The translations under genes and the position numbers were made by a program. Positions 1 to 64,000 of a stretch of DNA of 64,000 bases are shown piece by piece. Below the pieces are notes generated by a model. The model was given only the letters and a program-made list of their open reading frames with translations. It did not search any database and had not been told where the DNA came from. The stretch covers positions 9,899 to 73,898 of the forward strand of contig JAFTTS010000118.1 of NCBI GenBank assembly GCA_017466685.1. Reading direction: 5' to 3'. The DNA comes from Clostridia bacterium. GTDB taxonomy: Bacteria > Bacillota > Clostridia > Oscillospirales > CAG-272. Position 1 is the stretch's first letter; every line of letters starts with the position of its first letter.

Positions 1-419
1 TGTGGAAGATTATTATCATTATTATCATAATAAGTGCCGCCACCAATGCAAGCAGATACATTCCCGCACCGGAGGTAATACCGCTGGTTATCGCCCAGAA
101 AAGGTACAGAAGATCAAGCGGATCCTTGACTGCGGTTCTGAATCTTACGATAGAGAGCGCACCGACCATACCGAGCGAAATAACGATATTGGTGCTTATT
201 GCAAGCGTAACCATCGCGGTGAGTACAGTCATACCGACGAGCGTCACGGCAAAGCTTCGCGAATAAATAACGCCGACGTAAAATTTACTGTAAACCAAAT
301 AGATAACGGCACCCATTATAAGTGCACAAACAAGTCCGAGCGCGATATTTGTAAGGCTCGCGCCGTCAAACGCACCCGATTCCAAAATGGATTTCTTGAT
401 AAAATCTTGTATACTCATA
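1..419 (-). CDS. DUF4956-family membrane protein (start present, C-terminus runs off the window edge)
   Basis: It is absent from the ORF track because no stop lies in the window. My translation from ATG 419-417 (GGAGA about 7 nt upstream) reads MSIQDFIKKSILESGAFDGASLTNIALGLVCALIMGAVIYLVY...SLGMVGALSIVRFRTAVKDPLDLLYLFWAITSGITSGAG. This gives TM helices plus the SIVRFRTAxKDP core I associate with DUF4956. It begins 14 nt after the VTC gene stop. Confidence 0.75.
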
Positions 420-432
420 TGTTTATCTCCTG

Positions 433-1154
433 TCAATTTTCATACCAATATTTGAAGCTGTTCATATATTCGGTTTTCTCATAGCAGAGAACATATTTTG
501 AAACCGCCGTAAATTCCGATGCCCTGTCGGGAAGTATTTCGCGGACTATCTGCGGAAGGAACTCCGTGAATTTAACCTCCATAACGCATTTTCCGGGTTC
601 TAAAACAGGAAGCGCAGGCAATGTGGGATCGAATATATCGAAGCTTCCGATCGCCGCTCGCACGTCCGAGTCAAAGGTGATCCTGACTGTTCCCTCGTCA
701 ATTATCCACGGTTCACGCTCATAGTCAACAATAGTCCTCGGACGCATCACGTTGCTCATACATTCAAAGTAAAACTCGCGGCAAAGCGGCTTATCACTTT
801 TCAGAAGAAAATCATAACGCCGTCGAGTATCTTATATACCTCATCCTTTGTCAGCGAGGCGGATTCCTTGAATATATAGCTTCCGAACTTCTTTTTTCGC
901 TCGAGCTTGATACTGCTGTCCGAGCAGTCATATATGCGGATTCTGTATTTCTTTCGTCTGAGAACACCTGCGTCCTTTTCTTCATATGCCGAATTGTAAT
1001 AATCGTCAAAATAAAGACTTCTGAGCATATAACCGCCGTTTTTTGCGTGCTTGTCAAGCTTGAGTACAGGTGACAGACGGTTGCATATCGCTGCCTTTTG
1101 TGCCGTATCGATAAGATACTTCCATTCGTTTCGATAACGCTCAGTCTTCGACAT
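433..1154 (-). pseudogene. VTC-domain (polyphosphate polymerase-like) gene split by an apparent frameshift near 811-830
   Basis: ORFs 801..1154 (RYRNEWKYLI..., the VTC N-terminal signature) and 433..759 (RPRTIVDYEREPW...EVKF...) together make about 225 aa, the usual VTC length. The downstream frame is open back to a TAA at about 829-831 and reads ...YDFLLKSDKPLCREFYFECMSNVMRP, continuing the family sequence. A 1-nt indel between ILDG and YDFLL would restore one ORF. Confidence 0.6.
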
Positions 1155-2892
1155 ATGTATCCTCCACTATGCCGCCGTCAGCGTTGACATAGAAGCATCT
1201 TGTACCGTAAACTTTGCCGTTTTCCGTAATATAATAGTCAAACGCATACTGGCTGTTTCCGCTCTGATCCTTCGCCGAAACACGCATAAAATACTGTCCC
1301 TCGGGAAGAAGCTCAAACTCGACCGTCGGAATAACGATATCCTCTTTTTTGAAGATAACTTCACTGAAAGCACAGTCACGTGCAAGCTCAAAGGTGTAGG
1401 TTATATTCTCCGCATCAAAATCGTAAGAAGCTTCCCAATCAACCGTTATTTTGCCGTTTTTACTTGTCGGCGTTCCGATAAAGAACGGAAGCGGCTTTTC
1501 GAGCGATTCCTTGTAACGAAGATAATTCGCCTCAACCTCTGCAAAGCAGGCGTCTGCAACAATGTCATATTCCTCCTCGGTAAGCGGCGCATATATACTG
1601 TCAATTCCGCTGTACACGTAAGGTTTCAAAAGCTCGGAATATGTATTAACCATAGAATTTATACGCTCGGCATTCAGATATTCGCGAAGATCATTCATCG
1701 CGCCGTCAAGTGCCTCGCGGAACACCTCCGATTTAAGGCATCTTCTGAACAGTACATTTCCCCAATAATTGCTGACTCCGCTTTCCCATTCGCTGTAATC
1801 GCTTCGGTTGTTGACCTCATGCTCGGCACGCTTTAAGAGCGCATCGTTGTCCCATGCGAGGATATACCACCGTTCACTGTTGAGCGGACTGTACATATAG
1901 AAATTTCGGTTCTGCGTGTCAACGTTTCCGATAAGGATCTGGAATGCCATCCAGTATGCAATGTTTTCAATGTCAAAATGCTCGTTAAGAATATTCTCTA
2001 TCGGAATCGAATAATCGTTTATCTTTTCAAGCAGAGAGATAAGCTTTGTATGATCGTCGCTTCCCTTGGTTTCGAGTATCGCCTCAAAGGCGGCGGCATC
2101 GTATTCGGGATCGCTTGTGAGACGTATCTCATCCTCATATCTGTAAAACTCACAGACGTTTATCTTGTAAAGATGACCGTTTTTGTCAAGCCCGTGAGTC
2201 TTGAGTGCAGTTTTGTTGAGCTGCTCGACCTGGGTGTAAATTCCGTAATCCTCAAATTTTGCACCCTCACCCGAGGTTGTGTCCTTAACATAGAGGTGAA
2301 CAAAGGTCGTTCGCAGGCTCATAAGCTCATCAATTCCCGAAAGCAGATCAAAGCCGAGCTTGTTACGGAAGCGTAAACCGTCGCCCTGATGCTTGTTGAG
2401 TGCTATTGTCGTTTGCCCTCTCCAGTCGCCTTTATTGTCCTTTATGCTTATCTTGTAATTCTTCTGTGCATTAAGGCTGGAGCTCTGACCTCTTATCTGA
2501 ACGGTACAGTTAGGCGCAACCTGTCCGTAACCGAGCTCACCGGGAATGAGCCCATTTTCATCGCCGACCTGGATAAGTCCGGCAACCTTGTAACGGTCAA
2601 CTCCCATTCGCTCGTAATCGTAAACCGAATAGGTGTTTATCTCCTCCCAGGTGTGATCGGTGTTCTCCGCCGAGTTTCCCATAGAGACCGTCAGATACAT
2701 TGTAACGATTTCGGTATTATTCTGATTTTCATATAAAAGCGACTTATCACGGATGTGTATATCCTCCGAATCCGAGATTTCGGGAACGTCAACGCTTGTA
2801 CCGAGATCGGTGTTCACAGCCTCCTCACATCCGACATTACCGAGCAATATCGCAGACAGAAGTAAAACCGCCGCAAGCCTCTTTATCTTCAT
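1141..2892 (-). CDS. cotH: CotH-family atypical protein kinase, predicted lipoprotein
   Basis: 583 aa. Signal/lipobox MKIKRLAAVLLLSAILLGNVGC. CotH-like blocks ALNKHQGDGLRFRNKLGFDLL and NRNFYMYSPLNSERWYILAWDNDALL. The start ATG overlaps the pelG TGA (ATGA at 2889-2892). Confidence 0.85.
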   Translation of the reverse strand: MKIKRLAAVLLLSAILLGNVGCEEAVNTDLGTSVDVPEISDSEDIHIRDKSLLYENQNNTEIVTMYLTVSMGNSAENTDHTWEEINTYSVYDYERMGVDRYKVAGLIQVGDENGLIPGELGYGQVAPNCTVQIRGQSSSLNAQKNYKISIKDNKGDWRGQTTIALNKHQGDGLRFRNKLGFDLLSGIDELMSLRTTFVHLYVKDTTSGEGAKFEDYGIYTQVEQLNKTALKTHGLDKNGHLYKINVCEFYRYEDEIRLTSDPEYDAAAFEAILETKGSDDHTKLISLLEKINDYSIPIENILNEHFDIENIAYWMAFQILIGNVDTQNRNFYMYSPLNSERWYILAWDNDALLKRAEHEVNNRSDYSEWESGVSNYWGNVLFRRCLKSEVFREALDGAMNDLREYLNAERINSMVNTYSELLKPYVYSGIDSIYAPLTEEEYDIVADACFAEVEANYLRYKESLEKPLPFFIGTPTSKNGKITVDWEASYDFDAENITYTFELARDCAFSEVIFKKEDIVIPTVEFELLPEGQYFMRVSAKDQSGNSQYAFDYYITENGKVYGTRCFYVNADGGIVEDTYVED

Positions 2893-4346
2893 TTTGTCCT
2901 GTCCTCCAATTTATCCTCTAAAAATACGCCAAGACGGGTAAACATTCCCGATCTGTCCTCGGCGACAAGCGGCTGAACCGATAAAATATAATAAGGCAGC
3001 CGTTTGGTGAAATAATCGAGCCTTAATGTACACAACACAACAAAGATCATCGCCGCAAGCAAGAATCCGAAGCCGTAGAATACATACGGGAAGAAAAGCG
3101 AGATCACCGTGAAAATGACCGTCGTCGCCGCAAAAACGCCCGTGGTCAGCATTGCACCTCTGTAATCGGTGAAATAAAGAAGAATCAGCATCATCATGTT
3201 TCCGATGGCGTAAAGACCGTAGGCAACGCAGAGGGTTCTGAAATAACCGCGCATGATCTCGTTAAAGCCAAGCGGCAGAAGATCGAGCAGATATCCGCCG
3301 AGTGCAATACACGCCGCAGTGAAAAGAAGCTGCTTTAATGAGGTGTAAAAAATCTCTGTCTTAAGGGTTGTCAGCATTTCCTTTTCGGATTGCTTGATGT
3401 CGTTTATCGTTCCCTTGTCGTTATAAAGACTGTAATGATTGCGGTATTTCGGATAAAAATTGACCTCAACGGAAACAACAAAATTCACAGTTGTCATAAT
3501 CGCTGTCATAAAAGCAAGCAGTGCAGGAACATCATGCCACGGAGCACCGTAAAAAAGCCCGTGAACGCGGACACCGATATCCGAAAACCACATGATAACA
3601 AGATGCGAAAACATACCGATATTCATAAAAAGTCCCGAAAGTGCAAGCGGCAGAAATGCGTCTATCCACTTCATAAAGGTAAACGCTCCAAGCTTTGTGC
3701 TCGGGAAATATCGGTGAAGGAGTATAACATCCCAAATAAGCATCACGCCGTATCCGACTGTTACTGCCAAAAGAAGCGATTCGATGACGGGAAGCTCAAA
3801 GGCTATCATGATCGCACCGACGATGAAAGCAACCGCAACGGCACTCAAAAACGATAAAAATACACCCTTATAATCCTTTATCGCCGTCAGATAGCTCATC
3901 GCATTCCAGACGATACCAAGCTCACCGAAAAGCACGAAGCAGAGGAAGCCTTGCATAAATGTCGCGCCCGAGAATATGAGGAAAATTCCGTAAATAACAC
4001 TTCCGACCGCCATAATGATAACCGTCGAACCCCAGAATGATGGCAGCACCGCACCGTTATTTTCCTCAAAAAGCATATCGGCGACGTATCTTGTAACGAC
4101 CATCGAGAAAAACGATGATACACTGACCGAAAAAAGCAGCGTGTAGGTTATCATACAAATAAGCAGCTCACGCGAATAAACGTCAACTTTCGCAAACGAG
4201 CAAAGTACCATTATTCCAAGCAGTAAAACGACACCGAGCAGCATCGGACCTGCACAGATAACAGTCGCATATCCGTATGCCTTGGCGGAGTTAAGGACTC
4301 CCTTTTTAAGAAACAGCTTTTTTAATTCGAAGCCGATACCTGCCAC
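2889..4346 (-). CDS. pelG: Pel exopolysaccharide export/polymerisation membrane protein PelG
   Basis: 485 aa polytopic membrane protein. The N-terminus (M/V)AGIGFELKKLFLKKGVLNSAKAYGYATVICAGPMLLG matches the characteristic PelG start. GTG start with GAGGTGG 7 nt upstream. It overlaps the pelF end. Confidence 0.85.
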   Translation of the reverse strand: MAGIGFELKKLFLKKGVLNSAKAYGYATVICAGPMLLGVVLLLGIMVLCSFAKVDVYSRELLICMITYTLLFSVSVSSFFSMVVTRYVADMLFEENNGAVLPSFWGSTVIIMAVGSVIYGIFLIFSGATFMQGFLCFVLFGELGIVWNAMSYLTAIKDYKGVFLSFLSAVAVAFIVGAIMIAFELPVIESLLLAVTVGYGVMLIWDVILLHRYFPSTKLGAFTFMKWIDAFLPLALSGLFMNIGMFSHLVIMWFSDIGVRVHGLFYGAPWHDVPALLAFMTAIMTTVNFVVSVEVNFYPKYRNHYSLYNDKGTINDIKQSEKEMLTTLKTEIFYTSLKQLLFTAACIALGGYLLDLLPLGFNEIMRGYFRTLCVAYGLYAIGNMMMLILLYFTDYRGAMLTTGVFAATTVIFTVISLFFPYVFYGFGFLLAAMIFVVLCTLRLDYFTKRLPYYILSVQPLVAEDRSGMFTRLGVFLEDKLEDRTK

Positions 4347-5752
4347 TCGTTTTCCACCTCTTTATATAGATCTCTGTATTTTGTCAGCATGATGTGATAT
4401 CTGAAATATGTATATGCACGCTTCTGTCCGATCTCGCCCATTTTAAGCCGCAGCTCACGTGAATCGCAAAGCAGCTCCATCGCGTCCGCAAGCTTTTCTC
4501 TCTGCATCGGCGGAACAAAATATCCCGCTTTTCCGAGCGTATCGGATGGACCGCCGTTCAAAAGCTCGTTGCAGCATCCAACGTCCGTCGTAACACAAGG
4601 TCTGCGTGCCGCGAACGATTCAAGCACCGAAAGGGGTTGTCCCTCGGAAATACTTGTAAGCAGCGTAAAATCAAGCTTTTCAAAATATTCAATGATATTG
4701 ACACGTCCCGTGAATATGATCTTGTTTTCAAGTCCGAGCTGTTTTGTGAGCGCGTAACATTCGTCGGCATATTCCTGATCGTCAACACCGCCCATTATAT
4801 GCAGGCGCACGTTATCTTTTCTGCAGGAAAGCTCGAAAAAGGCATATATCATGGTCTTGATATCCTTGATCGGCGCAAGCCTTACAACCGCACCTATGTC
4901 AACGATACCGTCATCCTCTTTAAGCGGAATGTCACACAAACGCTCATAGCTGATACCGTTCTCGATAACTCTGCACCTTTCCGCTTTTGCCCCCATGTCG
5001 ATCTGCGTATGCATCGCACGTGTGAAAAGCGACGTGATACGAAATGCTCTGTCATACGTAAGATCGGAGAGCATATAGAAAAAGTCTATCCAGTGCGGCT
5101 TGAAGGCACGCGAAACCCATTTTGCGCGGATTATTTCTTCTTCACGTTCACGGGTATATATTCCGTGTTCGGTTAAAAGCATCGGCTTTTTGTTTATGTA
5201 TGCGCCCATCGAAGCGAGCATACCGCCGTAACCCGTACATATAGCATGATATACGTCCGCATCGGGAATCTCCGTACCCATCAGATAAAGCACCGGGAGA
5301 AGCCTTGAGCGAACCGAATGAAAAGCATCCGAAAAAGCGATGAACGGAAATTCCTTTTTGCAGGTTTCTGTAAGCGTTTCGAGGAAGCTTTCACTTTTAA
5401 GGTACGACATCGGATTTATCCGCTTAACCTGATACATATCAAAAAGCAGATCCCAATCGGGCTTATCGGAAGCAACGAGACGGCGCAGTGCCTCCTTTTC
5501 CTTTTCAGAGAAGGAGTGATGAAACACACCGCGATCCTTTACCCTCAGCGCATCGTCAAGGAAAACCTGATATACCTCCGAGACATTTTCGGGAAGCGTA
5601 TAAACAAACTTGTCCTTATCCTCAGCCTTCGCGCCGATAACCCAAAGGACAAATTCATGCTCGGGCATTTCGTTTATATATTGGTGCATCCAAGTGGAAA
5701 CACCGCCGTTTATATAGGGATAACAGCCTTCCAAAATCAAACAGATTCTCAC
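4322..5752 (-). CDS. pelF: Pel glycosyltransferase PelF (GT4 with DUF3492-type N-terminus)
   Basis: 476 aa. The N-terminus RICLILEGCYPYINGGVSTWMHQYI resembles the PelF signature LLEGTYPYVxGGVSSWVHQLI. The C-terminal half is GT4-like (SISEGQPLSVLESFAARRPCVTTDVG). GTG start with AGGAG 6 nt upstream. Confidence 0.88.
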   Translation of the reverse strand: MRICLILEGCYPYINGGVSTWMHQYINEMPEHEFVLWVIGAKAEDKDKFVYTLPENVSEVYQVFLDDALRVKDRGVFHHSFSEKEKEALRRLVASDKPDWDLLFDMYQVKRINPMSYLKSESFLETLTETCKKEFPFIAFSDAFHSVRSRLLPVLYLMGTEIPDADVYHAICTGYGGMLASMGAYINKKPMLLTEHGIYTREREEEIIRAKWVSRAFKPHWIDFFYMLSDLTYDRAFRITSLFTRAMHTQIDMGAKAERCRVIENGISYERLCDIPLKEDDGIVDIGAVVRLAPIKDIKTMIYAFFELSCRKDNVRLHIMGGVDDQEYADECYALTKQLGLENKIIFTGRVNIIEYFEKLDFTLLTSISEGQPLSVLESFAARRPCVTTDVGCCNELLNGGPSDTLGKAGYFVPPMQREKLADAMELLCDSRELRLKMGEIGQKRAYTYFRYHIMLTKYRDLYKEVENEWQVSASN

Positions 5753-5761
5753 AGTTGACTC

Positions 5762-7603
5762 CTATTTGAAGGATACCGTAACCGTTTGTTTATCTGCAAC
5801 AAGCAAATAAAGATCTCCCGTTAAATGGGTAAGTGTTCCGCCGGACACGGTATCGGGAATTTTAGTATTGAAGCGCACAAAGAGCTGTGCTTCATCATAG
5901 AAATTATCAAGTGTTATAATCATTTTGTCATCGTAGGTTTCACATTCGGGTGCAACCGCAACAAAACGCTGAACAGCCGCAGAAAGCTCCGAGCCGGTCA
6001 GATTTCGAAGTGACGGTGCACTGCCGTAAAGCCATGACAAAAACTCATTAAATTTCGCTTTCATAGTTTCCCATCCCAGCTCTGCACCGCGCTCCGGGTC
6101 AAGAGCATCGTCGGGATGAGTAAAATGATCATTGACAAAATGAAGATTCAACTCGGAAATTGCGGCTATCTTCATAAAATCGTTTATATCACAGCCCGAA
6201 ATTATACGCGGCTGATCGACGACACCGTTCTTTGCTGCATCAAACTCCTGAACCAGCGCAAAATCAAGCTGTGCATCCGGGAAATAGATACCCGAAAGAG
6301 TTTTGATCTGCGGATATTCCTTTATCAGAAATTCCCTGCCCTCTTTGGAAAGCAGATTTGACGGAGGAACGTAAACTGCCATCTCAACGTCGGGAAACAG
6401 CTCGTCACAGAAAGACTCCAGCTCATCAAAAGCCGTTTTCATCGCCGCATAGCTTTCCCAGGTTTTATATTCGTATATTCCCTTATAGTCGCAGTTGTCA
6501 AAGCAGAGCGGCTGGTGATTATATCCGTGGTAACCGATCTCCCCACCTTTGCGAAGAAGCATATTTCCGAAATTAAGAAATGTTCCCGTGTCGGGAGTTG
6601 CATTGATCGTACCGTCAACAGCATTGTCATAACATTCTATTGCAAGTCCCGTATATTTCATGCCGTATTTGTCGGCAAGGTTCATCATATCGGGCCACCA
6701 GATGTTTATGTAGAAATCACGTATGGTCGTGCTGTAATCGCGCTCGATATATTCACTGTTTCCGTCCGGTATCTGCGAGGGAAAATCGTCAAGATAAAAT
6801 GCAGAGCCGTTTATTACGGGGTACACGCAAACATCCGTGAGCAGACTGTACGATGCGGCATAAAAACCACGGAAGGCTTTGTCGTAAACTCCGATATTAG
6901 CAGCAACAAATACACCGTCACCGTAAACCTTTTTCCAGATAAGCGGCACACCGTCCACCTCGCTTGTTGCGGCGTAAACTGTAACACCGTCCTGTGAAAG
7001 CTGCAGTGTCCTTGCCGAATCAAAGCCATCGGGAATACCGAAGCTCTCACCGCCGCCGACCATAAAGTCGGGAAAAACGTAGATATTATCTACCGGATAA
7101 TACGACTCACCGCAGTCAACGATTCCGAGCTTGGCATCGACCACGGATGAATAAGGATTCGTCTCAAGCGTCAGTGGCAGATAAAGATTACCGCCGCCGT
7201 AAACCCAATCGCAAATTGATATAATACCCTCGCCAACCGGTGTCAGATCACTGAGAAGCAGGACTATAACCGTATAATCTTCAAAATCCGGTAACTTCTC
7301 CGTCGCAAGGTCAACGCAGTCACGTCCAACCTTCATGTCATCGAAAATAACCGTGAACTGACTGAAGATATCCCCGGCACCGGGCTCGTCACTGTTCCAT
7401 AAAACAAGCGTGTCTTTTTTGAGCGACGAACACGCTTCGCTTTTTGTAACGATTCTTTCCTCGGGCAAAAAATCAAGCTTCTTCGTGGTGTAATTAAACT
7501 GTATACCGTATAGCTCAACAAGCAGGATCAGCGAAATCAGCATAAATACAAGAACGATCACAATAACGCCCTTATATCTGAAATTCCGTATTGCCAATTT
7601 CAT
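5762..7603 (-). CDS. pelA: PelA-like polysaccharide deacetylase (DUF2194 type), membrane anchored
   Basis: N-terminal TM helix. It has a CE4-like metal/acid motif region (GYHGYNHQP) and sits between pelE and pelF, as the deacetylase-only PelA does in Gram-positive pel loci. I place the start at ATG 7603, which overlaps the pelE stop as ATGA. The ORF track starts 9 nt earlier at a TTG. Confidence 0.7.
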   Translation of the reverse strand: MKLAIRNFRYKGVIVIVLVFMLISLILLVELYGIQFNYTTKKLDFLPEERIVTKSEACSSLKKDTLVLWNSDEPGAGDIFSQFTVIFDDMKVGRDCVDLATEKLPDFEDYTVIVLLLSDLTPVGEGIISICDWVYGGGNLYLPLTLETNPYSSVVDAKLGIVDCGESYYPVDNIYVFPDFMVGGGESFGIPDGFDSARTLQLSQDGVTVYAATSEVDGVPLIWKKVYGDGVFVAANIGVYDKAFRGFYAASYSLLTDVCVYPVINGSAFYLDDFPSQIPDGNSEYIERDYSTTIRDFYINIWWPDMMNLADKYGMKYTGLAIECYDNAVDGTINATPDTGTFLNFGNMLLRKGGEIGYHGYNHQPLCFDNCDYKGIYEYKTWESYAAMKTAFDELESFCDELFPDVEMAVYVPPSNLLSKEGREFLIKEYPQIKTLSGIYFPDAQLDFALVQEFDAAKNGVVDQPRIISGCDINDFMKIAAISELNLHFVNDHFTHPDDALDPERGAELGWETMKAKFNEFLSWLYGSAPSLRNLTGSELSAAVQRFVAVAPECETYDDKMIITLDNFYDEAQLFVRFNTKIPDTVSGGTLTHLTGDLYLLVADKQTVTVSFK

Positions 7604-8475
7604 TTTTTCCAAAATGCGAGCGCCTCCTTTGCCGAAATATACGTTTTGTTATTTTCAACTTCCTCAATAAGCTTCCTTATCTGTGCGCCGTCACCGACTG
7701 ATGCAAGGTATTCAAGCTTTAAAAGTATGTATTCCTCGGTATCACGCCAGCTATAAGCCATTTCGTCAAGCGCCCTCTCTGCCTCAAAGTAATTTTTGCG
7801 CTTTAACTCGTTTTTGATAAGACGCGAATAATCGTTAATGTCACTGCTGTGCTCAAGCTTTTTGTTCATCAAGGTTGAGAAAAGCTCGCGGTTCAAAACC
7901 TCAACCTGTCCCTGCATGAGATTCTGCGAAAGACAGCTCCACAAAAACTCGGTATACTCGCAAAGCACATCGTTATCATCGGGATACAGCGAATACTTAC
8001 GCTCAAGCTCCTGCAGTCTGTAGTCATTTTCCTTTGAAATTTCGACCATCGCCGTCACCGCATAGTGAACGACCTCGGTGTCATCGTTATTGCCTGCTTT
8101 TTGAAGAAACTCAACATACTCCTTGGGATTATCATTGAGAACATCCATGATTATCGAACGTCGCTCTCCCGCAGAATTGATGAGAAGTGCTTCCTCAATC
8201 GGAACGGTCGAATCGGCAACCTTTTTGTCGTCAACGGTAACACTTTTGTAAAGCTCCGATTCAAGCTTCATTTTTTCAACGCCGACGTCGATACTGTCAT
8301 CGGCATCAAACGCAATCTGAAAATGCAGAATGAGCACAAGAAGCAATCCCCAGAACGGCAAAAGCAGGGATACAAAAAACATATATTTATGAACCTTCAG
8401 TATGCCGAGCCGTATTCCGAAAAAAACGAGCAGACAGCATACCAGGTGCAGTACCGCGAGGATAAGAAATAACAT
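7600..8475 (-). CDS. pelE: PelE-like protein (two N-terminal TM helices plus helical-repeat domain)
   Basis: 291 aa. It has two hydrophobic helices in the first 55 aa, then an alpha-helical repeat-like soluble part. Its position between pelD and pelA matches the pelDEA order. The assignment rests on architecture and synteny, not on a strong motif. Confidence 0.6.
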   Translation of the reverse strand: MLFLILAVLHLVCCLLVFFGIRLGILKVHKYMFFVSLLLPFWGLLLVLILHFQIAFDADDSIDVGVEKMKLESELYKSVTVDDKKVADSTVPIEEALLINSAGERRSIIMDVLNDNPKEYVEFLQKAGNNDDTEVVHYAVTAMVEISKENDYRLQELERKYSLYPDDNDVLCEYTEFLWSCLSQNLMQGQVEVLNRELFSTLMNKKLEHSSDINDYSRLIKNELKRKNYFEAERALDEMAYSWRDTEEYILLKLEYLASVGDGAQIRKLIEEVENNKTYISAKEALAFWKK

Positions 8476-8489
8476 TTTTAATTCATCCC

Positions 8490-11279
8490 TTAATGCAAAA
8501 TTGAAACCGTAATACCGAGAGACTCAAATCTCGGCAAAATAAAATCAAGATCCTTTTCTGTCGCCTGTGAGAGCAGAAGTCGCACTCTTCCGTTATCGGA
8601 TGCACCTAAAATATCGTTGGTACGAACCTTACCGATAAGCATCTGCTCTGCCTGTCCATAGCTCTTTTCGCCAAAGTCAAGCTCTAAGAGAACATACAAG
8701 GAAACCTTTCTCTCGGCAAGACTTTCGAAATTTGCAAGAGCTTCGTCAAATGCCTCTTTATTCATGATGTGAGTATTCTCGATGTACTGCTTATCGTGAA
8801 CTGCGCTGTTATAGTCGTATGCACGAAGCAGTGACATCTCGGCAAGGTCACGCAGTATCTTAAAGAGATTGACATAATAGAGCGAGCGCTGATCGGCATC
8901 CGCGTGCCATAAGAATATCACAAGCACAAGCTTACCGCCTCTGCGAACACCTGCCGCATACATCGGAAAATCGGGAATAAGCTCGGTGTTTCGCCAGATC
9001 TCACCCTCGTCAAGCTCTTTGATAACGGGTGCGTATGTATCGGTTGAGATCGAACGCGAAACGCTTGCGATAATATCACGCGAAGCAACCTCAAGTCTGC
9101 CGAACGCACTGTTCTCGGTGACAGAATAAACAGTGATATTTTTATTCTCGAGAACCGTCTCAAAGGTGTCCATAATACGAAGATAAAGCTGATGAGGCTC
9201 GACTGTGTTAAGCTTTCTTGTTATATCAAAGATCTTACCGAAGCTGTCCTTTGAACCGATGATCTGCTTTTTGAGATCGCGTTTTTCACGGAAGGTGTCC
9301 TCATAAAGCTCACGTGTGAATACCAGCTTGTCTTCAAGAAGCTTGTTCTGCTCATTAACAAAGGCGATCTTGTCGTCATATTTAAGCTTGATATAACCGC
9401 ACAGTGCGCCGACAAGGAAGAAGAACACAAAAGCCAGCCAGTTCGTCGGCTCATAGAAGATCGTCAGCGGATTTGTTCCCGAAGCGACCTTCGCAAAGAA
9501 CCACGACACACTACTGAGCGCAGATGCGGCAATTCCGAAATAGAGTCCGTGAGTTGTACCCATGACAACGATATAGACCATTCTGAAATCAACGATTGAG
9601 AAGATCACCGCCGAATCGGTTATATGCAGGAAAAATTCGGTTATTATAAAGAGCAAAAACAGCTCGATTATTTTTACGATACGTGTATGCCGAGCGAGGA
9701 AGCTTTTGATTTTGTCAAAGAGCGTAAGAGTTTTTTCGTTCCTTGCTTCGAGGAAGCGTGTATATTCCTCGGAGAGATTTTCAAGTATGGAAATCTTCGA
9801 AAACCAACCGTATTCATTTCGTAGTGCTTTATTGTTAACGGCTAAAGTCTTTGATGGCACACTACCCTGAAAATCGAATTTCACGTCATCACATAGAGTT
9901 GTAAGTCCATCTGCAAGATCATCGAAAGTAAGACCAAAATCATCGTTAACGGTCATAATACCGCTTCCCGAATTCCAGTTGTCCATGATTCTCGCGACAA
10001 GCTCCGCAAGGTCACACATCGATAAGAAATACATCCTTGAAGTCGCACTCTCGGCAAGCTCCACCGTTTCTCCATCATGCATCCGCTCAAAGATACGGTA
10101 AAGGAAATCACGCTTATCGACTCCCGAATAAAGGTACGGAATCTGCACCGTTTTAATGTCGAGCGATTTTTCCTTGGCGTAATATTCGCAGAGCCTTTCC
10201 TTTGCTGCGGACAGCACTGCTTTATCGGTCTGCGGTGTAAGCGAGGAATCGAGCGAGGCAAGATACAGCACCCTCATATCGGGATTCTTCTCCGAGGCAC
10301 ATTCAAGAACCTCACGAAACTCCTCCGAATCGCTTTTTTCGGTGGAATCATATGTAAGCTCACCCGAAAAATACACAACCGCATCAAAATCGTATGTATC
10401 AAAAACAGCCTGTACAGACGGCTTTTTTATCTTGAAAAGCTTGATTTTTGTATTTGTGTCAAGCTCTGTGTTTCCAACAACGGTAACCTTGCTCGTCGAG
10501 AACGCGGTTTCGATAAATTCACGTGTCAGATACTGCGTATTTCCGATGCACAAAACACGTCCGGGAAGCGTACTTCCGTGATCGTTTACAACAGCGCGTC
10601 GAAGATCAAGCTTTTCACGCAGGGACACAAGAGTTTTGTGATTGACAACCTTCATAAGCGCATCAAGCAAGGTCTCGTCAAAAACTCCGCACATACCGCT
10701 TGATATCATCTGCACCGCGGCATCCTGTGAAATCGCTTCCTTATAGCTTCGTGAGCTTGTGAGTGCATCATAGGAATAGGCAAGCGCAACGACCTGTGCA
10801 CTGATCGGAACATCATCACCGCGAGCACCGTCCGGATAACCCGTGCCGTCAATACGTTCATGGTGAGCTCGTGCGATCTCGGCGGCATATTTTTTAATAA
10901 GCGGATCGATATCACCAAAATCGGTTTCGTTTATTATATTCTCGCCGAATACCGAGTGCTTTTTAACGATATCGTATTCAAGCGGCGAGAGCTTTCCCGG
11001 GTAATCGAGAATACTTTTCGGGATCTGCGATTTTCCGATGTCATGAAGCGATGACGCTATGGCTATGGCGTTTATATGCTCTTCGCCAAGCTCATGCACA
11101 GTACCGTCTTCGACAAGCTGACGCAGAAGCAGCTCGGTCATCATTCTGACTCGGTAAACATGAAAACCGCTTTCACCGTTAAGAGTTTCCGGAATGGCAT
11201 TATCGGTTATATATTCAATTTTCAAGGTGAATACGTCGCCCGACATATCCATGACCAAAACCGGATTCCCCTGATTCAT
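8490..11279 (-). CDS. pelD: PelD-like c-di-GMP receptor with extra N-terminal HD-GYP domain (HD-GYP / degenerate Rossmann-like / 4 TM / GAF / degenerate GGDEF)
   Basis: 929 aa. The domain order is:
- aa 40-215: HD-GYP, with H40xxRV, SLHDIGK (nt 11040-11045) and HHERIDGTGYP (nt 10833-10865).
- aa 240-520: an epimerase/SDR-like fold lacking a clean GxxGxxG.
- aa 535-640: four TM helices.
- C-terminus: a GAF-like region and a GGDEF-like domain with RTND (RxxD I-site, nt 8613-8624) followed by a degenerate SDNGR in place of GGDEF. Confidence 0.8.
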   Translation of the reverse strand: MNQGNPVLVMDMSGDVFTLKIEYITDNAIPETLNGESGFHVYRVRMMTELLLRQLVEDGTVHELGEEHINAIAIASSLHDIGKSQIPKSILDYPGKLSPLEYDIVKKHSVFGENIINETDFGDIDPLIKKYAAEIARAHHERIDGTGYPDGARGDDVPISAQVVALAYSYDALTSSRSYKEAISQDAAVQMISSGMCGVFDETLLDALMKVVNHKTLVSLREKLDLRRAVVNDHGSTLPGRVLCIGNTQYLTREFIETAFSTSKVTVVGNTELDTNTKIKLFKIKKPSVQAVFDTYDFDAVVYFSGELTYDSTEKSDSEEFREVLECASEKNPDMRVLYLASLDSSLTPQTDKAVLSAAKERLCEYYAKEKSLDIKTVQIPYLYSGVDKRDFLYRIFERMHDGETVELAESATSRMYFLSMCDLAELVARIMDNWNSGSGIMTVNDDFGLTFDDLADGLTTLCDDVKFDFQGSVPSKTLAVNNKALRNEYGWFSKISILENLSEEYTRFLEARNEKTLTLFDKIKSFLARHTRIVKIIELFLLFIITEFFLHITDSAVIFSIVDFRMVYIVVMGTTHGLYFGIAASALSSVSWFFAKVASGTNPLTIFYEPTNWLAFVFFFLVGALCGYIKLKYDDKIAFVNEQNKLLEDKLVFTRELYEDTFREKRDLKKQIIGSKDSFGKIFDITRKLNTVEPHQLYLRIMDTFETVLENKNITVYSVTENSAFGRLEVASRDIIASVSRSISTDTYAPVIKELDEGEIWRNTELIPDFPMYAAGVRRGGKLVLVIFLWHADADQRSLYYVNLFKILRDLAEMSLLRAYDYNSAVHDKQYIENTHIMNKEAFDEALANFESLAERKVSLYVLLELDFGEKSYGQAEQMLIGKVRTNDILGASDNGRVRLLLSQATEKDLDFILPRFESLGITVSILH

Positions 11280-11362
11280 AAGTCTTCCCCTTTAAATGTA
11301 TATAAATTATATAAATTCCAATATTATACAAAAACTATCCATAATAATATCCCTATTTTATT

Positions 11363-11391
11363 ATTATAGCAAATTTTTTCAGAAAATGCAA
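11363..11391 (-). promoter_or_regulatory. Sigma-A-type promoter upstream of pelD
   Basis: On the minus strand this reads TTGCAT-17 nt-TATAAT (TTGCATTTTCTGAAAAAATTTGCTATAAT). It lies about 85 nt upstream of the pelD ATG and downstream of the trxB terminator. Confidence 0.55.
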
Positions 11392-11410
11392 CATTTATTT
11401 CAATATTGTT

Positions 11411-11464
11411 AAAACAAAAAGAACTGCCCCACGACACCAAAAACGTGCCTGAAAAAACAGTTCT
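11411..11464 (-). terminator. Hairpin terminator after trxB
   Basis: The minus strand reads AGAACTG...CAGTTCT (arms at 11458-11464 and 11420-11426), with an inner CACG/CGTG pairing, followed by TTTTGTTTT. Confidence 0.5.
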
Positions 11465-11476
11465 CTCTTAGTAATT

Positions 11477-12403
11477 TTATAAATCCAATCCCGCCAGATA
11501 TTCCTCTGCGAAATGAACCGCGACAGCACCGTCACTAACGGCAGTCACAACCTGACGCAGTGGCTTTGTCCTGACGTCGCCGACAGCGTAAACACCCTCG
11601 ATATTTGTCCTTGTCGTTTCGTCTGCCACGATGTAACCGTTTTCGTCGAGAATAAGCTCATCCGAAAAAAGCTCCGATGCAGGTTTTCGTCCGATACTGA
11701 CAAACAATCCGTCAAAATGAAGTTCTTTTTCCTCACCGCTCTTGAGATTCTTCAGCTTCGCGCCGGTAAGCTTCCCGTCAACGATATAATCATAAACGGC
11801 ACTATCCCATATAAATTCGACATTTTCAGCTTTAATAAGCGGTGCATGATATATTTTAGTCGCTCTCAAATTATCTCTGCGATGTATCAGATAAACCTTT
11901 TTTGCAAGATGCGAAAGATAAAGTGCATCCGCCGCGGCACTGTTTCCGCCGCCGACAACGGCAACCGTTTTGTCTTTGTAAAACCGTCCGTCACAGTGTG
12001 CACAGTAGTGAAGTCCCTTGCCGATAAGTGATTTGTCGCCGTCAAGACCAAGCTCCCTTGGATTTGCACCTGTAGCAATAACCACGGTGTATGCCGAAAG
12101 CTCTCCCGATGCAGTGAAAATCCGTTTTATCTTCCCTGAAAGCTCCACTCTCTCAACCGAGGTATACTCCGTCTTTGAACCGAAACGCTCGGCACCTGCC
12201 TGCATTTTCATACCGAGTGTGAAGCCGTCAACACCCTCATCAAAGCCGGGATAATTGTCTATAGTCCCCGTGAGCGCCATCTGACCGCCGACCGACATTT
12301 TTTCTATAACGAGTGTATCAAGTCCGGCACGTGATGCATAAAGTGCCGCAGTATATCCCGCCGGACCGCCGCCGATGATTATCATATTATAAATATGCTC
12401 CAT
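11477..12403 (-). CDS. trxB: Thioredoxin-disulfide reductase
   Basis: 308 aa. FAD motif IIIGGGPAGYTAALYASRAGL. Redox centre CAHCDG (the usual form is CATCDG). NADPH motif GGGNSA...HRRDNLRA. RBS AAAGGAG. Confidence 0.92.
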   Translation of the reverse strand: MEHIYNMIIIGGGPAGYTAALYASRAGLDTLVIEKMSVGGQMALTGTIDNYPGFDEGVDGFTLGMKMQAGAERFGSKTEYTSVERVELSGKIKRIFTASGELSAYTVVIATGANPRELGLDGDKSLIGKGLHYCAHCDGRFYKDKTVAVVGGGNSAAADALYLSHLAKKVYLIHRRDNLRATKIYHAPLIKAENVEFIWDSAVYDYIVDGKLTGAKLKNLKSGEEKELHFDGLFVSIGRKPASELFSDELILDENGYIVADETTRTNIEGVYAVGDVRTKPLRQVVTAVSDGAVAVHFAEEYLAGLDL

Positions 12404-12479
12404 TACGGTTCTCCTTTAATCGTTTTGCAATAGAGGTAATACCGGAAGCTGAACGAAGCGGATAAAACGTCTCGCCAAG

Positions 12480-12788
12480 TCAATCCTCTAAGAGCGCAAG
12501 AATCTGCACCTTCGGCATTGCACCGACAGCCTGATTTGCAACCTTACCATTTTTAAGAACAACGAGCGTCGGAATGCTCATAACGCCAAACTCGCCTGCG
12601 ATTTCCGGCTCATCGTCAACATTGATCTTTCCGACAACGATATCGTCACGCTCCTCGGCGATCTCGTCAACAAGAGGCGAAACCATACGGCAAGGACCGC
12701 ACCATTCCGCATAAAAATCGAGCAGCACGGGCTTATCGCTTCCTTTGATCGAATCGAAATTAGTTTTGTTTACACTGATAACAGCCAT
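12480..12788 (-). CDS. trxA: Thioredoxin
   Basis: 102 aa with the WCGPC active site and typical length. RBS AAAGGAG. Confidence 0.93.
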   Translation of the reverse strand: MAVISVNKTNFDSIKGSDKPVLLDFYAEWCGPCRMVSPLVDEIAEERDDIVVGKINVDDEPEIAGEFGVMSIPTLVVLKNGKVANQAVGAMPKVQILALLED

Positions 12789-12912
12789 TTTTATATCTCC
12801 TTTTGCGTTTATTTTTTTATATTTATATTTTATCGATTTTTCACGCGTTCATTCCTGAATTAAGCCGCATGAAATGAATATCACGGAATCGCTGCTATTG
12901 TACCACATAATT

Positions 12913-12941
12913 ATTATAACACAATCGATTATATATGTCAA
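12913..12941 (-). promoter_or_regulatory. Sigma-A-type promoter for trxA (long leader)
   Basis: The minus strand reads TTGACA-17 nt-TATAAT with a TG extension (TTGACATATATAATCGATTGTGTTATAAT). It implies a 5' UTR of about 115 nt. Confidence 0.55.
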
Positions 12942-13004
12942 TCACTCCCATCCCGAAAAAGAGTTTTTTGCCCGATTCAGGGACAAACGCAAGGACTGTG
13001 GGAT

Positions 13005-13033
13005 TTGAATGTCACGGAAAAATATGTTAAAAT
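13005..13033 (+). promoter_or_regulatory. Sigma-A-type promoter for the Mor-like/AIM24 operon
   Basis: TTGAAT-17 nt-TAAAAT with an upstream TG (TTGAATGTCACGGAAAAATATGTTAAAAT). Confidence 0.5.
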
Positions 13034-13056
13034 GGTAAAGCATGAGAAAGGCAGTG

Positions 13057-13332
13057 ATGACGATGGACAATTCCAAAGAATCAGAGCTCTTTAATGAAGT
13101 CTACAAAGAAATCTGCTCTGAAATGGGACTTGATGCGGCAATAAAAATCTACCGGTTGTTCAAAGGTCAGCAGATAACCTTCCCCGTGCATTTATTCAAC
13201 TCCAAACGCATCGGGAGCAGTATCATCAAGGAATATGACGGCACGAATATCCGTGAATTATCAAAAAAATACGGTTATTCGGAAAAGACAATACGGCGTA
13301 TGATACGCGAGAGATTGGCGGATGTGGAGTAA
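13057..13332 (+). CDS. Mor-family-like small HTH DNA-binding protein
   Basis: About 91 aa. The pattern GQQITFPV...YDGTNIRELSKKYGYSEKTIRRMIRE resembles the Mor transcription activator family (G.qiyiP ... G.N..eLA.kY.lS...IyrIi). The ORF track starts at 13042. I prefer ATG 13057 because GAAAGG lies 5 nt upstream and the predicted transcription start is about 13040. Confidence 0.6.
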   Translation: MTMDNSKESELFNEVYKEICSEMGLDAAIKIYRLFKGQQITFPVHLFNSKRIGSSIIKEYDGTNIRELSKKYGYSEKTIRRMIRERLADVE

Positions 13333-13370
13333 CACAAAAAATATTTTTATTACATTAAAGGAGAACTACA

Positions 13371-14237
13371 ATGGCAATTCAAATGGGCAACTGGATCAAC
13401 GACAATCGTAAGGTCATCTCATCACTCGGAAGCTTCAAGGTTATTGAGCACCAGAAGGATCTCAGCGTCAGTCATTTAACTGCACAGAACGAATATTTTC
13501 TCTCGCAGATGAATGTCAAGTTGAGACAGGTTGAGATCGAGCTTAACGGAAGCAACACGGTTAAAACCCAGGCAGGCGCAATGCAGATGATGCTCGGTAA
13601 TATAGAAATGGCAACCGGCGTCACAGGAGCAAAGGGCTTCCTCGGTTCAATGCTCAAGGCGGCAGTAACAAGCGAATCCGCGGTGAAGCCCGAATATTCC
13701 GGTGTCGGACAGGTTATTCTCGAGCCGACATACAAGCACATCATACTTCAGGATGTCAGCGCATGGGGAGCCGGCGGCCTTGTTATTGAGGACGGTATGT
13801 TTTTGGCAAGCGAAGGAAGTGTTCAGCATAACGTCGTTGAAATATCAAATGACGTGGCAACCACACTTCTGAGCGGAGAGGGACTTTACAATCTCTGCTT
13901 CACGGGTTCGGGCGCTGTTGCACTTGAAAGCTATGTGCCGTTTGAAGAACTTATTGAAATTAATTTGCAGGACGATGTACTGAAAATTGATGGAAACATG
14001 GCAGTCTGCTGGAGCGGTTCACTTAAGCTGACAGTTGAAAAGACCACAAAGAGTCTGCTTGGCTCGCTTGCAAGCGGTGAGGGACTTGTTAACGTTTACA
14101 GAGGCACGGGAAAGGTTTGGGTAAGCCCTGTAGCCGGAACAAAGAAGAGTTCACCTCAAACAGCCAATAACGGCAGCAGCACAGATAAAGATGCAAAATC
14201 AAGCGGCGGCGGTTTACTCGGTGCACTTTTAGGCTAA
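13371..14237 (+). CDS. AIM24-family protein (DUF124/TIGR00266-like)
   Basis: 288 aa. A beta-rich sequence with LSGEGLYNLCFTGSGAVALES and GEGLVNVYRGTGKVWV, typical of AIM24-family proteins. RBS AAAGGAG. Confidence 0.75.
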   Translation: MAIQMGNWINDNRKVISSLGSFKVIEHQKDLSVSHLTAQNEYFLSQMNVKLRQVEIELNGSNTVKTQAGAMQMMLGNIEMATGVTGAKGFLGSMLKAAVTSESAVKPEYSGVGQVILEPTYKHIILQDVSAWGAGGLVIEDGMFLASEGSVQHNVVEISNDVATTLLSGEGLYNLCFTGSGAVALESYVPFEELIEINLQDDVLKIDGNMAVCWSGSLKLTVEKTTKSLLGSLASGEGLVNVYRGTGKVWVSPVAGTKKSSPQTANNGSSTDKDAKSSGGGLLGALLG

Positions 14238-14270
14238 TTAATATTCATTCATTACGGAGGAAAATCAATT

Positions 14271-14729
14271 ATGGAACTTATTAAAAAATACAAAAATTAT
14301 ATCATCATTGCTCTTTGTGCCCTCGCACTTATCTCTCTGTTTCTGCCAATGGCAACGATCACTGCGGAAAACGAATATGCCGATTCTTCCCAGTCTGTCA
14401 CCGGATTCACGATCGCCTTCTCGAGATACTACCCGATCCTGCTGATCCTCGGTCCGATAGCACTCGCCATTTCCGAGTATCTGCCTCAGCTCAAGCCTTA
14501 TAAGAAGATACTCACTCTCGCAGTGCCGGTTGTTTGCATAATCATAACCGTGATTTCATTGCTTACGGCTTCAAGTGTGGCAAGTGCGTTTGACAGTGAA
14601 TATGCAGATGTGTCCTCAAGCATCGGAATCGGTGCAATACTCGGTATCATTGCCCATCTCGGAATCGGCATCCTCGGCTTCCTCGATAATAAGGAAGAGA
14701 TCATGGAGCTGACCAAAAAATCGAAGTAA
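14271..14729 (+). CDS. Hypothetical integral membrane protein
   Basis: 152 aa with about four hydrophobic helices. RBS GGAGGA 8 nt upstream. I recognise no family. Confidence 0.6.
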   Translation: MELIKKYKNYIIIALCALALISLFLPMATITAENEYADSSQSVTGFTIAFSRYYPILLILGPIALAISEYLPQLKPYKKILTLAVPVVCIIITVISLLTASSVASAFDSEYADVSSSIGIGAILGIIAHLGIGILGFLDNKEEIMELTKKSK

Positions 14730-14771
14730 TACTTATAAATTAATCACATTTCTCGTCAATACCCCCGCTTG

Positions 14772-14812
14772 ACGCTCCCCATCAAAATTACGGTGAGGAG
14801 CGTTGTTTTATT
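14772..14812 (+). terminator. Hairpin terminator after the membrane-protein gene
   Basis: ACGCTCC (14772-14778) pairs with GGAGCGT (14797-14803), followed by TGTTTTATT. The loop is rather long. Confidence 0.45.
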
Positions 14813-14821
14813 CCCCGTTAC

Positions 14822-14855
14822 AACAAAAAAGCCTCGGCACCGTAATACCAAGGCT
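14822..14855 (-). terminator. Hairpin terminator after the aminotransferase gene
   Basis: On the minus strand AGCCTTGG...CCGAGGCT (8 bp, one mismatch) is followed by TTTTTTGTTG. Confidence 0.6.
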
Positions 14856-14875
14856 TGTGTATAACTTATGTAAGC

Positions 14876-16174
14876 TTATTTGATGTTTCTCTTGAAAACA
14901 GGATTTACTCTTGCGCCCTCGGAAAGGATTCCGTCAACGCTGTCCTTGTCGATCGCTTTTCTGATCTCTGCGAATGCACAGTCAGCCGCATCAAGGAACT
15001 TCTTAACATCGTCCTCGGTGTGTGAGAACGAAATGTTTGTGATTGCCTGGCAGAGGATGCCGTTTTCGAGCATATTCTTCGCATAAATAGAATGAATATC
15101 AAGATAGTTAAGCGAACCGACATCATCGAATGCAACACCGCAGTGAGCCGCAAGACCACTGACCGAAACAGCCGCACCGACGCCGTGCTTTTCAACTCTC
15201 TCCTTGAGTCCCTCGAGAATCATTGTACCGAGCTTCCAAGCGTGTCCCATAACGTCCTTTTCCTGCATTTCCTTAATGGTTGCAAGTGCGCCTGCCATAG
15301 AAATTGCATCGCCGCCGAAGGTCATTGAAACGAATACACCCTGCTCAATAAGGCTGATGATCTCTCTCTTACCTGCAACGAACGAGAGCGACATACCGTT
15401 TGCACAGCCCTTACCGTAGGATGCCATATCGGGAGTTACACCGTAATATTCGCTTGCACCGCCGATTGCATATCTGAAGCCGCTTACAACCTCGTCGAAG
15501 ATTGCAACAGCACCATGCTTGTGTGCGGTATCGATCACAGCCTGGAGATATTCCTTGGTTGTGCCGTTTGACTGGATCGGCTCCATAATAACAGCAGCAT
15601 ATTCGCCGGGATGTGCAGCGAGAAGATTTTCAAGCGAAGCGATATCGTTATACTTGAAGGTCTTGGTAAGCTCACAAACTGCCTTCGGTACACCCTTGTT
15701 GTTTGCAGAAGCACCGATCGACCAGTCGTGCATACCGTGGTAACCGCACATTGCAACGCGCTCACGTCCGGTGTATGCTCTTGCAAGTCTGATTGCAGCA
15801 GTTGTAGCGTCACTTCCGTTTTTAACGAACTTTACCATCTCTGCACAGGGGATAACTTCAACGAGCTTTTCTGCGAGCTCACACTCAACGGGAGCCTGAG
15901 TTGAGAAAATGATACCCTTGTTAAGCTGTTCCATAACAGCCTTGTTTACTGCGGGATAATTGTAACCGAGAGTGATCGGGCCGAGGCAGCAGATAAAGTC
16001 GATAAATTCGTTTCCGTCAACGTCGTATACTCTTGCGCCTTCCGCATGATCGATAAACATAGGTGCCGCGCCGGGCATGAAATAACGATAGCTCTTACTG
16101 AAGGTCTGTGCCGCGAGAGGAGCTACCTTCTTCTCTCTTTCAATGAGTGCATTGCTTTTTTCAAAAGATCTCAT
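14876..16174 (-). CDS. Class-III (GSA-aminomutase-like) PLP-dependent aminotransferase
   Basis: 432 aa. HemL-like layout with KNGSDATTAAIRLARAYTGR, IFDEVVSGFR and the Lys-containing SYGKGCANG. RBS AAGGAG. Confidence 0.8.
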   Translation of the reverse strand: MRSFEKSNALIEREKKVAPLAAQTFSKSYRYFMPGAAPMFIDHAEGARVYDVDGNEFIDFICCLGPITLGYNYPAVNKAVMEQLNKGIIFSTQAPVECELAEKLVEVIPCAEMVKFVKNGSDATTAAIRLARAYTGRERVAMCGYHGMHDWSIGASANNKGVPKAVCELTKTFKYNDIASLENLLAAHPGEYAAVIMEPIQSNGTTKEYLQAVIDTAHKHGAVAIFDEVVSGFRYAIGGASEYYGVTPDMASYGKGCANGMSLSFVAGKREIISLIEQGVFVSMTFGGDAISMAGALATIKEMQEKDVMGHAWKLGTMILEGLKERVEKHGVGAAVSVSGLAAHCGVAFDDVGSLNYLDIHSIYAKNMLENGILCQAITNISFSHTEDDVKKFLDAADCAFAEIRKAIDKDSVDGILSEGARVNPVFKRNIK

Positions 16175-16339
16175 AACTGATTCTCCTTGGTTTGTTTTTT
16201 ATTTTATTATATAGGAAAATCTGTGATATTACAACGAGCATTTTATTCGTTTTTTTAAGAAAAAATGATCGATTTTTTGGATTTATATTGATTTTTTGCT
16301 TAAATTCTGATATAATTGAAAAAAAGGAGCGTGATATGT

Positions 16340-17209
16340 GTGACGAAGCTGGAAGCTGCCCTCGGAGATGCCCTGTTCACCGTTGACATTGATTTTCAAA
16401 AATTATCTCCGACAAATAAGTGGCATGATACTACGCATTTCCACGTGGACAGTGAGATTCATATAATATTAAACGGTAATGCTCTGATCGAAATCGGCGG
16501 AAAAGATGTCGAGATAAACACGGGAGACATATGCCTGCTCGCTCCGGGATCAAGTCATTACCCGAAAATTTGCAGTGATACGCTCAAAAAGACAAATTTC
16601 TCGTTCAGCCTGACGCAGAATTTCACCTGTAACCGAAGCCCAAAAAGCTTTTCGGAATACGTGTATTACAGTAACATTTTCAAATCGGTCAGTGAATATT
16701 TTATCATAAACGACACCGAGCTTTTATCCATCATACAAAAGCTTCTCACCGAGCAATTTTCGAGTGAGAACGAGCATATATACAAGGCATTGCTGTCGAT
16801 CTTTTTTATAACGCTCGCAAAACGTATAAAGGAGCACCACCCTGCTTACAGAGAACAGACCGTCCGCGGCATATCGGAAAGTGAAAACAGCTTTAAGCAA
16901 AGGGACTGCGTTGAGCATTTTTTTCAATATAGATTCAATGAAAATATCAGTATAGAGGATCTTACAAAGGAGCTGTGTTTATCGATACCGCACACTCACA
17001 GAATCGTAAAAAAGGTTTTCGACGAGGGCTTCAAAAAGACACTTATGAAGCAGCGTATCGAACACGCCTGTATGCTTATAAAGCAGCACGACCTAACGCT
17101 GAACGAAATTGCATACAGCTGCGGATACACTTCGTACAACGGTTTTTTAGCCGCCTTCAAAAGCTACATGGGCAAAACTCCGAAGGAATATGAGAAATCG
17201 GTACGGTGA
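16340..17209 (+). CDS. AraC-family transcriptional regulator (cupin + HTH)
   Basis: C-terminal AraC HTH (LNEIAYSCGYTSYNGFLAAFKSYMGKTPKEY) and N-terminal cupin-like region. The ORF track begins at TTG 16316. I prefer in-frame GTG 16340, 10 nt after AGGAG. It is divergent from the aminotransferase gene. Confidence 0.8.
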   Translation: MTKLEAALGDALFTVDIDFQKLSPTNKWHDTTHFHVDSEIHIILNGNALIEIGGKDVEINTGDICLLAPGSSHYPKICSDTLKKTNFSFSLTQNFTCNRSPKSFSEYVYYSNIFKSVSEYFIINDTELLSIIQKLLTEQFSSENEHIYKALLSIFFITLAKRIKEHHPAYREQTVRGISESENSFKQRDCVEHFFQYRFNENISIEDLTKELCLSIPHTHRIVKKVFDEGFKKTLMKQRIEHACMLIKQHDLTLNEIAYSCGYTSYNGFLAAFKSYMGKTPKEYEKSVR

Positions 17210-17221
17210 GCTCAGGAAAAT

Positions 17222-17290
17222 AAAAAAACAGGAGTCAATCTACAACAGTCAAGTTAAGCTGTTCTGATGTCGGCTCCTGTTTAATTTTGT
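17222..17290. terminator. Bidirectional hairpin between convergent AraC and carrier-protein genes
   Basis: ACAGGAG (17228-17234) pairs with CTCCTGT (17274-17280), with an inner ACAG/CTGT stem. An A-run lies on the left and a T-run on the right. Confidence 0.5.
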
Positions 17291-17292
17291 TA

Positions 17293-17535
17293 TTACATAA
17301 GATCGTCAAGCAACTCTTTAAGTGCTTCGGCTGAATTGAAGTTATCGGGAATGATTTCGTCATTTGGAATTGCAATGCCGTATTTATCTGAAATTTCGGC
17401 AATGATGGAAATAACGTCAAGAGAATCAAGTATGCCTCTGTCTACCAATCCGTCTTCGTTCTCGAAATCAACATTGGGTTTAACCTTTTTAAGTAATGCA
17501 ATAAGTTCGTCCATTTTAAATTTGTTCTCCTTCAT
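17293..17535 (-). CDS. DltC-like acyl/aminoacyl carrier protein
   Basis: 80 aa. The pattern LVDRGILDSLDVISIIAEISDKYGIAIPNDEI...NFNSAEAL gives a phosphopantetheine Ser in a DSL context and a DltC-like layout. It overlaps the ligase stop. An alternative start is ATG 17514, 1 nt after the ligase TAA. Confidence 0.8.
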   Translation of the reverse strand: MKENKFKMDELIALLKKVKPNVDFENEDGLVDRGILDSLDVISIIAEISDKYGIAIPNDEIIPDNFNSAEALKELLDDLM

Positions 17536-19018
17536 ATATTTGTTTGATTATTTTTTTGACCTCTCTGCGCAAAAGCTTGCCGTTAAAGGTCTTGGGTAAC
17601 GAAGTTACGGTAATAATCTCTTTTGGCACTTTATAGCCTTCGAGCCTTTCACTGAGAAACATTTCAAATTCTTCCCGAGTGTAACCCTCTTTCGGTATAA
17701 CAAGCATAACCGGAGCTTCACCTGTTATTTCATCGGGACGAGAAGAATATGCACATTCGGATATATGGGGATAATCCATCGCACAGTCCTCAACTTCACC
17801 GGGAGAAATTTTGTTTCCTCCAAAGTTAATAACATCATCTATTCTTCCCACAAGAATACAGCGTCCTTTTTCGTCAAGGTAAGCAAGGTCATTTGTTTTC
17901 ACGTAGCCGTCACATAAGGTTTCTGCTGTCATCTCGGGAGCGTTATAGTATCCTTCCATAACAATATCTCCGCCCCAAAGCAGTTGGCAGGGATTATCTT
18001 CCGTTGCGGCATCTGTTATATTGCCCGCAGCATCTATAAAACGAACACGTGAATTTACTGTAGGATATCCCACACATCCGTTTTTATTGTCAGGGCTGTT
18101 AAAGTTCAAAATACACGAGCAGCCGGCCTCGGTAGAACCGTAAAGGTTATACATACGCTTATCGGGAAGAAGCTCGATAAGTCTTTGCTTATCGTGTTCC
18201 TGGAGAGGTGCAGAGCCCAACTGAATGTAGTCTATTTGGTCTTTGTAGGCGGCAAGTCTGTCGTCTGATAATTTGAATATCATATTTAAAGATGCAGGAG
18301 CTAACGCCAAAGCCGTTCCGCGATATTTATCCATAAGCTTCCATAAAACACCTATAAATGCAACACCGTCCATAAGACAAACCGTGCTGCCGTTGACCAT
18401 GTTTGATTGGTAACGTCGAACTGCAAATGAGTGGTTAAGAGGCATGGGAATAATTTCCACATTGTCCTTTTTCATCTCGGTTCCGCAAATTACGTTTTCT
18501 GCAATAGCAACATCGTTAATGTGCTTTATCATAACTCCCTTTGAAACACCTGTTGTACCGGTGGTATACAGCAGCATAGAACGATCCTGTGCCTTTGGAA
18601 ATTCGGTTTCATATTCATCAAGCTCCATTGCCGTTTTGCATAAGTGCTTTATGTCAATAAAGTTGAAATGTTCCACACACTCATCGTTTATTATAGTTTT
18701 AGCATCGGCAGCACCGGCAATTTCGCCCATACGGTCTGTACCAAGATTTTTCTCAAGCGGAACAGGCACTGCACCGATGTACTGTATTGCTGAAAACACC
18801 GTCAAAAAATCTATGTTCTGGAGATTTCTGATAACAATATGATCACCCTTTTTAATCCCTATAGAAGCAAGTGCCGTTGCCGTCTTTCTGATATTAGTCC
18901 AATACTCTTTATAGGTCACACTGCGGCGAAGCTCGCAAACGGCAAGCTTATCGGGCTGTGAGTCAGCATAGCCTGCTATGTATTCAAGAATAGTTCCGTT
19001 TTTCATAAAGTCCTCCAT
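17516..19018 (-). CDS. DltA-like AMP-dependent ligase (carrier-protein loading enzyme)
   Basis: 500 aa. AMP-binding core LLYTTGTTGVSKGVMIKH, plus YGSTE, and a DltA-like length. The start overlaps the transporter stop (TAATG). Confidence 0.85.
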   Translation of the reverse strand: MEDFMKNGTILEYIAGYADSQPDKLAVCELRRSVTYKEYWTNIRKTATALASIGIKKGDHIVIRNLQNIDFLTVFSAIQYIGAVPVPLEKNLGTDRMGEIAGAADAKTIINDECVEHFNFIDIKHLCKTAMELDEYETEFPKAQDRSMLLYTTGTTGVSKGVMIKHINDVAIAENVICGTEMKKDNVEIIPMPLNHSFAVRRYQSNMVNGSTVCLMDGVAFIGVLWKLMDKYRGTALALAPASLNMIFKLSDDRLAAYKDQIDYIQLGSAPLQEHDKQRLIELLPDKRMYNLYGSTEAGCSCILNFNSPDNKNGCVGYPTVNSRVRFIDAAGNITDAATEDNPCQLLWGGDIVMEGYYNAPEMTAETLCDGYVKTNDLAYLDEKGRCILVGRIDDVINFGGNKISPGEVEDCAMDYPHISECAYSSRPDEITGEAPVMLVIPKEGYTREEFEMFLSERLEGYKVPKEIITVTSLPKTFNGKLLRREVKKIIKQIYEGEQI

Positions 19019-20451
19019 TACAGATCAAACCATCCTATATTCATTAACAACCACGAAAGAACGGTCATAAGTACTAACACTATAACAGTAAGAATCAATC
19101 CTTTTTTAAACATAAAGGATGGCTTCATACCGTAACCGACGGGAATAGAACGTACAGAAGTCGGTAGTGTATAAGAAAGATTAACGCCAATAGTTGCAAT
19201 AAACACATATGGAATAGGATTTTGTCCCATACCGTTAACAACAGCTATAACAATTGGGATAGCAACAGCAGCAGTTGCAGTGTTGGATGTCACATCCGAA
19301 AGAATTATTGTAATGGCAACTATAACCAATATAGTTATAAATCCACCCGTCAAGCCTGCGTTTGAAATCAAATCGCCAACGCATTTATCGGCACCGGAAC
19401 CGGTAAGAAGCTTGCCGGCAGCGAGTCCACCTGCAAAAACATACATAAGTGACCATACTATTTTTGTCTGAACCTGATTCCATTTCATTAGCTTTTCGCC
19501 GTTTTTATCTTTTATGAGGAACGAAATAACGGCACAAATTATAAATATGTATGCAGGTTTAAGATTCGGGAAAATATCGGCATGCAATTCTCTTGCAAAA
19601 GAAAGCAGTGCAGCTAAAACAAACAAGATCAGGCAAATGATCTCCTGTATGCTCATTTTACCCATTTCACTTCGCATCTTCGCAAAGTATTCATTTGAAC
19701 CCTCAAGCTTTACATTGCGCGGCTTGATGAGCAGAAGATAGACTATATTGGAAACGATAAGGGTAACCATTATAGGCAGGAATTTTATTACCCAGTCTGT
19801 ATACATATATTCGGCTTGTGTGAGCTCTTCCAAATAGTCTACAACAATAAGATTCATCGCTCCGCCCAAAGGTGAAGCAAGTCCGCCCATTCCTGCTCCC
19901 CAGGCAATTGTCATTAAAATAAGTGAACCTATATCGCTTTTTGAAATATCTTTGATTCCAACATATTTCAGCATTGAAACTGCAATGGGGGTGATCGTTG
20001 CACAAACAACAGCATTGGGAAGTACCGTCGAAAGCAAGGTGGAAAGCAAGAACCAGAAAATAATATGCGAGGTGAGTGACGTTCCCAAAAGTCCTAAAAA
20101 TGTAGCGGAGATTCGTTTATCGAGACCGACGATCTCCCAGGACGCAGTCAGTATTGAAGCTCCGAGAAGAAGTATTATTGTTTCAGATGCATACTGGGAT
20201 ATGATAGAGCTCATATCAACAATGGAAAACAGAGCATTTATCACAATCGGAAGAAAAGCGGTGACAGCGTAATCAATAGGACCCGTAATCCACCAATAAG
20301 CCATCCAGGCTACGGTGCCGATAGCACAACGGGTATCAAAAGAGGGGAATATGCTCTCAGGCAACAACAATGCACACAGTAACATTAAAATCGGACCGAT
20401 TAAAATATGTATCCAATTAAAAATTCCCTTTTTAGCAGTCGATTTTGTCAT
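19018..20451 (-). CDS. DASS/SLC13-family anion (di/tricarboxylate or sulfate type) transporter
   Basis: 477 aa polytopic protein. It carries the SNTATAAVAIPIV signature typical of DASS carriers and the duplicated hairpin-like organisation. RBS GGAGG 8 nt upstream. Confidence 0.8.
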   Translation of the reverse strand: MTKSTAKKGIFNWIHILIGPILMLLCALLLPESIFPSFDTRCAIGTVAWMAYWWITGPIDYAVTAFLPIVINALFSIVDMSSIISQYASETIILLLGASILTASWEIVGLDKRISATFLGLLGTSLTSHIIFWFLLSTLLSTVLPNAVVCATITPIAVSMLKYVGIKDISKSDIGSLILMTIAWGAGMGGLASPLGGAMNLIVVDYLEELTQAEYMYTDWVIKFLPIMVTLIVSNIVYLLLIKPRNVKLEGSNEYFAKMRSEMGKMSIQEIICLILFVLAALLSFARELHADIFPNLKPAYIFIICAVISFLIKDKNGEKLMKWNQVQTKIVWSLMYVFAGGLAAGKLLTGSGADKCVGDLISNAGLTGGFITILVIVAITIILSDVTSNTATAAVAIPIVIAVVNGMGQNPIPYVFIATIGVNLSYTLPTSVRSIPVGYGMKPSFMFKKGLILTVIVLVLMTVLSWLLMNIGWFDL

Positions 20452-20498
20452 TCCAAAAACCTCCGTAAAATTTGTTTCAAACGCGAGAAAGGGTTATC

Positions 20499-21623
20499 CT
20501 AATCATTATACTCAACAGGCGCTGTGTTTGCATCCAAGCAATTTTCCGCCCATTGTTTTTTCAGTTTTTCGCTTTCCGCAGCCCATTTTTCGCAGCTTAT
20601 ATTCCATTCCTTAATCTGCTTTTCGGAGAGGGTTACATTATCGAATTTGTAATTGTCTGCAAGATATTTCGCCAAAAAGCTTGTAACCTTTTCAGCTCCC
20701 ACCACATTGGTATGGGTAGAATTATAAAAGTCGGTTTTCATATCAAGACCGATATCATCTATGTAATCATTCAGATCAATAAAAGAATAGTTCTTTTCCA
20801 AGATATAGTCTTCAAAGCTCTGCTGCATAGAGGCATGGCGTTTGTCCATCAAGTACGGAGTGGAAACAAAAAGAAGGTCAACGTCATGATCCTTTGCGGT
20901 TTTCACGATTCTATCTATAGACGCTTTATCGGAATCGGTTAAATAATATTGACCGTCAAGCTGTTTTTTTGCACTGTTTTCTGTGATGGCTGAGACATTG
21001 CTGACAAGGTATGTGGATTTAAGTGGGTCTTTTCCGTTACGGATTCGCGCTAAACGTTCTGTCAGCGGCAGAGAGTATTCAAGCGAATGATATTTCAGAA
21101 TAGGAATATGCCAATAAAGTTCACAGTCCCCCTCTGTGTCTATATACAGCTCGTGAATCATGTTATACCGCGTTGAAGAATAGTTCATTCCGCCTGCAAG
21201 AACACCAAGCTCCCAGCTTCGCATATCAGGGTTGGCGTTTTCAGTGTCATCAATTATATTGATTCTTTCGTTGATCAGCGATCTGGTTTCCACCACGATC
21301 AAGTCCGGATTTTGAGTTTTCATAACCTCTTCTATTATATAAGGAACAGCATCGAATGCTTGTCTCGTAGTACCAATAGTGAAAGAGGTGAAACCCTGCT
21401 CATCGTATGCAACCATCGGGGCCCAATATCTGTATATAGCGCTTGAGCCGATGTTGATCACATTATGCGTGTTATCATCTTCAGCATAAAAATACTGCCA
21501 AATATCATAGTTATAAGCACCATTGTAGTAAGGCCGTCCAATAATGCCGGCATACATAATTACAGCAAAGAATATGACAAAAAACAGTATAGCTGATACT
21601 ATTCTTTTAATTGCAATTTTCAT
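20499..21623 (-). CDS. SGNH/DltD-like extracytoplasmic acyltransferase partner, N-terminally anchored
   Basis: I start it at ATG 21623 (MKIAIKRIVSAILFFVIFFAVIMYAG, RBS AGGGGGA). The 459-aa track ORF would overlap the MBOAT gene. It has a GSS block (VINIGSSAIYRYW) and a C-terminal D..H-type block (DFYNSTHTNVVGAEKV), as in DltD/AlgJ-like partners of MBOATs. Confidence 0.65.
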   Translation of the reverse strand: MKIAIKRIVSAILFFVIFFAVIMYAGIIGRPYYNGAYNYDIWQYFYAEDDNTHNVINIGSSAIYRYWAPMVAYDEQGFTSFTIGTTRQAFDAVPYIIEEVMKTQNPDLIVVETRSLINERINIIDDTENANPDMRSWELGVLAGGMNYSSTRYNMIHELYIDTEGDCELYWHIPILKYHSLEYSLPLTERLARIRNGKDPLKSTYLVSNVSAITENSAKKQLDGQYYLTDSDKASIDRIVKTAKDHDVDLLFVSTPYLMDKRHASMQQSFEDYILEKNYSFIDLNDYIDDIGLDMKTDFYNSTHTNVVGAEKVTSFLAKYLADNYKFDNVTLSEKQIKEWNISCEKWAAESEKLKKQWAENCLDANTAPVEYND

Positions 21624-21640
21624 ATGTATCCCCCTTACAA

Positions 21641-23239
21641 TCAAAACTGCTCGTAAATAAAGGAACGTCCGGCTCCGGCGCCATAGTTGCCGAGGATAAA
21701 CACGGCACATAAACCGGCAAGCAGTATCATCCAACGGAACCAGATATTTTGCTTTGCCAACCAATCTCTTACAGTCATCGTGCTTCCCGATTTTTTCATA
21801 AGCTCTTGTGCTAAAGATACGAAGAAAAGTATTACGCAGCTGATCACAAGCGTAAGCCCTAACTGCAGAAAATGCCACTTGGTTTCGCAGAAATCATAGA
21901 TATTGGGAAGGCTTATTGATAAGCTCAAAGAGCTTTTAAGCATTGTGAGCGAGGCTTTTATGCTTGGTGCAATAAAGATTATTCTGCCAATAACGCACAA
22001 GAAGAATGTACGGAAGATTCGAATAAGACTGAAGCTGAAGCAATCCCGTTTTATATGTAATTTATCAGATAGCTTTTCAATCGGCTGTTCAAAAGCGGTG
22101 GAAAGTGAAATCAGGATTCCGTGGAAAAGTCCCCAGCAAATAAAATTCCAACTGGGACCATGCCAAAGTCCGGTGAGAATCCAGACCGAAAGGATCGGGA
22201 CTGAAGACGCAATGGATCTGCCGACCTCACTGCCGAAAATTTTACGAGCCCCTGTGTTTATTTTAAGAAAAATTTTTGAAGTGGAAACGGGATAAAAGAT
22301 ATAGTCTTTAAAAAACGCGCCCAATGAAATATGCCATCTGCGCCAGAATTCGGGCAAAGACTGAGAAAAATACGGGCGTTCAAAGTTTTGGGAGAGTTTA
22401 ATTCCAAAACATTCCGATGCACCGCGAACAATATCCATACAGCCCGAGAAATCACAGTATATCTGCACAGAATACATAATACCGGCAACAATAAATATTA
22501 CACCGTGGTATTTATCCCAACCGTTAAATATAACATCTGTGAAAACAGCAAATCCATCGGCAATTATGGTCTTTTTGAAATATCCCCACAGCATCAGCCA
22601 TAAGCCCTTTGTAAACATATCATAGTCAAACTTGTGCTCTGCGTATAGCTGTGGAGCAACAATATTGTGACGTGCAATAGGACCTTGCATCACGTGAGGA
22701 AAATAAAGCACATATGCCGCATATTTAAAGAAATTTTTCTCGGCAGATATTTTTCCGTGATATAGATCGGTTATATAGGAGATCATCATGAATGAATAGA
22801 AGGAAATACCGAGAGGAATCACCAAATCAAGCCCTCTTATCTTTCCAAGATGCATAATCCCCAAAATATCGTTTATATTGGCAATTACGAAGTTGGTATA
22901 TTTCAAAACCGCAAGAACTCCAATGATCGTAACCAAAGACCACACCAGATACTTCTTGCGTTTTCGTTTCATTTCATCCTTTATGGCTCTTGCCTGTTTA
23001 CGGTCGAGATCCTTGGTAAGCAATTCCGTCTCGTCAAGATTTTTCTGCATAAGCCGAGAAAAGAAGTATACTGCTGCCATTGTTACAGTAACAATGATAA
23101 GATTACCGATTCCCGATAAGGCATAAAAAACGGTGCTTGCAGCAAGAAGCGCATACGGTTGTGTTTTTTTAGGCAAAATATAGTATAGCAAAAGGGAGAT
23201 AGCTAAGAACAACAAAAACGACAGAGAAACTATCGACAC
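21641..23239 (-). CDS. MBOAT-family membrane O-acyltransferase (DltB/AlgI-like)
   Basis: 532 aa polytopic protein. It carries the conserved MBOAT histidine region EFWRRWHISLGAFFKDYIFYP. GTG start with GAGGTG 7 nt upstream. Confidence 0.88.
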   Translation of the reverse strand: MSIVSLSFLLFLAISLLLYYILPKKTQPYALLAASTVFYALSGIGNLIIVTVTMAAVYFFSRLMQKNLDETELLTKDLDRKQARAIKDEMKRKRKKYLVWSLVTIIGVLAVLKYTNFVIANINDILGIMHLGKIRGLDLVIPLGISFYSFMMISYITDLYHGKISAEKNFFKYAAYVLYFPHVMQGPIARHNIVAPQLYAEHKFDYDMFTKGLWLMLWGYFKKTIIADGFAVFTDVIFNGWDKYHGVIFIVAGIMYSVQIYCDFSGCMDIVRGASECFGIKLSQNFERPYFSQSLPEFWRRWHISLGAFFKDYIFYPVSTSKIFLKINTGARKIFGSEVGRSIASSVPILSVWILTGLWHGPSWNFICWGLFHGILISLSTAFEQPIEKLSDKLHIKRDCFSFSLIRIFRTFFLCVIGRIIFIAPSIKASLTMLKSSLSLSISLPNIYDFCETKWHFLQLGLTLVISCVILFFVSLAQELMKKSGSTMTVRDWLAKQNIWFRWMILLAGLCAVFILGNYGAGAGRSFIYEQF

Positions 23240-23312
23240 AAAATATCACCTCTCTGATAAAGTTGATTTTTAAAATTAAGTTATTATATCATGATTTGCG
23301 AATAGTTAATAA

Positions 23313-23507
23313 CTACTTAACTTCACAGTTAGCAATAGCAAATTCAAGTAAAATTCCAATAAGCTCGTTTCTTGAGCGATTTGTTTTTGCAGCAAGCTCG
23401 TCAAGTTGATATACGGTTTCATCCTTGATCCTGATCGAAAAAGTCTTGAATCCATCCTCACCCTTGAATTTTCTATTTAAAATAAGTTTTTCCTTCAAAA
23501 AAATCAC
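23313..23507 (-). CDS. Ribbon-helix-helix (CopG/Arc-like) DNA-binding protein
   Basis: 64 aa. KTFSIRIKDETVYQLDELAAKTNRSRNELIGILLEFAI fits a beta-strand, helix, helix RHH pattern. The start codon is uncertain: GTG at 23507 has no clear RBS and there is no internal Met. Confidence 0.55.
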   Translation of the reverse strand: MIFLKEKLILNRKFKGEDGFKTFSIRIKDETVYQLDELAAKTNRSRNELIGILLEFAIANCEVK

Positions 23508-23775
23508 CCCACATAAATTTTAACTTAATAAATGTGATTTGTATATGTTATAATATTTAACACAATAATCAAAATAACCAAATTTGCAAAAAAATTTACA
23601 TCATATATATCAAGTAATCATAGGAGCTGTAATGAGAAAAAACATACACATGATTGTACAAAAATAAAAATGCACAGCTAATGGTTTTCTGCCAAAAGCT
23701 ATGCATATTTGTTTAGGTATGCGTTATCAAATCCACCAATACCAATCACGGTTTTAAGATAAAGTCTCTCAAAGC

Positions 23776-23812
23776 AAGAAAAAAGCCTTGGAACAACTGA
23801 CATTCCAAGGCT
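23776..23812 (-). terminator. Hairpin terminator downstream of the tRNA pair
   Basis: AGCCTTGGA (23784-23792) pairs with TCCAAGGCT (23804-23812). On the minus strand it is followed by TTTTTTCTT. Confidence 0.7.
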
Positions 23813-23819
23813 TTGCTTA

Positions 23820-23896
<77 letters not shown>

Positions 23897-23902
23897 ATAT
23901 AT

Positions 23903-23990
23903 TGGTGCCGGAAACCGGGCTCGAACCGGTACGAGATTTGGTCTCACGGGATTTTAAGTCCCGGGCGTCTGCCAATTCCGCCACTCCGGC
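23903..23990 (-). tRNA. tRNA-Leu (anticodon TAA)
   Basis: The reverse complement is GCCGGAGTGGCGGAATTGGCAGACGCCCGGGACTTAAAATCCCGTGAGACCAAATCTCGTACCGGTTCGAGCCCGGTTTCCGGCACCA. It has a long variable arm, a CTTAAAA anticodon loop and an encoded CCA. Confidence 0.92.
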
Positions 23991-24038
23991 ATTTTCCGTT
24001 ACCTTATTTTGGACGGTCCTTCTCTTGACCGCCCATAT

Positions 24039-24067
24039 ATTATATCACAACCACATCCCTTTGTCAA
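24039..24067 (-). promoter_or_regulatory. Strong sigma-A promoter for the tRNA-Leu/tRNA-fMet unit
   Basis: The minus strand reads CTTGACAAAGGGATGTGGTTGTGATATAATATATGGG, that is TTGACA-17-TATAAT with a TG extension. It is nearly identical to the tRNA-Ser promoter at 41948. Confidence 0.75.
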
Positions 24068-24130
24068 GCCCTTTTTGCAAATTAACAAAAATATTTTCCC
24101 GGGCAAAGCAAATTATTTCATAATTATATA

Positions 24131-24159
24131 TTGCATTGCTAACATTTTGGTGATATAAT
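24131..24159 (+). promoter_or_regulatory. Sigma-A promoter for the MBOAT/AlgJ-like envelope operon
   Basis: TTGCAT-17 nt-TATAAT with a TG extension (TTGCATTGCTAACATTTTGGTGATATAAT). Confidence 0.6.
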
Positions 24160-24235
24160 ATATACTGTCTAATTATATGCACTTTACTTGTAAATTATTC
24201 ATACCAAATATAAATTAATTATTTGCGAGGTTTAC

Positions 24236-25645
24236 ATGGTTTTTTCATCAACCGTCTTTCTTTTTATGTTTCTGCCTGCGGTCTGGCTTTTGCATACGCT
24301 TATTCCCGCACGCTTTATCAAGGCACGCAACATTCTGCTCGCTGCGGCAAGTCTTCTCTTTTATGCTTACGGTGAGCCTATATACATATTTTTAATGCTC
24401 GGCTCCGTCCTCTTTAACTGGGCTATGACTCTCATTATGGTAAAACAAAAAGAGGCAACACAGTCGGTCATATGCACGGTATGTGTCGCTGCTAACCTTG
24501 CAGCCCTTGCCTTTTTCAAATATGTACCGTGGCTGCTCTCACTTGTCAACTCGGCGTTTTCCACCGACTTCAGCGTTGCCGTGGATTCGATTCCCGTCGG
24601 CATTTCGTTCTATACTTTCCAGGTGCTTTCATATGTTGTTGACGTAAAACGTGGCAAAACCGAGGCGCAGAAAAGCTTCGGCGACCTGCTTCTCTATATC
24701 TCATTCTTCCCTCAGCTTATCGCAGGACCGATTGTAAAATACGACGATATCAAGGAACAAATTGCCAATCGCTCCGTCACAATAAACGGAACAGCTCTCG
24801 GTATACGCCGTTTCATTTACGGTCTTTCAAAAAAGGTACTCATATCGAACACTGCCGCTGTCGTTGCCGTAGCAGCCTTCGGAGCAGAGTCACCGTCCTC
24901 GCTTCTTGCCTGGTCGGGTGCGATATGTTACTGTATCCAGCTTTATTTTGACTTCTCGGGTTACTCGGACATGGCTATCGGTCTTGCTTCCATGTTCGGT
25001 TTTTCACTGCTCGAAAACTTCAATTACCCTTACTGTTCCGTCTCGATCCGCGATTTCTGGAAACGCTGGCACATTTCGCTCACGTCCTGGTTCCGCGAAT
25101 ATGTCTACTTCCCTCTCGGCGGTAACCGTCACGGCAAGGCTCGCACCGTTATAAACCGTCTCGCTGTATTTTTCCTGACGGGACTCTGGCACGGTGCTAA
25201 CTTCACATTTATCGTCTGGGGTATGTGGCAAGGACTTCTCATGATGCTCGAACAGTTCACCGGCGCCGAAAAATGGACAAAAAAACCGCTTCTCAAGCCG
25301 TTCTTCCATATATACACATTACTTGCCGTCTGCCTCGGATTTGTAGTATTCAATTCTCCGAGCATGGGCTTTGCCGTAAACTATATCGGAAGAATGTTCT
25401 CATTCGTCGGCGGAGCGGCAGACGCACTTTACCTTTTCTCACCCTATACGATTATGATGCTCGTATTCGGCATTGTATTCTCTCTGCCCGTGGTTCCGAC
25501 TGTTAAAAAGCTTCTTTCGAAAAATCAGACACTTGCCACCATTGGTGACACCGCAAGCTATGTTATCACGCTTCCCTTATTCGCACTCTGCGTGATGACA
25601 CTCGCTTCAACCTCGTTCAATCCGTTCATTTACTATAACTTCTGA
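24236..25645 (+). CDS. MBOAT-family O-acyltransferase (AlgI/PatA-like)
   Basis: 469 aa polytopic protein. It carries DFWKRWHISLTSWFREYVYFPLGGNRHG with the conserved His and an AlgI-like length. Confidence 0.88.
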   Translation: MVFSSTVFLFMFLPAVWLLHTLIPARFIKARNILLAAASLLFYAYGEPIYIFLMLGSVLFNWAMTLIMVKQKEATQSVICTVCVAANLAALAFFKYVPWLLSLVNSAFSTDFSVAVDSIPVGISFYTFQVLSYVVDVKRGKTEAQKSFGDLLLYISFFPQLIAGPIVKYDDIKEQIANRSVTINGTALGIRRFIYGLSKKVLISNTAAVVAVAAFGAESPSSLLAWSGAICYCIQLYFDFSGYSDMAIGLASMFGFSLLENFNYPYCSVSIRDFWKRWHISLTSWFREYVYFPLGGNRHGKARTVINRLAVFFLTGLWHGANFTFIVWGMWQGLLMMLEQFTGAEKWTKKPLLKPFFHIYTLLAVCLGFVVFNSPSMGFAVNYIGRMFSFVGGAADALYLFSPYTIMMLVFGIVFSLPVVPTVKKLLSKNQTLATIGDTASYVITLPLFALCVMTLASTSFNPFIYYNF

Positions 25646-25656
25646 GGAGGCGCAAC

Positions 25657-26748
25657 ATGAAAAAAATAATGCTCGTTATTTACTGTGCGCTCATCCTTAT
25701 ACCCTGCGCATTCTTTTCGCTCGGCATGATGATCCCAGGTGCGGCAAATACGTCAAGTTCAGCCGAGGGCGTCGAGATGCCGAAGCTTCTGACCGAGGAG
25801 CAGGGCGTATCGATCAACTCAAAATTCGGACTTGAATTTGAAAAATATTTCGCCAAGAGCTTCGCATACAGAAACAAGGTGGTCGATATTTTTTCGGCAA
25901 TCAAAACCGCTGTGTTTTCCGAGGGCAACGATCAGGTCGTAATCGGCAAGGACGGTTTCCTCTTTTTCGGCGAAACACTCGATGACTATATGGGCAGATC
26001 ACGTATGAGCGATGAGGATATAAACATCGCCGCAGATTTCCTGCTTGAATTATACAACGAATCAACCCGGAAAGGTGCAAAATTCCTTTTCGTCTGCGCT
26101 CCAAACAAAAACAGCATCTATCCCGAAATGATGCCGTCGCGTTATATCATGAACACAGACGGACGCAACCTCGACCGCTTATACAGCGCACTTGATGAGC
26201 GAGGAGTTCCCTATCTCGATCTGCGTCCGATCCTTATCGAGGCAAAAAATGAGCAGCTTGTTTACCATAAGCGTGACACACACTGGAACGCGGAGGGTGC
26301 ACGTATCGCCATCGAAGCAATTGCGGATAAGCTCTCAATGCCGATTGACGATTTTTCCGAGTACGGCAAGGTGGAGGTGACCGATTTCCCCGGTGACCTT
26401 GATGCGCTTCTTTTCCCGGAGCGTGAAATGTACGATAACAACACGGAATATAACTTTGGCGGCAAATTCACTTTCAAAAAAGCATATTCTAATATGATGG
26501 CAAACGAAATAATCGCAAACGGTACTGACGGCACGGGTAAGCTTATTATGTTCCGTGACTCATTTGCAAATGCGATGATACCGTTTTTCGCTTCAGTCAC
26601 CGAAACGTCAACCTTCAGCCGCAGCACACCGTACAGTCTTGACAACTACGATACGGCAGATTACGTCATCGTCCAAATAGCCGAACGATATATAAACACA
26701 CTCAAGCCGAGTGACGATCCCACAACAAACACAGCCAACAAGGAGTGA
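25657..26748 (+). CDS. AlgJ/AlgX-like (DHHW-type) SGNH acetyltransferase partner
   Basis: 363 aa with an N-terminal anchor. It carries YHKRDTHWN (a DxHW motif) and APNKNSIYPE. It directly follows an MBOAT gene. RBS GAGGAGG. Confidence 0.78.
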   Translation: MKKIMLVIYCALILIPCAFFSLGMMIPGAANTSSSAEGVEMPKLLTEEQGVSINSKFGLEFEKYFAKSFAYRNKVVDIFSAIKTAVFSEGNDQVVIGKDGFLFFGETLDDYMGRSRMSDEDINIAADFLLELYNESTRKGAKFLFVCAPNKNSIYPEMMPSRYIMNTDGRNLDRLYSALDERGVPYLDLRPILIEAKNEQLVYHKRDTHWNAEGARIAIEAIADKLSMPIDDFSEYGKVEVTDFPGDLDALLFPEREMYDNNTEYNFGGKFTFKKAYSNMMANEIIANGTDGTGKLIMFRDSFANAMIPFFASVTETSTFSRSTPYSLDNYDTADYVIVQIAERYINTLKPSDDPTTNTANKE

Positions 26749-26758
26749 ATCACGTTCT

Positions 26759-27910
26759 ATGAAAAAGAACAGCCGAGCCGTTTCGCTTATGCTTTTTTCG
26801 GCTCTCACATTAAACTGCACATTAATGTCATCCTGTGCTGTTTCTCCGGAAGCAAAAAATCACGTATATGAGGATTTTGACGTAAAAGCACACGTCGGAA
26901 TCGAGTTTCCTGCCGAAGCATTCGGTTTCGGTGAGCTTGGTGCGGCCATAGTTCCGAGCGCAAATAAGGAGGAAAACTGTATTCCGTCCGATGCGACATA
27001 TTTTCCGATGACGCTCATCGAGGATATGCCGATATACAGAACCAGAACAGACGACACACCGTACGACTCCTTGAAAAAGGGACAGCGTGTATATCTGATC
27101 GAGCCCGAAGAAGGCAGCTCCTGGGCAACCGTATATTCATCTGGCAAGATCCTGCTCGGATACGCCAAGGACGGTTTTCTCCACACAATAAACAGCGATA
27201 GCTCACTTTATGCCGAGGTACCGATCGAAACAGGTCTCGCTCCCGACAATGCGGGAAATCTGGTCAGTGCATATTCTCATCTTGTCGATATCCGCAAATA
27301 TCTCAAGGTTTATGAGTCCACCGATCCCTCGAACGACGGTATTGATCTTGCAAGATACGACGTCAAGGTTTCAATGAAGCTCTCGACTGACGATACATCC
27401 ATCGGTGAACCCTTCTATGCGCGTAATCTCTGCCTGATCCAGTACGACACTCTGCAAAAGCTCGTCAAAGCAATAGAGATCTTCAGAAACGACGGTTATA
27501 CAGTTGTAATATACGATGCTTACCGTCCGACATCGGTCCAGCAGCGTTGGTTTGACGTTGTGCAGGTGCATAAGTGGGTTGCCGATCCCAAACGAGGAAT
27601 GGGCGGTATACATGACCGCGGTACTGCGCTTGACATCTCTCTCATAGATAATGAAACCGGAAAAGAGCTCGATATGCCGACTCCAATGCACACCTTCACT
27701 GTTGAATCAGCCAGAAACAGCACTTCAATGAGCGAGGTTCAGCGCCGCAACATGGATTATATGACAGACGTTATGACCTCCTGCGGTTTTACATACATCA
27801 ATTCCGAATGGTGGCATTTCCAGTGTGTCAACACAAGGAACTATCTGCCGACAGACCATCCGATTGATACGATTCCGCTTGTTCCCGCAGAAACCGAAAT
27901 TCTTAAATGA
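26759..27910 (+). CDS. Lipoprotein D-Ala-D-Ala dipeptidase-like M15 (VanX-type) peptidase with N-terminal SH3-like region
   Basis: I start it at ATG 26759 (MKKNSRAVSLMLFSALTLNCTLMSSC, lipobox; AAGGAG upstream). VanX-type motifs are YDAYRPTSVQ, GGIHDRGTALDISL (HxxGxAxD) and EWWHF. Confidence 0.78.
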   Translation: MKKNSRAVSLMLFSALTLNCTLMSSCAVSPEAKNHVYEDFDVKAHVGIEFPAEAFGFGELGAAIVPSANKEENCIPSDATYFPMTLIEDMPIYRTRTDDTPYDSLKKGQRVYLIEPEEGSSWATVYSSGKILLGYAKDGFLHTINSDSSLYAEVPIETGLAPDNAGNLVSAYSHLVDIRKYLKVYESTDPSNDGIDLARYDVKVSMKLSTDDTSIGEPFYARNLCLIQYDTLQKLVKAIEIFRNDGYTVVIYDAYRPTSVQQRWFDVVQVHKWVADPKRGMGGIHDRGTALDISLIDNETGKELDMPTPMHTFTVESARNSTSMSEVQRRNMDYMTDVMTSCGFTYINSEWWHFQCVNTRNYLPTDHPIDTIPLVPAETEILK

Positions 27911-27921
27911 GGGAGGTCAAC

Positions 27922-30066
27922 ATGAGTAAAACAGACAAAATCACAGCAAGTGAAAACACAGTTCTCCTCCCCGTACCGATGCTTGGTCCCGAGCTGAAAA
28001 CACCTGCATGGATACATTCCATCGCGCTCATAAAATCCTCGGGGGAGCAGGACACGATGCGTATTGTTATAAAGCGTGATCTCTCGGTCAGCATAAAGAG
28101 CTTCACCTTCAGATACCGTTTTTCGTCCCTGCCGATATATGTGCCGGATGAGGAACATAAATTCAGCAAATATGTTTACGAGGACGACGATCTCAATTCA
28201 AGCGAGCTTATCACAATACTCGGCAGCGTCCCATCTCATCTGACAACGGATGGTTGCTGTGCATACATCTCCGAGATCACGCTTTCAAGCGGTCAGATTT
28301 TAGAGTTCGATTCCTCACAGTTCCGTCTGATCCGCCGTCCGAAAACGAAAAAGGCACCGCAACCCGAGCCCACTTCAGTTCAGACCGATATCCCATCGAT
28401 CCTGCCCGAAGCAGACGTACAGAAAGCAACCGAAAAAAAGAAAAAATCTCAGCTTTCTCCCGAAAAGAAGCGTCGCCGTCTTATTGTGATCCTCGCGGCA
28501 ATGGTTGTGATGTTCGCGGTGGAGATCGTGGGCGGTATAGCGCTTTACCGTTATCTCGGAGTCAAAAATTCTGCCGATATGCTTATTAAGGAGCAGCGCT
28601 TTAACGAAGCCTATAAGATCGCGTACGATTCGGATTACGACAGCGTACTGAACCGCGTATGCAAAAAGGCAGTTGAGTATTATCTCGGCAATAACGACCT
28701 TGAAACGGCGTATGTTTATGCGTACGGTTCCTCAAATAGTGAGCTTACCGATCTTGTTATTGACTATGCGACCTCGGCTGTTATTGACGTAAACACGGGA
28801 AAAATAAACGAAAATGCATTTCGCGTTATAAAAAAGACGGATAATGACGATAAGTTCACGTCGATCATACAAATAATCTGTAACAATCTGAAAAACAGAG
28901 GCGACTTTGCAAATGCGCTGAGAATAGCAAGCGAGATCCGCGATCCGGCAACAAGGGATAATTACGAAAACACTGTCTTTGAAGAAGCACTCAACTATTA
29001 TATTTCAAATCACAAATACGAAAGTGCTTCATCCTTTATCGACGAGCTGCCGAATATCACGACCTTTGAAAAATCTCACAGCGATGCACTCAGTGCCGCA
29101 ATAGACCGTTGCGTTCTGAACAATGACAATGCGGGTATCATCTATTTTTCAAAGCGTTACCCCGAAGCCGAGGGAATCACCACTGTAACGGCAGGTACCG
29201 CACCCGGAGATGCCGGCGTACGTGCAGAGCTTGCAATCATCTATCCCATGCTCACAGAGGAGCAGAAGCGTACATATCATTCACAGCCCATTGCAATATG
29301 GAACGAACAGATCTACCGCATCAGCGATGGAACGGTCAAATTGCCCGGAGGGAAGATCACAGACGCAGTTTCAATCGACATGAACGAACAGCTCTGTCTC
29401 GTTCTTCACAGTGACGGAAGCATCAGTGCACATCCCTTAAAGGGCGAAAAGGTTCCTTATACCATCCCCAAATACGACGATATTATTGATATCACACTCG
29501 GAAAGGATCACGCAGTCCTTCTCCATGCAGACGGCACAGTCAGCGCACTCGGCGACAATACATACGGTCAGTGTGACGTTTCCGAATGGAGCGATATCGT
29601 CACGGTTGCGGCAGGTCAGCGTTTCACGGTGGGACTCAAAACAGACGGAACTCTGGTCGCAGTCGGTTACAATTCGTGCGGTCAGTGTGACGTTGAGCCT
29701 TACCGAAATGTTGTTGACATCGATGCCTGCAATCAGACGACTGTCATGCTCTTCTCAGACGGCACCGTTATGATACGCGGTTACCGTTCCTTAGGGCTCG
29801 AGAATGTCGAGAGTGCAACAAACGTAACACGTATACGTGCAGGTGCTGCAGCGATACTCGTTGAAAAGCGTCTCACCCCGAAGGAGCGTACATACGAGCT
29901 CTATACGGGACATTCCGGAGGCTCATACGGTGATCCGACAAGCTGGCCGACGCTCGATGCATTTGACGTTGGCGTAATGTGCATCGCCGGAGTTGATCCA
30001 AACGGCAATATGTGCCAGAGCGGCGATAATATGCCGAATAAAACAACACAGGAATCAGATTCATGA
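27922..30066 (+). CDS. Single-pass membrane protein with C-terminal RCC1-like repeats
   Basis: The start is ATG 27922 (GGGAGG 5 nt upstream). The track ORF starts at 27907, overlapping the previous stop. It has a cytoplasmic N-domain of about 190 aa, a TM helix (LIVILAAMVVMFAVEIVGGIALY), a helical region, then repeats GDNTYGQCDVSEW / GYNSCGQCDVEPY typical of RCC1/beta-propeller blades. Confidence 0.7.
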   Translation: MSKTDKITASENTVLLPVPMLGPELKTPAWIHSIALIKSSGEQDTMRIVIKRDLSVSIKSFTFRYRFSSLPIYVPDEEHKFSKYVYEDDDLNSSELITILGSVPSHLTTDGCCAYISEITLSSGQILEFDSSQFRLIRRPKTKKAPQPEPTSVQTDIPSILPEADVQKATEKKKKSQLSPEKKRRRLIVILAAMVVMFAVEIVGGIALYRYLGVKNSADMLIKEQRFNEAYKIAYDSDYDSVLNRVCKKAVEYYLGNNDLETAYVYAYGSSNSELTDLVIDYATSAVIDVNTGKINENAFRVIKKTDNDDKFTSIIQIICNNLKNRGDFANALRIASEIRDPATRDNYENTVFEEALNYYISNHKYESASSFIDELPNITTFEKSHSDALSAAIDRCVLNNDNAGIIYFSKRYPEAEGITTVTAGTAPGDAGVRAELAIIYPMLTEEQKRTYHSQPIAIWNEQIYRISDGTVKLPGGKITDAVSIDMNEQLCLVLHSDGSISAHPLKGEKVPYTIPKYDDIIDITLGKDHAVLLHADGTVSALGDNTYGQCDVSEWSDIVTVAAGQRFTVGLKTDGTLVAVGYNSCGQCDVEPYRNVVDIDACNQTTVMLFSDGTVMIRGYRSLGLENVESATNVTRIRAGAAAILVEKRLTPKERTYELYTGHSGGSYGDPTSWPTLDAFDVGVMCIAGVDPNGNMCQSGDNMPNKTTQESDS

Positions 30067-32465
30067 GTAAAAAATCATCAGCCAAGAAAAGAAAAGCCGC
30101 AAAGGCTAAAGCGCAGGCTCGTGAGGTGCTCAACAAGCCTGAGATAACGAAGCCTGAGGCAAAGAAAACCGAAGCCGATCCGCTGAAAAAGGTTACGGAC
30201 GAGCTGCTTGACGAGCTTGAAAAGGAAGCTTCCGGCGAGATAAATTCCGAAGCGACCGAAACAAAGGCGTCTCTTAAAGATAATAACAGCTCGCAGGCCG
30301 AAACGGTTAATGAGCCGAACAGCAAGACAAGCGACGAGCCCGAGATTGAACCCGACGACGAGCCTGAGGTTGAACCGGAGGATGAACCCGGAGATCAACC
30401 GTCCGAAAACGCAGACATCAGTGCTCAAAGCGTTACTTCTTACATCCCGGAAAACGAAAAAAAGCACCCGATACTGTTTTATCTGCTTGCATTGATCGTC
30501 GTCATCCTGCTTCCCGTCGTTAACCTTATCGCTTACGGTCTGCTCCCTCACGAAACCGAGATCGGTGAAGAAATCACACTGCCTCTTCGTGATATGCCGT
30601 TCCTTGCGTCAAAGTGCGAGATCAAAACCGATCTTGACGTTATCGACACAGACGTTATCGGAAAGCATCCGCTTGAGCTCGAGTTTTTCGGTTTCATTCC
30701 GATAAGATCGACTCTTTCGGTTCGCGACAGTACCGCTCCGACGGTTAAAACACACACTCTCTGTATACCAAGCGGAACAGAAGAAGTCTATGCCGAGGAT
30801 TTCATCAGAAGCACCGAGGATAAAACCGAGCTTACATATTCCATACGCGGCAAGATCGATTATGAAAACGGCGGGACCGTAAAATTAAGCGTCACCGATG
30901 AGTTCGGCAACAGAACAAACTGCACTGCCGAGCTTGCAATAACCGATCTGCTTACACCTCCCGAGATTGAGCTCGGAACAAAAAAAGCCGACCTCACAAG
31001 TGAGCTTCTGAAGCACGGACATCTGAGCGAGCTTGACTTCGAAGCGGTCAATTTCAGCGAATGCGGAACTTATCGCGTCAGAGGAAACCTTGACGGCACA
31101 CCTTGCCTTTTCGATCTGACCATAGTCGATACCATCGCTCCGAGCGCCGAAACAGCTTCCTTTGATATTTTTCTCGGTCAGACGCTTGAAGCGGAGGATT
31201 TCATCAAAAATGCTTACGACAGATCAGAGTTCAAGGCATATTTCCATGAGTCACCCGATTTTGAAAATGTCGGATGGCAGGTGGTAACCGTGATTCTCGA
31301 GGATGAGTACGGCAATGCGGCAAGGTTCAAGGCTCTGTTGAATATTCACGATTTCAAGTCAGACTACACCATTGAAGCGGGAACTCCCAATGAGGTTTTT
31401 GTGAAAGAGCTTCCGCAAAAATCGGAAACGTCCAACCTTGTTCCCTATCTCCCCGATGATGTTTTTGTAAATGAGCTACCGATCGGAACACACAAAATCG
31501 AGCTTCAAGGCGAATATTCAAAACTCCCGATAAGCTTGACGGTCATTGATACGATCGCACCGGTTATAACGCTTAAGTCAGTACAGATATACAGCGGCAC
31601 CGAGCCTGATGCGGCAGTTTTCATTGACACCTGTGAGGATGCATCCGAGGTTACATTCACCCTTGGCAGTGAGATCGACACATCGCTTCTCGGTGAACAG
31701 GTCGTAACGGTTATCGCAACGGATGCGGCAGGTAACTTCACAAGCTGCAGCACATCAATGTATGTTATCAAAGACACCGAGAAACCGGTTATACACGGTG
31801 TGAAATCGCTTGTTTACAACCTCGGCGAAACGGTATATTACCGAAGCGGAGTTTATGCAACCGATAACTGTGACGGAGAGGTCAATGTTACCGTTGACGC
31901 GTCTAAGGTAAACACAAGCGTTGCGGGCATCTATTATGTAACCTATCAAGCCTCCGACTCCTCGGGAAATACCGCAACAGTATCGGCAAGAGTCACGATC
32001 GGAGCAATCAGCCGCCAAACGGTCGATGAGCTTGCGGATAAGCTTCTCGCAAAAATCGTCACAGACTCAATGACACCGCGCCAAAAGGCAGAAGCCATCT
32101 ATAACTGGTGCTCGGTCAATATAAAGTATTCAAGCGCAACAAGCTATCTGATGGGAAATTTCATTCAGGCAGCTTACACGGGATTTACCAGGTACTACGG
32201 TAACTGCTATACTTATTATGCAGTCGCAAGTGCACTTCTCACGCGTGCAGGCATCGAGAATATTGAGATCCACAGAAACGATCCGGACCGTCCTCACTAT
32301 TGGAACCTCGTTAAAATGGACGGCGAGTGGTATCATTTCGACACCTGTCCTCAGCCGGCACCGCATAAGCTTAAGGTCTTTCTTCTGACAGACAGCGAGG
32401 TGCGTGCCTTCTCACTCGATTACTACTACGATTTCGACGCAAACAATTACCCGACAACTCCATAA
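30063..32465 (+). CDS. Single-pass membrane protein with Ig-like repeats and C-terminal transglutaminase-like cysteine-protease core
   Basis: 800 aa. It has:
- a K/E-rich and D/E/P-rich N-terminus;
- a TM helix (ILFYLLALIVVILLPVVNLIAYGLL);
- repeated beta-rich modules containing DTIAP / DxxGN motifs;
- a C-terminal GNCYTYYAVASALLTRAGIENIEIHR...HYWNLVKMDGEWYHFD (the Cys-His-Asp transglutaminase core pattern).
The ATG overlaps the upstream stop. Confidence 0.72.
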   Translation: MSKKSSAKKRKAAKAKAQAREVLNKPEITKPEAKKTEADPLKKVTDELLDELEKEASGEINSEATETKASLKDNNSSQAETVNEPNSKTSDEPEIEPDDEPEVEPEDEPGDQPSENADISAQSVTSYIPENEKKHPILFYLLALIVVILLPVVNLIAYGLLPHETEIGEEITLPLRDMPFLASKCEIKTDLDVIDTDVIGKHPLELEFFGFIPIRSTLSVRDSTAPTVKTHTLCIPSGTEEVYAEDFIRSTEDKTELTYSIRGKIDYENGGTVKLSVTDEFGNRTNCTAELAITDLLTPPEIELGTKKADLTSELLKHGHLSELDFEAVNFSECGTYRVRGNLDGTPCLFDLTIVDTIAPSAETASFDIFLGQTLEAEDFIKNAYDRSEFKAYFHESPDFENVGWQVVTVILEDEYGNAARFKALLNIHDFKSDYTIEAGTPNEVFVKELPQKSETSNLVPYLPDDVFVNELPIGTHKIELQGEYSKLPISLTVIDTIAPVITLKSVQIYSGTEPDAAVFIDTCEDASEVTFTLGSEIDTSLLGEQVVTVIATDAAGNFTSCSTSMYVIKDTEKPVIHGVKSLVYNLGETVYYRSGVYATDNCDGEVNVTVDASKVNTSVAGIYYVTYQASDSSGNTATVSARVTIGAISRQTVDELADKLLAKIVTDSMTPRQKAEAIYNWCSVNIKYSSATSYLMGNFIQAAYTGFTRYYGNCYTYYAVASALLTRAGIENIEIHRNDPDRPHYWNLVKMDGEWYHFDTCPQPAPHKLKVFLLTDSEVRAFSLDYYYDFDANNYPTTP

Positions 32466-32483
32466 ATGAAAGGATAAATTAAA

Positions 32484-33041
32484 ATGAAAAAAATCATCAC
32501 ACTTCTTTTATCTCTCAGTCTGCTCACTGCCCTCACAGCGTGCGGCGGCACATCTGACAACAGCAGTGACACGGGCGAAAACGCAGGGGAAACCACCGCC
32601 AACACATCATCGGAGGAAACCGACAAAATCACAAGCACAACATACGAGGTCAAGTTAAGCAACGGACTCACCGTAACTATCGGCGGAAATGCAGAGGATT
32701 TTGTAAATGCAGCAGGCGAACCGCTCGAATATACGGAAGCAACAAGCTGTATTCATGAGGGTTATGACAAGGTATATACGTTCGACGGCTACAGCGTTAC
32801 AACCTCGCCCGACGCAAGCGGCAATCAGTACGTTTCGAATCTTACTCTGCTTTCGGACGTCGTGCTTTTTGATAACGGTCTCTCAATCGGAAGCGGTGCA
32901 GCAGAGCTTGATGCACTGTTCGGAACGGAGTACGAGGAACAGTTCGGCGTGAGAACCTATACGCTCGATGCGGTAACAGTTGCCGTGATCGTTGACGGTG
33001 ATATTGTAACAAGCATCTCGGTCAATTCTAACTTAAATTAA
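32484..33041 (+). CDS. Hypothetical lipoprotein
   Basis: 185 aa. Signal plus lipobox MKKIITLLLSLSLLTALTACGG, followed by a S/T/E-rich linker. I recognise no family. Confidence 0.65.
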   Translation: MKKIITLLLSLSLLTALTACGGTSDNSSDTGENAGETTANTSSEETDKITSTTYEVKLSNGLTVTIGGNAEDFVNAAGEPLEYTEATSCIHEGYDKVYTFDGYSVTTSPDASGNQYVSNLTLLSDVVLFDNGLSIGSGAAELDALFGTEYEEQFGVRTYTLDAVTVAVIVDGDIVTSISVNSNLN

Positions 33042-33048
33042 ATCACAA

Positions 33049-33080
33049 AGCCCTCTCAAAAAAACGGGAGGGCTTATTTA
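33049..33080. terminator. Bidirectional hairpin between convergent operons
   Basis: AAGCCCTC (33049-33056) pairs with GAGGGCTT (33068-33075), followed by ATTTATATT. A-rich loop. Confidence 0.6.
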
Positions 33081-33452
33081 TATTGCGAGGTATAAAGCCA
33101 AAAATATCATTCCCAAAGCAGTAAATCCGATTCCGCAAAAGAGCGTACCGTGATAGAGTGTACGCTTTTCTTTTTTGCGGCACTTGTAATCGTAATAACC
33201 GCCTTTTTCATCCGTATTGATAAGCGAATATACGGAATAGGTCAACATATCGAAAACTCCCGTACATGAAATATACGAAAGAAGCGCAAAGCCTGTCAGA
33301 ACCACTCCGGGAATAATAAAGCAGTCCGAAAGAATACCAAATATATCACGCAAGCTGTCCGATACGAAAAGCCCCCGACTCAAGGCTGTTACAGAGAACA
33401 AGAAAACGCCGACAGTAATACTAGCAAACAGTCTTATCTTCATCCTCATCAC
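33078..33452 (-). CDS. Small integral membrane protein, last gene of the ABC operon
   Basis: 124 aa with 3-4 hydrophobic helices. The start overlaps the upstream ATPase stop. The family is not confidently recognised. Confidence 0.55.
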   Translation of the reverse strand: MMRMKIRLFASITVGVFLFSVTALSRGLFVSDSLRDIFGILSDCFIIPGVVLTGFALLSYISCTGVFDMLTYSVYSLINTDEKGGYYDYKCRKKEKRTLYHGTLFCGIGFTALGMIFLALYLAI

Positions 33453-34540
33453 GTCACCGTCCTGCGATATGCTTCGTATTCGGTATCACTGCACATAACG
33501 TAATGACCGTCCGATATCTCTCTGAAGGACGGCTTTTCTTTGCTGTAATCGTGTACCTTTTCGGGCTCGTAAATGATACGCTTCCTGTTTTTTTCGTATA
33601 TGGGATCAGGGAGCGGAATCGCCGAAAGAAGCGAGCGCGTATATGGATGAAGCGGATTTGAAAACAGCTCGTCAGACTCGGCAAGCTCAACGAGTTTTCC
33701 AAGGTACATAACGCCGATACGGTCGGAAAAATATTTCACAACCGAAAGGTCATGCGCGATAAAAAGCACCGTGAGACCGAGACTTTTTCTGAGCCCGTCA
33801 AGAAGATTTATAACCTGTGCCTGAACCGAAACGTCAAGTGCAGAAACGGGTTCATCGGCAATTATCATTTGTGGCTCCATAATGATCGCCCGTGCAATGC
33901 CGATTCGTTGACGCTGTCCTCCCGAAAATTCATGAGGATAACGTCCTGCGTGCCCCTCTAATAGGCCCACGGTTTCAAGCGTTTTGTATACCTTTTCATC
34001 AATAGTTTTCCGGTCTCGTTCACCCTTTATCTTTAATCCCTCGGCAATTATCTCGCGAACGGTCATTCTCGGATCGAGCGATGCCGTCGGATCCTGAAAT
34101 ATCATCTGTATACGCGAGGAAATATCGCTTTTTTGGCGGTTGTCACGGTGTGCTGATCTTATCGCATTGCGGTTCTCTGTTATCGTTCGCTCAAGCTCAT
34201 ATTTAAGTCGCCTGCGCTCGGTGTCGTTCCCTGCCCTCGCAAGCTCCTCGCGGTAATTTTTACGTGCCGCCTTTATCGCCTCACGGTATCCTCTCGCACC
34301 TGCCGATATCCGTACTCCGTCAAGCCACACCTCACCCGAGGTTGCATCATAAAGCTTGATTATTGTCCGTCCCATCGTGGTTTTACCGCATCCCGATTCG
34401 CCGACAAGTCCGAACACTTCGCCTCGTTTCACATCAAAGCTGACGTCATCAAGCGCACGAAATTCATCTTTACCTACCTTGAAATATTTACAGAGATGCG
34501 ACACACGCAAAAGTATATCATCCCTCTCCATGTTCGTCAC
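33449..34540 (-). CDS. Oligopeptide/dipeptide-type ABC transporter ATP-binding protein (OppF-like) with internal insertion
   Basis: 363 aa. Walker A GESGCGKTT, signature FSGGQRQRIGIARA and Walker B IIADEPVSALD. About 50 extra charged residues (REAIKAARKNYREELARAGNDTERRRLKYELERTITENRNAIRSAHRDNRQKSD) lie between Walker A and the Q-loop IQMIFQDP. Confidence 0.88.
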   Translation of the reverse strand: MTNMERDDILLRVSHLCKYFKVGKDEFRALDDVSFDVKRGEVFGLVGESGCGKTTMGRTIIKLYDATSGEVWLDGVRISAGARGYREAIKAARKNYREELARAGNDTERRRLKYELERTITENRNAIRSAHRDNRQKSDISSRIQMIFQDPTASLDPRMTVREIIAEGLKIKGERDRKTIDEKVYKTLETVGLLEGHAGRYPHEFSGGQRQRIGIARAIIMEPQMIIADEPVSALDVSVQAQVINLLDGLRKSLGLTVLFIAHDLSVVKYFSDRIGVMYLGKLVELAESDELFSNPLHPYTRSLLSAIPLPDPIYEKNRKRIIYEPEKVHDYSKEKPSFREISDGHYVMCSDTEYEAYRRTVT

Positions 34541-35567
34541 CTCTCATCTTTTCCATTCTCTGTCTGCGCTCACGTATGATACGCGGTTCCCTAACCTTCG
34601 GCGCATCGGGATGAAGCAGCCAGGTTGCCGCACTGTGCGTTTGTGATATCCTGAACATCGGCGGCATCACCTCAAAATCGATCTCGAGTGCATATTTGTT
34701 GCGCTCTGCAAAGGCATCCCCGATCGGCGGAGAGGTCATATCGGGCGGAACTCCGGGTATTGCTTCAAGCGTTTCGGTTGTTTCAAGATCGGGAACACTT
34801 GAAAGCAGTGCCCAGGTGTAAGGGTGTGCTGCACGGTAAAAGATGTCCTCTGCCGTACCAAGCTCAACGATCTTCCCTGCATACATCACGGCTATTCTAT
34901 CTGCAATATTGGCAACAACACCGAGATCATGCGTGATGAATATCATCGACAGCCGATGTTCACGCTTAAGCTTTTCGAGAAGCTCAAGTATCTGTGCCTG
35001 GATCGTAACGTCAAGTGCCGTCGTCGGCTCGTCACAGATGAGTATTTCAGGCTCAGCCGCAAGCGCAATGGCTATAACGATACGTTGACGCATACCGCCC
35101 GAAAATTCAAACGGGTAACGCTCATACCTCGTCCTTGCGTCGGGAATACCGACCTCCTCCATCAGCTTTATCGCACGTTCCTTTGCCGCCGATTTTGAGA
35201 GCTTCCCTTTTAAAACCATCGCCTCGGTTATCTGCTTACCAACCTTTACAATAGGATTTAGACTCGACATCGGATCCTGGAATATCATAGCGATACGATC
35301 ACCGCGCAGACGGCACATTTCCTTTTCGGAAAGCTTCAGAATATCCTTGCCGCCATATAATATCTCGCCTTTCTCAACAACTGCATTGCCCGAAAGTATA
35401 CCGAGTATCGCCTTGCTTGTTACCGATTTGCCCGAGCCCGATTCACCGACAATCGCAAGTGTTTCTCCCCTTGAAAGAGTGAAATCTATACCGCGCACTG
35501 CCTGAACCTTGTCGCTCGGTGTTTTGAACGACACCGCAAGATCTTTTACAGAAAGTATCTTCTCCAT
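34518..35567 (-). CDS. Oligopeptide/dipeptide-type ABC transporter ATP-binding protein (OppD-like)
   Basis: 349 aa. Walker [10 protein letters not shown], signature [16 protein letters not shown], Walker [12 protein letters not shown] and an Opp C-terminal extension ([12 protein letters not shown]). Confidence 0.9.
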
Positions 35568-37090
35568 CAGTCTCCGACTCCTCTCGACTGCGGATTGAAC
35601 GCATCACGCAGACCGTTTCCGAAAAGATTGAACGAAATGAGCAACAGTGAAAAATAGAGTGCGGGAAACAGCATTGCGTGCGGTGAGGTGGTCATCGAGG
35701 TCTGTCCCTGAGACATGAGCGTTCCGAGACTCGTTCCGACAAATTCGGTTAAATTGATTATGCCGAGATAGGTCAGCGTCGTTTCGGAAATGATGACGCT
35801 CGGAATAACAAGCGCACAGCCCGTAACCAGTGTTCCAAGCGAATTTGGGAAAATATGCGCGAACATAAGCCGCTTGTCCGATGCACCGAGAGTCCGTGCG
35901 GCAAGGACAAATTCACGTCCCTTATAACGGTAAAACTGCTTTCTCGTCAGTGCCGCCATAGATATCCACCCCGTCAGAACAAACGCAAACAGAAACGACA
36001 CGACCGTACCGACTCTCTGCGCTAAATGAAGCGAAAACAGCGTCGCCACGACGATAAACGGCATACCCGACAAAATGTCTGCAATACGGTCAAGAACAAG
36101 ATCGACCGTGCCTCCGTAATATCCCTGTATCGCGCCGTATATCGCACCGATGGTCAGATTGATCAAAGACACTGCAAGCGCAAACAAAAGCGAAAAACGT
36201 GCGCCGATCCCTATTGCCGAGAAAAGATCCTGCCCGAGCGAGTTTGTTCCGAGGATATACATCGGTGTCCTGCCGTTTAAATAGCGGTAATAGTTATAGT
36301 AGCAAACGCGGCATTCAACTGCTCCACCCTTTTTTTGGCTGTATATATAGCTGCCATCATCACCTGCGATGCGTATGCTGTTATATTCCATACCCTCTGC
36401 GGATTTATCGCTTGAATATGCAGGTATCAGCTCGCCGTTTTCGTCATATATCGGCGTCCCCTTTGAATCCGAAACACAGTACCATATATTCGACGAGCTC
36501 ACATTCGCACCAACCTTCTCACGGCTCACATACGGATATATGACCTGTACGCCCGTCTCATTCTGATATTCAAGTATATCGCGAAACTCCGCCGGTGTCA
36601 TAACTCGCATCACAACTCCAACCTCATAATATTTGTTCACCTTGATCTTATAAGTGACACTTCTCGTTTCCTCACCACGAAAGTTCGTCACGCTGACGTC
36701 CTCGTCGATTATGCGGATAACGGGATCCATACCTGTCTCTTTTCCGATAGCGTGAAGATAAGCAAGCTGTGTTTCGTTCTGACTCTCTCTTGAAACGCCG
36801 CCATCCATAAAACCGATAGCGGATGTTGCCTCGGTGTAAGGCGGAAAATTAATATAAACCGAATCCTTGTCCGTAATTGTGTACGGTGATATCATCGGCG
36901 CAAGGACGGCATAAATTATCAGAAGCGTTATAATAACCGCCGCCGCAACAGAGGATTTGTTTTTCCGAAAGCGGATAAGCGCATCGGCAAAATATCCGCG
37001 GGAAGCCCGTTTGGTTTCACTTTGCATACGATTCTCCGAGCGTTCGGCGAAACGTAATTTTTCCTTTGGAATGTGACCGTAATCATCCAT
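35567..37090 (-). CDS. ABC permease (OppC-like) with a large extracytoplasmic insertion
   Basis: It has a BPD-transporter core (LGTNSLGQDLFS..., EAA-loop-like region AARTLGASDKRLMFAHIFPN). About 200 extra residues lie between TM1 and the core. I start it at ATG 37090 (GAGGTG 6 nt upstream). The track ORF starts at 37144, inside the upstream gene. Confidence 0.82.
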   Translation of the reverse strand: MDDYGHIPKEKLRFAERSENRMQSETKRASRGYFADALIRFRKNKSSVAAAVIITLLIIYAVLAPMISPYTITDKDSVYINFPPYTEATSAIGFMDGGVSRESQNETQLAYLHAIGKETGMDPVIRIIDEDVSVTNFRGEETRSVTYKIKVNKYYEVGVVMRVMTPAEFRDILEYQNETGVQVIYPYVSREKVGANVSSSNIWYCVSDSKGTPIYDENGELIPAYSSDKSAEGMEYNSIRIAGDDGSYIYSQKKGGAVECRVCYYNYYRYLNGRTPMYILGTNSLGQDLFSAIGIGARFSLLFALAVSLINLTIGAIYGAIQGYYGGTVDLVLDRIADILSGMPFIVVATLFSLHLAQRVGTVVSFLFAFVLTGWISMAALTRKQFYRYKGREFVLAARTLGASDKRLMFAHIFPNSLGTLVTGCALVIPSVIISETTLTYLGIINLTEFVGTSLGTLMSQGQTSMTTSPHAMLFPALYFSLLLISFNLFGNGLRDAFNPQSRGVGD

Positions 37091-37100
37091 AAACATCACC

Positions 37101-38054
37101 TCACTTTCTTGAACCGATTCTGATTCGCGGATCGATAAACCCATAGCTTATATCAACAACGATACTCGCAATAAGACCAACCGCCGTGTAAAAGACGGTC
37201 AGCATCATAAACATCGGCAGATCACGCCCGTTAATCGAGTTGATATAAAGATTGCCCACACCGGGTATCGCGAAAATACGTTCAATGATCAATGAACCGC
37301 TCAAGATCGCAACGAAATTTCCAAGTATCGCCGGAAGCACCACGACCATCGAATTTTTCAGTGCATGACGTATCGCCGCCTGAGTTCGTGTCAGACCTTT
37401 AGCCCTCGCAAGAAGCATGAAATCGCTCGTCAACACCTCGGAAAGCTCTGCACGTGTGGTACGGGTGAAATTTGCGATAACGCCGAGGGAAAGCGACAGT
37501 ATGGCAGGAAGCATCGAAACAAACATTTCGGGCGAAAAATAGTCCGTTCCCGATTTCATTAAAAACGGCAATAGTCCTAACTTGTATGAGAGAAAATACT
37601 GTATCAAAAACGCATAAACGAACGACGGCACCGAGATTCCGACCATAGTCAGCGTTGATATCGTGTGATCGGTAAGGCTGTTTTTTCTGACGGCGGCTAA
37701 AATTCCGAGTCCGATTCCGATGGGAATACTAAAAAGAATCGAATAAAGATTAACAATTATAGTCACGGGCAGCTTATCCGCAAATATCGCCGAAACCTCC
37801 TGCCCGATATACAGCTTATCGCTTATACCGAAATCCCAACGTGTCAGAACATTTTTTAAAAATATCCCAAACTGTACAAGATAGGGCTTGTTATATCCCT
37901 GTGCCTCTCGACGCGCCTCGATAACCTCTGTGTGAATATCACCCGGAGCCAATTCCGCCGGCGGCAGCATTCTGACAAGCACAAAGCAGATACCCGTTAT
38001 GATAAGCAGTGTCAGAAGCATGAGAAGTATTCTCTCGATAATATATTTAACCAT
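37101..38054 (-). CDS. ABC permease (OppB-like)
   Basis: 317 aa. The N-terminus MVKYIIERILLMLLTLLIITGICFVLVRMLP is typical of OppB/DppB. EAA-loop region LLARAKGLTRTQAAIRHALKNS. Confidence 0.9.
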   Translation of the reverse strand: MVKYIIERILLMLLTLLIITGICFVLVRMLPPAELAPGDIHTEVIEARREAQGYNKPYLVQFGIFLKNVLTRWDFGISDKLYIGQEVSAIFADKLPVTIIVNLYSILFSIPIGIGLGILAAVRKNSLTDHTISTLTMVGISVPSFVYAFLIQYFLSYKLGLLPFLMKSGTDYFSPEMFVSMLPAILSLSLGVIANFTRTTRAELSEVLTSDFMLLARAKGLTRTQAAIRHALKNSMVVVLPAILGNFVAILSGSLIIERIFAIPGVGNLYINSINGRDLPMFMMLTVFYTAVGLIASIVVDISYGFIDPRIRIGSRK

Positions 38055-38065
38055 ATTTCACCAAA

Positions 38066-40228
38066 TCAGTATTTAAGCTCGCCGCCATTTTCCCTGACGT
38101 AAGCATTCCACTCCGAGTCGCTGTAATTGTAACCGAGATACGCAATTCCGCCGCGTCCCATAACGGGATTATAATCGTCGATCACGTAGTAAGCCTTTTT
38201 TGAAAGAAGCGTTACCGATGCATCCTGGAGCATAGGGATATAATTATACGTTGAAAGCACACTTCCCTCTATCGCCGAAAGGATCGAAAGTCTCGTTGCA
38301 ACATCGGAAATACCCGAACCGAAATTGTAGTCCTCGCCGCCAATAGTAACCGTTTGACCGTTAAGCGCATCAGACCACTCGCGAAGCGTCATCGTTACAT
38401 TTCGCATCACAGCAGCTTCACCGAGCGGTGCAACATTAACGTCAAGCGATATCGACACAGAGGATGAATCGAACCAATTCGCGTCATACTGATAGGTCGG
38501 ATCGACATAAAGATTCGTCAGCGAAAATGGATCGAGCACAGAACCGCTCCAACCGCCGAGTACAGTATCGGAAAGTCCCGATTTAAGCTTATTCACCCAG
38601 TCGTTGCCATATGGTGCGGACTTGACAAAGGAAACTCGGTTTTCAAACGGTGTACCTGCCGTAACCTCTGCCATTTTCTTATTAAGATAATCCACCGTCT
38701 TTGTCATGAAATCGCTGTCCGATGAAACGCAGTATTCGATGATGACCGTCTGATCGGAAACACCGTCACTGTTCGAATCGGTGATATACCCTGCCGCAAT
38801 TGCCTCGTCAAACGCCGCTTCGTAATAATCGCGTGCGGTTTCGGGATCATAACCCGTGATCGATGCAACAGCTCTGTCAAGGTCGGTCTCCTCGCTTGTT
38901 GGAACACTGTAAAAGTCACACAGCACCCTTTTCGCCGCATCCGTGTCACGGTAACGGAGCAGGTTTTCGGGATCGTAAAGATAGGAGTCGCCGATAAGTC
39001 CGAGCGCACCCGAACGCGCAGGAGATATCGTTGAAGCGAAAAGCTCCTTGTCGTAGCTTAAGGCAATTGCACGTCTGAACGGCAGGAGCGTCATCGTTTG
39101 AAGGTCATTTTTTGCGGTGTCAAAGCCTGCACTTGCTTCACGACTTGCAATTGCATCCGCATATCCGTTGAGTATCAGGAAAAACACCGTTTCCGAAGGA
39201 GTTTCATGTGCAAAGGCACTGTTTCGGTATGAGTCAAAATCCTCTGCCTGAAGCGTGTATGTCATGAGCTCACCACGGAGAAACATCATCTTCGCCGTTG
39301 CGGCTTCGGCAATAACCTGCGTATCAATCGCCGTCGTCTGATACATATCACGTTTCTCACCGCTTATCGGATCAATAAACTCATGCTGACCGTCCGTATA
39401 GCCGTACCATTCTTCATTTCTCTCAAAACGCATGGACTTGTCCTTCTGATATGAAACAAGCTTGTAAGGACCGTACGACATGGTTGTGTCAACGCTTGTA
39501 TTGTAGCTCGAAAACCAGGCATTTCCCTCTTTTGTAAGACACTTTTCGTAAAGCTCCTCATAAACGATAAAATTGCTTGTAAGAGCGTAAACAAGATCAA
39601 AGCCTCCAAGTGCCTTTGCAAGGACGAGCGTTATCTCATATTCACCCGATTTATATAAACCGACATCCGAAAAATTCGCGTTTTCGCCTTTGGCATAAGC
39701 CTCTGCGCCTGCGATACTGAAATTTCCCGAATAGTAGTCCGAAGCACGGTAATTGAGCAGCTCGGGACTCAAAAGACGTTTCATTGAATAAACATATGTG
39801 TCGGCATTGATCGGCGTACCATCCTCCCATTTTGCATCAGGGTTAAGTGCGATCGTGTACGCATATCCGCTCACAGCCGAGGCAGGAATATTAAATTCGG
39901 GATGCTCGTCACGTACCCTATCTGTAACGTCAACGGGAATATCCGCCGCCATTTCGGGAATGACCTTGTATCCTTCGAACGGTGCTTTTCCCTCCACCTT
40001 ATGAAGCTCGTCATTGAACACCAAGGAATAAAATCCCACGCGTAAAAACTCCGAGGGATAGTTATCGCTGACGGTTTCATAGGTGTGCGGATTCCAGTTT
40101 GTCGCCATCGTGGAAACGTAATCGTTATAGGTAAAGCTATCGGTATCCGTGCTGTCATTGCCGCCGCATCCGACAAGCAGGTTCGCCGAAAGTATCAAAA
40201 TAATAAAAAGCGCAATATATCTTTTCAC
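38066..40228 (-). CDS. Family-5 (Opp/Dpp-type) extracellular solute-binding lipoprotein, enlarged (720 aa)
   Basis: I start it at GTG 40228 (GGAGG 8 nt upstream), giving VKRYIALFIILILSANLLVGCGG (lipobox). The 775-aa track ORF extends through the promoter region. The body resembles family-5 solute-binding proteins but is about 180 aa longer than usual. Confidence 0.78.
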   Translation of the reverse strand: MKRYIALFIILILSANLLVGCGGNDSTDTDSFTYNDYVSTMATNWNPHTYETVSDNYPSEFLRVGFYSLVFNDELHKVEGKAPFEGYKVIPEMAADIPVDVTDRVRDEHPEFNIPASAVSGYAYTIALNPDAKWEDGTPINADTYVYSMKRLLSPELLNYRASDYYSGNFSIAGAEAYAKGENANFSDVGLYKSGEYEITLVLAKALGGFDLVYALTSNFIVYEELYEKCLTKEGNAWFSSYNTSVDTTMSYGPYKLVSYQKDKSMRFERNEEWYGYTDGQHEFIDPISGEKRDMYQTTAIDTQVIAEAATAKMMFLRGELMTYTLQAEDFDSYRNSAFAHETPSETVFFLILNGYADAIASREASAGFDTAKNDLQTMTLLPFRRAIALSYDKELFASTISPARSGALGLIGDSYLYDPENLLRYRDTDAAKRVLCDFYSVPTSEETDLDRAVASITGYDPETARDYYEAAFDEAIAAGYITDSNSDGVSDQTVIIEYCVSSDSDFMTKTVDYLNKKMAEVTAGTPFENRVSFVKSAPYGNDWVNKLKSGLSDTVLGGWSGSVLDPFSLTNLYVDPTYQYDANWFDSSSVSISLDVNVAPLGEAAVMRNVTMTLREWSDALNGQTVTIGGEDYNFGSGISDVATRLSILSAIEGSVLSTYNYIPMLQDASVTLLSKKAYYVIDDYNPVMGRGGIAYLGYNYSDSEWNAYVRENGGELKY

Positions 40229-40325
40229 AGTGTTTTCCTCCGAAAAATCATATCGGTTATTATTCTGTCCCGAAAATGTTTTATAATACTTACACTGACA
40301 TAAATATGCCATTCCAAAAATATGA

Positions 40326-40354
40326 TTGACAGAACGCAAAAAAGATTGTATAAT
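40326..40354 (+). promoter_or_regulatory. Sigma-A promoter for the gpsA-like gene
   Basis: TTGACA-17 nt-TATAAT (TTGACAGAACGCAAAAAAGATTGTATAAT). Confidence 0.65.
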
Positions 40355-40363
40355 ATATATAGT

Positions 40364-40400
40364 TTGGAATAAAACTCGATATAATTGGAACAAAACTCGT
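40364..40400. repeat. Two direct repeats TTGGAAyAAAACTCG phased 21 bp apart
   Basis: TTGGAATAAAACTCGA (40364-40379) and TTGGAACAAAACTCGT (40385-40400) match at 14 of 16 positions. They lie between the gpsA promoter and its ATG, in the divergent region shared with the ABC operon. Confidence 0.8.
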
Positions 40401-40419
40401 AATTCGAAAGGTTTTTATA

Positions 40420-41376
40420 ATGAATATAACAGTTATCGGTTGCGGAAGATGGGGCAGCTGTATTGCGTGGTATCTCGACAAGCTCGGTCATAATGTTTCC
40501 CTTTACGGCAGAAAAGAGTCGAGAAATATGCAGTCTCTCATCACGCAAAGAAAAAATGAATATATGACATTTCCCGAAACCATCTCACTGACGACAGATA
40601 TTGAAACGGCAAAGGAAGCGGAAGTTATAGTAATTTCCATTGATTCGCAGGGACTTCGTTCGCTCTGCCGTGAGCTTGATGCACTCGGACTGAAGGATAA
40701 AATATTCGTCCTCTGCATGAAAGGAATCGAGAACACGACCTGCGAGCGGCTTTCAGAAATCATCAAAAAAGAACTCGATCCAAGCAACAAATGTGCAGTC
40801 TGGCTCGGTCCGGGACACGTTGAGGAGTTCAGCCGCGGTATACAGAACTGCATGGTTATCGACAGTGAGGACGAGAACGTAAAGTCACTTATCATAGACG
40901 CCTTTTCCGGTGGAGCGATACGCTTTTATTACGGCAGTGACCTCATCGGAAATGAGATCGGTGCAGCATCGAAAAACGTTATCGGAGTTGCGGCAGGTAT
41001 GCTTGACGGAGTTGGTATGACCTCGCTCAAGGGCGCACTGATGTCACGCGGTGCAAGAGAAATAGCAAGACTTATCGCGGCGTGCGGCGGAAACGAGCTG
41101 TCGGCATACGGTCTCTGTCACCTCGGCGATTATCAGGCAACCGTTTTTTCAGAGTACAGTCACAACCGTGCATTCGGCGAGAGCTTTATCCGCGGAGAAA
41201 AATTCACTAAGCTCGCCGAGGGATATTACACGGTTCCAGCCCTTATAAAAATGGCGGAGAAATATAACGTGGAGCTTCCGATATGCAGAGCGGTGTATGA
41301 TATTTTATACTGCGGTGTCAAGCCGGAGGTCGCACTGACAAAGCTGTTTGACCGTTCACAAAAGCAGGAATTCTGA
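40420..41376 (+). CDS. gpsA: NAD(P)H-dependent glycerol-3-phosphate dehydrogenase family protein
   Basis: 318 aa. Rossmann N-terminus MNITVIGCGRWGSCIAWYL, plus GPGHVEE and GLCHLGDYQATVFSEYSHNRAFG (compare GDLxLTCxSxxSRNRxxG). Confidence 0.8.
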   Translation: MNITVIGCGRWGSCIAWYLDKLGHNVSLYGRKESRNMQSLITQRKNEYMTFPETISLTTDIETAKEAEVIVISIDSQGLRSLCRELDALGLKDKIFVLCMKGIENTTCERLSEIIKKELDPSNKCAVWLGPGHVEEFSRGIQNCMVIDSEDENVKSLIIDAFSGGAIRFYYGSDLIGNEIGAASKNVIGVAAGMLDGVGMTSLKGALMSRGAREIARLIAACGGNELSAYGLCHLGDYQATVFSEYSHNRAFGESFIRGEKFTKLAEGYYTVPALIKMAEKYNVELPICRAVYDILYCGVKPEVALTKLFDRSQKQEF

Positions 41377-41416
41377 TTATTCTGTCCGATAATTTTGACA
41401 AATTTTCATACGGATA

Positions 41417-41445
41417 TTGACAATTCGCACTTTATGTCGTATAAT
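41417..41445 (+). promoter_or_regulatory. Sigma-A promoter for the YegP-family gene
   Basis: TTGACA-17 nt-TATAAT (TTGACAATTCGCACTTTATGTCGTATAAT). Confidence 0.65.
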
Positions 41446-41501
41446 ATATTTGTATAATTTTGAAAAATATCGCATTATGCGAAAAAACGGAGGATAATAT
41501 C

Positions 41502-41870
41502 ATGGGAAAATTTGTTATCAAGGAAACCGCATCCGGCGTAAAGTTTGACCTCGTTGCAGGTAACGGTCAGATCATCGCAACATCCGAGGTGTATGCTGCA
41601 GAAGCATCCTGTCTCAAGGGTATCGAGAGCGTAAAGAAGAATGCTCCCATCGCAAATGTTGAGGATCAGACAGCAGAGCCTGTTGTCGCTGCAACAAATC
41701 CGAAATTTGAAATGTACACCGACAAGGCAGGCGAATACCGTTTCCGTCTCAAGGCACGCAACGGTGAGATCATCGCAACATCCGAGGGTTACACCGCAAA
41801 GGCAGGCTGTGAAAACGGTATCGAAAGCGTAAGAAAGAACGCTGCCGATGCAGAGATCGTAAAGGCATAA
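41502..41870 (+). CDS. YegP-family protein (tandem DUF1508 domains)
   Basis: The start is ATG 41502 (GGAGGA upstream). It has two repeats of the pattern FxLxAxNGxIIATSExYxxxxxCxxGIESVxKNA. Confidence 0.85.
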   Translation: MGKFVIKETASGVKFDLVAGNGQIIATSEVYAAEASCLKGIESVKKNAPIANVEDQTAEPVVAATNPKFEMYTDKAGEYRFRLKARNGEIIATSEGYTAKAGCENGIESVRKNAADAEIVKA

Positions 41871-41884
41871 AGGTTTATACATAC

Positions 41885-41926
41885 AAACCGACCGGGCTTC
41901 ATAAAACGGAGCTCGGTTTTGTTTTT
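41885..41926 (+). terminator. Hairpin terminator after the YegP gene
   Basis: AAACCGA (41885-41891) pairs with TCGGTTT (41913-41919), with an inner CCG/CGG pairing, followed by TGTTTTT. Confidence 0.6.
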
Positions 41927-41947
41927 AAAAATATTTGTTTATACCAC

Positions 41948-41976
41948 TTGACAAAGGGTTTCGAGTGTGATATAAT
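41948..41976 (+). promoter_or_regulatory. Strong sigma-A promoter for tRNA-Ser
   Basis: CTTGACAAAGGGTTTCGAGTGTGATATAATATATTGG, that is TTGACA-17-TATAAT with a TG extension. Confidence 0.75.
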
Positions 41977-42013
41977 ATATTGGTCACGTGAAGTGACGTA
42001 CAATTTAATATAC

Positions 42014-42103
42014 GGAGAGATATCGAAGTGGTCATAACGGGGCTGACTCGAAATCAGTTTGTGCCAAAAGCACACGAGGGTTCGAATCCCTCTCTCTCCG
42101 CCA
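42014..42103 (+). tRNA. tRNA-Ser (anticodon CGA)
   Basis: GGAGAGATATCGAAGTGGTCATAACGGGGCTGACTCGAAATCAGTTTGTGCCAAAAGCACACGAGGGTTCGAATCCCTCTCTCTCCGCCA. The acceptor stem GGAGAGA/TCTCTCC, the long variable arm and the encoded CCA are all present. Confidence 0.92.
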
Positions 42104-42171
42104 CATTGAGCCTGAAATCTCGGATTTTGGGCTTTTCTCATATATACAAATAAAATTCAGGGGACTATATT

Positions 42172-43197
42172 ATGAAATCAAAAACAAAAGAACAAGGACT
42201 GTTTCTGTTTGGTATTGCAATATGCTTTTCAGTAGCCGGATTGTCGGTTTTTGCGGAAAAGTTGATTCCTGGAGGACTATTGGGTGCATCGATTATCGCC
42301 TTGTTTTCGGGCACAATTATCAATAGCTTTTTTCATCCCGCATGGATAAAACCTGCGCTCAAATTCGCATCCAAAAAAATTTTGAAAGCAGCCATTGTCT
42401 TGTTGGGCGCATCTTTATCAATCACTACGATTATGTCGGTAGGTAAGATGACCTTCTTTGTGATGATCTTTACATTCGCTATGTGTTTTGGCGGAGGCTA
42501 TTTTGTTCGTAAGTTTTTCGGTTTAAACTGGAAGCTGAGCAATTTAATTTCTGCAGGCACAGGCATTTGCGGTGGTTCCGCCATAGCAGCGATTGCCCCT
42601 GTAATTGATGCTGATGACAAAGATATCGCCTTCGCGATGTCATCTACCTTTCTTTTCGACATGGTGATGATCGCCTTGTATCCACTCATGGGCAAGGCAT
42701 TGGGCATGACCGATATTGCCTACGGAATTTGGGCCGGAACATCCGTCAATGATACCGCCAGCGTCGTTGCTTCCGGATATGCTTTTTCTGAAATTGCCGG
42801 TGACTTTGCCACGATGGTCAAGCTCACTCGAACGATTGCGATTATTCCCACGGTGCTGGTATTTGCATATATAGGTACTCGAATGAAGCAAAAGGAACTG
42901 AAAGCCGCCAACAACGGTAAAAAGGTTAACATGGTAAAAATCATCCCTTGGTTTATCTGCGGTTTTTTATTACTGGCTATATTAAACAGTGTGGGCTGCA
43001 TTCCTGTGGCCGCATCCGGAATTATCAAGAGTACCAGCAAATTTTTGATGGTTACTGCCCTGGCGGCAATTGGACTTGGGACAAGTATAACCGATTTTAA
43101 GAAAGCCGGTTTGAAGCCTATGTTTTACGGCATCACAATTGACACCTTGGTAACCTTGACCGCCCTTGTCGTAATTTGGTTCATGGGATTGATGTAA
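42172..43197 (+). CDS. YeiH/UPF0324-family putative sulfate exporter-type membrane protein
   Basis: 341 aa polytopic protein. GTGICGGSAIAAIAPV and WAGTSVNDTASVVA motifs are typical of the family. Confidence 0.78.
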   Translation: MKSKTKEQGLFLFGIAICFSVAGLSVFAEKLIPGGLLGASIIALFSGTIINSFFHPAWIKPALKFASKKILKAAIVLLGASLSITTIMSVGKMTFFVMIFTFAMCFGGGYFVRKFFGLNWKLSNLISAGTGICGGSAIAAIAPVIDADDKDIAFAMSSTFLFDMVMIALYPLMGKALGMTDIAYGIWAGTSVNDTASVVASGYAFSEIAGDFATMVKLTRTIAIIPTVLVFAYIGTRMKQKELKAANNGKKVNMVKIIPWFICGFLLLAILNSVGCIPVAASGIIKSTSKFLMVTALAAIGLGTSITDFKKAGLKPMFYGITIDTLVTLTALVVIWFMGLM

Positions 43198-43294
43198 TAA
43201 TCAGTTTGTGTCCAAAAGAAGTCAATTTTTTCTCGACACAATACCTTTTCACACAGCTTTGTCATAGCGCATATACTGTGGTCGAGGTGATATA

Positions 43295-43741
43295 ATGAAC
43301 CGTTCCCCATCACGTCCCGATGCCGTTGCATATATAAGCGGCGGACATGACGCACCGCATCTTTTCGGAGAGGTGAGATTCTATCAAAATCCCACAAATG
43401 TGCTGATCACAGCCGACATCTCAAATCTTCCGAAAAACAGCGAAACCGGCTTCTTTGCTTTTCACATTCATGAGGGTGAGAGCTGCGGCGGTGATGATTT
43501 CGCAAATACGGGCAGTCACTATAACCCGAATATGACACCCCATCCAAATCATGCAGGTGATCTCCCACCGTTGTTATTCTGTAATGGCGGCGCATATCTT
43601 TCGGTTAAAACAGATCGTTTCCGTGTTGCGGATATCATCGGGCGCACCGTCGTGATACACAGCGACGCAGATGATTTCGTGTCCCAGCCTGCAGGTAACG
43701 CCGGCAAGAAGATTGCGTGCGGTGTCATCCGTCGGATGTAA
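43295..43741 (+). CDS. sodC: Cu/Zn superoxide dismutase-family protein without signal peptide
   Basis: 148 aa. Ligand pattern FHIHEGESCGG, GSHYNP, HPNHAGDLP, VVIHSDADDF and CGVI. There is no N-terminal hydrophobic segment. Confidence 0.8.
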   Translation: MNRSPSRPDAVAYISGGHDAPHLFGEVRFYQNPTNVLITADISNLPKNSETGFFAFHIHEGESCGGDDFANTGSHYNPNMTPHPNHAGDLPPLLFCNGGAYLSVKTDRFRVADIIGRTVVIHSDADDFVSQPAGNAGKKIACGVIRRM

Positions 43742-43760
43742 CATACAGCCATATCCGGGT

Positions 43761-43806
43761 AAAAAAAGCTGACAGCAAAACGTACACTGTCAGCGATTTT
43801 ATTTTT
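43761..43806. terminator. Bidirectional hairpin between sodC-like and chrA genes
   Basis: GCTGACAG (43768-43775) pairs with CTGTCAGC (43787-43794), flanked by AAAAAAA on the left and GATTTTATTTTT on the right. Confidence 0.75.
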
Positions 43807-44389
43807 ACAGCACAGATTCAAGCCCGTAGAAAAGCATACCGAGTGCCGCCGAAATGAGTATCATTATTATCGGAGAAGGCTTCTTATTTTTTATCTTCTT
43901 ATAAACAAACGCAATCGCAAGTATGATCGCGAAAATAATAATTCCGATTATGTCAACATTAAAGCCGCCGTCGAGCGTTGAAAAACCAAACAGCGTACTC
44001 ATAAGCATCGTAAGTCCGGTTGCAACGATAAGACCGACAACCGTGGGACGTATACCGCCAAGAAAAGCCTGAACGCCTTCATATTTAAGGAAATTACGCA
44101 TCACTGCCGCAATCAGCAGGATGATACAGAAGGCAGGAAGAACGACACCGAGCGTTGCCAAAAATGCACCTAAAACACCGCCTTCGGATGAGCCGATAAA
44201 GGTTGCCATATTGACAGCAATCGGGCCGGGGGTTGACTCAGAAACAGCGATCATGTTAAGGAGCTCTTCCTCGGCAAGCCAACCGTGCGCAAGAACCTTT
44301 TCACGAATAAGCGAGAGCATACCGTAACCGCCGCCGAAAGAAACCGCACCGATTTCAAGAAATGTTATAAACAGCTTCCAGAAAATCAT
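43805..44389 (-). CDS. chrA: Chromate transporter (ChrA) half-size subunit
   Basis: 194 aa. SFGGGYGMLSLIREKV...ESTPGPIAVNMATFIG is typical of the CHR family. It is paired with a second half-size gene. Confidence 0.85.
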   Translation of the reverse strand: MIFWKLFITFLEIGAVSFGGGYGMLSLIREKVLAHGWLAEEELLNMIAVSESTPGPIAVNMATFIGSSEGGVLGAFLATLGVVLPAFCIILLIAAVMRNFLKYEGVQAFLGGIRPTVVGLIVATGLTMLMSTLFGFSTLDGGFNVDIIGIIIFAIILAIAFVYKKIKNKKPSPIIMILISAALGMLFYGLESVL

Positions 44390-44970
44390 TTTGTCTCCTC
44401 CTTTTTCGTAAGCTTTCCGATAAGATAAACAAGAAGTCCGAGAGTGCCGCTTATCAGGATATAGAATACCGCGGAGAATTTAACGGCAAAGATCGAGAAT
44501 AAAAGCATACAAACGATCGTCGCTGAGAAAACAATAATATTGAAAGCATTCTTCTTGAGTCCCTTACCCATTTTGATACCTGCCGAAATAATAAGGTAAA
44601 CAACGCAAGCCTGAATACCTCTGAACGCATATTCAACATAAGTCAGCGTGAGGAATTTATCGAAGAACAGCGAGATTGTATAAATGATAACAAAGGACGG
44701 AATACAAACCGCAACAGTCGCAAAAGCCGAGCCGAGGACTCCTGCCAGCTTGTAACCGATATAGGTTGACGAATTTATGGCGATCGGACCGGGCGTTGAC
44801 TCCGCGATTGCGATTATATCGAGGAACTCTTCTTTTTCGAGCCATTTTTTCTTTGAAACGAACTCATTTTCGAGAAGCGCGATCATTGCATATCCGCCAC
44901 CGAATGTGAAAAGACCTATCTTGAGCATAGTCAAAAACAGATCAAGTATGATTTTTGTTTTTTTCATCAT
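44386..44970 (-). CDS. chrA: Chromate transporter (ChrA) half-size subunit
   Basis: 194 aa. TFGGGYAMIALLENEF...ESTPGPIAINSSTYIGY. It overlaps its partner gene by 4 nt. Confidence 0.85.
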   Translation of the reverse strand: MMKKTKIILDLFLTMLKIGLFTFGGGYAMIALLENEFVSKKKWLEKEEFLDIIAIAESTPGPIAINSSTYIGYKLAGVLGSAFATVAVCIPSFVIIYTISLFFDKFLTLTYVEYAFRGIQACVVYLIISAGIKMGKGLKKNAFNIIVFSATIVCMLLFSIFAVKFSAVFYILISGTLGLLVYLIGKLTKKEETK

Positions 44971-45094
44971 TTACTCCTATCAAAATTTAAACTTGTATAA
45001 ATCAACTCTAACTATTTTACTATAATCTTCCCTCAAAGTCAAGTCTTTTAAAATAAAAGAAAAAACGAATTTTAAAAAATATTTCAAAAACCTA

Positions 45095-45123
45095 TTGACA
45101 TTTCGGAAACTGTGTGATATAAT
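45095..45123 (+). promoter_or_regulatory. Strong sigma-A promoter of the rplJL operon
   Basis: TTGACA-17 nt-TATAAT with a TG extension (TTGACATTTCGGAAACTGTGTGATATAAT). Confidence 0.8.
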
Positions 45124-45129
45124 AACAGA

Positions 45130-45300
45130 GTTGAATCCATAGACCGTAGGTTGCAGGGTGCAAATATGTGCTCCGTGTAAAAGGGAAACCTTCCTGCCGA
45201 GGATGAACTTTATGAATATAAGAATATAATTCTGCATTTGTGAAGTCCCTCGTCGAGTCTTGAATTCGATCGAAGGATTTTTTTATTTTTATCGGGAGGT
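45130..45300 (+). ncRNA. Ribosomal protein L10 (rplJ) leader with terminal attenuator hairpin
   Basis: A leader of about 175 nt lies between the promoter and the rplJ RBS. Near its 3' end CCCTCGTCGA (45247-45256) pairs with TCGATCGAAGG (45266-45276), followed by ATTTTTTTATTTTT. This fits the transcription-attenuation type L10 leader of Firmicutes. The upstream fold was not modelled. Confidence 0.6.
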
Positions 45301-45306
45301 GAAATC

Positions 45307-45828
45307 ATGGCAAGTGAGAAGATTTTAACCCAGAAAAAGCAGATGGTTGCAGATCTTACTGAAAAGATTCAGGCATCATCCGCAGGTGTTATCGTTAACT
45401 ACTCCGGTATTACTGTTGCTGACGACACCGCTCTGCGTGCGGCTCTCCGTAAGGCAGGCGTTGAATACAGCGTATACAAGAACTCTATTACCGGCAGAGC
45501 GTGCGAAGCAGCAGGCTACGCTGACCTTAAGCAGGTTCTCGAAGGCATGACCGCTATCGCAGTTGCTACCGATGACCCGGTCGCTCCCGCAAAGATCCTC
45601 AAGGAATACGCTGATAAGATCGAAAGTTTCGAGCTTAAGGGCGGTTTCGTTGATGGAAAGGTGCTGGACGCAAAGGGCGTTGAAGAGCTCGCAGCAATCC
45701 CGCCGAAGCCTATTCTGGTTGGCAAGATGCTCGGTTCGCTTCAGAAATCGCTCTACGGTCTTGCTTATGTACTTCAGGCAAAGATCGACAAGGAAAACGG
45801 TGGAGCAGAGGCTCCCGCAGAGGCGTAA
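45307..45828 (+). CDS. rplJ: 50S ribosomal protein L10
   Basis: 173 aa. It has a typical L10 sequence (VADLTEKIQASSAGVIVNYSGITVADDTALRAALRKAGVEYSVYKN) and lies upstream of rplL. Confidence 0.95.
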   Translation: MASEKILTQKKQMVADLTEKIQASSAGVIVNYSGITVADDTALRAALRKAGVEYSVYKNSITGRACEAAGYADLKQVLEGMTAIAVATDDPVAPAKILKEYADKIESFELKGGFVDGKVLDAKGVEELAAIPPKPILVGKMLGSLQKSLYGLAYVLQAKIDKENGGAEAPAEA

Positions 45829-45889
45829 GTTCGCCACGGCGTAATATAACGCCAAACAAAATTAATTTTATAATTGGAGGTTACTTAAA

Positions 45890-46267
45890 ATGGCTACCGA
45901 AAAGATCACAAACATTCTTGAAGAAATCAAAACTCTTACCATTCTTGAACTCGCAGACCTCGTAAAGGCTCTCGAGGAGGAGTTCGGCGTATCCGCTGCT
46001 CCTGTTGCAGTTGCCGGTGCTGCTGCTCCTGCTGCCGCTGCTGCAGCTGAAGAAAAGACCGAATTCGACGTTGTACTTGCTGACGCTGGTGCTAACAAGC
46101 TCGCAGTTATCAAGGTTGTACGCGAACTCACAGGTCTCGGCCTTAAGGACGCTAAGGATCTCGTTGAAGGCGCTCCCAAGACCATCAAGGAAGGCGCATC
46201 CAAGGAAGACGCTGAAGCTATCAAGGCTAAGCTCGCTGAGGCTGGCGCAGCTGTTGAACTTAAGTAA
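45890..46267 (+). CDS. rplL: 50S ribosomal protein L7/L12
   Basis: 125 aa with an Ala-rich hinge and the conserved C-terminal domain [33 protein letters not shown]. Confidence 0.96.
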
Positions 46268-46284
46268 TTTAGGTTTAATATTTA

Positions 46285-46319
46285 AGGACTGTCACATTTA
46301 CGGCAGTCCTTTTTCTTTT
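46285..46319 (+). terminator. Rho-independent terminator after rplL
   Basis: AGGACTG (46285-46291) pairs with CAGTCCT (46304-46310), followed by TTTTTCTTTT. Confidence 0.8.
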
Positions 46320-46373
46320 GTTAAGCTACGGGCATATTTGCAAAGACGAACACGAACCATAGCTTTTTGATAT

Positions 46374-46402
46374 TTTACATTTCCCTCCCCGTGTGATATA
46401 AT
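46374..46402 (+). promoter_or_regulatory. Sigma-A promoter for the DUF554/LysR pair
   Basis: TTTACA-17 nt-TATAAT with a TG extension (…CCCCGTGTGATATAAT). Confidence 0.55.
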
Positions 46403-46434
46403 ATAGTATATTATCTGTTCAAACGAGGAAATAA

Positions 46435-47121
46435 ATGGGAATACTTATCAACGCCTGTACGATCATGCTCGGCGGACTTTTCGGGAGTCTTTTCAAGTCA
46501 CGGCTTGCCTTTAAAAATTCGAGCATTTTCGGGATCAGTGTCATTCTTATAAGCACAATCGGTTTTATCGAAAATATATTCGGCGTATCGGGACAAAGTC
46601 TTGAAAGCTCGGGACTTTTTATCGTGGTTTTCGCGCTTGTCATAGGTTGGACGTTCGGCGAATGGTTACGGATGGACGACAAATTAAGCACTCTAGCCGG
46701 CACGAAAAACGCATATATGAACGCTTTTATAGATTCCACAGTCTTTTTCGGAATCGGCGGACTGCAAATCTGCGGCCCGATACTGTTAGCACTCGAGCAT
46801 GACAGCTCACAGCTCTATTTAAAAAGCGTCATCGACTTCCCTTTTGCACTCATGTTCGGTGCAATATACGGAAAAACGGTCATGTTGTCTGCCATTCCCG
46901 TTGCAGGAATACAGACACTCATCGCTCTTGCGGCGTATTTTTCGGGCGCATATATCAGTGACGCCATGCTCGGACAGCTCTGCTCCATAGGATATATAAT
47001 CCTCTTTTTCAGCGGATTCAATCTGCTCTGCGAAAATCAGCAGAAAATAAAAAACGTTAACATGATTCCGGCAATTCTCGTAATAATATTATTCAACCTC
47101 ACGTTGAATCTTTGGAGGTAA
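46435..47121 (+). CDS. DUF554-family membrane protein
   Basis: 228 aa. The N-terminus MGILINACTIMLGGLFGSLFK and the overall hydrophobic pattern are typical of DUF554 (YdfK/YqgA-like). Confidence 0.72.
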   Translation: MGILINACTIMLGGLFGSLFKSRLAFKNSSIFGISVILISTIGFIENIFGVSGQSLESSGLFIVVFALVIGWTFGEWLRMDDKLSTLAGTKNAYMNAFIDSTVFFGIGGLQICGPILLALEHDSSQLYLKSVIDFPFALMFGAIYGKTVMLSAIPVAGIQTLIALAAYFSGAYISDAMLGQLCSIGYIILFFSGFNLLCENQQKIKNVNMIPAILVIILFNLTLNLWR

Positions 47122-47123
47122 AA

Positions 47124-48032
47124 ATGACTATCCAACAATGTATATACGCCATCGAAATTGCAAAAACCGGTTCATTCAGCAGAGCCGCAAAACAGCTTTT
47201 CATCGCGCAGTCAAGCTTATCGAGCAGTATAAAATCTCTCGAATCGGAGCTTAATATAACCATATTCGAACGCTCGAAAAACGGAGTGTTTCTGACTGGG
47301 GAGGGTGCTGAATTTATCAGGTATGCCGAGCAGATCGTCGAGCAGAATGAGTTTATACTGAATCGCTACAGTACACCTGCAGACCGCAAAAAGCTCTACG
47401 TTTCAACACAGCATTATGACTTCGTTGCGGACGTTTTCTGCAGGCTGCTGCGCGAAACATCGGAGGAAAACTTCGATTTTTCAATACGTGAGATACAAAC
47501 CTATGAGGTCATTCATGAGGTTGAGACCGCTTACAGTGACATCGGTATAATCGCAATCAAGGACAGCGATTTTGATATCATGAGCCGCTATCTTAGCAAA
47601 AAAGGACTTAACTTTACGCAGTTTCTTAAAGTACCGCCGCACGTTTTCATAAGGCGCGGTCATCCTCTTTCGGAAAAAGACACTCTGACATACGAAGCCC
47701 TGCGAGGTTTCCCGTACGTATCATACGAGCAAGGCTCACACAACACATCGTTTTTCACAGAGGAGCTTGCTGACGGTCTGACTCCCGAAAAGCACGTCAA
47801 AATAAGCGACCGTGCAACACTGATGAATGTCCTCCTGACAACCGATTGTTACACTGTCGGCACGGGAATAATCCCATCCGCACTTAACGACGGAAAGATC
47901 GTATGCATACCGATGCCGAGCGACTCCTTTTACCGCATCGGTTACATTTTACGAAATGACCGAAACACATCACCACTTACAAAAAAGCTCATAAATCTCC
48001 TTTGTGACTTCTCAGCTCAGTATAGTAAATAA
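47124..48032 (+). CDS. LysR-family transcriptional regulator
   Basis: The start is ATG 47124 (GGAGG 7 nt upstream). The wHTH region is IQQCIYAIEIAKTGSFSRAAKQLFIAQSSLSSSIKSLESEL. The C-terminal substrate-binding fold has the expected length. Confidence 0.88.
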   Translation: MTIQQCIYAIEIAKTGSFSRAAKQLFIAQSSLSSSIKSLESELNITIFERSKNGVFLTGEGAEFIRYAEQIVEQNEFILNRYSTPADRKKLYVSTQHYDFVADVFCRLLRETSEENFDFSIREIQTYEVIHEVETAYSDIGIIAIKDSDFDIMSRYLSKKGLNFTQFLKVPPHVFIRRGHPLSEKDTLTYEALRGFPYVSYEQGSHNTSFFTEELADGLTPEKHVKISDRATLMNVLLTTDCYTVGTGIIPSALNDGKIVCIPMPSDSFYRIGYILRNDRNTSPLTKKLINLLCDFSAQYSK

Positions 48033-48042
48033 CAAAAAGATC

Positions 48043-48082
48043 CGCCACAGGCTGAAAAAATGCCGAGTGGCGTTCTTTATTT
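48043..48082 (+). terminator. Weak hairpin after the LysR gene
   Basis: CGCCAC (48043-48048) pairs with GTGGCG (48067-48072), followed by TTCTTTATTT. The stem is short and the loop long. Confidence 0.35.
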
Positions 48083-50078
48083 AAAAAAGCAATGTCACAG
48101 CACGAGTCAGCGCACACAGTGCAAAGCCAATAAATGTCGGAATAGCAACGGAAAGCAAAGTGTAACCGAAGCTTCCCGTTTCTTTTTTTATCGTCAGCAC
48201 CGTGGTCGAGCATGGGAAATGGAACACGGTCAGTATCAGCATATTGAGATATTGGAGTGTTTCCCAACCGTTCAAAGCGAGCAGCTCCGCAATGCCGCTG
48301 TCCGTGCCGAGTACACCTGTCCCGGTATATCCCATCAACACAAGCGGAAGAACGATCTCGTTTGCCGGGAAACCGAGAATAAAAGCGCAGATAACAACAC
48401 CGTCAAGTCCGATAAAGTGTCCTATAGGATCGAAAAAGGCTGTGATATGCGAAAACAAACTCGCTTCACCGACGTAAACATTCGCAAGCAGCCATATTAC
48501 AAGTCCGGCAGGAGCTGCAACCGCTGCCGCACGTCCGAGGACAAAGAGTGTGCGGTCAAATATCGAACGAACGATCACACGTCCGATCTGCGGTTTACGG
48601 TAAGACGGCAGCTCAAGCGTAAAGCCCGACGGCGTACCGCGAAGCAACGTCACCGATAATATTTTCGATACAACCAACGTCATTAGAACCCCTGCAACCA
48701 CAACCGTCAGCATAACCGCTGCGCTCATACTTCCCGAGCAAAGTAATGCCGATATTGTGATAAGTATCGGGAAGCGACCGTTACACGGCATAAAGCTGTT
48801 TGTCAGTATCGCTATCATTCGTTCTCTCGGTGAATCTATAATGCGGCAGCCGACAACACCGGCAGCATTACATCCGAGTCCCATACACATGGTGAGTGAC
48901 TGTTTTCCGCAAGCAGATGAGCGATAAAATGCGCCGTCAAGATTGAACGCGATACGCCCGAGCAGACCGAAATCCTCCATAAGCGTAAAAAGCGGAAAGA
49001 ATATTGCCATCGGAGGAAGCATGACCGAGACAACACGGAATAATGTACGCATCACGCCAAGAACGAGCAGATCACGAAGCGAATCGGGTAACACTCCCGC
49101 AAGAGAATAAAGCCCTGACTCAACAATATCAAAAAACGACTGAAGTGCCGCAGAGGGATAATTTGAGCCGACGATGGTTAAGTAAAATATTCCTGCAAGC
49201 ATGAGAAGCATCAAGGGTATAGAAAAGATACGATGCGTCACAATACGGTCAAGCTTCCTGTCACGTTCACTGTAACCGCATGAGTTCTCGCAAAAAACCG
49301 CCTCACAAGCGATACCCTCTGAAATAATAATCGGTCTTGCAAGCAGCATTTCTTCAAAATTCCCCGTCCACGAAAGTCTTTTTTTCGCTTCGACTATTTC
49401 GGGGATTTTTTCTTCCGTGCTTAACCACGCTTCAATTATCTCACCGCGTGAATAACCGAGTGACGAACATTTTTCAAGCTCAACCTCCACGTCGGGCGGA
49501 TAAAAAAGCGGACTTTGCCTATTCTCTTCCGAAAATTCTGCTGTTTTTCTTATAAGCTCACACAATGCGGCAATTCCCTCTCGGTTTCGTGCGCTTGTCG
49601 ATGCAACAGGAACACCGAGCCGCTTTGAAAGAATATCGGTGTCAACAGTTATTCCGCGTTTTTTTGCCTCGTCAATAAGATTCACGCAAACGACGACACG
49701 CGGTGTCAATTCGATTATCTGCAGAGCAAGAGTGAGACTTCTTTCAAGATTTGTCGCATCGCAAACAACGACGGTGACGTCCGCATTACCGCTTTTTATA
49801 AAGTCACGTGCGACCTCCTCTTCGGGCGAATGTGAACGAAGCGAGTACGTGCCGGGCAGATCGACAAAGGTAATGTCCTCATGCTTTGAATGTCCGATTG
49901 CCGTTGTAACAGTTTTCCCCGTCCAGTTTCCCGTGTGCTGATCAAGTCCCGTCAGTGCATTGAAGAGTGAGCTTTTGCCGACGTTCGGATTTCCTGCAAG
50001 AGCCGCAGTATATTTGCATCTGCCGTTTTCCATAGTACCGCGTGCACCCTTGCCGACAGATGAATGTGTCAGTCCCAT
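48081..50078 (-). CDS. feoB: Ferrous iron transporter FeoB (copy 1)
   Basis: 665 aa. G-domain motifs GNPNVGKSSLFNALTG and DLPGTYSL, followed by a polytopic membrane domain. The start is uncertain: ATG 50078 overlaps feoA, and ATG 50033 is an alternative. Confidence 0.92.
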   Translation of the reverse strand: MGLTHSSVGKGARGTMENGRCKYTAALAGNPNVGKSSLFNALTGLDQHTGNWTGKTVTTAIGHSKHEDITFVDLPGTYSLRSHSPEEEVARDFIKSGNADVTVVVCDATNLERSLTLALQIIELTPRVVVCVNLIDEAKKRGITVDTDILSKRLGVPVASTSARNREGIAALCELIRKTAEFSEENRQSPLFYPPDVEVELEKCSSLGYSRGEIIEAWLSTEEKIPEIVEAKKRLSWTGNFEEMLLARPIIISEGIACEAVFCENSCGYSERDRKLDRIVTHRIFSIPLMLLMLAGIFYLTIVGSNYPSAALQSFFDIVESGLYSLAGVLPDSLRDLLVLGVMRTLFRVVSVMLPPMAIFFPLFTLMEDFGLLGRIAFNLDGAFYRSSACGKQSLTMCMGLGCNAAGVVGCRIIDSPRERMIAILTNSFMPCNGRFPILITISALLCSGSMSAAVMLTVVVAGVLMTLVVSKILSVTLLRGTPSGFTLELPSYRKPQIGRVIVRSIFDRTLFVLGRAAAVAAPAGLVIWLLANVYVGEASLFSHITAFFDPIGHFIGLDGVVICAFILGFPANEIVLPLVLMGYTGTGVLGTDSGIAELLALNGWETLQYLNMLILTVFHFPCSTTVLTIKKETGSFGYTLLSVAIPTFIGFALCALTRAVTLLF

Positions 50079-50347
50079 ACTTCTTTACCGCCTCTTGTGA
50101 CAAATCCGATTTTTACGTTTTTCGCATCATTTCGCCGCAGTGCAATAAGTGCTCCCCTGATGAGATATGCCAGAGGACCGCTCATAGGTGCCGCAGCAGC
50201 ACATTCAACCAAGGTCCCCGAAACAAAACCAAGGTCACAAAGCCGCTGACACAATTCTCCCTTTGCCGCACTGTATATAATCGCCGTATCTCCCGGACGC
50301 ATATCCGATAAACAGGCTTCATTTTTAAATGATTCTTTGTTTTTCAA
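50069..50347 (-). CDS. feoA: FeoA-domain protein
   Basis: 92 aa. LSDMRPGDTAIIYS...LCDLGFVSGTLVE...IRGALIALRRNDA is the SH3-like FeoA pattern. TTG start with GAGGTG 5 nt upstream. Confidence 0.85.
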   Translation of the reverse strand: MKNKESFKNEACLSDMRPGDTAIIYSAAKGELCQRLCDLGFVSGTLVECAAAAPMSGPLAYLIRGALIALRRNDAKNVKIGFVTRGGKEVWD

Positions 50348-50454
50348 GCTATCACCTCGATACAGTATATTAAATCCGGCGCCGTTTGGTTTCTCTTTAT
50401 TGAAACGGTATTTTCACGCAAACGGAAGTATATGTAATATATTGCACGCCCCAC

Positions 50455-50483
50455 TTGATTTGTCGGCGAAAATGTGGTATACT
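50455..50483 (+). promoter_or_regulatory. Sigma-A promoter for the dehydrogenase/pepT pair
   Basis: TTGATT-17 nt-TATACT with a TG extension (TTGATTTGTCGGCGAAAATGTGGTATACT). Confidence 0.55.
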
Positions 50484-50515
50484 GTATATAATAAAGTTAA
50501 ATTCATGGAGGCAAT

Positions 50516-51469
50516 ATGAAGATTGTAGTTCTTGACGGATTTGCTGTCAACCCGGGCGATTTAAGCTGGGATTTTTTCAAAAAATACGGTGAGGTGGAGG
50601 TTTTCGCCAAAACGCCCGACTCCGAATGTGCAGAAAAATGTGTCGGCGCAACGGCTGTCTACACAAATCGCGCAAAAATAACCGACGAGCTGCTTGATAA
50701 ATGCCCGACGATCAAATATGTGTCCGCGCTCGGCACAGGCTTTGACATGATCGATATCGATGCCTGCAAAAAGCGAGGTGTTGCCGTTGTCAATATTCCG
50801 GCATACTCCACAGCATCCGTTGCACAGTTAACGATACAGTTTTTGCTCACACTGCACGCCGATATTGACGGTATGCAGGGGATCGTTAAGGACGGAATGT
50901 GGACAGGCATACCCGGATATCAGTATCAGCGTGTACTCTTCACCGAACTCGAGGGACTGACGCTCGGACTCGTCGGCTGCGGAAATATCGGCGGTCGTGT
51001 TGCATCGGCTGCATCGGCACTCGGTATGCGTATCCTCGCTCACACGGCACACAGCCACGATGACACCGACATAATCAAATATGTTCCGCTTGACACGCTT
51101 CTCGGTGAAGCTGATACAGTCTCCCTCCACTGTCCGCTCAACGATTCAACACGCGGCATGGTAAACGCGCAGTTTATTGCAAAAATGAAGGACGGCGCAC
51201 GTCTCATTAACACCTCACGCGGTGCAGTACTCAATGAAAAGGACGTTGCGGATGCACTCAATAGAGGTAAGCTCGCAGGTGCGGCACTCGACGTTCTGGC
51301 AAACGAGCCTGCACTCCCCGAAAATCCGCTTCTCACCGCGAAAAACTGCATCATCACGCCTCATATCGCATGGGCAAGCAAGGCTTCGCGTGAACGTCTG
51401 CTCGCGGTGCTTGATGCTTCGATGGATAACTTCGTTAAAACCGGTGTCGGTCTCAACCGTATTGTGTGA
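50516..51469 (+). CDS. D-isomer-specific 2-hydroxyacid dehydrogenase (glycerate dehydrogenase-like)
   Basis: 317 aa. NAD motif GLVGCGNIGGRVA, catalytic region NTSRGAVLNEKDVADAL...GAALDVL, and ITPHIAWAS. Confidence 0.88.
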   Translation: MKIVVLDGFAVNPGDLSWDFFKKYGEVEVFAKTPDSECAEKCVGATAVYTNRAKITDELLDKCPTIKYVSALGTGFDMIDIDACKKRGVAVVNIPAYSTASVAQLTIQFLLTLHADIDGMQGIVKDGMWTGIPGYQYQRVLFTELEGLTLGLVGCGNIGGRVASAASALGMRILAHTAHSHDDTDIIKYVPLDTLLGEADTVSLHCPLNDSTRGMVNAQFIAKMKDGARLINTSRGAVLNEKDVADALNRGKLAGAALDVLANEPALPENPLLTAKNCIITPHIAWASKASRERLLAVLDASMDNFVKTGVGLNRIV

Positions 51470-51480
51470 GGTACACCAAA

Positions 51481-52704
51481 ATGAAAGCATACGAAAGACT
51501 TATAAAATACGCCTCTTTCCCGACTGCATCTGACGAAAATAACGAGCACTGCCCGTCAACACCAACACAGCTCGAATTTGCAAAAGCACTTGAAACCGAG
51601 CTTCGTGAGCTTGGGCTTGACGAGGTGACACTCGATGAAAACGGTTACCTTTTCGCAACCGTGCCTGCGGTGAGGGGATATGAGGATGCACCCGTGATCG
51701 GCTTTATCGCACACATGGATGTTTCGCCCGAGGTTGAGGATAAAAACGTCCGTGCACATACCGTCAAATATAACGGCGGAGACGTTGTTCTGAATGATGA
51801 GCTTAACATCGTCATGAGCGAGAGTGAATATCCGATTCTCAAAAATTACGTCGGCAAAACACTCGTCGTCACAGACGGCACAACACTGCTCGGCGCTGAC
51901 GATAAAGCAGGTATCGCCGAAATAATCTCCGCCTGTGAAATTCTGCTTGCAGACGAAACCATTCCGCACGGAAAAATACGCATCGGCTTCACTCCCGATG
52001 AGGAGATCGGACGCGGAGCTGATCTTTTCGACGTTGAGAGCTTCGGCGCAAAATGGGCATATACGCTTGATGGCGCAATGTTCGGCGAGGTTGAATACGA
52101 AACCTTCAACGCTTCCTCTCTGAAAGTGGAGATAAACGGCAAGAGCATCCATCCCGGTGCGGCAAAAGACACGATGATAAACGCATCCGTCGTTGCTCAT
52201 GAATATATGTCGCTTCTCCCCACACTTGAACGTCCCGAGCACACAAGCGGCTACGAGGGCTTTTATCACCTGACTCACATGGAGGGTGCTGTCGAAAAGG
52301 CGGTTCTCAACTTCATAATCCGTGACCATGATTTTTCCAAAATGGAATACCGCTGTGATTATGCACGCCGTGCGGCAGATGAGCTCAATCGCAAGTACGG
52401 TAACGGCATGGTGAACGTCGAAATCAAGGAAAGCTATCGAAACATGAAAGAGATGATCGTTCCCGAATGGCATCTCATCGACAACGCATATGCCGCAATA
52501 CGTACGCTCGGTGGTGAACCGATAAGCTATCCGGTACGCGGCGGAACAGACGGCAGCCGACTTTCATTTATGGGACTGCCCTGCCCTAACCTCGGAACAG
52601 GCTCACACAATCATCACGGAAAGATGGAATTTGCCTGCGCCGAAGCGATGGATGACTGTGTTATGCAGGTTATCGAGATCGCGAAGCTTTATGCAAAGAA
52701 GTAA
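51481..52704 (+). CDS. pepT: Peptidase T (tripeptide aminopeptidase, M20B)
   Basis: The start is ATG 51481 (GAGGT 9 nt upstream), giving MKAYERLIKYASFPTASDE. Motifs are IGFIAHMDVSPE, LGADDKAGIAEI, FTPDEEIGRGA and the C-terminal HNHHGKMEF. Confidence 0.92.
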   Translation: MKAYERLIKYASFPTASDENNEHCPSTPTQLEFAKALETELRELGLDEVTLDENGYLFATVPAVRGYEDAPVIGFIAHMDVSPEVEDKNVRAHTVKYNGGDVVLNDELNIVMSESEYPILKNYVGKTLVVTDGTTLLGADDKAGIAEIISACEILLADETIPHGKIRIGFTPDEEIGRGADLFDVESFGAKWAYTLDGAMFGEVEYETFNASSLKVEINGKSIHPGAAKDTMINASVVAHEYMSLLPTLERPEHTSGYEGFYHLTHMEGAVEKAVLNFIIRDHDFSKMEYRCDYARRAADELNRKYGNGMVNVEIKESYRNMKEMIVPEWHLIDNAYAAIRTLGGEPISYPVRGGTDGSRLSFMGLPCPNLGTGSHNHHGKMEFACAEAMDDCVMQVIEIAKLYAKK

Positions 52705-52717
52705 ACAGAATAAAATA

Positions 52718-52766
52718 ATATCCCCGATAAACAGCGTAAAACTACCTGTCGGGGATATCTTTATTG
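52718..52766. terminator. Bidirectional hairpin between pepT and the convergent solute-binding-protein gene
   Basis: ATATCCCCGA (52718-52727) pairs with TCGGGGATAT (52749-52758), followed by CTTTATTG. Confidence 0.65.
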
Positions 52767-52795
52767 AACTTATGAAAAGAGGAGCAAATTAAATA

Positions 52796-54250
52796 TTATT
52801 CAGCTTCATCGAGAGCCAGTACGTCAGTGTTGAACTGCTCAATAGCTGCTTCGGAAGCAGGCTGATACTTTGCAAGGTGAGACGAGAATGCGCCTGAGCC
52901 GCCACCGTTCATGATAAGAGCATTAGGTGTATAGAAAAGCTTGTTCATATCGCTGAAGCCGAAGTAGTTAACACCTGCATTATAGGACACGCCGTCAAAG
53001 ATAATATCGAGCATTTCCTTCGAGTCGGGGTCACGTGTCAGCTTTTCGCCGAGCATGATCTCATAGTATGCATACTTAACGGTGTCACCGCTGTAGTAGG
53101 AGAGAAGCTCGATAACCTTGCCGACCATATCGGTGTTCTGTACGGTCTTCGGAACGCACATGAGACCTGACCAGTCATTGGTATAGTAACCGTCCTGGCT
53201 TGCATCAAGCTTCGGATAAGGAAGAATACCGAAGTCAACATCAACGTCACGAAGAATGTAAAGATGTGCTATATTATAGATATTAAAGAGCGATCTGCCC
53301 TTGGAGATATCTACATATTCATCATTTTCAAAGTTTCCTTCAACGTTGTTTCCTCCGCCGTAGTCATAGATCCATGTATCGTTTCCTGCGAGAAGCTGAT
53401 CGAGCTTTTCAACCATCGTGTACGAACGCTCGTTGTCAAATGCAAATTCAAATTCGCCATCCGAGTTTCTTGTTACAAGCTCAACCTCACTTGAGAAGGT
53501 GAAAGAGTTACAGTACCAGTCATTGGGTGCGGTAAGACCGTAGGTGTCAAGATAATTCCATCTTCCGTTACCGTCATCCTTTGTTGCCGATGCCATCATT
53601 TCCATCATCTTGTCGATAGTCCACTCACCGTCGCGAACGAGCTGATACGGATCCTCAAGGTCAAGCTCGTCGATCATACCCTTATTGAAGAGTATGCAGT
53701 TCGGGTCGGAGAGCATATAGTCGGAAACGCCGTAGAAAAGATGACCGTTAACCTCAAGTGCATCCTGAGCCTGCTGATTCCAATACTCTGCATCAAGGTT
53801 GATATCCTCGAATTTATTGAAATCGTAAAGCAGATTCTCGGTGATCATTGCGGAAAGACCTGCAATACAGTGAGTCAGGAAAAGATGATATGTATCATCA
53901 CCTGTCATAACAAGCTCCTGAATCTTCGGACGTACATCCTGGATAGTACCGGTTAAGGTATAGCCGATATCAACGCCGAGATGGTCCTCAACGCTGACCT
54001 CACGCTCATAAATCGCCTTTGTCATAGCATCGGTTCCGGGGTCGTCTGCAAAGAAGTATCTCTGATACATACCGAAATCGGGAGCGTAAATGTTAAACGG
54101 CAGGTTATATTCCGCCGCTTCGATTCCGGCAGGAGCTTCATCGCCATTGTCCTTGTTTTCGTTGTCCTTTTCGGTGTCATCGCCGCCGCAGGCAACAAGC
54201 GAAGTCAGCATAGCCGCAAGCAGTAATGACGAGATAATGCGTTTTTTCAT
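52796..54250 (-). CDS. Extracellular solute-binding lipoprotein (carbohydrate ABC type), orphan in this window
   Basis: I start it at ATG 54250 (GGAGAAAAAC upstream), giving MKKRIISSLLLAAMLTSLVACGG (lipobox). The size and composition fit a family-1 sugar-binding protein. No cognate permease genes are adjacent. Confidence 0.7.
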   Translation of the reverse strand: MKKRIISSLLLAAMLTSLVACGGDDTEKDNENKDNGDEAPAGIEAAEYNLPFNIYAPDFGMYQRYFFADDPGTDAMTKAIYEREVSVEDHLGVDIGYTLTGTIQDVRPKIQELVMTGDDTYHLFLTHCIAGLSAMITENLLYDFNKFEDINLDAEYWNQQAQDALEVNGHLFYGVSDYMLSDPNCILFNKGMIDELDLEDPYQLVRDGEWTIDKMMEMMASATKDDGNGRWNYLDTYGLTAPNDWYCNSFTFSSEVELVTRNSDGEFEFAFDNERSYTMVEKLDQLLAGNDTWIYDYGGGNNVEGNFENDEYVDISKGRSLFNIYNIAHLYILRDVDVDFGILPYPKLDASQDGYYTNDWSGLMCVPKTVQNTDMVGKVIELLSYYSGDTVKYAYYEIMLGEKLTRDPDSKEMLDIIFDGVSYNAGVNYFGFSDMNKLFYTPNALIMNGGGSGAFSSHLAKYQPASEAAIEQFNTDVLALDEAE

Positions 54251-54453
54251 GTTTTTCTCCTTCTTAAAAACAAATATTAACATTGTAATTATATCACTTT
54301 TCCCATCGATTGTCAACTAAAAATGGAAAAAACAATAAAACTACTCGCAAAAATATAGACACACAAAAAATTTTATGCTATAATTATCTCACAGTAAACG
54401 TCAGACGTGAACTCATAACTCATTTTTTCGCAATTTTTGATTTGTTTGTGTAC

Positions 54454-54482
54454 TTGAAAGATTCTTCCTCCAATGATATAAT
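54454..54482 (+). promoter_or_regulatory. Sigma-A promoter for the DegT/SDR pair
   Basis: TTGAAA-17 nt-TATAAT (TTGAAAGATTCTTCCTCCAATGATATAAT). A 13-bp palindrome starts 7 nt downstream. Confidence 0.6.
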
Positions 54483-54547
54483 ATTATTGACGCACTGCGT
54501 CTGACACATAATTATTTTTGAAAAAATTTATCTTGGAGGATAAAGCA

Positions 54548-55738
54548 ATGAAATCAATAAACAGAGTTGGCGAAAAAGAAATTGAGTACGTAAAAGAAGT
54601 CCTCAGCTGGGGATTTCGTGCATCTGCCGGTTACAGAATGACCAAGCGACTTGAGGAGGCTTTCTGCGAAAAGTTCGGAAGCAAGTACGCTGTCACCTTC
54701 TGTAACGGTACTGCTACCCTTCATATCGCACTTGAGGCAGTCGGCGTAGGTCTCGGAGACGAGGTTATCGTTCCTCCGCTCACCATGTCGGCAACAACCT
54801 TCGGTGTGCTTCACGCAAATGCAACTCCCGTATTTGCAGACGTTGATCCCGATACATTCCAGATCACCGCAGAAGCTATCGAAAAGTGCATCACTCCCAG
54901 AACAAAGGCTATCATCGTTGTTTCCCTTTACGGTCTCGCTCCCGACTTCGATAAGATCATGGCTGTTGCAAAGAAGCACAACCTTGCCGTAATCGAAGAC
55001 GACGCACAGTGCTTCCTCGGAAAGTACAAGGGCAGAACCGTCGGTACTATCGGCGATATCGCAAGCTTCAGCTTCCAGGCTTCGAAGCATATGACCAGTA
55101 GTGAGGGCGGTATGCTCATCACAGACAACGAGGAGCTTGCAAAGAAGATCCGCTGCTACTCCTGCCTCGGTTACGCAGGCGTCGGCACAAACAAGGGTAA
55201 GATCTCCAAGACCGATATCCAGGATCCCGAATATAACCGTCACGTATCTATGGGCTGGAACTATCGCCTCAGTGAGGTTGCCAGCGCAGTTGCTCTCGCA
55301 CAGACAGAGCGTCTTGAGGAGCTTGTTGAGATCCGTCAGCAATCCGCAAAGATCTTTGACGATGCAATCAAGGGCAACACCATCATCGCTCCGCAGAAGA
55401 CCGGCGAAGATTATGTTAACGCTTATTGGGCATACGCAACAAAGCTCATCGACGACAGCATCACCTGGAAGCAGTTCAGAGATAAATATCTCGAGCTCGG
55501 CGGCGACGGTATCTATTCCGCATGGAAGCTTACATATCAGGAGCCTTTCTTTAAAAACATGGCTATGCTTCACCGTGAAGGTCTTCTCAACAAGACTGTA
55601 AGCTATGAGGACGGCATCTGCCCCGTTGCAGAAGCACTTCAGCCCAAGATCCTCGCATTCAAGTCCAACTACTATGACTTAAACGTTGCAGCGGCAAAGG
55701 CAGAAGCACTCGTTAAGACCATCAACTACTTCAAATAA
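54548..55738 (+). CDS. DegT/DnrJ/EryC1/StrS-family PLP-dependent sugar aminotransferase
   Basis: The start is ATG 54548 (GGAGGA upstream). Motifs are FCNGTATLHIALEAVG, VIEDDAQCFLG and SFSFQASKHMTSSEGGML (the active-site Lys context). Confidence 0.88.
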   Translation: MKSINRVGEKEIEYVKEVLSWGFRASAGYRMTKRLEEAFCEKFGSKYAVTFCNGTATLHIALEAVGVGLGDEVIVPPLTMSATTFGVLHANATPVFADVDPDTFQITAEAIEKCITPRTKAIIVVSLYGLAPDFDKIMAVAKKHNLAVIEDDAQCFLGKYKGRTVGTIGDIASFSFQASKHMTSSEGGMLITDNEELAKKIRCYSCLGYAGVGTNKGKISKTDIQDPEYNRHVSMGWNYRLSEVASAVALAQTERLEELVEIRQQSAKIFDDAIKGNTIIAPQKTGEDYVNAYWAYATKLIDDSITWKQFRDKYLELGGDGIYSAWKLTYQEPFFKNMAMLHREGLLNKTVSYEDGICPVAEALQPKILAFKSNYYDLNVAAAKAEALVKTINYFK

Positions 55739-55752
55739 TAACGGTGAACACT

Positions 55753-56532
55753 ATGGAAAATATATTTGATCTGACAGGCAAAATCGTTCTCGTCATGGGC
55801 GGCTCGGGTAACCTTGGTACGGCTGAGGTTGACGCACTCGCATCGTTTGGTGCGACCGTTCTGAGCGTTCATCTTCATGAGGACGGACTTGTTGAAACAA
55901 GAGATAACGTAATACACATCGACGCTGATTTTTCAAACAAAGAGGAGCACGCGGCTGTTTTCGAGCGTATTAAAAAGGAATACGGCAGAATCGACGTACT
56001 CGTTAACAACGCTGCATACGGCGGAGGTTCCGGCGGTAAAGGACTCGCACTTGAAATCGAAAACTTCGATGACGAATCCTGGCTCGGCGGCGTTGAGGGC
56101 AACCTCGGACTCACCTTCCGCAGCATGAGAGCGGCAATTCCGCTGATGAAAGAAAAGGGCGGCAGTATCGTAAACATCGCTTCGATGTACGGCGTGGTTT
56201 CTCCCGATCCCGGTATTTACGGAGACAGCGGAAGCAACAGCCCCGTTACATACGGCGTATCTAAAGCAGGTGTACTCCAGCTCACACGTTACGGTGCGGC
56301 ACACCTCGCAAAATACAACATCAGAGTTAACGCAATAACCCCCGGTCCGTTCCCGAACGAAAGAACTCTCGCGAACAAGGAATTTTCGGCAAAGCTCGCT
56401 GATAAGACCATGCTTAAAAGAGTCGGCACAAGCAAAGAAATGGGCGGTGCCATCGTTCTTTTGGCATCCGATGCCTCGACATTTATGACGGGCAGTAACG
56501 TCACAGTTGACGGCGGCTGGACTGCGTGGTAA
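55753..56532 (+). CDS. SDR-family oxidoreductase
   Basis: LTGKIVLVMGGSGNLG (a variant cofactor-binding motif), NNAA, and the active-site YGVSKAGV. The track start at GTG 55744 is also possible. Confidence 0.85.
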   Translation: MENIFDLTGKIVLVMGGSGNLGTAEVDALASFGATVLSVHLHEDGLVETRDNVIHIDADFSNKEEHAAVFERIKKEYGRIDVLVNNAAYGGGSGGKGLALEIENFDDESWLGGVEGNLGLTFRSMRAAIPLMKEKGGSIVNIASMYGVVSPDPGIYGDSGSNSPVTYGVSKAGVLQLTRYGAAHLAKYNIRVNAITPGPFPNERTLANKEFSAKLADKTMLKRVGTSKEMGGAIVLLASDASTFMTGSNVTVDGGWTAW

Positions 56533-56580
56533 AAAACGTGTGCCGGTGCATTTTGATATTATTTTAAGGAGGATATAACG

Positions 56581-57453
56581 GTGCAGGATCAGGATTTTTC
56601 GTATAGTTCAATCGAGGTTATCTGTTCGGATTTAAAGATCATCTTCATAACCGACGAAAAAACGACCGACACAACCAGAAGTGATATACATATGCATTCC
56701 TTTTGGGAGCTCTTTCACCTTAAGGAAGGCTCGCTTGCACTTTCAAATGAGCAGTTCGGATGTACCCTTGAAAAAAATCAGATGCTCATCATCCCTCCGA
56801 ACACTTATCACAGCACGACATTTTCCGAAGATGCCATAAAAAAGAGCGTGTTTTTCACCTTTGAGCGTGTGAAATCATCAAGCAGCGAGGAAAATCTTTT
56901 TGATAAAATGTACACGGCATTTTCCGGCTGCGGCTTTTGCAAGCTCGACGACTGTGAATATCTCTCGCTGCTGCTTGACACGGTGCTTGAAAATAACGCC
57001 ACCGATAAATTTGCAAAGCCATGGAGACTGCGTGCAAACGTCACAGAGCTTATTTTCTCGCTCTATGACAAGCTGAACACCGTTTCAGGCGAGCAGAGTA
57101 AAAACAGTCATATGCCGAACACATACTGGGTTTATAAATACGCAATAGACCGACTTCTCGATATTTACTATATCAACGATATAAACCTTGAATTTTTAAG
57201 CAAAAAGCTCTTTGTTTCACCGCAGAATATAACGAGAATAATTTCAAGCGCATACGGCAAAAGCTTTAATGAGCTGAAGCTTGAATTAAAGATCCGTAAT
57301 GCAAAAAAATTACTGCGTGAAACCACTCTTTCGGTCAGCGAAATCGGTGAGCGGATCGGTTACACAACCTCACGCGGATTTTTGTCCGCTTTCGTAAAAT
57401 ATGAGGGCTGTACACCGAGCGAATACAGAAAAGCACATCGAAACAATCAATAA
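56581..57453 (+). CDS. AraC-family transcriptional regulator
   Basis: 290 aa. GTG start with AAGGAGGA upstream. The C-terminal HTH is VSEIGERIGYTTSRGFLSAFVKYEGCTPSEYRK. Confidence 0.85.
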   Translation: MQDQDFSYSSIEVICSDLKIIFITDEKTTDTTRSDIHMHSFWELFHLKEGSLALSNEQFGCTLEKNQMLIIPPNTYHSTTFSEDAIKKSVFFTFERVKSSSSEENLFDKMYTAFSGCGFCKLDDCEYLSLLLDTVLENNATDKFAKPWRLRANVTELIFSLYDKLNTVSGEQSKNSHMPNTYWVYKYAIDRLLDIYYINDINLEFLSKKLFVSPQNITRIISSAYGKSFNELKLELKIRNAKKLLRETTLSVSEIGERIGYTTSRGFLSAFVKYEGCTPSEYRKAHRNNQ

Positions 57454-57499
57454 AAAATCAAGCGAGACGAAGTTATGTTTTTGTTCTTCGACTCGCTTT

Positions 57500-58312
57500 T
57501 TATATACTATGACGGTATTCACGCGGTGTTGTGCCCACGTATTTTTTAAAGGTTCTGGAAAAATAATTGGGATCGTCAAATCCGACAGAGAGCGCAATAT
57601 CGGTTATGCTCTGATCGGTGTTTTTTAAAAGCACTGCCGCTTTTTCGGTTCTGTATCTGTTTATGTAACCGAGCGGAGTCTGCCCTGTCGCCTTTTTGAA
57701 CATACGGCAGAAATATTGCTCGGTAAGGTGAAAGTGGCGTGCAAGTTCAGCGGTGGTAAGCGATGCTGTGTAGCTTCTTGAAATATAAGCAAAGATGTCG
57801 TGCATTTCGAGAAAACGGGCACTTCTTGATGAGGTAGTATCGCTGTCTGATTCTCGTCTGTAATTGCTGATAAGATACGCCATAAGCGAATATGCAAGAC
57901 TTTTCAAGCGAAGATCATATGCCGCACTCTTGTTTTTCTGCTCGTCGGACATTTTTTCAAAGCATTCTTTTATGAAAGCATCTTTGATTATATGAGTTTC
58001 AATCGCAAAGCCATTAAATTCAACGTCCGAAAAAAACTCCGGCGACAGATGCAGACACATATATTCACCGTCGCAGTTACAGGTCGTTGCATGACGTTCC
58101 TTGCTGTTTATAAATATGAGGTCGCCCTCAAGCGCGGTATATTCCGCTTCACCGCACACAATCTCAAATTCACCGGACAAAAAATACAACAGTTCAATAT
58201 GCTCATGCCAGTGTGAACGGTATTTTCCCGAGAGGTGGTTTAACTTCAGCTTGACCTGGAAGTCTCTCTCAAGCGGAGCTATGCTTTCGTATAAAGTTAA
58301 GCTGTCGTTCAT
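57500..58312 (-). CDS. AraC-family transcriptional regulator (cupin + HTH)
   Basis: 270 aa with an N-terminal cupin (HWHEHIELLYFLSGE). The C-terminal HTH is ITDIALSVGFDDPNYFSRTFKKYVGTTPREYR. Confidence 0.88.
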   Translation of the reverse strand: MNDSLTLYESIAPLERDFQVKLKLNHLSGKYRSHWHEHIELLYFLSGEFEIVCGEAEYTALEGDLIFINSKERHATTCNCDGEYMCLHLSPEFFSDVEFNGFAIETHIIKDAFIKECFEKMSDEQKNKSAAYDLRLKSLAYSLMAYLISNYRRESDSDTTSSRSARFLEMHDIFAYISRSYTASLTTAELARHFHLTEQYFCRMFKKATGQTPLGYINRYRTEKAAVLLKNTDQSITDIALSVGFDDPNYFSRTFKKYVGTTPREYRHSI

Positions 58313-58494
58313 AATGCCTCCTTACCGCAGCATTTATTACACTAAAATTATATAATATTCTCGCCCAAAAGTCAACACTGTTTATTCCACAAAATTTAAG
58401 TTAAAATTATGCTAATATAAGTTAAATTTGTCATGGAAATATTTTCTCGTTCATTATATAATTTTCTTATAAGATATATATAAGGAGAAGAACA

Positions 58495-59316
58495 ATGGCA
58501 AACATGAACACCCCCTGGACCGAGTATATGGAGCCTTTCAAAATTGCAGACAACCTGTATTTTGTCGGTTGTTATGCCGCATCCTCTCATCTTATAACAA
58601 CAAGCGAGGGACATATCCTCATCGACACGGGCTATCCGCAGAATCTCTATCAGGTCATCGACAACATATATAAGCTCGGCTTTAATCCTCATGACATCAA
58701 ATATATCGTTCACTCTCACGGTCATTACGATCACCTCGGCGGAACAAAGGCTTTGGTGGAGCTCACCGGTGCAAAAACCTTCATCGGCGCAGACGACCGC
58801 GAATATGCAAACGGAACGCTCGATCTCACATGGGCAAAAGAGCTCGGATTTGAATATTACGAGGCATTTGAGCCGGACGTGCTCTTACATGACGGTGATG
58901 TTATCCGTCTTGGCGAGGTTGAGATCACTACCCTCTCCACCCCCGGACATACGCCCGGAACAATGTCGTTCTTCTTCAATACCACATATGAGGGTAAGAC
59001 CTACCGCGTCGGAACACACGGCGGCGTTGGTCCAAACTCGATGATGACATGGTTCTTGAATCAGTACGGACTTTCGTTCGATTGCCGCGAAAAGTTCCTC
59101 GCAGGACTTGAGAGACTTAAAGGCGAAAAGGTTGATATCTTCATCGGAAATCACGTTTGGAATAACGACACAAAAGGAAGATATGAACGCATGATGGCAG
59201 GCGAAAAGAATCCGTTCATCGATCCCGAAGAATGGGGAAAATTCCTCGACAGATGCAAAAATAATCTCCTCACCCAATTAAAAAAGGAAGAGGAAGAATC
59301 AAACAAATCATATTAA
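58495..59316 (+). CDS. MBL-fold metallo-hydrolase
   Basis: 273 aa. HSHGHYDHLGG (HxHxDH) and STPGHTPG. RBS AAGGAGAAG. Confidence 0.85.
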   Translation: MANMNTPWTEYMEPFKIADNLYFVGCYAASSHLITTSEGHILIDTGYPQNLYQVIDNIYKLGFNPHDIKYIVHSHGHYDHLGGTKALVELTGAKTFIGADDREYANGTLDLTWAKELGFEYYEAFEPDVLLHDGDVIRLGEVEITTLSTPGHTPGTMSFFFNTTYEGKTYRVGTHGGVGPNSMMTWFLNQYGLSFDCREKFLAGLERLKGEKVDIFIGNHVWNNDTKGRYERMMAGEKNPFIDPEEWGKFLDRCKNNLLTQLKKEEEESNKSY

Positions 59317-59343
59317 AAATAATTTATCGAAAGGACAGAACAC

Positions 59344-60192
59344 ATGAAAATTTTAATGATCGGCGCACACCAGGATGACAACGAATTTCGCTGCGGAGCA
59401 CTTGCACACAAGTATGTACAGCTCGGACATGAGGTTTATTTCCTCAGTATGTGCAACGGCTGCGGCGGCCATCACATCATGACTCCGGCAGAAACAACCG
59501 CAGCACGTGCAAAGGAATCTGCGGCAGTCGCAAAGCTGCTCGGAATCACATACGATGTTTGGGATGACGTTAACGACTGCTCACTCGTTGCAGACCTTGA
59601 AACCCGCAGACGTCTCATTCGTTACATAAGACGTATCTCTCCCGATCTCGTTATCGCACACCGTCCGAACGACTATCATGCAGACCATCGTGCATCAGGT
59701 CAGCTCGTTCAGGATGCGTCATATATGCTGATTGTACCGCATGAGTGTCCTGACGTACCTGCCATGAGAGAGATGCCTGTAATAATGTATTATGAGGATG
59801 GCTTCAAGAATCCTAACTTCCGTTGTGACGTCGTAATCGACACCGATTCTGAAATTGACATAAAGATGCAGATTGCCGACCTCAATGTATCACAGGTATA
59901 TGAATGGCTTCCATACACTCACGGTGAAACTGTTCCCGAAGGTGCTGCAGAGCGTTTCGAGTGGCTCAAGGGTATGGACACAACAAAGTGGTACAGCGAC
60001 GAGGAGGTTATGGCGCTTCCGAGAGGAACAGCTGTACGTTTTGCAAAAACAGCCGCACGCTTCAGAAAAGAGCTTATTGAAAAATACGGTGAGGAACGCG
60101 GTGCCAAGATTCGCTATGCAGAGGCATATGAGGTATGCGAATACGGCTCACCGCTGACAGACGAGCTTAAGGCTCAGATGTTCCCATTCTAA
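59344..60192 (+). CDS. PIG-L/LmbE-family N-acetyl-sugar deacetylase
   Basis: 282 aa. MIGAHQDDNEF (compare AHPDDE) and HRPNDYHADH. Confidence 0.82.
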   Translation: MKILMIGAHQDDNEFRCGALAHKYVQLGHEVYFLSMCNGCGGHHIMTPAETTAARAKESAAVAKLLGITYDVWDDVNDCSLVADLETRRRLIRYIRRISPDLVIAHRPNDYHADHRASGQLVQDASYMLIVPHECPDVPAMREMPVIMYYEDGFKNPNFRCDVVIDTDSEIDIKMQIADLNVSQVYEWLPYTHGETVPEGAAERFEWLKGMDTTKWYSDEEVMALPRGTAVRFAKTAARFRKELIEKYGEERGAKIRYAEAYEVCEYGSPLTDELKAQMFPF

Positions 60193-60205
60193 TGAGGTAA
60201 TTAAA

Positions 60206-61135
60206 ATGAAAAAAACAGAACTTTTAAAGCATATCGGCTCGGTAAGCCAAATCGGCGGAGTCAGAGACGTAATTCTCAACGATGGTAAGGCAAAGGGTGT
60301 TCGCGCACTCGAAATTAACACGGGCAAGCTCCGTCTGACCGTTCTTCCCGACAGATGTATGGACATCGCACAGGCAGACTACTGCGGACGCGCATTCAGC
60401 TGGATCTCCAAGACAGACATCACAGCACCGCAGTATTACAATAAAAACGGACTCGAATGGCTCCGCGGCTTTTACGGCGGTCTCGTTACCACCTGCGGAC
60501 TCAAAAACATCGGCGGTCCGACCGAAACACAGGGACTGCACGGTCGTATCGCAAACACTCCCGCATCCAACGTCAGCATCTTCCAGGACTGGGTTGGTGA
60601 TGATTACGTTATCAAGGTAAGCGGCGAAATGCGTGAGTCGGCTGTATTCGGTGAGAATCTTGTGATCAAGCGTACGATCACGACCAAGCTTTTCTCCGAT
60701 GAATTTACGCTTGAGGATACCGTGATCAACGAAGGCTTCGCAGATGAAAACTTCGTGCTCTGCTATCACTGCAATTTCGGTTATCCGCTTGTTTGCGACG
60801 GTGCAAAGATCGTCGGCGTACCAGATGAAATCGCAGACATTACCGCACCTATTCACGGCAAAGAAGAGGAATGCATCGGTGTTGAACACACAGGTGATAT
60901 CGCCACAGCAGGTATCGAAAACGATGAGATGGGTGTTTACATCACATATAAGCGTGACACCATGCCGGAATTTCTCGTTTGGAAGATGCTCGGCGAGAGC
61001 GAGTACACAGTTGGTCTTGAGCCGCGTACCACCAACCGTGGCGGCGATGCTATCGCAGAGAACAACGCATTCACCGTGCTGAAACCGTTTGAGGAATATA
61101 AGTCACATCTTAAATTCAGCGTAAAAATGAAATAA
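60206..61135 (+). CDS. Aldose 1-epimerase-family protein (DUF4432 type)
   Basis: 309 aa. GLHGRIANTPAS and a beta-sandwich-like composition typical of DUF4432. Confidence 0.72.
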   Translation: MKKTELLKHIGSVSQIGGVRDVILNDGKAKGVRALEINTGKLRLTVLPDRCMDIAQADYCGRAFSWISKTDITAPQYYNKNGLEWLRGFYGGLVTTCGLKNIGGPTETQGLHGRIANTPASNVSIFQDWVGDDYVIKVSGEMRESAVFGENLVIKRTITTKLFSDEFTLEDTVINEGFADENFVLCYHCNFGYPLVCDGAKIVGVPDEIADITAPIHGKEEECIGVEHTGDIATAGIENDEMGVYITYKRDTMPEFLVWKMLGESEYTVGLEPRTTNRGGDAIAENNAFTVLKPFEEYKSHLKFSVKMK

Positions 61136-61141
61136 AAAATC

Positions 61142-61181
61142 AACAGGATACCCCAAAAAATCAAGGTATCCTGTTATTTTA
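61142..61181. terminator. Strong bidirectional terminator
   Basis: AACAGGATACC (61142-61152) pairs with GGTATCCTGTT (61165-61175), an 11-bp perfect stem. T-rich tracts follow on both strands. Confidence 0.85.
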
Positions 61182-61532
61182 TTCGATTATAGCAGTTACA
61201 ATATAACCGCTTTTTTCTATACGTGATTTTATGAGCTCATCATCTGCAGCTTCAGCGTATGAAACAGTAAGCTCACCCTTTTTGAGATCAACCTCACCGG
61301 CAAGCCCACTCATATCGTTAATTATCTCCTCAACCCTTGCCTTGCAATGATCGCAGTGCATACCGTCTATCTTAAATGTCTTTTTATAGAGAACGCCCGA
61401 AAGCTTTTTGCGTTTTGGCTTGTAATCACCGCTGCCGCAGCATCCGCGTTTACCTTTTAAATGCTTAAAGGCAGAGCCTGCCGCAACAACTATAATTATT
61501 GCGATAATAACGATAATAATAAAATCGGTCAT
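61179..61532 (-). CDS. Membrane-anchored heavy-metal-associated (HMA) domain protein with FeoB-associated-Cys-rich-like N-terminus
   Basis: 117 aa. It has one TM helix (FIIIVIIAIIIVVAAGSAF), then KGKRGCCGSG, then an HMA fold with GMHCDHCKARVEE. Confidence 0.8.
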   Translation of the reverse strand: MTDFIIIVIIAIIIVVAAGSAFKHLKGKRGCCGSGDYKPKRKKLSGVLYKKTFKIDGMHCDHCKARVEEIINDMSGLAGEVDLKKGELTVSYAEAADDELIKSRIEKSGYIVTAIIE

Positions 61533-61592
61533 ACATTTCTCCCATTTTAGTAATGGGATGCACCGGACTATTGATGCACCCCACCGAGGTAT

Positions 61593-61760
61593 TTAATTAT
61601 TTTTATCAGTACCACCGCATCCGCCGTTGCATCTTCCGCCGCACTGCTTGGCGTGAGGACATCCAACGCAGGTCACACCGCGCTTTTTTGCCCTGTAAAG
61701 ATAGAAAGCGGCGCCGCCTATGATACATAAAATAATTGCGATAATTATATAGTTTACCAT
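61593..61760 (-). CDS. FeoB-associated Cys-rich small membrane protein (55 aa, below the ORF-track cut-off)
   Basis: My translation is MVNYIIIAIILCIIGGAAFYLYRAKKRGVTCVGCPHAKQCGGRCNGGCGGTDKNN, that is one TM helix plus a Cys/Gly-rich tail. It starts 7 nt after the feoB stop. Confidence 0.75.
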   Translation of the reverse strand: MVNYIIIAIILCIIGGAAFYLYRAKKRGVTCVGCPHAKQCGGRCNGGCGGTDKNN

Positions 61761-61766
61761 ATGTTA

Positions 61767-63815
61767 TTAAGCTTTACCAAGTGCATAATCCTTGGCAATC
61801 TTCTTGTCAGATTTTGTGCAGAGATAAACGATAACTGCGATAAATGCCGCAACAGCCACACCGCCGCCGATAGCAGCCGCTACGCTCAAGGTTGCCGGAG
61901 CTGTGATAAGTGTACCGATAGTATAAACGAGGTAGCCGACAGTGTAACCGACGCCAACCTGTAAACCAATGCCTGCCCAAAGCCACTTTGCGCTCTTCAT
62001 CTCGGAGTTCATCGCACCGATAGCCGCAAAGCAAGGCGGAGTGAAGAGATTGAACATCAGATAAGCAAGTGCCGCAACGGCGGTGATACCGAATGTTTCT
62101 GCAACAGCAGTTCCCTCGCCCACAAGCTCAAGTGCATCCGTATCAATGAGATTGGAGATACCGTAGCAAACAGCAAGTGTACCGACAACGTTTTCCTTTG
62201 CGATAAAGCCTGTAACCGCCGCAGCCGCCATCTGCCATGCCTTGATACCGATGATCGGGATAAGCAGATATGCGATGGGGTTTGCAATGCTTGCAAGAAT
62301 AGATGTGCTCTCTGCACCTTCCTCAACAAGTGCGAAGCTCCAATTGAAGGACTGCATGATATAAACAACTGCATTGCAGAGAAGAATAATAGTGCCTGCC
62401 TTAACTATGTAAGCCCAGCCGCGTCCGCACATGGATTTGAATGCTCTTAAGAAGCTGGGAGCCTTATATTCGGGAAGCTCCATGATGAAGAAGGATTTTC
62501 TGTTCTTATAGCCTGTGATCTTGTTAATAAGAAGTGCGCCGACGAGAATAAGTATTATACCTGCGAAATACATAAGTGTACCAACCCATGTAGCATCCGG
62601 GAAGAACGCGCCTGCAAACAAACCGATAACGGGAAGCTTTGCGCCACAGGGCATGAACGGAGTCAGCATTGCAGTTGCTCTGCGTTCACGTTCATTACGA
62701 ATTGTACGGCAAGCCATAACACCGGGAATCGCACAACCTGTACCGATAACGAACGGAATAACCGATTTGCCGGAAAGACCGACCTTCTTGAAAATGGGAT
62801 CAAGCACAACAGAAACACGTGCCATATAACCGCAGTCCTCAAGAAGCGCGATGAGGAAGTACATAACCATAACGAGCGGCAGGAAGCCTACAACTGCACT
62901 AACGCCACCGATAATACCCTCTGTAAGAAGCGCAACAAGGAACTCATTTCCGCCCTCAAGAGCACCTGCAACCCATTCCTTGAACATATCAATAAGCGTT
63001 ACAAGACCGGGAATCGCAAACTCATTCTCTGCACCTTCGTTGAAAACATAACCCTCCGCGATCCACGGACCAAGCCATGCCTGCGAGATCTGGAACACGA
63101 GGAACATAACAACAGCGAAAATCGGAATACCGAGCCACTTATTCGTGAGCACCGCGTCGATCTTGTCTCCGATATTCTTATCCTTTGTGAGAACCTTACG
63201 AGTTTCAACATCCTTAACGATCTTGTTTACAAACTCAAAACGCTTACGGTCTGCCGTCTCAACTGCCTTTTTGTCGGTGAGGTCAACACCCTGCTGCATA
63301 TACGGAGCCTTCTGTGTGGTCTTTGACTGGGCAACAGCCGCCGAAATTACAGCTTTAAGTCCGTCAGCAGAAGTGGAAACCGTATTGACAACGGGACAGC
63401 CGAGCTTTGCACTGAGTGCATCCACGTCGATTTTATTATCCTTCTTCGCATTTATATCACTCTTATTGAGCGCGACTACAACCGGAACGCCAAGCTCGAG
63501 AATCTGTGTTGTGAAAAAGAGACTACGGCTTAAATTTGTCGCATCCACGATATTGATTATAACATCGGGATTTTCATCCTTTATGTATGAGCTGGTGATG
63601 CTCTCCTCGCTTGTGAAAGGCGACATCGAATATGCACCGGGCAGGTCAACCGCGATAAGCTGTTCGCTGCCGTCATAATACGACTTCTTTATCGGATGCT
63701 CCTTTTTCTCAACCGTAACACCCGCCCAGTTACCGACCTTTTCATTTCGTCCGGTCAGGGCGTTGTACATTGTTGTTTTACCGGAATTGGGATTACCGGT
63801 CAATGCAATTCTCAT
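61767..63815 (-). CDS. feoB: Ferrous iron transporter FeoB (copy 2)
   Basis: I start it at ATG 63815 (GGAGGA 7 nt upstream), giving MRIALTGNPNSGKTTMYNALTG. It has DLPGAYSM and a polytopic C-terminal domain. The track ORF starts 15 nt earlier. Confidence 0.93.
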   Translation of the reverse strand: MRIALTGNPNSGKTTMYNALTGRNEKVGNWAGVTVEKKEHPIKKSYYDGSEQLIAVDLPGAYSMSPFTSEESITSSYIKDENPDVIINIVDATNLSRSLFFTTQILELGVPVVVALNKSDINAKKDNKIDVDALSAKLGCPVVNTVSTSADGLKAVISAAVAQSKTTQKAPYMQQGVDLTDKKAVETADRKRFEFVNKIVKDVETRKVLTKDKNIGDKIDAVLTNKWLGIPIFAVVMFLVFQISQAWLGPWIAEGYVFNEGAENEFAIPGLVTLIDMFKEWVAGALEGGNEFLVALLTEGIIGGVSAVVGFLPLVMVMYFLIALLEDCGYMARVSVVLDPIFKKVGLSGKSVIPFVIGTGCAIPGVMACRTIRNERERRATAMLTPFMPCGAKLPVIGLFAGAFFPDATWVGTLMYFAGIILILVGALLINKITGYKNRKSFFIMELPEYKAPSFLRAFKSMCGRGWAYIVKAGTIILLCNAVVYIMQSFNWSFALVEEGAESTSILASIANPIAYLLIPIIGIKAWQMAAAAVTGFIAKENVVGTLAVCYGISNLIDTDALELVGEGTAVAETFGITAVAALAYLMFNLFTPPCFAAIGAMNSEMKSAKWLWAGIGLQVGVGYTVGYLVYTIGTLITAPATLSVAAAIGGGVAVAAFIAVIVYLCTKSDKKIAKDYALGKA

Positions 63816-63932
63816 ATTGGTATCCTCCAAAAAATAAATTTATCTATATCCTTTCGGAATAAGCTTCAACTTGAGTTAGCAGCCGCTAACCGTTTGCCTT
63901 GAAAATAACGATCCGCAGACCGTCACCTTCAA

Positions 63933-64000
63933 TTATTCTTCAACCGTGATTGCCTCGGCGAGCTGACTGTCAATACTGTAGCGTCCATCCTTTATTGAAA
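63933..64000 (-). CDS. feoA: FeoA-family protein, C-terminal fragment (gene enters from beyond the window)
   Basis: The minus-strand frame reads ...SIKDGRYSIDSQLAEAITVEE then stop (TAA complement at 63933-63935). This resembles a FeoA C-terminus and sits upstream of feoB. Only 22 codons are visible. Confidence 0.45.
   Translation of the reverse strand, partial: SIKDGRYSIDSQLAEAITVEE

Follow-up and report, generated by a model that had tools for sequence, protein, structure and literature searches.

A probable Pel-like exopolysaccharide operon with cotH, VTC, and DUF4956 genes in an uncultured Oscillospirales-type gut Clostridium

In Bacillus cereus ATCC 10987, the five core genes pelDEA_DAFG are accompanied by divergently transcribed pelA_H and galE, and PelD is a c-di-GMP receptor that binds through an RxxD I-site. 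In streptococci and clostridia, cotH, a poly-phosphate polymerase gene, and genes for DUF4956 and DUF4832 proteins have been described as contiguous with pelDEA_DAFG (S4 Fig in Whitfield et al. 2020, PMC7112168); bifidobacteria carry a DGC/PDE gene in place of the DUF4832 gene (S5 Fig in the same paper), and the accessory genes correlate with an N-terminal epimerase-like domain in PelD. Those authors hypothesized that the Pel machinery is regulated by protein phosphorylation. The accessory genes have been deleted in Streptococcus intermedius (mBio 2025, PMC12345266), whose cluster consists of pelDEA_DAFG, SIR_1594 (CotH), SIR_1593 (polyphosphate polymerase), SIR_1592 (DUF4956 type), and SIR_1591 (glycoside hydrolase). 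Deletion of the cotH homologue lowered Pel and deletion of the DUF4956 homologue raised it, and in artificial sputum medium aggregation fell by more than 50% with each of these deletions; deletion of the VTC gene gave no aggregation phenotype.

We analyzed a 64,000-nucleotide stretch of DNA (the window), which very probably holds most of a 10-gene operon for a Pel-like (GalNAc-rich) exopolysaccharide in an uncultured Oscillospirales-type gut Clostridium, of the published pelDEA_DAFG plus cotH/VTC/DUF4956 variant. Eight consecutive minus-strand genes (window positions 1 to 11279; Table 1) follow the order found in S. intermedius, pelD-E-A_DA-F-G-cotH-VTC-DUF4956. The five core genes of the B. 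cereus operon are arranged identically, but cotH, VTC, and DUF4956 are absent from it. The locus is thus a new example of a known arrangement. A preliminary description of this DNA had taken the joining of pel to the accessory trio to be undescribed; this claim fails, since the arrangement was reported in 2020 (PMC7112168) and partly tested by the S. intermedius deletions (PMC12345266), and the accompanying idea of regulation or modification by phosphorylation was likewise already present in both papers.

Table 1. Features of the pel-cotH-VTC-DUF4956 region, in window coordinates
Feature	Start	End	Strand	Description
DUF4956 gene	1	418	-	5' part, 139 of 223 codons in window; PF16316, 6.9e-9
VTC gene	433	1154	-	Triphosphate-tunnel, polyphosphate-polymerase-like; split by 1-nt deletion between 818 and 817
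cotH	1141	2892	-	CotH kinase domain PF08757, 238 bits; C-terminal FN3-like domain
pelG	2889	4346	-	PF16933, 439 bits; several TM segments; identical protein P0001
pelF	4322	5752	-	NCBIfam NF038011 PelF equivalog, 315.9 bits (cutoff 100)
pelA_DA	5762	7612	-	DUF2194 (PF09960), 5.5e-141, 471 bits; DUF2334, 1.1e-6
pelE-like gene	7600	8475	-	291 aa; two N-terminal TM helices (1-19, 32-50), then helical soluble part
pelD variant	8490	11279	-	929 aa; HD-GYP; SDR/epimerase-like domain (degenerate); about 4 TM; RxxD within a C-terminal receptor region
Candidate sigma-70-type promoter	11363	11391	-	TTGCAT-17 nt-TATAAT, TGc extended -10
Intrinsic terminator 3' of trxB	11412	11468	-	Hairpin plus U-tract; dG -22.7 kcal/mol, z -3.83

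All seven junctions claimed for the string from pelD to DUF4956 were reproduced exactly: gaps of 14 nt (pelD-pelE), 9 nt (pelA-pelF), and 14 nt (VTC-DUF4956), overlaps of 25 nt (pelF-pelG) and 14 nt (cotH-VTC), and ATGA overlaps for pelE-pelA (7603-7600) and pelG-cotH (2892-2889). The pelA_DA start may be ATG 7603 or TTG 7612; an AGGAGG motif is better placed for the latter, which would give a 13-nt pelE-pelA overlap. The gene identities also stood. PelF is a GT4 glycosyltransferase with DUF3492 and Glycos_transf_1 (Pfam) matches, PelG is a polytopic membrane exporter component, and PelA_DA is polysaccharide deacetylase-like and membrane anchored, with a predicted N-terminal TM segment at 16-34. 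The pelE-like product matched no family in Pfam or NCBIfam, and a homologue occupies the pelE position in 55/55 of the CotH-centered loci with enough room. It is supported that the pel core and cotH/VTC/DUF4956 make up one tightly coupled gene string.

The candidate promoter lies in the only sizeable noncoding gap of the cluster (11280-11476). It is present where the preliminary description had placed it; because consensus scans overall did no better than shuffled sequence (23 matches found, 22.9 expected), we treat its function as putative. The terminator behind trxB, a hairpin followed by UUUUUGUUUU, folded better than all of 200 shuffles and shields the pel cluster from trxA-trxB, the unit upstream of it; the cluster therefore needs a promoter of its own. 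A terminator scan of every internal junction of the cluster found no terminator-like site, as had been claimed. From the junction spacing and the absence of terminators at these junctions, we infer that the pel and accessory genes are cotranscribed. The unit extends beyond the window: on the source contig, metagenome scaffold ERZ28653963 scaffold_255, the full-length DUF4956 gene (223 aa; L001 at 13929-14600) is followed past the window edge, with an 8-nt overlap, by a PAS-GGDEF-EAL gene; next come a dCache-HAMP-GGDEF gene and, after it, a canonical terminator. The same 10-gene unit is also present in GCA_017502135.1, in a different genomic neighborhood.

These last two genes bear on c-di-GMP control, as does PelD itself. 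The PelD variant matched HD_5 (3.5e-25), HD (5.6e-11), and Epimerase (1.7e-5) in Pfam, a profile search also matched SDR epimerases, and predicted TM segments lie within 534-632. The HD-GYP motif (HHERIDGTGYP) is intact; in this lineage PelD carries the HD-GYP domain as a fusion, and the domain is apparently active. The C-terminus is PelD-like; for its GAF/GGDEF fold, sequence searches gave only weak GGDEF matches (E of about 0.6 to 0.8). The RxxD residues R886 and D889 do not vary among 12 diverse orthologues. The B. cereus PelD shares the RxxD site but has neither the SDR-like nor the HD-GYP domain, whereas the streptococcal PelD shares the degenerate SDR but lacks the GGDEF/RxxD receptor part, in an organism without c-di-GMP signaling. 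The present operon further differs from that of S. intermedius in the HD-GYP domain on PelD, the two GGDEF-type genes at the end, and the frameshifted VTC gene; its last gene is not DUF4832, unlike that of the streptococcal cluster. Closer are the clostridial and bifidobacterial operons described in PMC7112168, with cotH, PPP, and DUF4956 contiguous with pelDEA_DAFG and an epimerase-like PelD extension; the bifidobacterial variant there also ends in a DGC/PDE gene instead of DUF4832. The present lineage goes beyond the operons as described there in its second (dCache-GGDEF) gene and in the HD-GYP domain, which the main text of that paper does not describe on PelD and names only generically.

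By analogy with known Pel systems, PelF would be the cytoplasmic enzyme that polymerizes the sugar, PelD, PelE, and PelG would form a membrane complex, PelA_DA would deacetylate the polymer outside the cell, and c-di-GMP binding at the conserved RxxD site of PelD would switch the complex on. The local c-di-GMP signal in this lineage would probably be shaped by three elements, namely, the PelD-fused HD-GYP phosphodiesterase domain, the PAS-GGDEF-EAL protein, and the dCache-sensor diguanylate cyclase.

CotH is a predicted lipoprotein (signal peptide, Cys22; family consensus LxGC), and its sole hydrophobic segment is N-terminal. Its family profile matched B. cereus CotH (5JD9) at 4.5e-31 and also titin FN3 domains, and D325, N330, and D348 align with catalytic-loop and metal-binding residues. 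The Bacillus spore-coat kinase (PDB 5JD9) shares the kinase fold and the catalytic Asp/Asn/Asp but its targets, CotB and CotG, are coat proteins, and it works in the cytoplasm of the mother cell; the present CotH differs in its lipoprotein signal peptide, extra FN3-like domain, and polysaccharide-operon setting. DUF4956 is a predicted MgtC-like membrane protein with four TM segments and a C-terminal domain on the cytoplasmic side (a weak MgtC match was found for a DUF4956 paralogue). A secreted CotH with C-terminal FN3 and a 4-TM DUF4956 protein with a cytoplasmic domain are also found in S. intermedius.

In one respect the string departs from the preliminary description, in which VTC was a single open reading frame. 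The Pfam VTC profile is matched in two frames, at positions 2-111 in an N-terminal frame (801-1154, with a stop at 803-801) and at positions 124-232 in the other frame (433-816). Aligned at the DNA level with two other loci (L004 and L005), whose 240-aa orthologues are intact, the gene shows the 1-nt deletion, and all orthologues examined are intact. The deletion means either loss of the polymerase step in this copy or a 1-nt error in the assembly. The deletion falls at a non-homopolymer site, and no other pel-linked locus examined has a split VTC, which favors a genuine pseudogene in an accessory module that is decaying in this genome and no longer works as a unit. However, apart from this deletion both halves are conserved: they carry no other stop or indel and have high protein identity to orthologues, and cotH and DUF4956 are intact; moreover, pelF is split in other metagenome assemblies of the same strain (L002), so single-base assembly errors are plausible. 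We consider decay quite possible but somewhat short of even probability. The lack of an aggregation phenotype in the S. intermedius VTC mutant indicates that the polymerase may be dispensable.

The tunnel Arg/Lys/Glu residues of VTC are conserved, and the profile matches yeast Vtc4 (3G3Q) at 1e-4. As in the eukaryotic VTC complex, a cytoplasmic catalytic domain with conserved tunnel residues is paired with a membrane protein; the bacterial proteins differ in lacking SPX and DUF202 transmembrane domains and in having the unrelated, MgtC-like DUF4956 as the membrane partner. To our knowledge, polyphosphate synthesis or translocation has been shown for no bacterial VTC-domain protein, nor for DUF4956.

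The linkage of pel to the trio is not limited to one lineage. In a set of at least 597 species genomes, the 80 best CotH loci have pelG directly upstream of cotH in 71/71, VTC and DUF4956 downstream in 75/75 and 69/69, and the complete set of five pel genes in 55/55. These loci span Oscillospirales, Lachnospiraceae, Faecalibacterium, and Collinsella, and the gene order is invariant across many Firmicutes families and in Collinsella. A functional link is borne out in part: in S. intermedius the cotH and DUF4956 deletions alter Pel and aggregation, but the VTC deletion has no aggregation phenotype (PMC12345266).

One account of this link is that CotH acts on the Pel machinery and not on the polysaccharide, phosphorylating a protein such as PelA_DA or an extracytoplasmic part of PelD, PelE, or PelG, with VTC and DUF4956 only supplying phosphate or energy. 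The characterized CotH enzymes are all Ser/Thr protein kinases (PMC7821199), the opposite effects of the S. intermedius cotH and DUF4956 deletions on Pel look regulatory, the FN3-like domain is a typical protein-interaction module, and PelG-CotH fusions are annotated for three 50%-cluster representatives. Those fusions retain a lipobox where the two parts meet, however, and thus may be gene-calling or frameshift artifacts; none of the 80 genome loci has such a fusion. CotH is also predicted to lie on the outer side of the membrane, a place poor in ATP, and the trio accompanies an unrelated cassette without Pel proteins, so a Pel-protein-specific target is unlikely. Overall, we regard this account as rather unlikely, if worth serious weight.

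That other cassette has the conserved order VTC-DUF4956-CotH-X724-HEAT-GT2 (PgaC/IcaA-like) and, in 25 of the 26 loci with at least 8 kb upstream, stands apart from pel genes, which upholds the claimed recurrence of the trio in Clostridia. Its separation from pel would also fit a trio with a function of its own (polyphosphate/phosphate homeostasis or cell-envelope modification), merely coregulated with biofilm polysaccharide genes and without a direct biochemical link to Pel, as would gene lists of Bacteroides and S. mutans in which DUF4956 appears by itself, the lack of a Pel phenotype on VTC deletion, and the broken VTC here. Against this, the trio abuts or overlaps synthase-type exopolysaccharide genes in both contexts (71/71 and 57/57), and deletion of cotH or DUF4956 changes Pel amount and aggregation; we judge an independent function improbable. 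The attachment of the trio to a synthase-type cassette of another kind in 57/57 second-type loci argues instead for action on exported polysaccharide or on the matrix generally.

We therefore propose, tentatively and as a reading whose exact form is more doubtful than probable, that the trio acts across the membrane. CotH would be a lipid-anchored extracytoplasmic kinase with an intact active site, VTC would be cytoplasmic, and DUF4956 would be the 4-TM membrane protein that completes a trans-membrane phosphorylation module with them. Its target would be either the polysaccharide as it is being made or an extracytoplasmic partner, and the modification would tune how much Pel is retained on the cell. 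To the published arrangement, the present analysis adds the HD-GYP-PelD fusion in this lineage and the second VTC-DUF4956-CotH cassette, which suggests that cotH/VTC/DUF4956 is a portable module serving synthase-type exopolysaccharides.

The gene string in which cotH, VTC (PPP), and DUF4956 genes (the trio, or accessory module) lie 3′ of pelDEA_DAFG is real and conserved, and its architecture has already been published and partly tested by experiment. ORF listing and family searches upheld the eight consecutive minus-strand genes of the preliminary description, and all seven junctions proved exact: from pelD to DUF4956, they are +14 nt, ATGA, +9 nt, −25 nt, ATGA (2892-2889), −14 nt, and +14 nt. 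A plausible Shine-Dalgarno sequence lies at every start in the string; for pelA, AGGAGG is at a more favorable distance from the TTG at 7612 than from the ATG at 7603, and either start gives an overlap with pelE.

Genes of the pel-trio string in the window and the family matches that identify them
Gene	Position	Strand	Match or remark
pelD-like, 929 aa	8490-11279	minus	HD_5/HD and Epimerase-like domains
pelE-like, 291 aa	7600-8475	minus	without family model
pelA_DA	5762-7612	minus	DUF2194, 471 bits
pelF	4322-5752	minus	NF038011, 316 bits vs cutoff 100
pelG	2889-4346	minus	PF16933, 439 bits
cotH	1141-2892	minus	PF08757, 238 bits
VTC	433-1154	minus	PF09359, matched in two halves
DUF4956	1-418	minus	PF16316, gene cut by window edge

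The genes and junctions of this unit stood, but its end did not, since the unit continues past the window's left edge. The window matches a public contig (ENA ERZ28653963 scaffold_255; L001, 129 kb) with a single mismatch at window position 3500, in pelG, where the window has A and L001 has C; the PelG protein is identical, so the difference is synonymous. On L001, the full DUF4956 protein has 223 aa. An 8-nt overlap joins its gene to the next, a PAS-GGDEF-EAL gene (696 aa), in whose product the canonical GGDEF motif was not found. This is followed by a dCache-HAMP-GGDEF gene (519 aa, canonical GGDEF at residue 438) and then by a canonical strong intrinsic terminator hairpin that closes the unit (continuation 14593-18322). 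With these two genes after DUF4956, the operon has ten genes, and GGDEF-type genes occupy the terminal place that DUF4832 or a DGC/PDE gene holds in the module of Whitfield 2020.

The promoter reported at the head of the string, TTGCAT-17-TATAAT with a TGc extended −10, is present at 11391-11363, although consensus promoter matches occur at chance level (23 found versus 22.9 expected from shuffled sequence). Upstream, trxB is followed by a strong hairpin and U-tract (~11468-11412; dG −22.7, z −3.8), and because of this terminator the pel cluster needs its own promoter in the gap at 11280-11411. In line with the preliminary description, none of the terminator-like sites from our scan lies at an internal junction. 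Candidate internal terminators and promoters were rejected, as all scan matches fell within coding sequence and none at junctions; terminator-like matches were modestly above the shuffled expectation (19 versus 12.8, standard deviation 3.7). No Rfam family for a riboswitch or leader RNA was found upstream of pelD (1-13200, E up to 1), the sole match in that interval being a chance snoRNA hit inside pelG, and at the gathering score the whole window gave tRNAs only. Upstream of the pel cluster on the same strand are trxA (12480-12788) and trxB (11477-12403), which are served by a perfect TTGACA-17-TATAAT promoter with TG (12941-12913) and have a terminator of their own in the hairpin at ~11468-11412. 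The pel cluster of the closest relative has different neighbors, which places the trx genes outside the unit.

PelF is a GT4 glycosyltransferase that matches the NCBIfam equivalog NF038011 (315.9 bits, cutoff 100), and PelG is a polytopic membrane protein that matches PF16933 over its full length (439 bits, cutoff 29). PelA is of the deacetylase-only type, with PF09960 (DUF2194, 471 bits), DUF2334, and an N-terminal membrane anchor. The PelE-like protein matched no Pfam or NCBIfam family model; it has two N-terminal TM helices, and its position between pelD and pelA is kept in 55/55 loci. The PelD-like protein has TM segments and a degenerate epimerase/SDR domain in its N-terminal part (Pfam Epimerase, 1.7e-5; profile matches to SDR epimerases down to 4e-9). 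A sequence profile of PelD gave no significant match to GAF or GGDEF folds (best GGDEF E about 0.6-0.8) and did not recover Pseudomonas aeruginosa PelD from the PDB; R886-x-x-D889 does not vary across 12 diverse orthologues. By analogy, c-di-GMP may activate Pel through this PelD, and the local c-di-GMP signal would be shaped by a PelD-fused phosphodiesterase, the EAL-type protein, and the dCache-HAMP-GGDEF sensor cyclase.

That phosphodiesterase is an HD-GYP domain fused to the PelD N terminus (window 10560-11279, residues 1-240; motifs HDIGK ... HHERIDGTGYP), and it is probably active, given that HHERIDGTGYP is kept. PelD was recovered from 66 genome loci, and 22 of these have the domain; all 22 come from MAGs or isolates whose annotation is Oscillospiraceae, Acutalibacteraceae, Eubacteriales, or other Clostridia. 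It is absent from the Blautia, Faecalibacterium, and Collinsella loci among the 66. Both the domain and the two terminal GGDEF-type genes are limited to the Oscillospirales-like group nearest the window. In one Blautia genome (L033, 43-2187), a separate gene with GGDEF and HD-GYP lies immediately upstream of pelD. In Whitfield 2020 (PMC7112168), the Pel paper searched for it, HD-GYP occurs as a generic term only and not as a PelD domain. We regard the fusion as a modest new lead. For local second-messenger control in gut Clostridia, a PelD-fused phosphodiesterase together with two further c-di-GMP enzymes from the operon would offer a compact model.

To assess conservation, one genome per GTDB species was scanned with a 13-sequence CotH alignment, a 60-sequence version being too diverse for use as a query. 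At least 597 genomes carry the CotH subfamily; the best 80 CotH-centered loci by phmmer were tabulated, and features were counted only where the contig had room. Among these best 80 of at least 597, pelG lies directly upstream of cotH in 71/71, VTC downstream of cotH in 75/75, DUF4956 downstream of cotH in 69/69, and the full set of five pel genes is present in 55/55. The trio lies 3′ of pelG on the same strand and in the same order in comparable loci, with essentially no intergenic space. The hosts of the best 80 include Oscillospiraceae, Acutalibacteraceae, “Ca. Flemingiibacterium,” Pseudoflavonifractor, Blautia, Roseburia, Faecalibacterium prausnitzii, Eubacterium, and many Collinsella, so that in these loci the linkage is not confined to one lineage; absence of the trio in bacilli is taken from the literature. 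Among PelG matches of at least 80% identity, GCA_017502135.1 (82%) has the identical ten-gene set in a different genomic neighborhood. In Lachnospiraceae and Faecalibacterium relatives, the unit ends with DUF4832, not GGDEF-type genes.

The preliminary description presented the arrangement as new as far as was known. This does not hold, since both the architecture and deletions of the accessory genes are in print (PMC7112168 and PMC12345266). According to Whitfield 2020 (PMC7112168), the module is cotH-PPP-DUF4956 with a terminal DUF4832 in streptococci and clostridia, a bifidobacterial variant has a DGC/PDE gene in place of DUF4832, the accessory genes correlate with an epimerase-like PelD N terminus, and CotH might regulate Pel via phosphorylation. 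All four accessory genes were deleted in Streptococcus intermedius (mBio 2025; PMC12345266): the CotH mutant made less Pel and the DUF4956 mutant made more, each lost >50% of its aggregation in sputum medium, and the VTC and hydrolase mutants had no phenotype. The functional link between pel and the trio suggested in the preliminary description is supported, and of the three checks that it proposed (a genome survey, transcript analysis across the pelG-cotH junction, and gene deletion), two have already been published. The window locus is one more uncultured gut example of a published operon class and in itself changes little.

The VTC gene was only partly as described: its domain identity was confirmed, but it is not a single reading frame. 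Two halves of the VTC domain score 58.7 and 50.2 bits (cutoff 23), covering Pfam positions 2-111 in an ORF at 801-1154 and positions 124-232 in another frame at 436-816. When aligned with a relative's orthologues, which are intact at 240 aa, the gene shows one missing base between window positions 818 and 817 (GACGGCG-TTATGAT versus GATGGCGACTACGAA). A programmed frameshift was considered and rejected: the site (GACGGCG/TTATGA) is neither slippery nor a homopolymer, and the orthologues are all in one frame. VTC is intact in all of the best 80 pel-linked loci (of at least 597 genomes) except the source contig; the break thus reflects recent pseudogene formation or else an error in metagenome assembly. 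In L002, another metagenome assembly of the same strain, pelF is split into two ORFs (8413-9780), which suggests error-prone assemblies or strain-level gene decay in the cluster. A search of the PDB with the single VTC sequence gave nothing relevant (a chance PBP2x match, E 0.11); the orthologue profile matches yeast Vtc4 (3G3Q) at 1e-4, and a set of tunnel Arg/Lys/Glu residues does not vary among the orthologues. VTC itself lacks TM segments and further domains. The eukaryotic layout, in which VTC is joined to a DUF202-type membrane channel and there is an SPX sensor, is not seen here; instead, the neighboring membrane protein is DUF4956, of a different family.

For DUF4956, four TM helices are predicted, with the C-terminal domain in the cytoplasm, and a paralogue matches MgtC weakly. 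CotH has a signal peptide with the lipobox LLGNVGC (family consensus LxGC) and no other hydrophobic segment. Its single sequence found no match in the PDB, and a profile was needed: the family profile matches Bacillus cereus CotH (5JD9) at 4.5e-31 and, at the C terminus, FN3 domains. In the alignment, D325 and N330 fall on the catalytic-loop Asp/Asn and D348 on the metal-binding Asp; the three are kept in 48, 51, and 59 of 60 family members, respectively. From the alignment offset, we infer a correspondence to D228/D251 of Bacillus subtilis CotH, in which D228Q and D251A are inactivating (PMC7821199). Three 50%-identity cluster representatives (P0121, P0155, and P0156) carry a full PelG domain followed by CotH in one protein, with a lipobox-like segment kept at the fusion junction. 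As a Rosetta-stone argument such fusions are weak evidence; none occurs among the 80 genome loci (best 80 of at least 597), and they may therefore be artifacts of the overlapping ATGA junction.

The trio also occurs with a second cassette. In L054, a Faecalibacterium genome, the trio occurs again 2.4 kb past the pel cluster, in the order VTC-DUF4956-CotH (cassette at 14209-20336), and a scan of metagenome contigs with its CotH returned 80 loci (L087 to L166). The order VTC-DUF4956-CotH-X724 is constant in these loci; X724 has no family. Wherever the contig has room (57/57 loci), these genes are followed by those for a membrane-anchored HEAT-repeat protein and a multi-TM GT2. Of the 26 loci with 8 kb or more of upstream sequence, 25 are free of nearby pel genes. 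Among NCBIfam models, the GT2 scores best with PgaC/IcaA (144 bits, below the equivalog cutoff), and this CotH, too, has an N-terminal signal anchor. The hosts are Faecalibacterium-type human gut contigs, for example, L111 (8615-16148); one contig, L097, looks recombinant and joins the pel-linked trio to the second cassette. The mBio 2025 study states that the arrangement does not occur outside Pel loci (PMC12345266); the second cassette qualifies this, although its gene order differs. We found no published description of the cassette in the literature searched and consider it a modest new lead.

The trio is thus associated with two unrelated synthase-type exopolysaccharide systems, which favors a shared target, such as an exported polymer or the matrix; its occurrence with a PgaC/IcaA-like GT2 cassette points away from the Pel proteins and toward the exported polymer or the matrix. 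In both contexts CotH is placed outside the cytoplasm by prediction, and VTC inside it, which raises the question of the phosphoryl donor outside the cell. As the most economical reading, we infer that the trio could form a membrane-spanning phosphoryl-transfer route that starts at a tunnel enzyme in the cytoplasm, crosses via a membrane partner, and ends at a kinase on the outside. A broader proposal, which we consider improbable, is that CotH/VTC/DUF4956 is a portable transmembrane phosphorylating machine for synthase-dependent hexosamine exopolysaccharides generally. In this proposal a phosphoryl donor, polyphosphate or some other, would be made in the cytoplasm by the VTC tunnel enzyme and carried through the membrane by the MgtC-like DUF4956. 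On the outside, lipid-anchored CotH would draw on this donor to phosphorylate the polymer as it emerges; at the window locus the polymer would be Pel, and with the second cassette it would be of the PgaC/IcaA type. If true, the trio would correspond, in bacteria, to the eukaryotic VTC complex plus a secretory-pathway sugar kinase.

Follow-up and report, generated by a model that had tools for sequence, protein, structure and literature searches.

An HD-GYP domain fused to the N terminus of a class III PelD at the head of a clostridial pel operon

The pel operon and the c-di-GMP enzymes beside it

The first part of the 64,000-nucleotide stretch of DNA analysed here (the window) carries, on its minus strand, a Pel operon of the clostridial type, in the order pelD-E-A(DA)-F-G-cotH-VTC-DUF4956 with pelD at the head, a gene order common to six MAG loci. 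The pelD gene (8,490–11,279) is an uninterrupted reading frame encoding 929 amino acids, which confirms the open reading frame of the original prediction, and is preceded by an A-T-rich promoter-like region and the Shine-Dalgarno sequence AAAGGGG. The gene in the pelE position (7,600–8,475), which adjoins pelD in six loci, has no Pfam match, and hydropathy gives its product two N-terminal transmembrane (TM) segments followed by a soluble part. It is followed by a PelA deacetylase-type gene (5,762–7,612; Pfam DUF2194, E=5.5e-141), whose product has an N-terminal TM segment by hydropathy, and by the genes for the glycosyltransferase PelF (4,322–5,752; NCBIfam PelF equivalog, E=5.5e-94) and for PelG (2,889–4,346; Pfam PelG, E=2.7e-131). 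The accessory genes are those for a CotH-like kinase (1,141–2,892; Pfam CotH, E=2.3e-70) and for a VTC (polyphosphate-polymerase-like) protein (433–1,154), the latter recognised by two VTC half-matches, split here by a 1-nt frameshift and present as a single intact frame in locus L002. The 5' part of a DUF4956 membrane-protein gene (1–418), identified by comparing its translation with loci L002 and L004, runs off the start of the window and is annotated PF16316 on the source contig.

Scanning the 64-kb window for the motifs of GGDEF, EAL and PilZ proteins turned up none apart from the HD-GYP protein; the c-di-GMP enzymes of the cluster sit just outside the window. On the source contig the operon is directly followed, on the same strand, by a PAS-dGGDEF-EAL gene (dGGDEF, degenerate GGDEF) and a dCache-HAMP-GGDEF gene with the motif RIGGDEF. 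A PAS-dGGDEF-EAL gene also follows the operon in L002 and L004, and the EAL active site looks intact (EALLR, DDFGTG) both here and in those two loci. Locus L005 has a GGDEF-domain gene, with a sub-threshold dCache_1 match, directly upstream of pelD, and ends before the stretch after DUF4956 in which L002 and L004 carry the PAS-dGGDEF-EAL gene. Because an EAL gene directly follows the operon, the HD-GYP domain is not the sole candidate c-di-GMP sink in the locus.

Architecture of the 929-residue protein

Five modules make up the protein: an HD-GYP domain, a degenerate SDR/epimerase-like domain, four TM helices, a GAF domain and a dGGDEF domain. Over the whole protein, Pfam and NCBIfam detect only HD/HD_5 and Epimerase, and none of their models covers residues 640–929; the HMM annotation proposed in the original prediction has in this way recovered the HD_5/HD part and left the GAF/GGDEF half without a Pfam match. 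The full-length AF2 model has a pTM of 0.40, with unreliable inter-domain geometry, and because its Foldseek match list was taken up by HD-GYP and SDR entries, residues 640–929 had to be modelled apart.

The HD-GYP domain at the N terminus (10,635–11,192; residues ~30–215), already proposed from its motifs, is backed by Pfam HD_5 (E=3.5e-25, 89.2 bits against a cutoff of 27.2) and Pfam HD (E=5.6e-11), by matches to the HD-GYP phosphodiesterases 4MCW, 4R8Z and 5Z7C in the PDB (from E=1.7e-27, for 4MCW, to 2.7e-24), by a family-profile match to 4MCW at E=3.5e-34, and by Foldseek, with 4MCW and 4R8Z as top matches. The segment behind it (9,750–10,562; residues ~240–510), earlier described as Rossmann-like and lacking a clean glycine motif, indeed matches Pfam Epimerase (E=1.7e-5), SDR epimerases and threonine dehydrogenases by family profile (E=2.8e-16), and epimerases by Foldseek. 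Since GxxGxxG was not found in this domain, where the corresponding sequence is IGNTQYL, and since its YxxxK positions align to K and S, with Y and K replaced, the domain is, judged from its residues, a degenerate SDR, as reported for class III PelD. The four-helix TM region (9,372–9,692; residues ~530–636) is seen by hydropathy and in the AF2 model, which has helices at residues 532–553, 565–577, 579–599 and from 611 onward, four within ~532–635, and coincides with a sub-threshold Pfam match (E=0.56) to DUF4118, a four-helix membrane anchor before GAF. Because the helices number four, HD-GYP/SDR and GAF/dGGDEF both lie on the cytoplasmic side.

For the C-terminal half, the AF2 model together with Foldseek matches that include PelD and GAF domains (5W10 among them) place a GAF domain at 8,880–9,254 (residues ~676–800), and Foldseek matches to PelD (4ETZ, 4DN0) and to GGDEF cyclases place a dGGDEF domain at 8,493–8,879 (residues ~801–929). 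The separate model of residues 640–929 (pLDDT 80.6) has PelD structures as its top PDB matches over ~280 columns (4ETZ_B, E=6.7e-9; 4DN0, E=1.7e-8), which bears out the PelD-like TM-GAF-degenerate GGDEF half of the original prediction. A profile of 48 diverse PelD-long proteins run against PDB sequences did not retrieve the PelD chains; it matched SDR enzymes, with GGDEF chains only marginal at E of about 1e-3. Kinship with the characterised PelD proteins rests on the modelled fold and on gene context, not on sequence. In the dGGDEF domain, GGDEF is replaced by DNGRV, SDNGR being residues 894–898. The RxxD I-site (R886-T-N-D889; 8,613–8,624) has R886 and D889 invariant in 121 sequences, and across the 48 diverse PelD-long representatives D889 is invariant and R886 is kept in 90% or more. 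A candidate second c-di-GMP-binding arginine is Arg917 (8,529–8,531), which does not vary across the broad PelD-long alignment (where it is R693 of A1) and is equivalent by spacing (31 residues from R886, against 32 in B. cereus PelD) to R395, one of the mutated B. cereus PelD residues named in PMC7112168. From these residues we infer c-di-GMP binding by the RxxD/R917 site.

We identify the protein as the PelD subunit encoded in a Pel exopolysaccharide synthase operon of the Gram-positive (clostridial) type; its PelD part is of class III, with a degenerate SDR, four TM helices, GAF, and a degenerate GGDEF with an RxxD I-site. The covalent joining of a PelD-type c-di-GMP receptor to an HD-GYP domain is real. 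Proteins of this architecture currently carry only the database label ‘HD domain-containing protein’, an annotation gap that makes their link to Pel invisible.

Active-site residues and history of the fusion

The hallmark motifs named in the original prediction lie where it had placed them: HxxRV as HVYRV at residues 40–44, HDIGK at residues 79–83 (nt 11,031–11,045; the range then given, nt 11,040–11,045, spans the H and D codons only), HHERIDGTGYP at residues 139–149 (nt 10,833–10,865), in agreement with HHExxDGxGYP, and RTND and SDNGR in the dGGDEF domain. The claim of a catalytically intact domain survives for the family but only in part for this copy. Of the eight metal ligands of PmGH (E185, H189, H221, D222, H250, H276, H277 and D305), seven are present here as E36, H40, H79, D80, H108, H139 and H140, and the eighth, by alignment to 4MCW, 4R8Z and 5Z7C, is replaced by Tyr168 (codon TAT, 10,776–10,778). 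All eight are invariant in 119 relatives, the D305 equivalent being Asp in 119 of 119 homologues, with Tyr confined to this protein and its near-identical counterpart P0001 in another assembly, so that the family has the complete set and this copy does not. H40, HD, HH, H108 and E36 do not vary among 121 sequences, and GYP and RxYK are invariant in more than 120 homologues; K83 and D171, equivalent to PmGH K225 and D308, are present and invariant in the family. The RxYK motif is RSYK here (R177-K180; 10,740–10,751), with R177, Y179 and K180 invariant, and RxY[K/R] confers c-di-GMP specificity on HD-GYP domains (Galperin & Chou).

A further deviation is shared by the whole family. Asn34 (11,178–11,180), which precedes by two residues E36, the aligned counterpart of E185, is invariant in HD-GYP-PelD proteins and takes the position of PmGH D183, an equivalence that is positional, by spacing only, because the HMMER alignments begin at E36 and the family-profile alignment to PmGH was not extendable upstream of E185. 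In PmGH, D183A abolished activity, and D305A reduced it markedly without abolishing it (PMC4159591). The change of Asp to Tyr at residue 168 (D168Y), at one metal ligand, probably weakens hydrolysis in this copy, an allele that may work slowly or be largely without catalysis, and because of the family-wide Asn at the D183 position the HD-GYP domain of the whole clade might be a poor enzyme. The mean identity to homologues, 71% for the HD-GYP domain against 57% for the SDR domain, suggests that the former is under selection. The query lineage shows four singleton changes in the HD-GYP domain, at positions that do not vary otherwise, and no such change in GAF/dGGDEF, which faintly suggests that constraint on the HD-GYP domain has relaxed in this lineage.

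In the survey of PelD homologues that the original prediction had proposed, more than 120 full-length homologues with 63–67% identity and the same synteny, from Acutalibacteraceae and other Clostridia MAGs, carry the HD-GYP fusion. Among the 150 best PelD-long cluster representatives, a single one carries the N-terminal extension and the other 149 lack it; residues 236–929 are collinear with the PelD-long proteins of about 700 amino acids. The fusion is restricted to one clade, within which synteny, architecture and active-site residues are conserved: class III PelD gained an N-terminal HD-GYP domain in a single group of gut/rumen Clostridia (Acutalibacteraceae and relatives). A sub-branch of it (P0122, P0271 and P0272) is without HD-GYP, by secondary loss, which shows the module to be an addition to a PelD that is self-sufficient. 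No HD-GYP remnant or split gene was found upstream of the relatives without HD-GYP; a recent fusion of neighbouring genes was rejected, and we prefer a single gain with one loss. Mis-assembly, or a gene call joining two genes, has practically no probability as a source of the fusion and is effectively refuted, given the uninterrupted frame, the near-identical gene in a second assembly, and the recurrence of the fusion in six MAG loci and in the full-length homologues, more than 120 in number. The arrangement was foreseen as an unusual one, in keeping with its rarity among the best PelD-long representatives. It is mentioned neither in the PelD class I–IV scheme (PMC7890745) nor in a survey of HD-GYP architectures (bioRxiv 10.1101/2021.11.05.467447), and our literature searches, mostly without subscription journals, found no description of an HD-GYP-PelD fusion, an absence that is not proof.

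Possible roles of the tethered HD-GYP domain and relation to known systems

On balance, we consider the locus best explained by a clostridial Pel PelD with a tethered HD-GYP domain, whose likely role is local c-di-GMP turnover at the Pel synthase. Ligand binding, hydrolysis and regulatory logic are what we infer in the following sequence of events. The probable source of c-di-GMP would be the dCache-HAMP-GGDEF cyclase, whose same-strand gene sits just downstream, and binding of c-di-GMP to the RxxD/R917 site of dGGDEF would switch on PelF/PelG-dependent polymerisation, as with the PelD proteins of P. aeruginosa and B. cereus. The tethered HD-GYP domain, predicted to be of the trinuclear type (E36) and bearing the RxYK c-di-GMP-specificity motif, would hydrolyse c-di-GMP beside the receptor. 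Pel activation would then need a sustained local supply of c-di-GMP and would stop quickly when the supply ends, the outcome being a local sink, a threshold or an insulation device; the idea of built-in signal termination or insulation put forward in the original prediction appears plausible. The EAL phosphodiesterase already in the cluster counts against this role, as it makes a second sink less necessary. Tentatively, one may go further and imagine a hard-wired, self-contained local c-di-GMP circuit with a single output, composed of dCache-HAMP-GGDEF, a PAS-gated EAL and a PelD with an active HD-GYP domain, in which the receptor eats its own ligand, Pel activation is pulse-like or adaptive and insulated from the global pool, and the D168Y allele and the HD-GYP-less sub-branch perhaps represent evolutionary tuning of the sink.

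The deviations in the active site might instead mean that the HD-GYP domain, clade-wide or only in the D168Y allele, works chiefly as a nucleotide-binding switch, without catalysis or with very slow catalysis, as a second c-di-GMP-sensing site that tunes PelD allosterically. Tyr168 at the D305 ligand, Asn34 at the D183 position and the surplus of singleton changes that the query lineage has in this domain would all fit such a switch, for which DvhD, whose HD-GYP domain binds c-di-GMP without catalysis (PMC13090378) and whose structure 9RBZ is among both the sequence and the Foldseek matches, provides a precedent. We nevertheless regard it as rather unlikely: DvhD has lost the HD and HH motifs, whereas the 121 sequences here keep HD, HH, H40, H108 and E36 without exception, a pattern difficult to account for unless the domain binds metal and probably also catalyses, and even the D305A variant of PmGH keeps detectable activity.

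Two other readings retain a nucleotide-directed or docking function. The intact-looking EAL proteins encoded beside the operon here, in L002 and in L004 would fit an HD-GYP domain acting downstream of EAL, which would make pGpG for the PelD-tethered domain to clear to GMP, averting product inhibition and pGpG build-up at the synthase; the HD-GYP protein PA4781 reportedly prefers pGpG. With RxYK and other c-di-GMP-contact residues conserved, and with the directly upstream neighbour of pelD in L005 being a GGDEF cyclase, in a locus that ends before the EAL position, this seems improbable. It is very improbable, in our view, that the domain has some other nucleotide as its substrate, for instance 3'3'-cGAMP, or mainly docks through its GYP motif a GGDEF protein, either the cluster cyclase or PelD's own dGGDEF. 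RpfG-type HD-GYP proteins do bind GGDEF proteins through the GYP motif, some HD-GYP domains are cGAMP-specific, and 5Z7C is among our matches; but the Lys of RxYK is kept here, where cGAMP-preferring enzymes carry RxxQ or RxxN, and the window showed no cGAMP synthase.

Local c-di-GMP turnover at the Pel synthase, if this is the role, bears on the long-running question of how bacteria hold c-di-GMP signals ‘local’ to one output. Pel, whose c-di-GMP switch is PelD, ranks with the most widespread polysaccharides of biofilms; a PelD with its own phosphodiesterase domain, with a cyclase and an EAL protein encoded beside the operon, lends itself to testing local signalling in a compact system whose parts can be separated genetically, for which the canonical relatives, the D168Y allele and the sub-branch that lost HD-GYP are natural controls. 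The fusion also adds a fifth architecture, confined to gut/rumen Clostridia, to the PelD class I–IV scheme.

The closest known counterpart is class III PelD of clostridial pelDEA(DA)FG operons (PMC7112168, PMC7890745), with the layout degenerate SDR-DUF4118-GAF-dGGDEF (Whitfield et al. 2020; Whitfield & Howell 2021), which has the same degenerate SDR, RxxD and second Arg; the clostridial/streptococcal layout in PMC7112168 likewise shares the gene order and the accessory genes for CotH, PPP (VTC) and DUF4956, whereas none of the PelD classes I–IV (PMC7890745) has the extra N-terminal HD-GYP domain of ~225 amino acids present here. DvhD (PMC13090378; 9RBZ) is, as here, a membrane protein with an HD-GYP domain in c-di-GMP-dependent biofilm control, but its HD and HH ligands are missing and it has no hydrolytic activity on c-di-GMP, while the HD-GYP-PelD family keeps the ligands. 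The PelD proteins of P. aeruginosa (4DN0, 4ETZ) and B. cereus share the GAF and degenerate GGDEF fold, the RxxD with a downstream Arg and the four-helix membrane anchor, with only ~14% identity, no Pfam/HMM match to PelD, and two added N-terminal domains in our protein. With PmGH (4MCW), a trinuclear-iron HD-GYP c-di-GMP phosphodiesterase, the HD-GYP domain has 36% identity over about 190 residues and equivalents of E185, H189, H221, D222, K225, H250, H276, H277, GYP, D308 and R314/K317, differing by Tyr168 for D305 in this copy and, by spacing, by Asn34 for D183 clade-wide. In PmGH, HD-GYP is C-terminal to a sensor domain; here it is N-terminal and the receptor follows. DgcC and PdeK are local c-di-GMP modules at the E. 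coli cellulose synthase, and their logic of a source and a sink beside the synthase receptor is matched by the sensor GGDEF, EAL and receptor of this cluster, except that their sink is a separate interacting protein, whereas the candidate sink here is covalently part of the receptor subunit.

Domain organisation and the receptor half of the fused PelD

The minus-strand open reading frame at window positions 8490-11279 translates to 929 residues, and the motifs on which the original prediction rested are all located in it: HVYRV (residues 40-44), HDIGK (residues 79-83), HHERIDGTGYP (residues 139-149, nt 10833-10865) and RTND (residues 886-889, nt 8613-8624), the last followed by ILGA and then SDNGR/DNGRV, which occupies the cyclase GGDEF site. 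Only the position of HDIGK needs adjusting; the motif is present, but it spans nt 11031-11045, and the 11040-11045 initially quoted covers its H and D codons only.

Recognition of the PelD half fails at the sequence level, Pfam giving no match in the last 290 residues. An AF2 model of these residues (pLDDT 80.6) nevertheless has as its best PDB fold match Pseudomonas aeruginosa PelD (4ETZ_B, E = 6.7e-9), with the PelD c-di-GMP complex 4DN0 at E = 1.7e-8; the PelD matches span ~280 columns, covering both GAF and GGDEF, and GAF-GGDEF cyclases come after PelD in the list, which bears out the proposed GAF plus degenerate-GGDEF (dGGDEF) PelD-like half. In the candidate c-di-GMP site, R886 and D889 are invariant in the 121 family members, and among 48 diverse representatives of PelD-long, the ~700-aa form starting at the SDR domain (24-40% identity), D889 and, farther downstream, R917 do not vary, and at least 90% keep R886. 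R886 and R917 lie 31 residues apart; in Bacillus cereus PelD the mutated residues R363 and R395 are 32 apart (PMC7112168). The query has the fold, I-site, membrane anchor and operon of a PelD.

Between the two ends, residues ~240-510 match Pfam Epimerase (E = 1.7e-5), and a profile built from the 48 relatives finds SDR epimerases and threonine dehydrogenases (E = 2.8e-16). The glycine motif reads IGNTQYL, in agreement with the earlier description of a Rossmann-like segment without a clean glycine motif, and Lys and Ser stand at the Tyr and Lys positions of YxxxK; judged by these replacements, the SDR-like domain is degenerate, as has been described in clostridial 'class III' PelD (PMC7112168; PMC7890745). 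Four transmembrane helices follow (residues ~532-635), and therefore the HD-GYP/SDR half and the GAF/dGGDEF half both lie on the cytoplasmic side.

State of the HD-GYP domain

Assignment of the N-terminal domain to HD-GYP held up in profile, sequence and fold comparisons: Pfam HD_5 (E = 3.5e-25) and HD (E = 5.6e-11) match residues ~47-195, residues 36-215 align with the solved HD-GYP enzymes PmGH (the trinuclear-iron c-di-GMP phosphodiesterase; 4MCW, E = 1.7e-27), V-cGAP3 (5Z7C) and PA4781 (4R8Z), and the same enzymes are the top Foldseek matches of the full-length AF2 model (pLDDT 78). The domain has the fold, the signature motif and the RxYK of an HD-GYP, but not a complete set of eight metal ligands. 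In PmGH these are E185, H189, H221, D222, H250, H276, H277 and D305, with D183, K225 and D308 as essential neighbours (Bellini et al., PMC4159591). Seven have family-invariant counterparts in the query (E36, H40, H79, D80, H108, H139 and H140), as do K83, D171, GYP and RxYK, the motif that specifies c-di-GMP in HD-GYP domains (bioRxiv 10.1101/2021.11.05.467447).

The claim that the domain is catalytically intact is only partly supported for the query copy, which departs from PmGH at one metal ligand and, judged by spacing, at one of the essential neighbours. In alignments to the three structures, the place of PmGH D305 is taken by Tyr168 (TAT, nt 10776-10778), where all 119 other homologues have Asp. 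Tyr168 recurs in a second assembly, in which the gene differs by 2 nt; a genuine allele is therefore more likely than a sequencing error. In PmGH, D305A 'markedly' reduced hydrolysis yet did not abolish it, and D183A made the enzyme inactive (PMC4159591). The position of D183 is occupied by Asn34, two positions before E36 and invariant in the clade, an equivalence drawn from spacing since the HMMER alignments begin at E36. Four changes confined to the query lineage fall at otherwise invariant HD-GYP positions (L47M, I157V, D168Y and V187A) and none in GAF/dGGDEF; given the long branch of the query, this is a weak hint of relaxed constraint. Judging from the residues, the family's HD-GYP looks like a metal-binding, c-di-GMP-specific domain, of which the query copy is probably attenuated.

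Distribution and history of the fusion

A search of 5.8 billion proteins found at least 120 homologues; those among the matches listed are 918-949 aa long, span 98-100% of the query, to which they are 63-67% identical, and all carry HD_5/HD. An artefactual fusion is excluded. Those with a name come from Clostridia or Acutalibacteraceae MAGs and bear no other label than 'HD domain-containing protein'. Full pel synteny is common to six MAG loci, labelled Acutalibacteraceae, Ca. Flemingiibacterium, Acetatifactor sp., Eubacteriales and two Clostridia bacteria (one from sheep rectum). When the portion from the SDR domain to the C-terminus was searched against 1.84 billion 50%-identity representatives, the ~225-aa N-terminal extension appeared, among the best 150 of 1075 matches, in the query's own cluster only (P0121, 930 aa), the others being ~700 aa and beginning at the SDR domain; the fusion is unusual among PelD homologues, as had been supposed.

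Three close clusters, P0122, P0271 and P0272 (697-722 aa), are without HD-GYP. P0271 and P0122 (L007 1678-3846 and L008 557-2701) are 714-722-aa PelD proteins 69-71% identical to HD-GYP-bearing members, and their genes share promoter-like sequence upstream. No HD-GYP remnant was found on the contigs of the three clusters; upstream of the gene there is a promoter region, with either unrelated genes or none. When the shared region was used to build a neighbour-joining tree, all three nested within the HD-GYP-bearing clade, which argues for secondary loss; the simplest history is that the domain was gained once, at the root of this clade, and later lost once. PelD is self-sufficient, and the HD-GYP domain is an accessory to it. 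Domain shuffling is common among c-di-GMP modules.

The combination is not described in the PelD class I-IV scheme (PMC7890745) and is absent from the Gram-positive pel paper (PMC7112168) and the HD-GYP architecture survey (bioRxiv 10.1101/2021.11.05.467447); a literature search, with most subscription journals outside its coverage, found nothing on it. We consider the fusion abundant in metagenomes and unrecognised by annotation.

Genetic setting and possible role

Two further genes lie just beyond window position 1 on the pel strand (L011, the source contig, 13139-16828; a 129-kb metagenome scaffold, ENA ERZ28653963), directly after a DUF4956 gene. The first encodes a 696-aa PAS_3-dGGDEF-EAL protein, its GGDEF degenerate but EALLR and DDFGTG intact; the second, a 519-aa dCache_1-HAMP-GGDEF protein with intact RIGGDEF and no RxxD. 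A PAS-dGGDEF-EAL gene follows DUF4956 also in relatives L002 and L004, and in L005, the most divergent fused relative (53% identity), an intact-GGDEF gene with a sub-threshold dCache_1 match (6404-8719) immediately precedes HD-GYP-pelD on the same strand. From these loci we conclude that c-di-GMP turnover genes are physically linked to this type of pel locus, and that the query cluster brings along a c-di-GMP cyclase and an EAL phosphodiesterase of its own.

We lean, with only slightly better than even confidence, toward a class III PelD whose receptor function is coupled to the tethered HD-GYP as a local c-di-GMP sink. In such a scenario, the sensor cyclase of the cluster would supply c-di-GMP, the predicted RxxD/R917 site would bind it, and the HD-GYP would degrade it locally at the Pel synthase, with the EAL enzyme also opposing the supply; ligand binding, hydrolysis and regulatory consequence are all inferred. 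The replaced ligand might instead point to a second, non-catalytic site for sensing c-di-GMP of the DvhD kind, a reading to which we give about one chance in four; the HD and HH motifs lost in DvhD are, however, kept in the HD-GYP-PelD family (PMC13090378). With an EAL enzyme in the cluster, the HD-GYP might clear pGpG as its partner, which we regard as improbable, and we hold it slightly less probable still that the domain acts on another substrate or that its GYP motif serves docking. A synthase receptor with its own putative degrading domain, encoded together with a cyclase and an EAL enzyme in one operon, offers a clean natural system to test local c-di-GMP signalling.

Elsewhere in the window, 24236-32465 (+) holds, in this order, an MBOAT (AlgI/DltB-like O-acyltransferase) gene, two ORFs and the genes for an RCC1-repeat protein of 719 aa and for a protein of 800 aa that combines an Ig-like and a transglutaminase-core domain; this may be a second cluster, for surface proteins or for the modification of cell-surface polymers. 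Two FeoB ferrous-iron transporter paralogues (48081-50078 and 61767-63830, both minus) lie <14 kb apart, and a small ORF at 13042-13332 (+), annotated on the source contig as PF08765 (Mor transcription activator), adjoins an AIM24-family gene (13371-14237).

Thioredoxin reductase (TIGR01292, E = 8.7e-108) and thioredoxin genes (trxB, trxA; 11477-12788, minus) directly precede pelD; they are absent beside pelD in the six related loci and are probably unrelated neighbours. Because trxB/trxA are not conserved alongside and a Shine-Dalgarno sequence and an A-T-rich promoter-like stretch precede its ATG, pelD is the first gene of its operon. Downstream on the same strand are a PelE-position gene (two TM segments), a DUF2194 gene of the PelA deacetylase type (N-terminal TM segment), PelF (NCBIfam equivalog, E = 5.5e-94), PelG (E = 2.7e-131), a CotH gene, a VTC/polyphosphate-polymerase-like gene and the DUF4956 gene; of the last, only the start lies within the window. 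Compared with the intact L002 gene, the VTC gene (433-1154, minus) has lost 1 nt near nt 805-815 and so falls into two ORFs of 117 and 108 aa; the split, either a pseudogene or an assembly error, is also called on the source scaffold and on one Logan contig, which may share a sample. Whitfield et al. (PMC7112168) describe this arrangement, pelDEA(DA)FG plus accessory genes, as the clostridial/streptococcal one.
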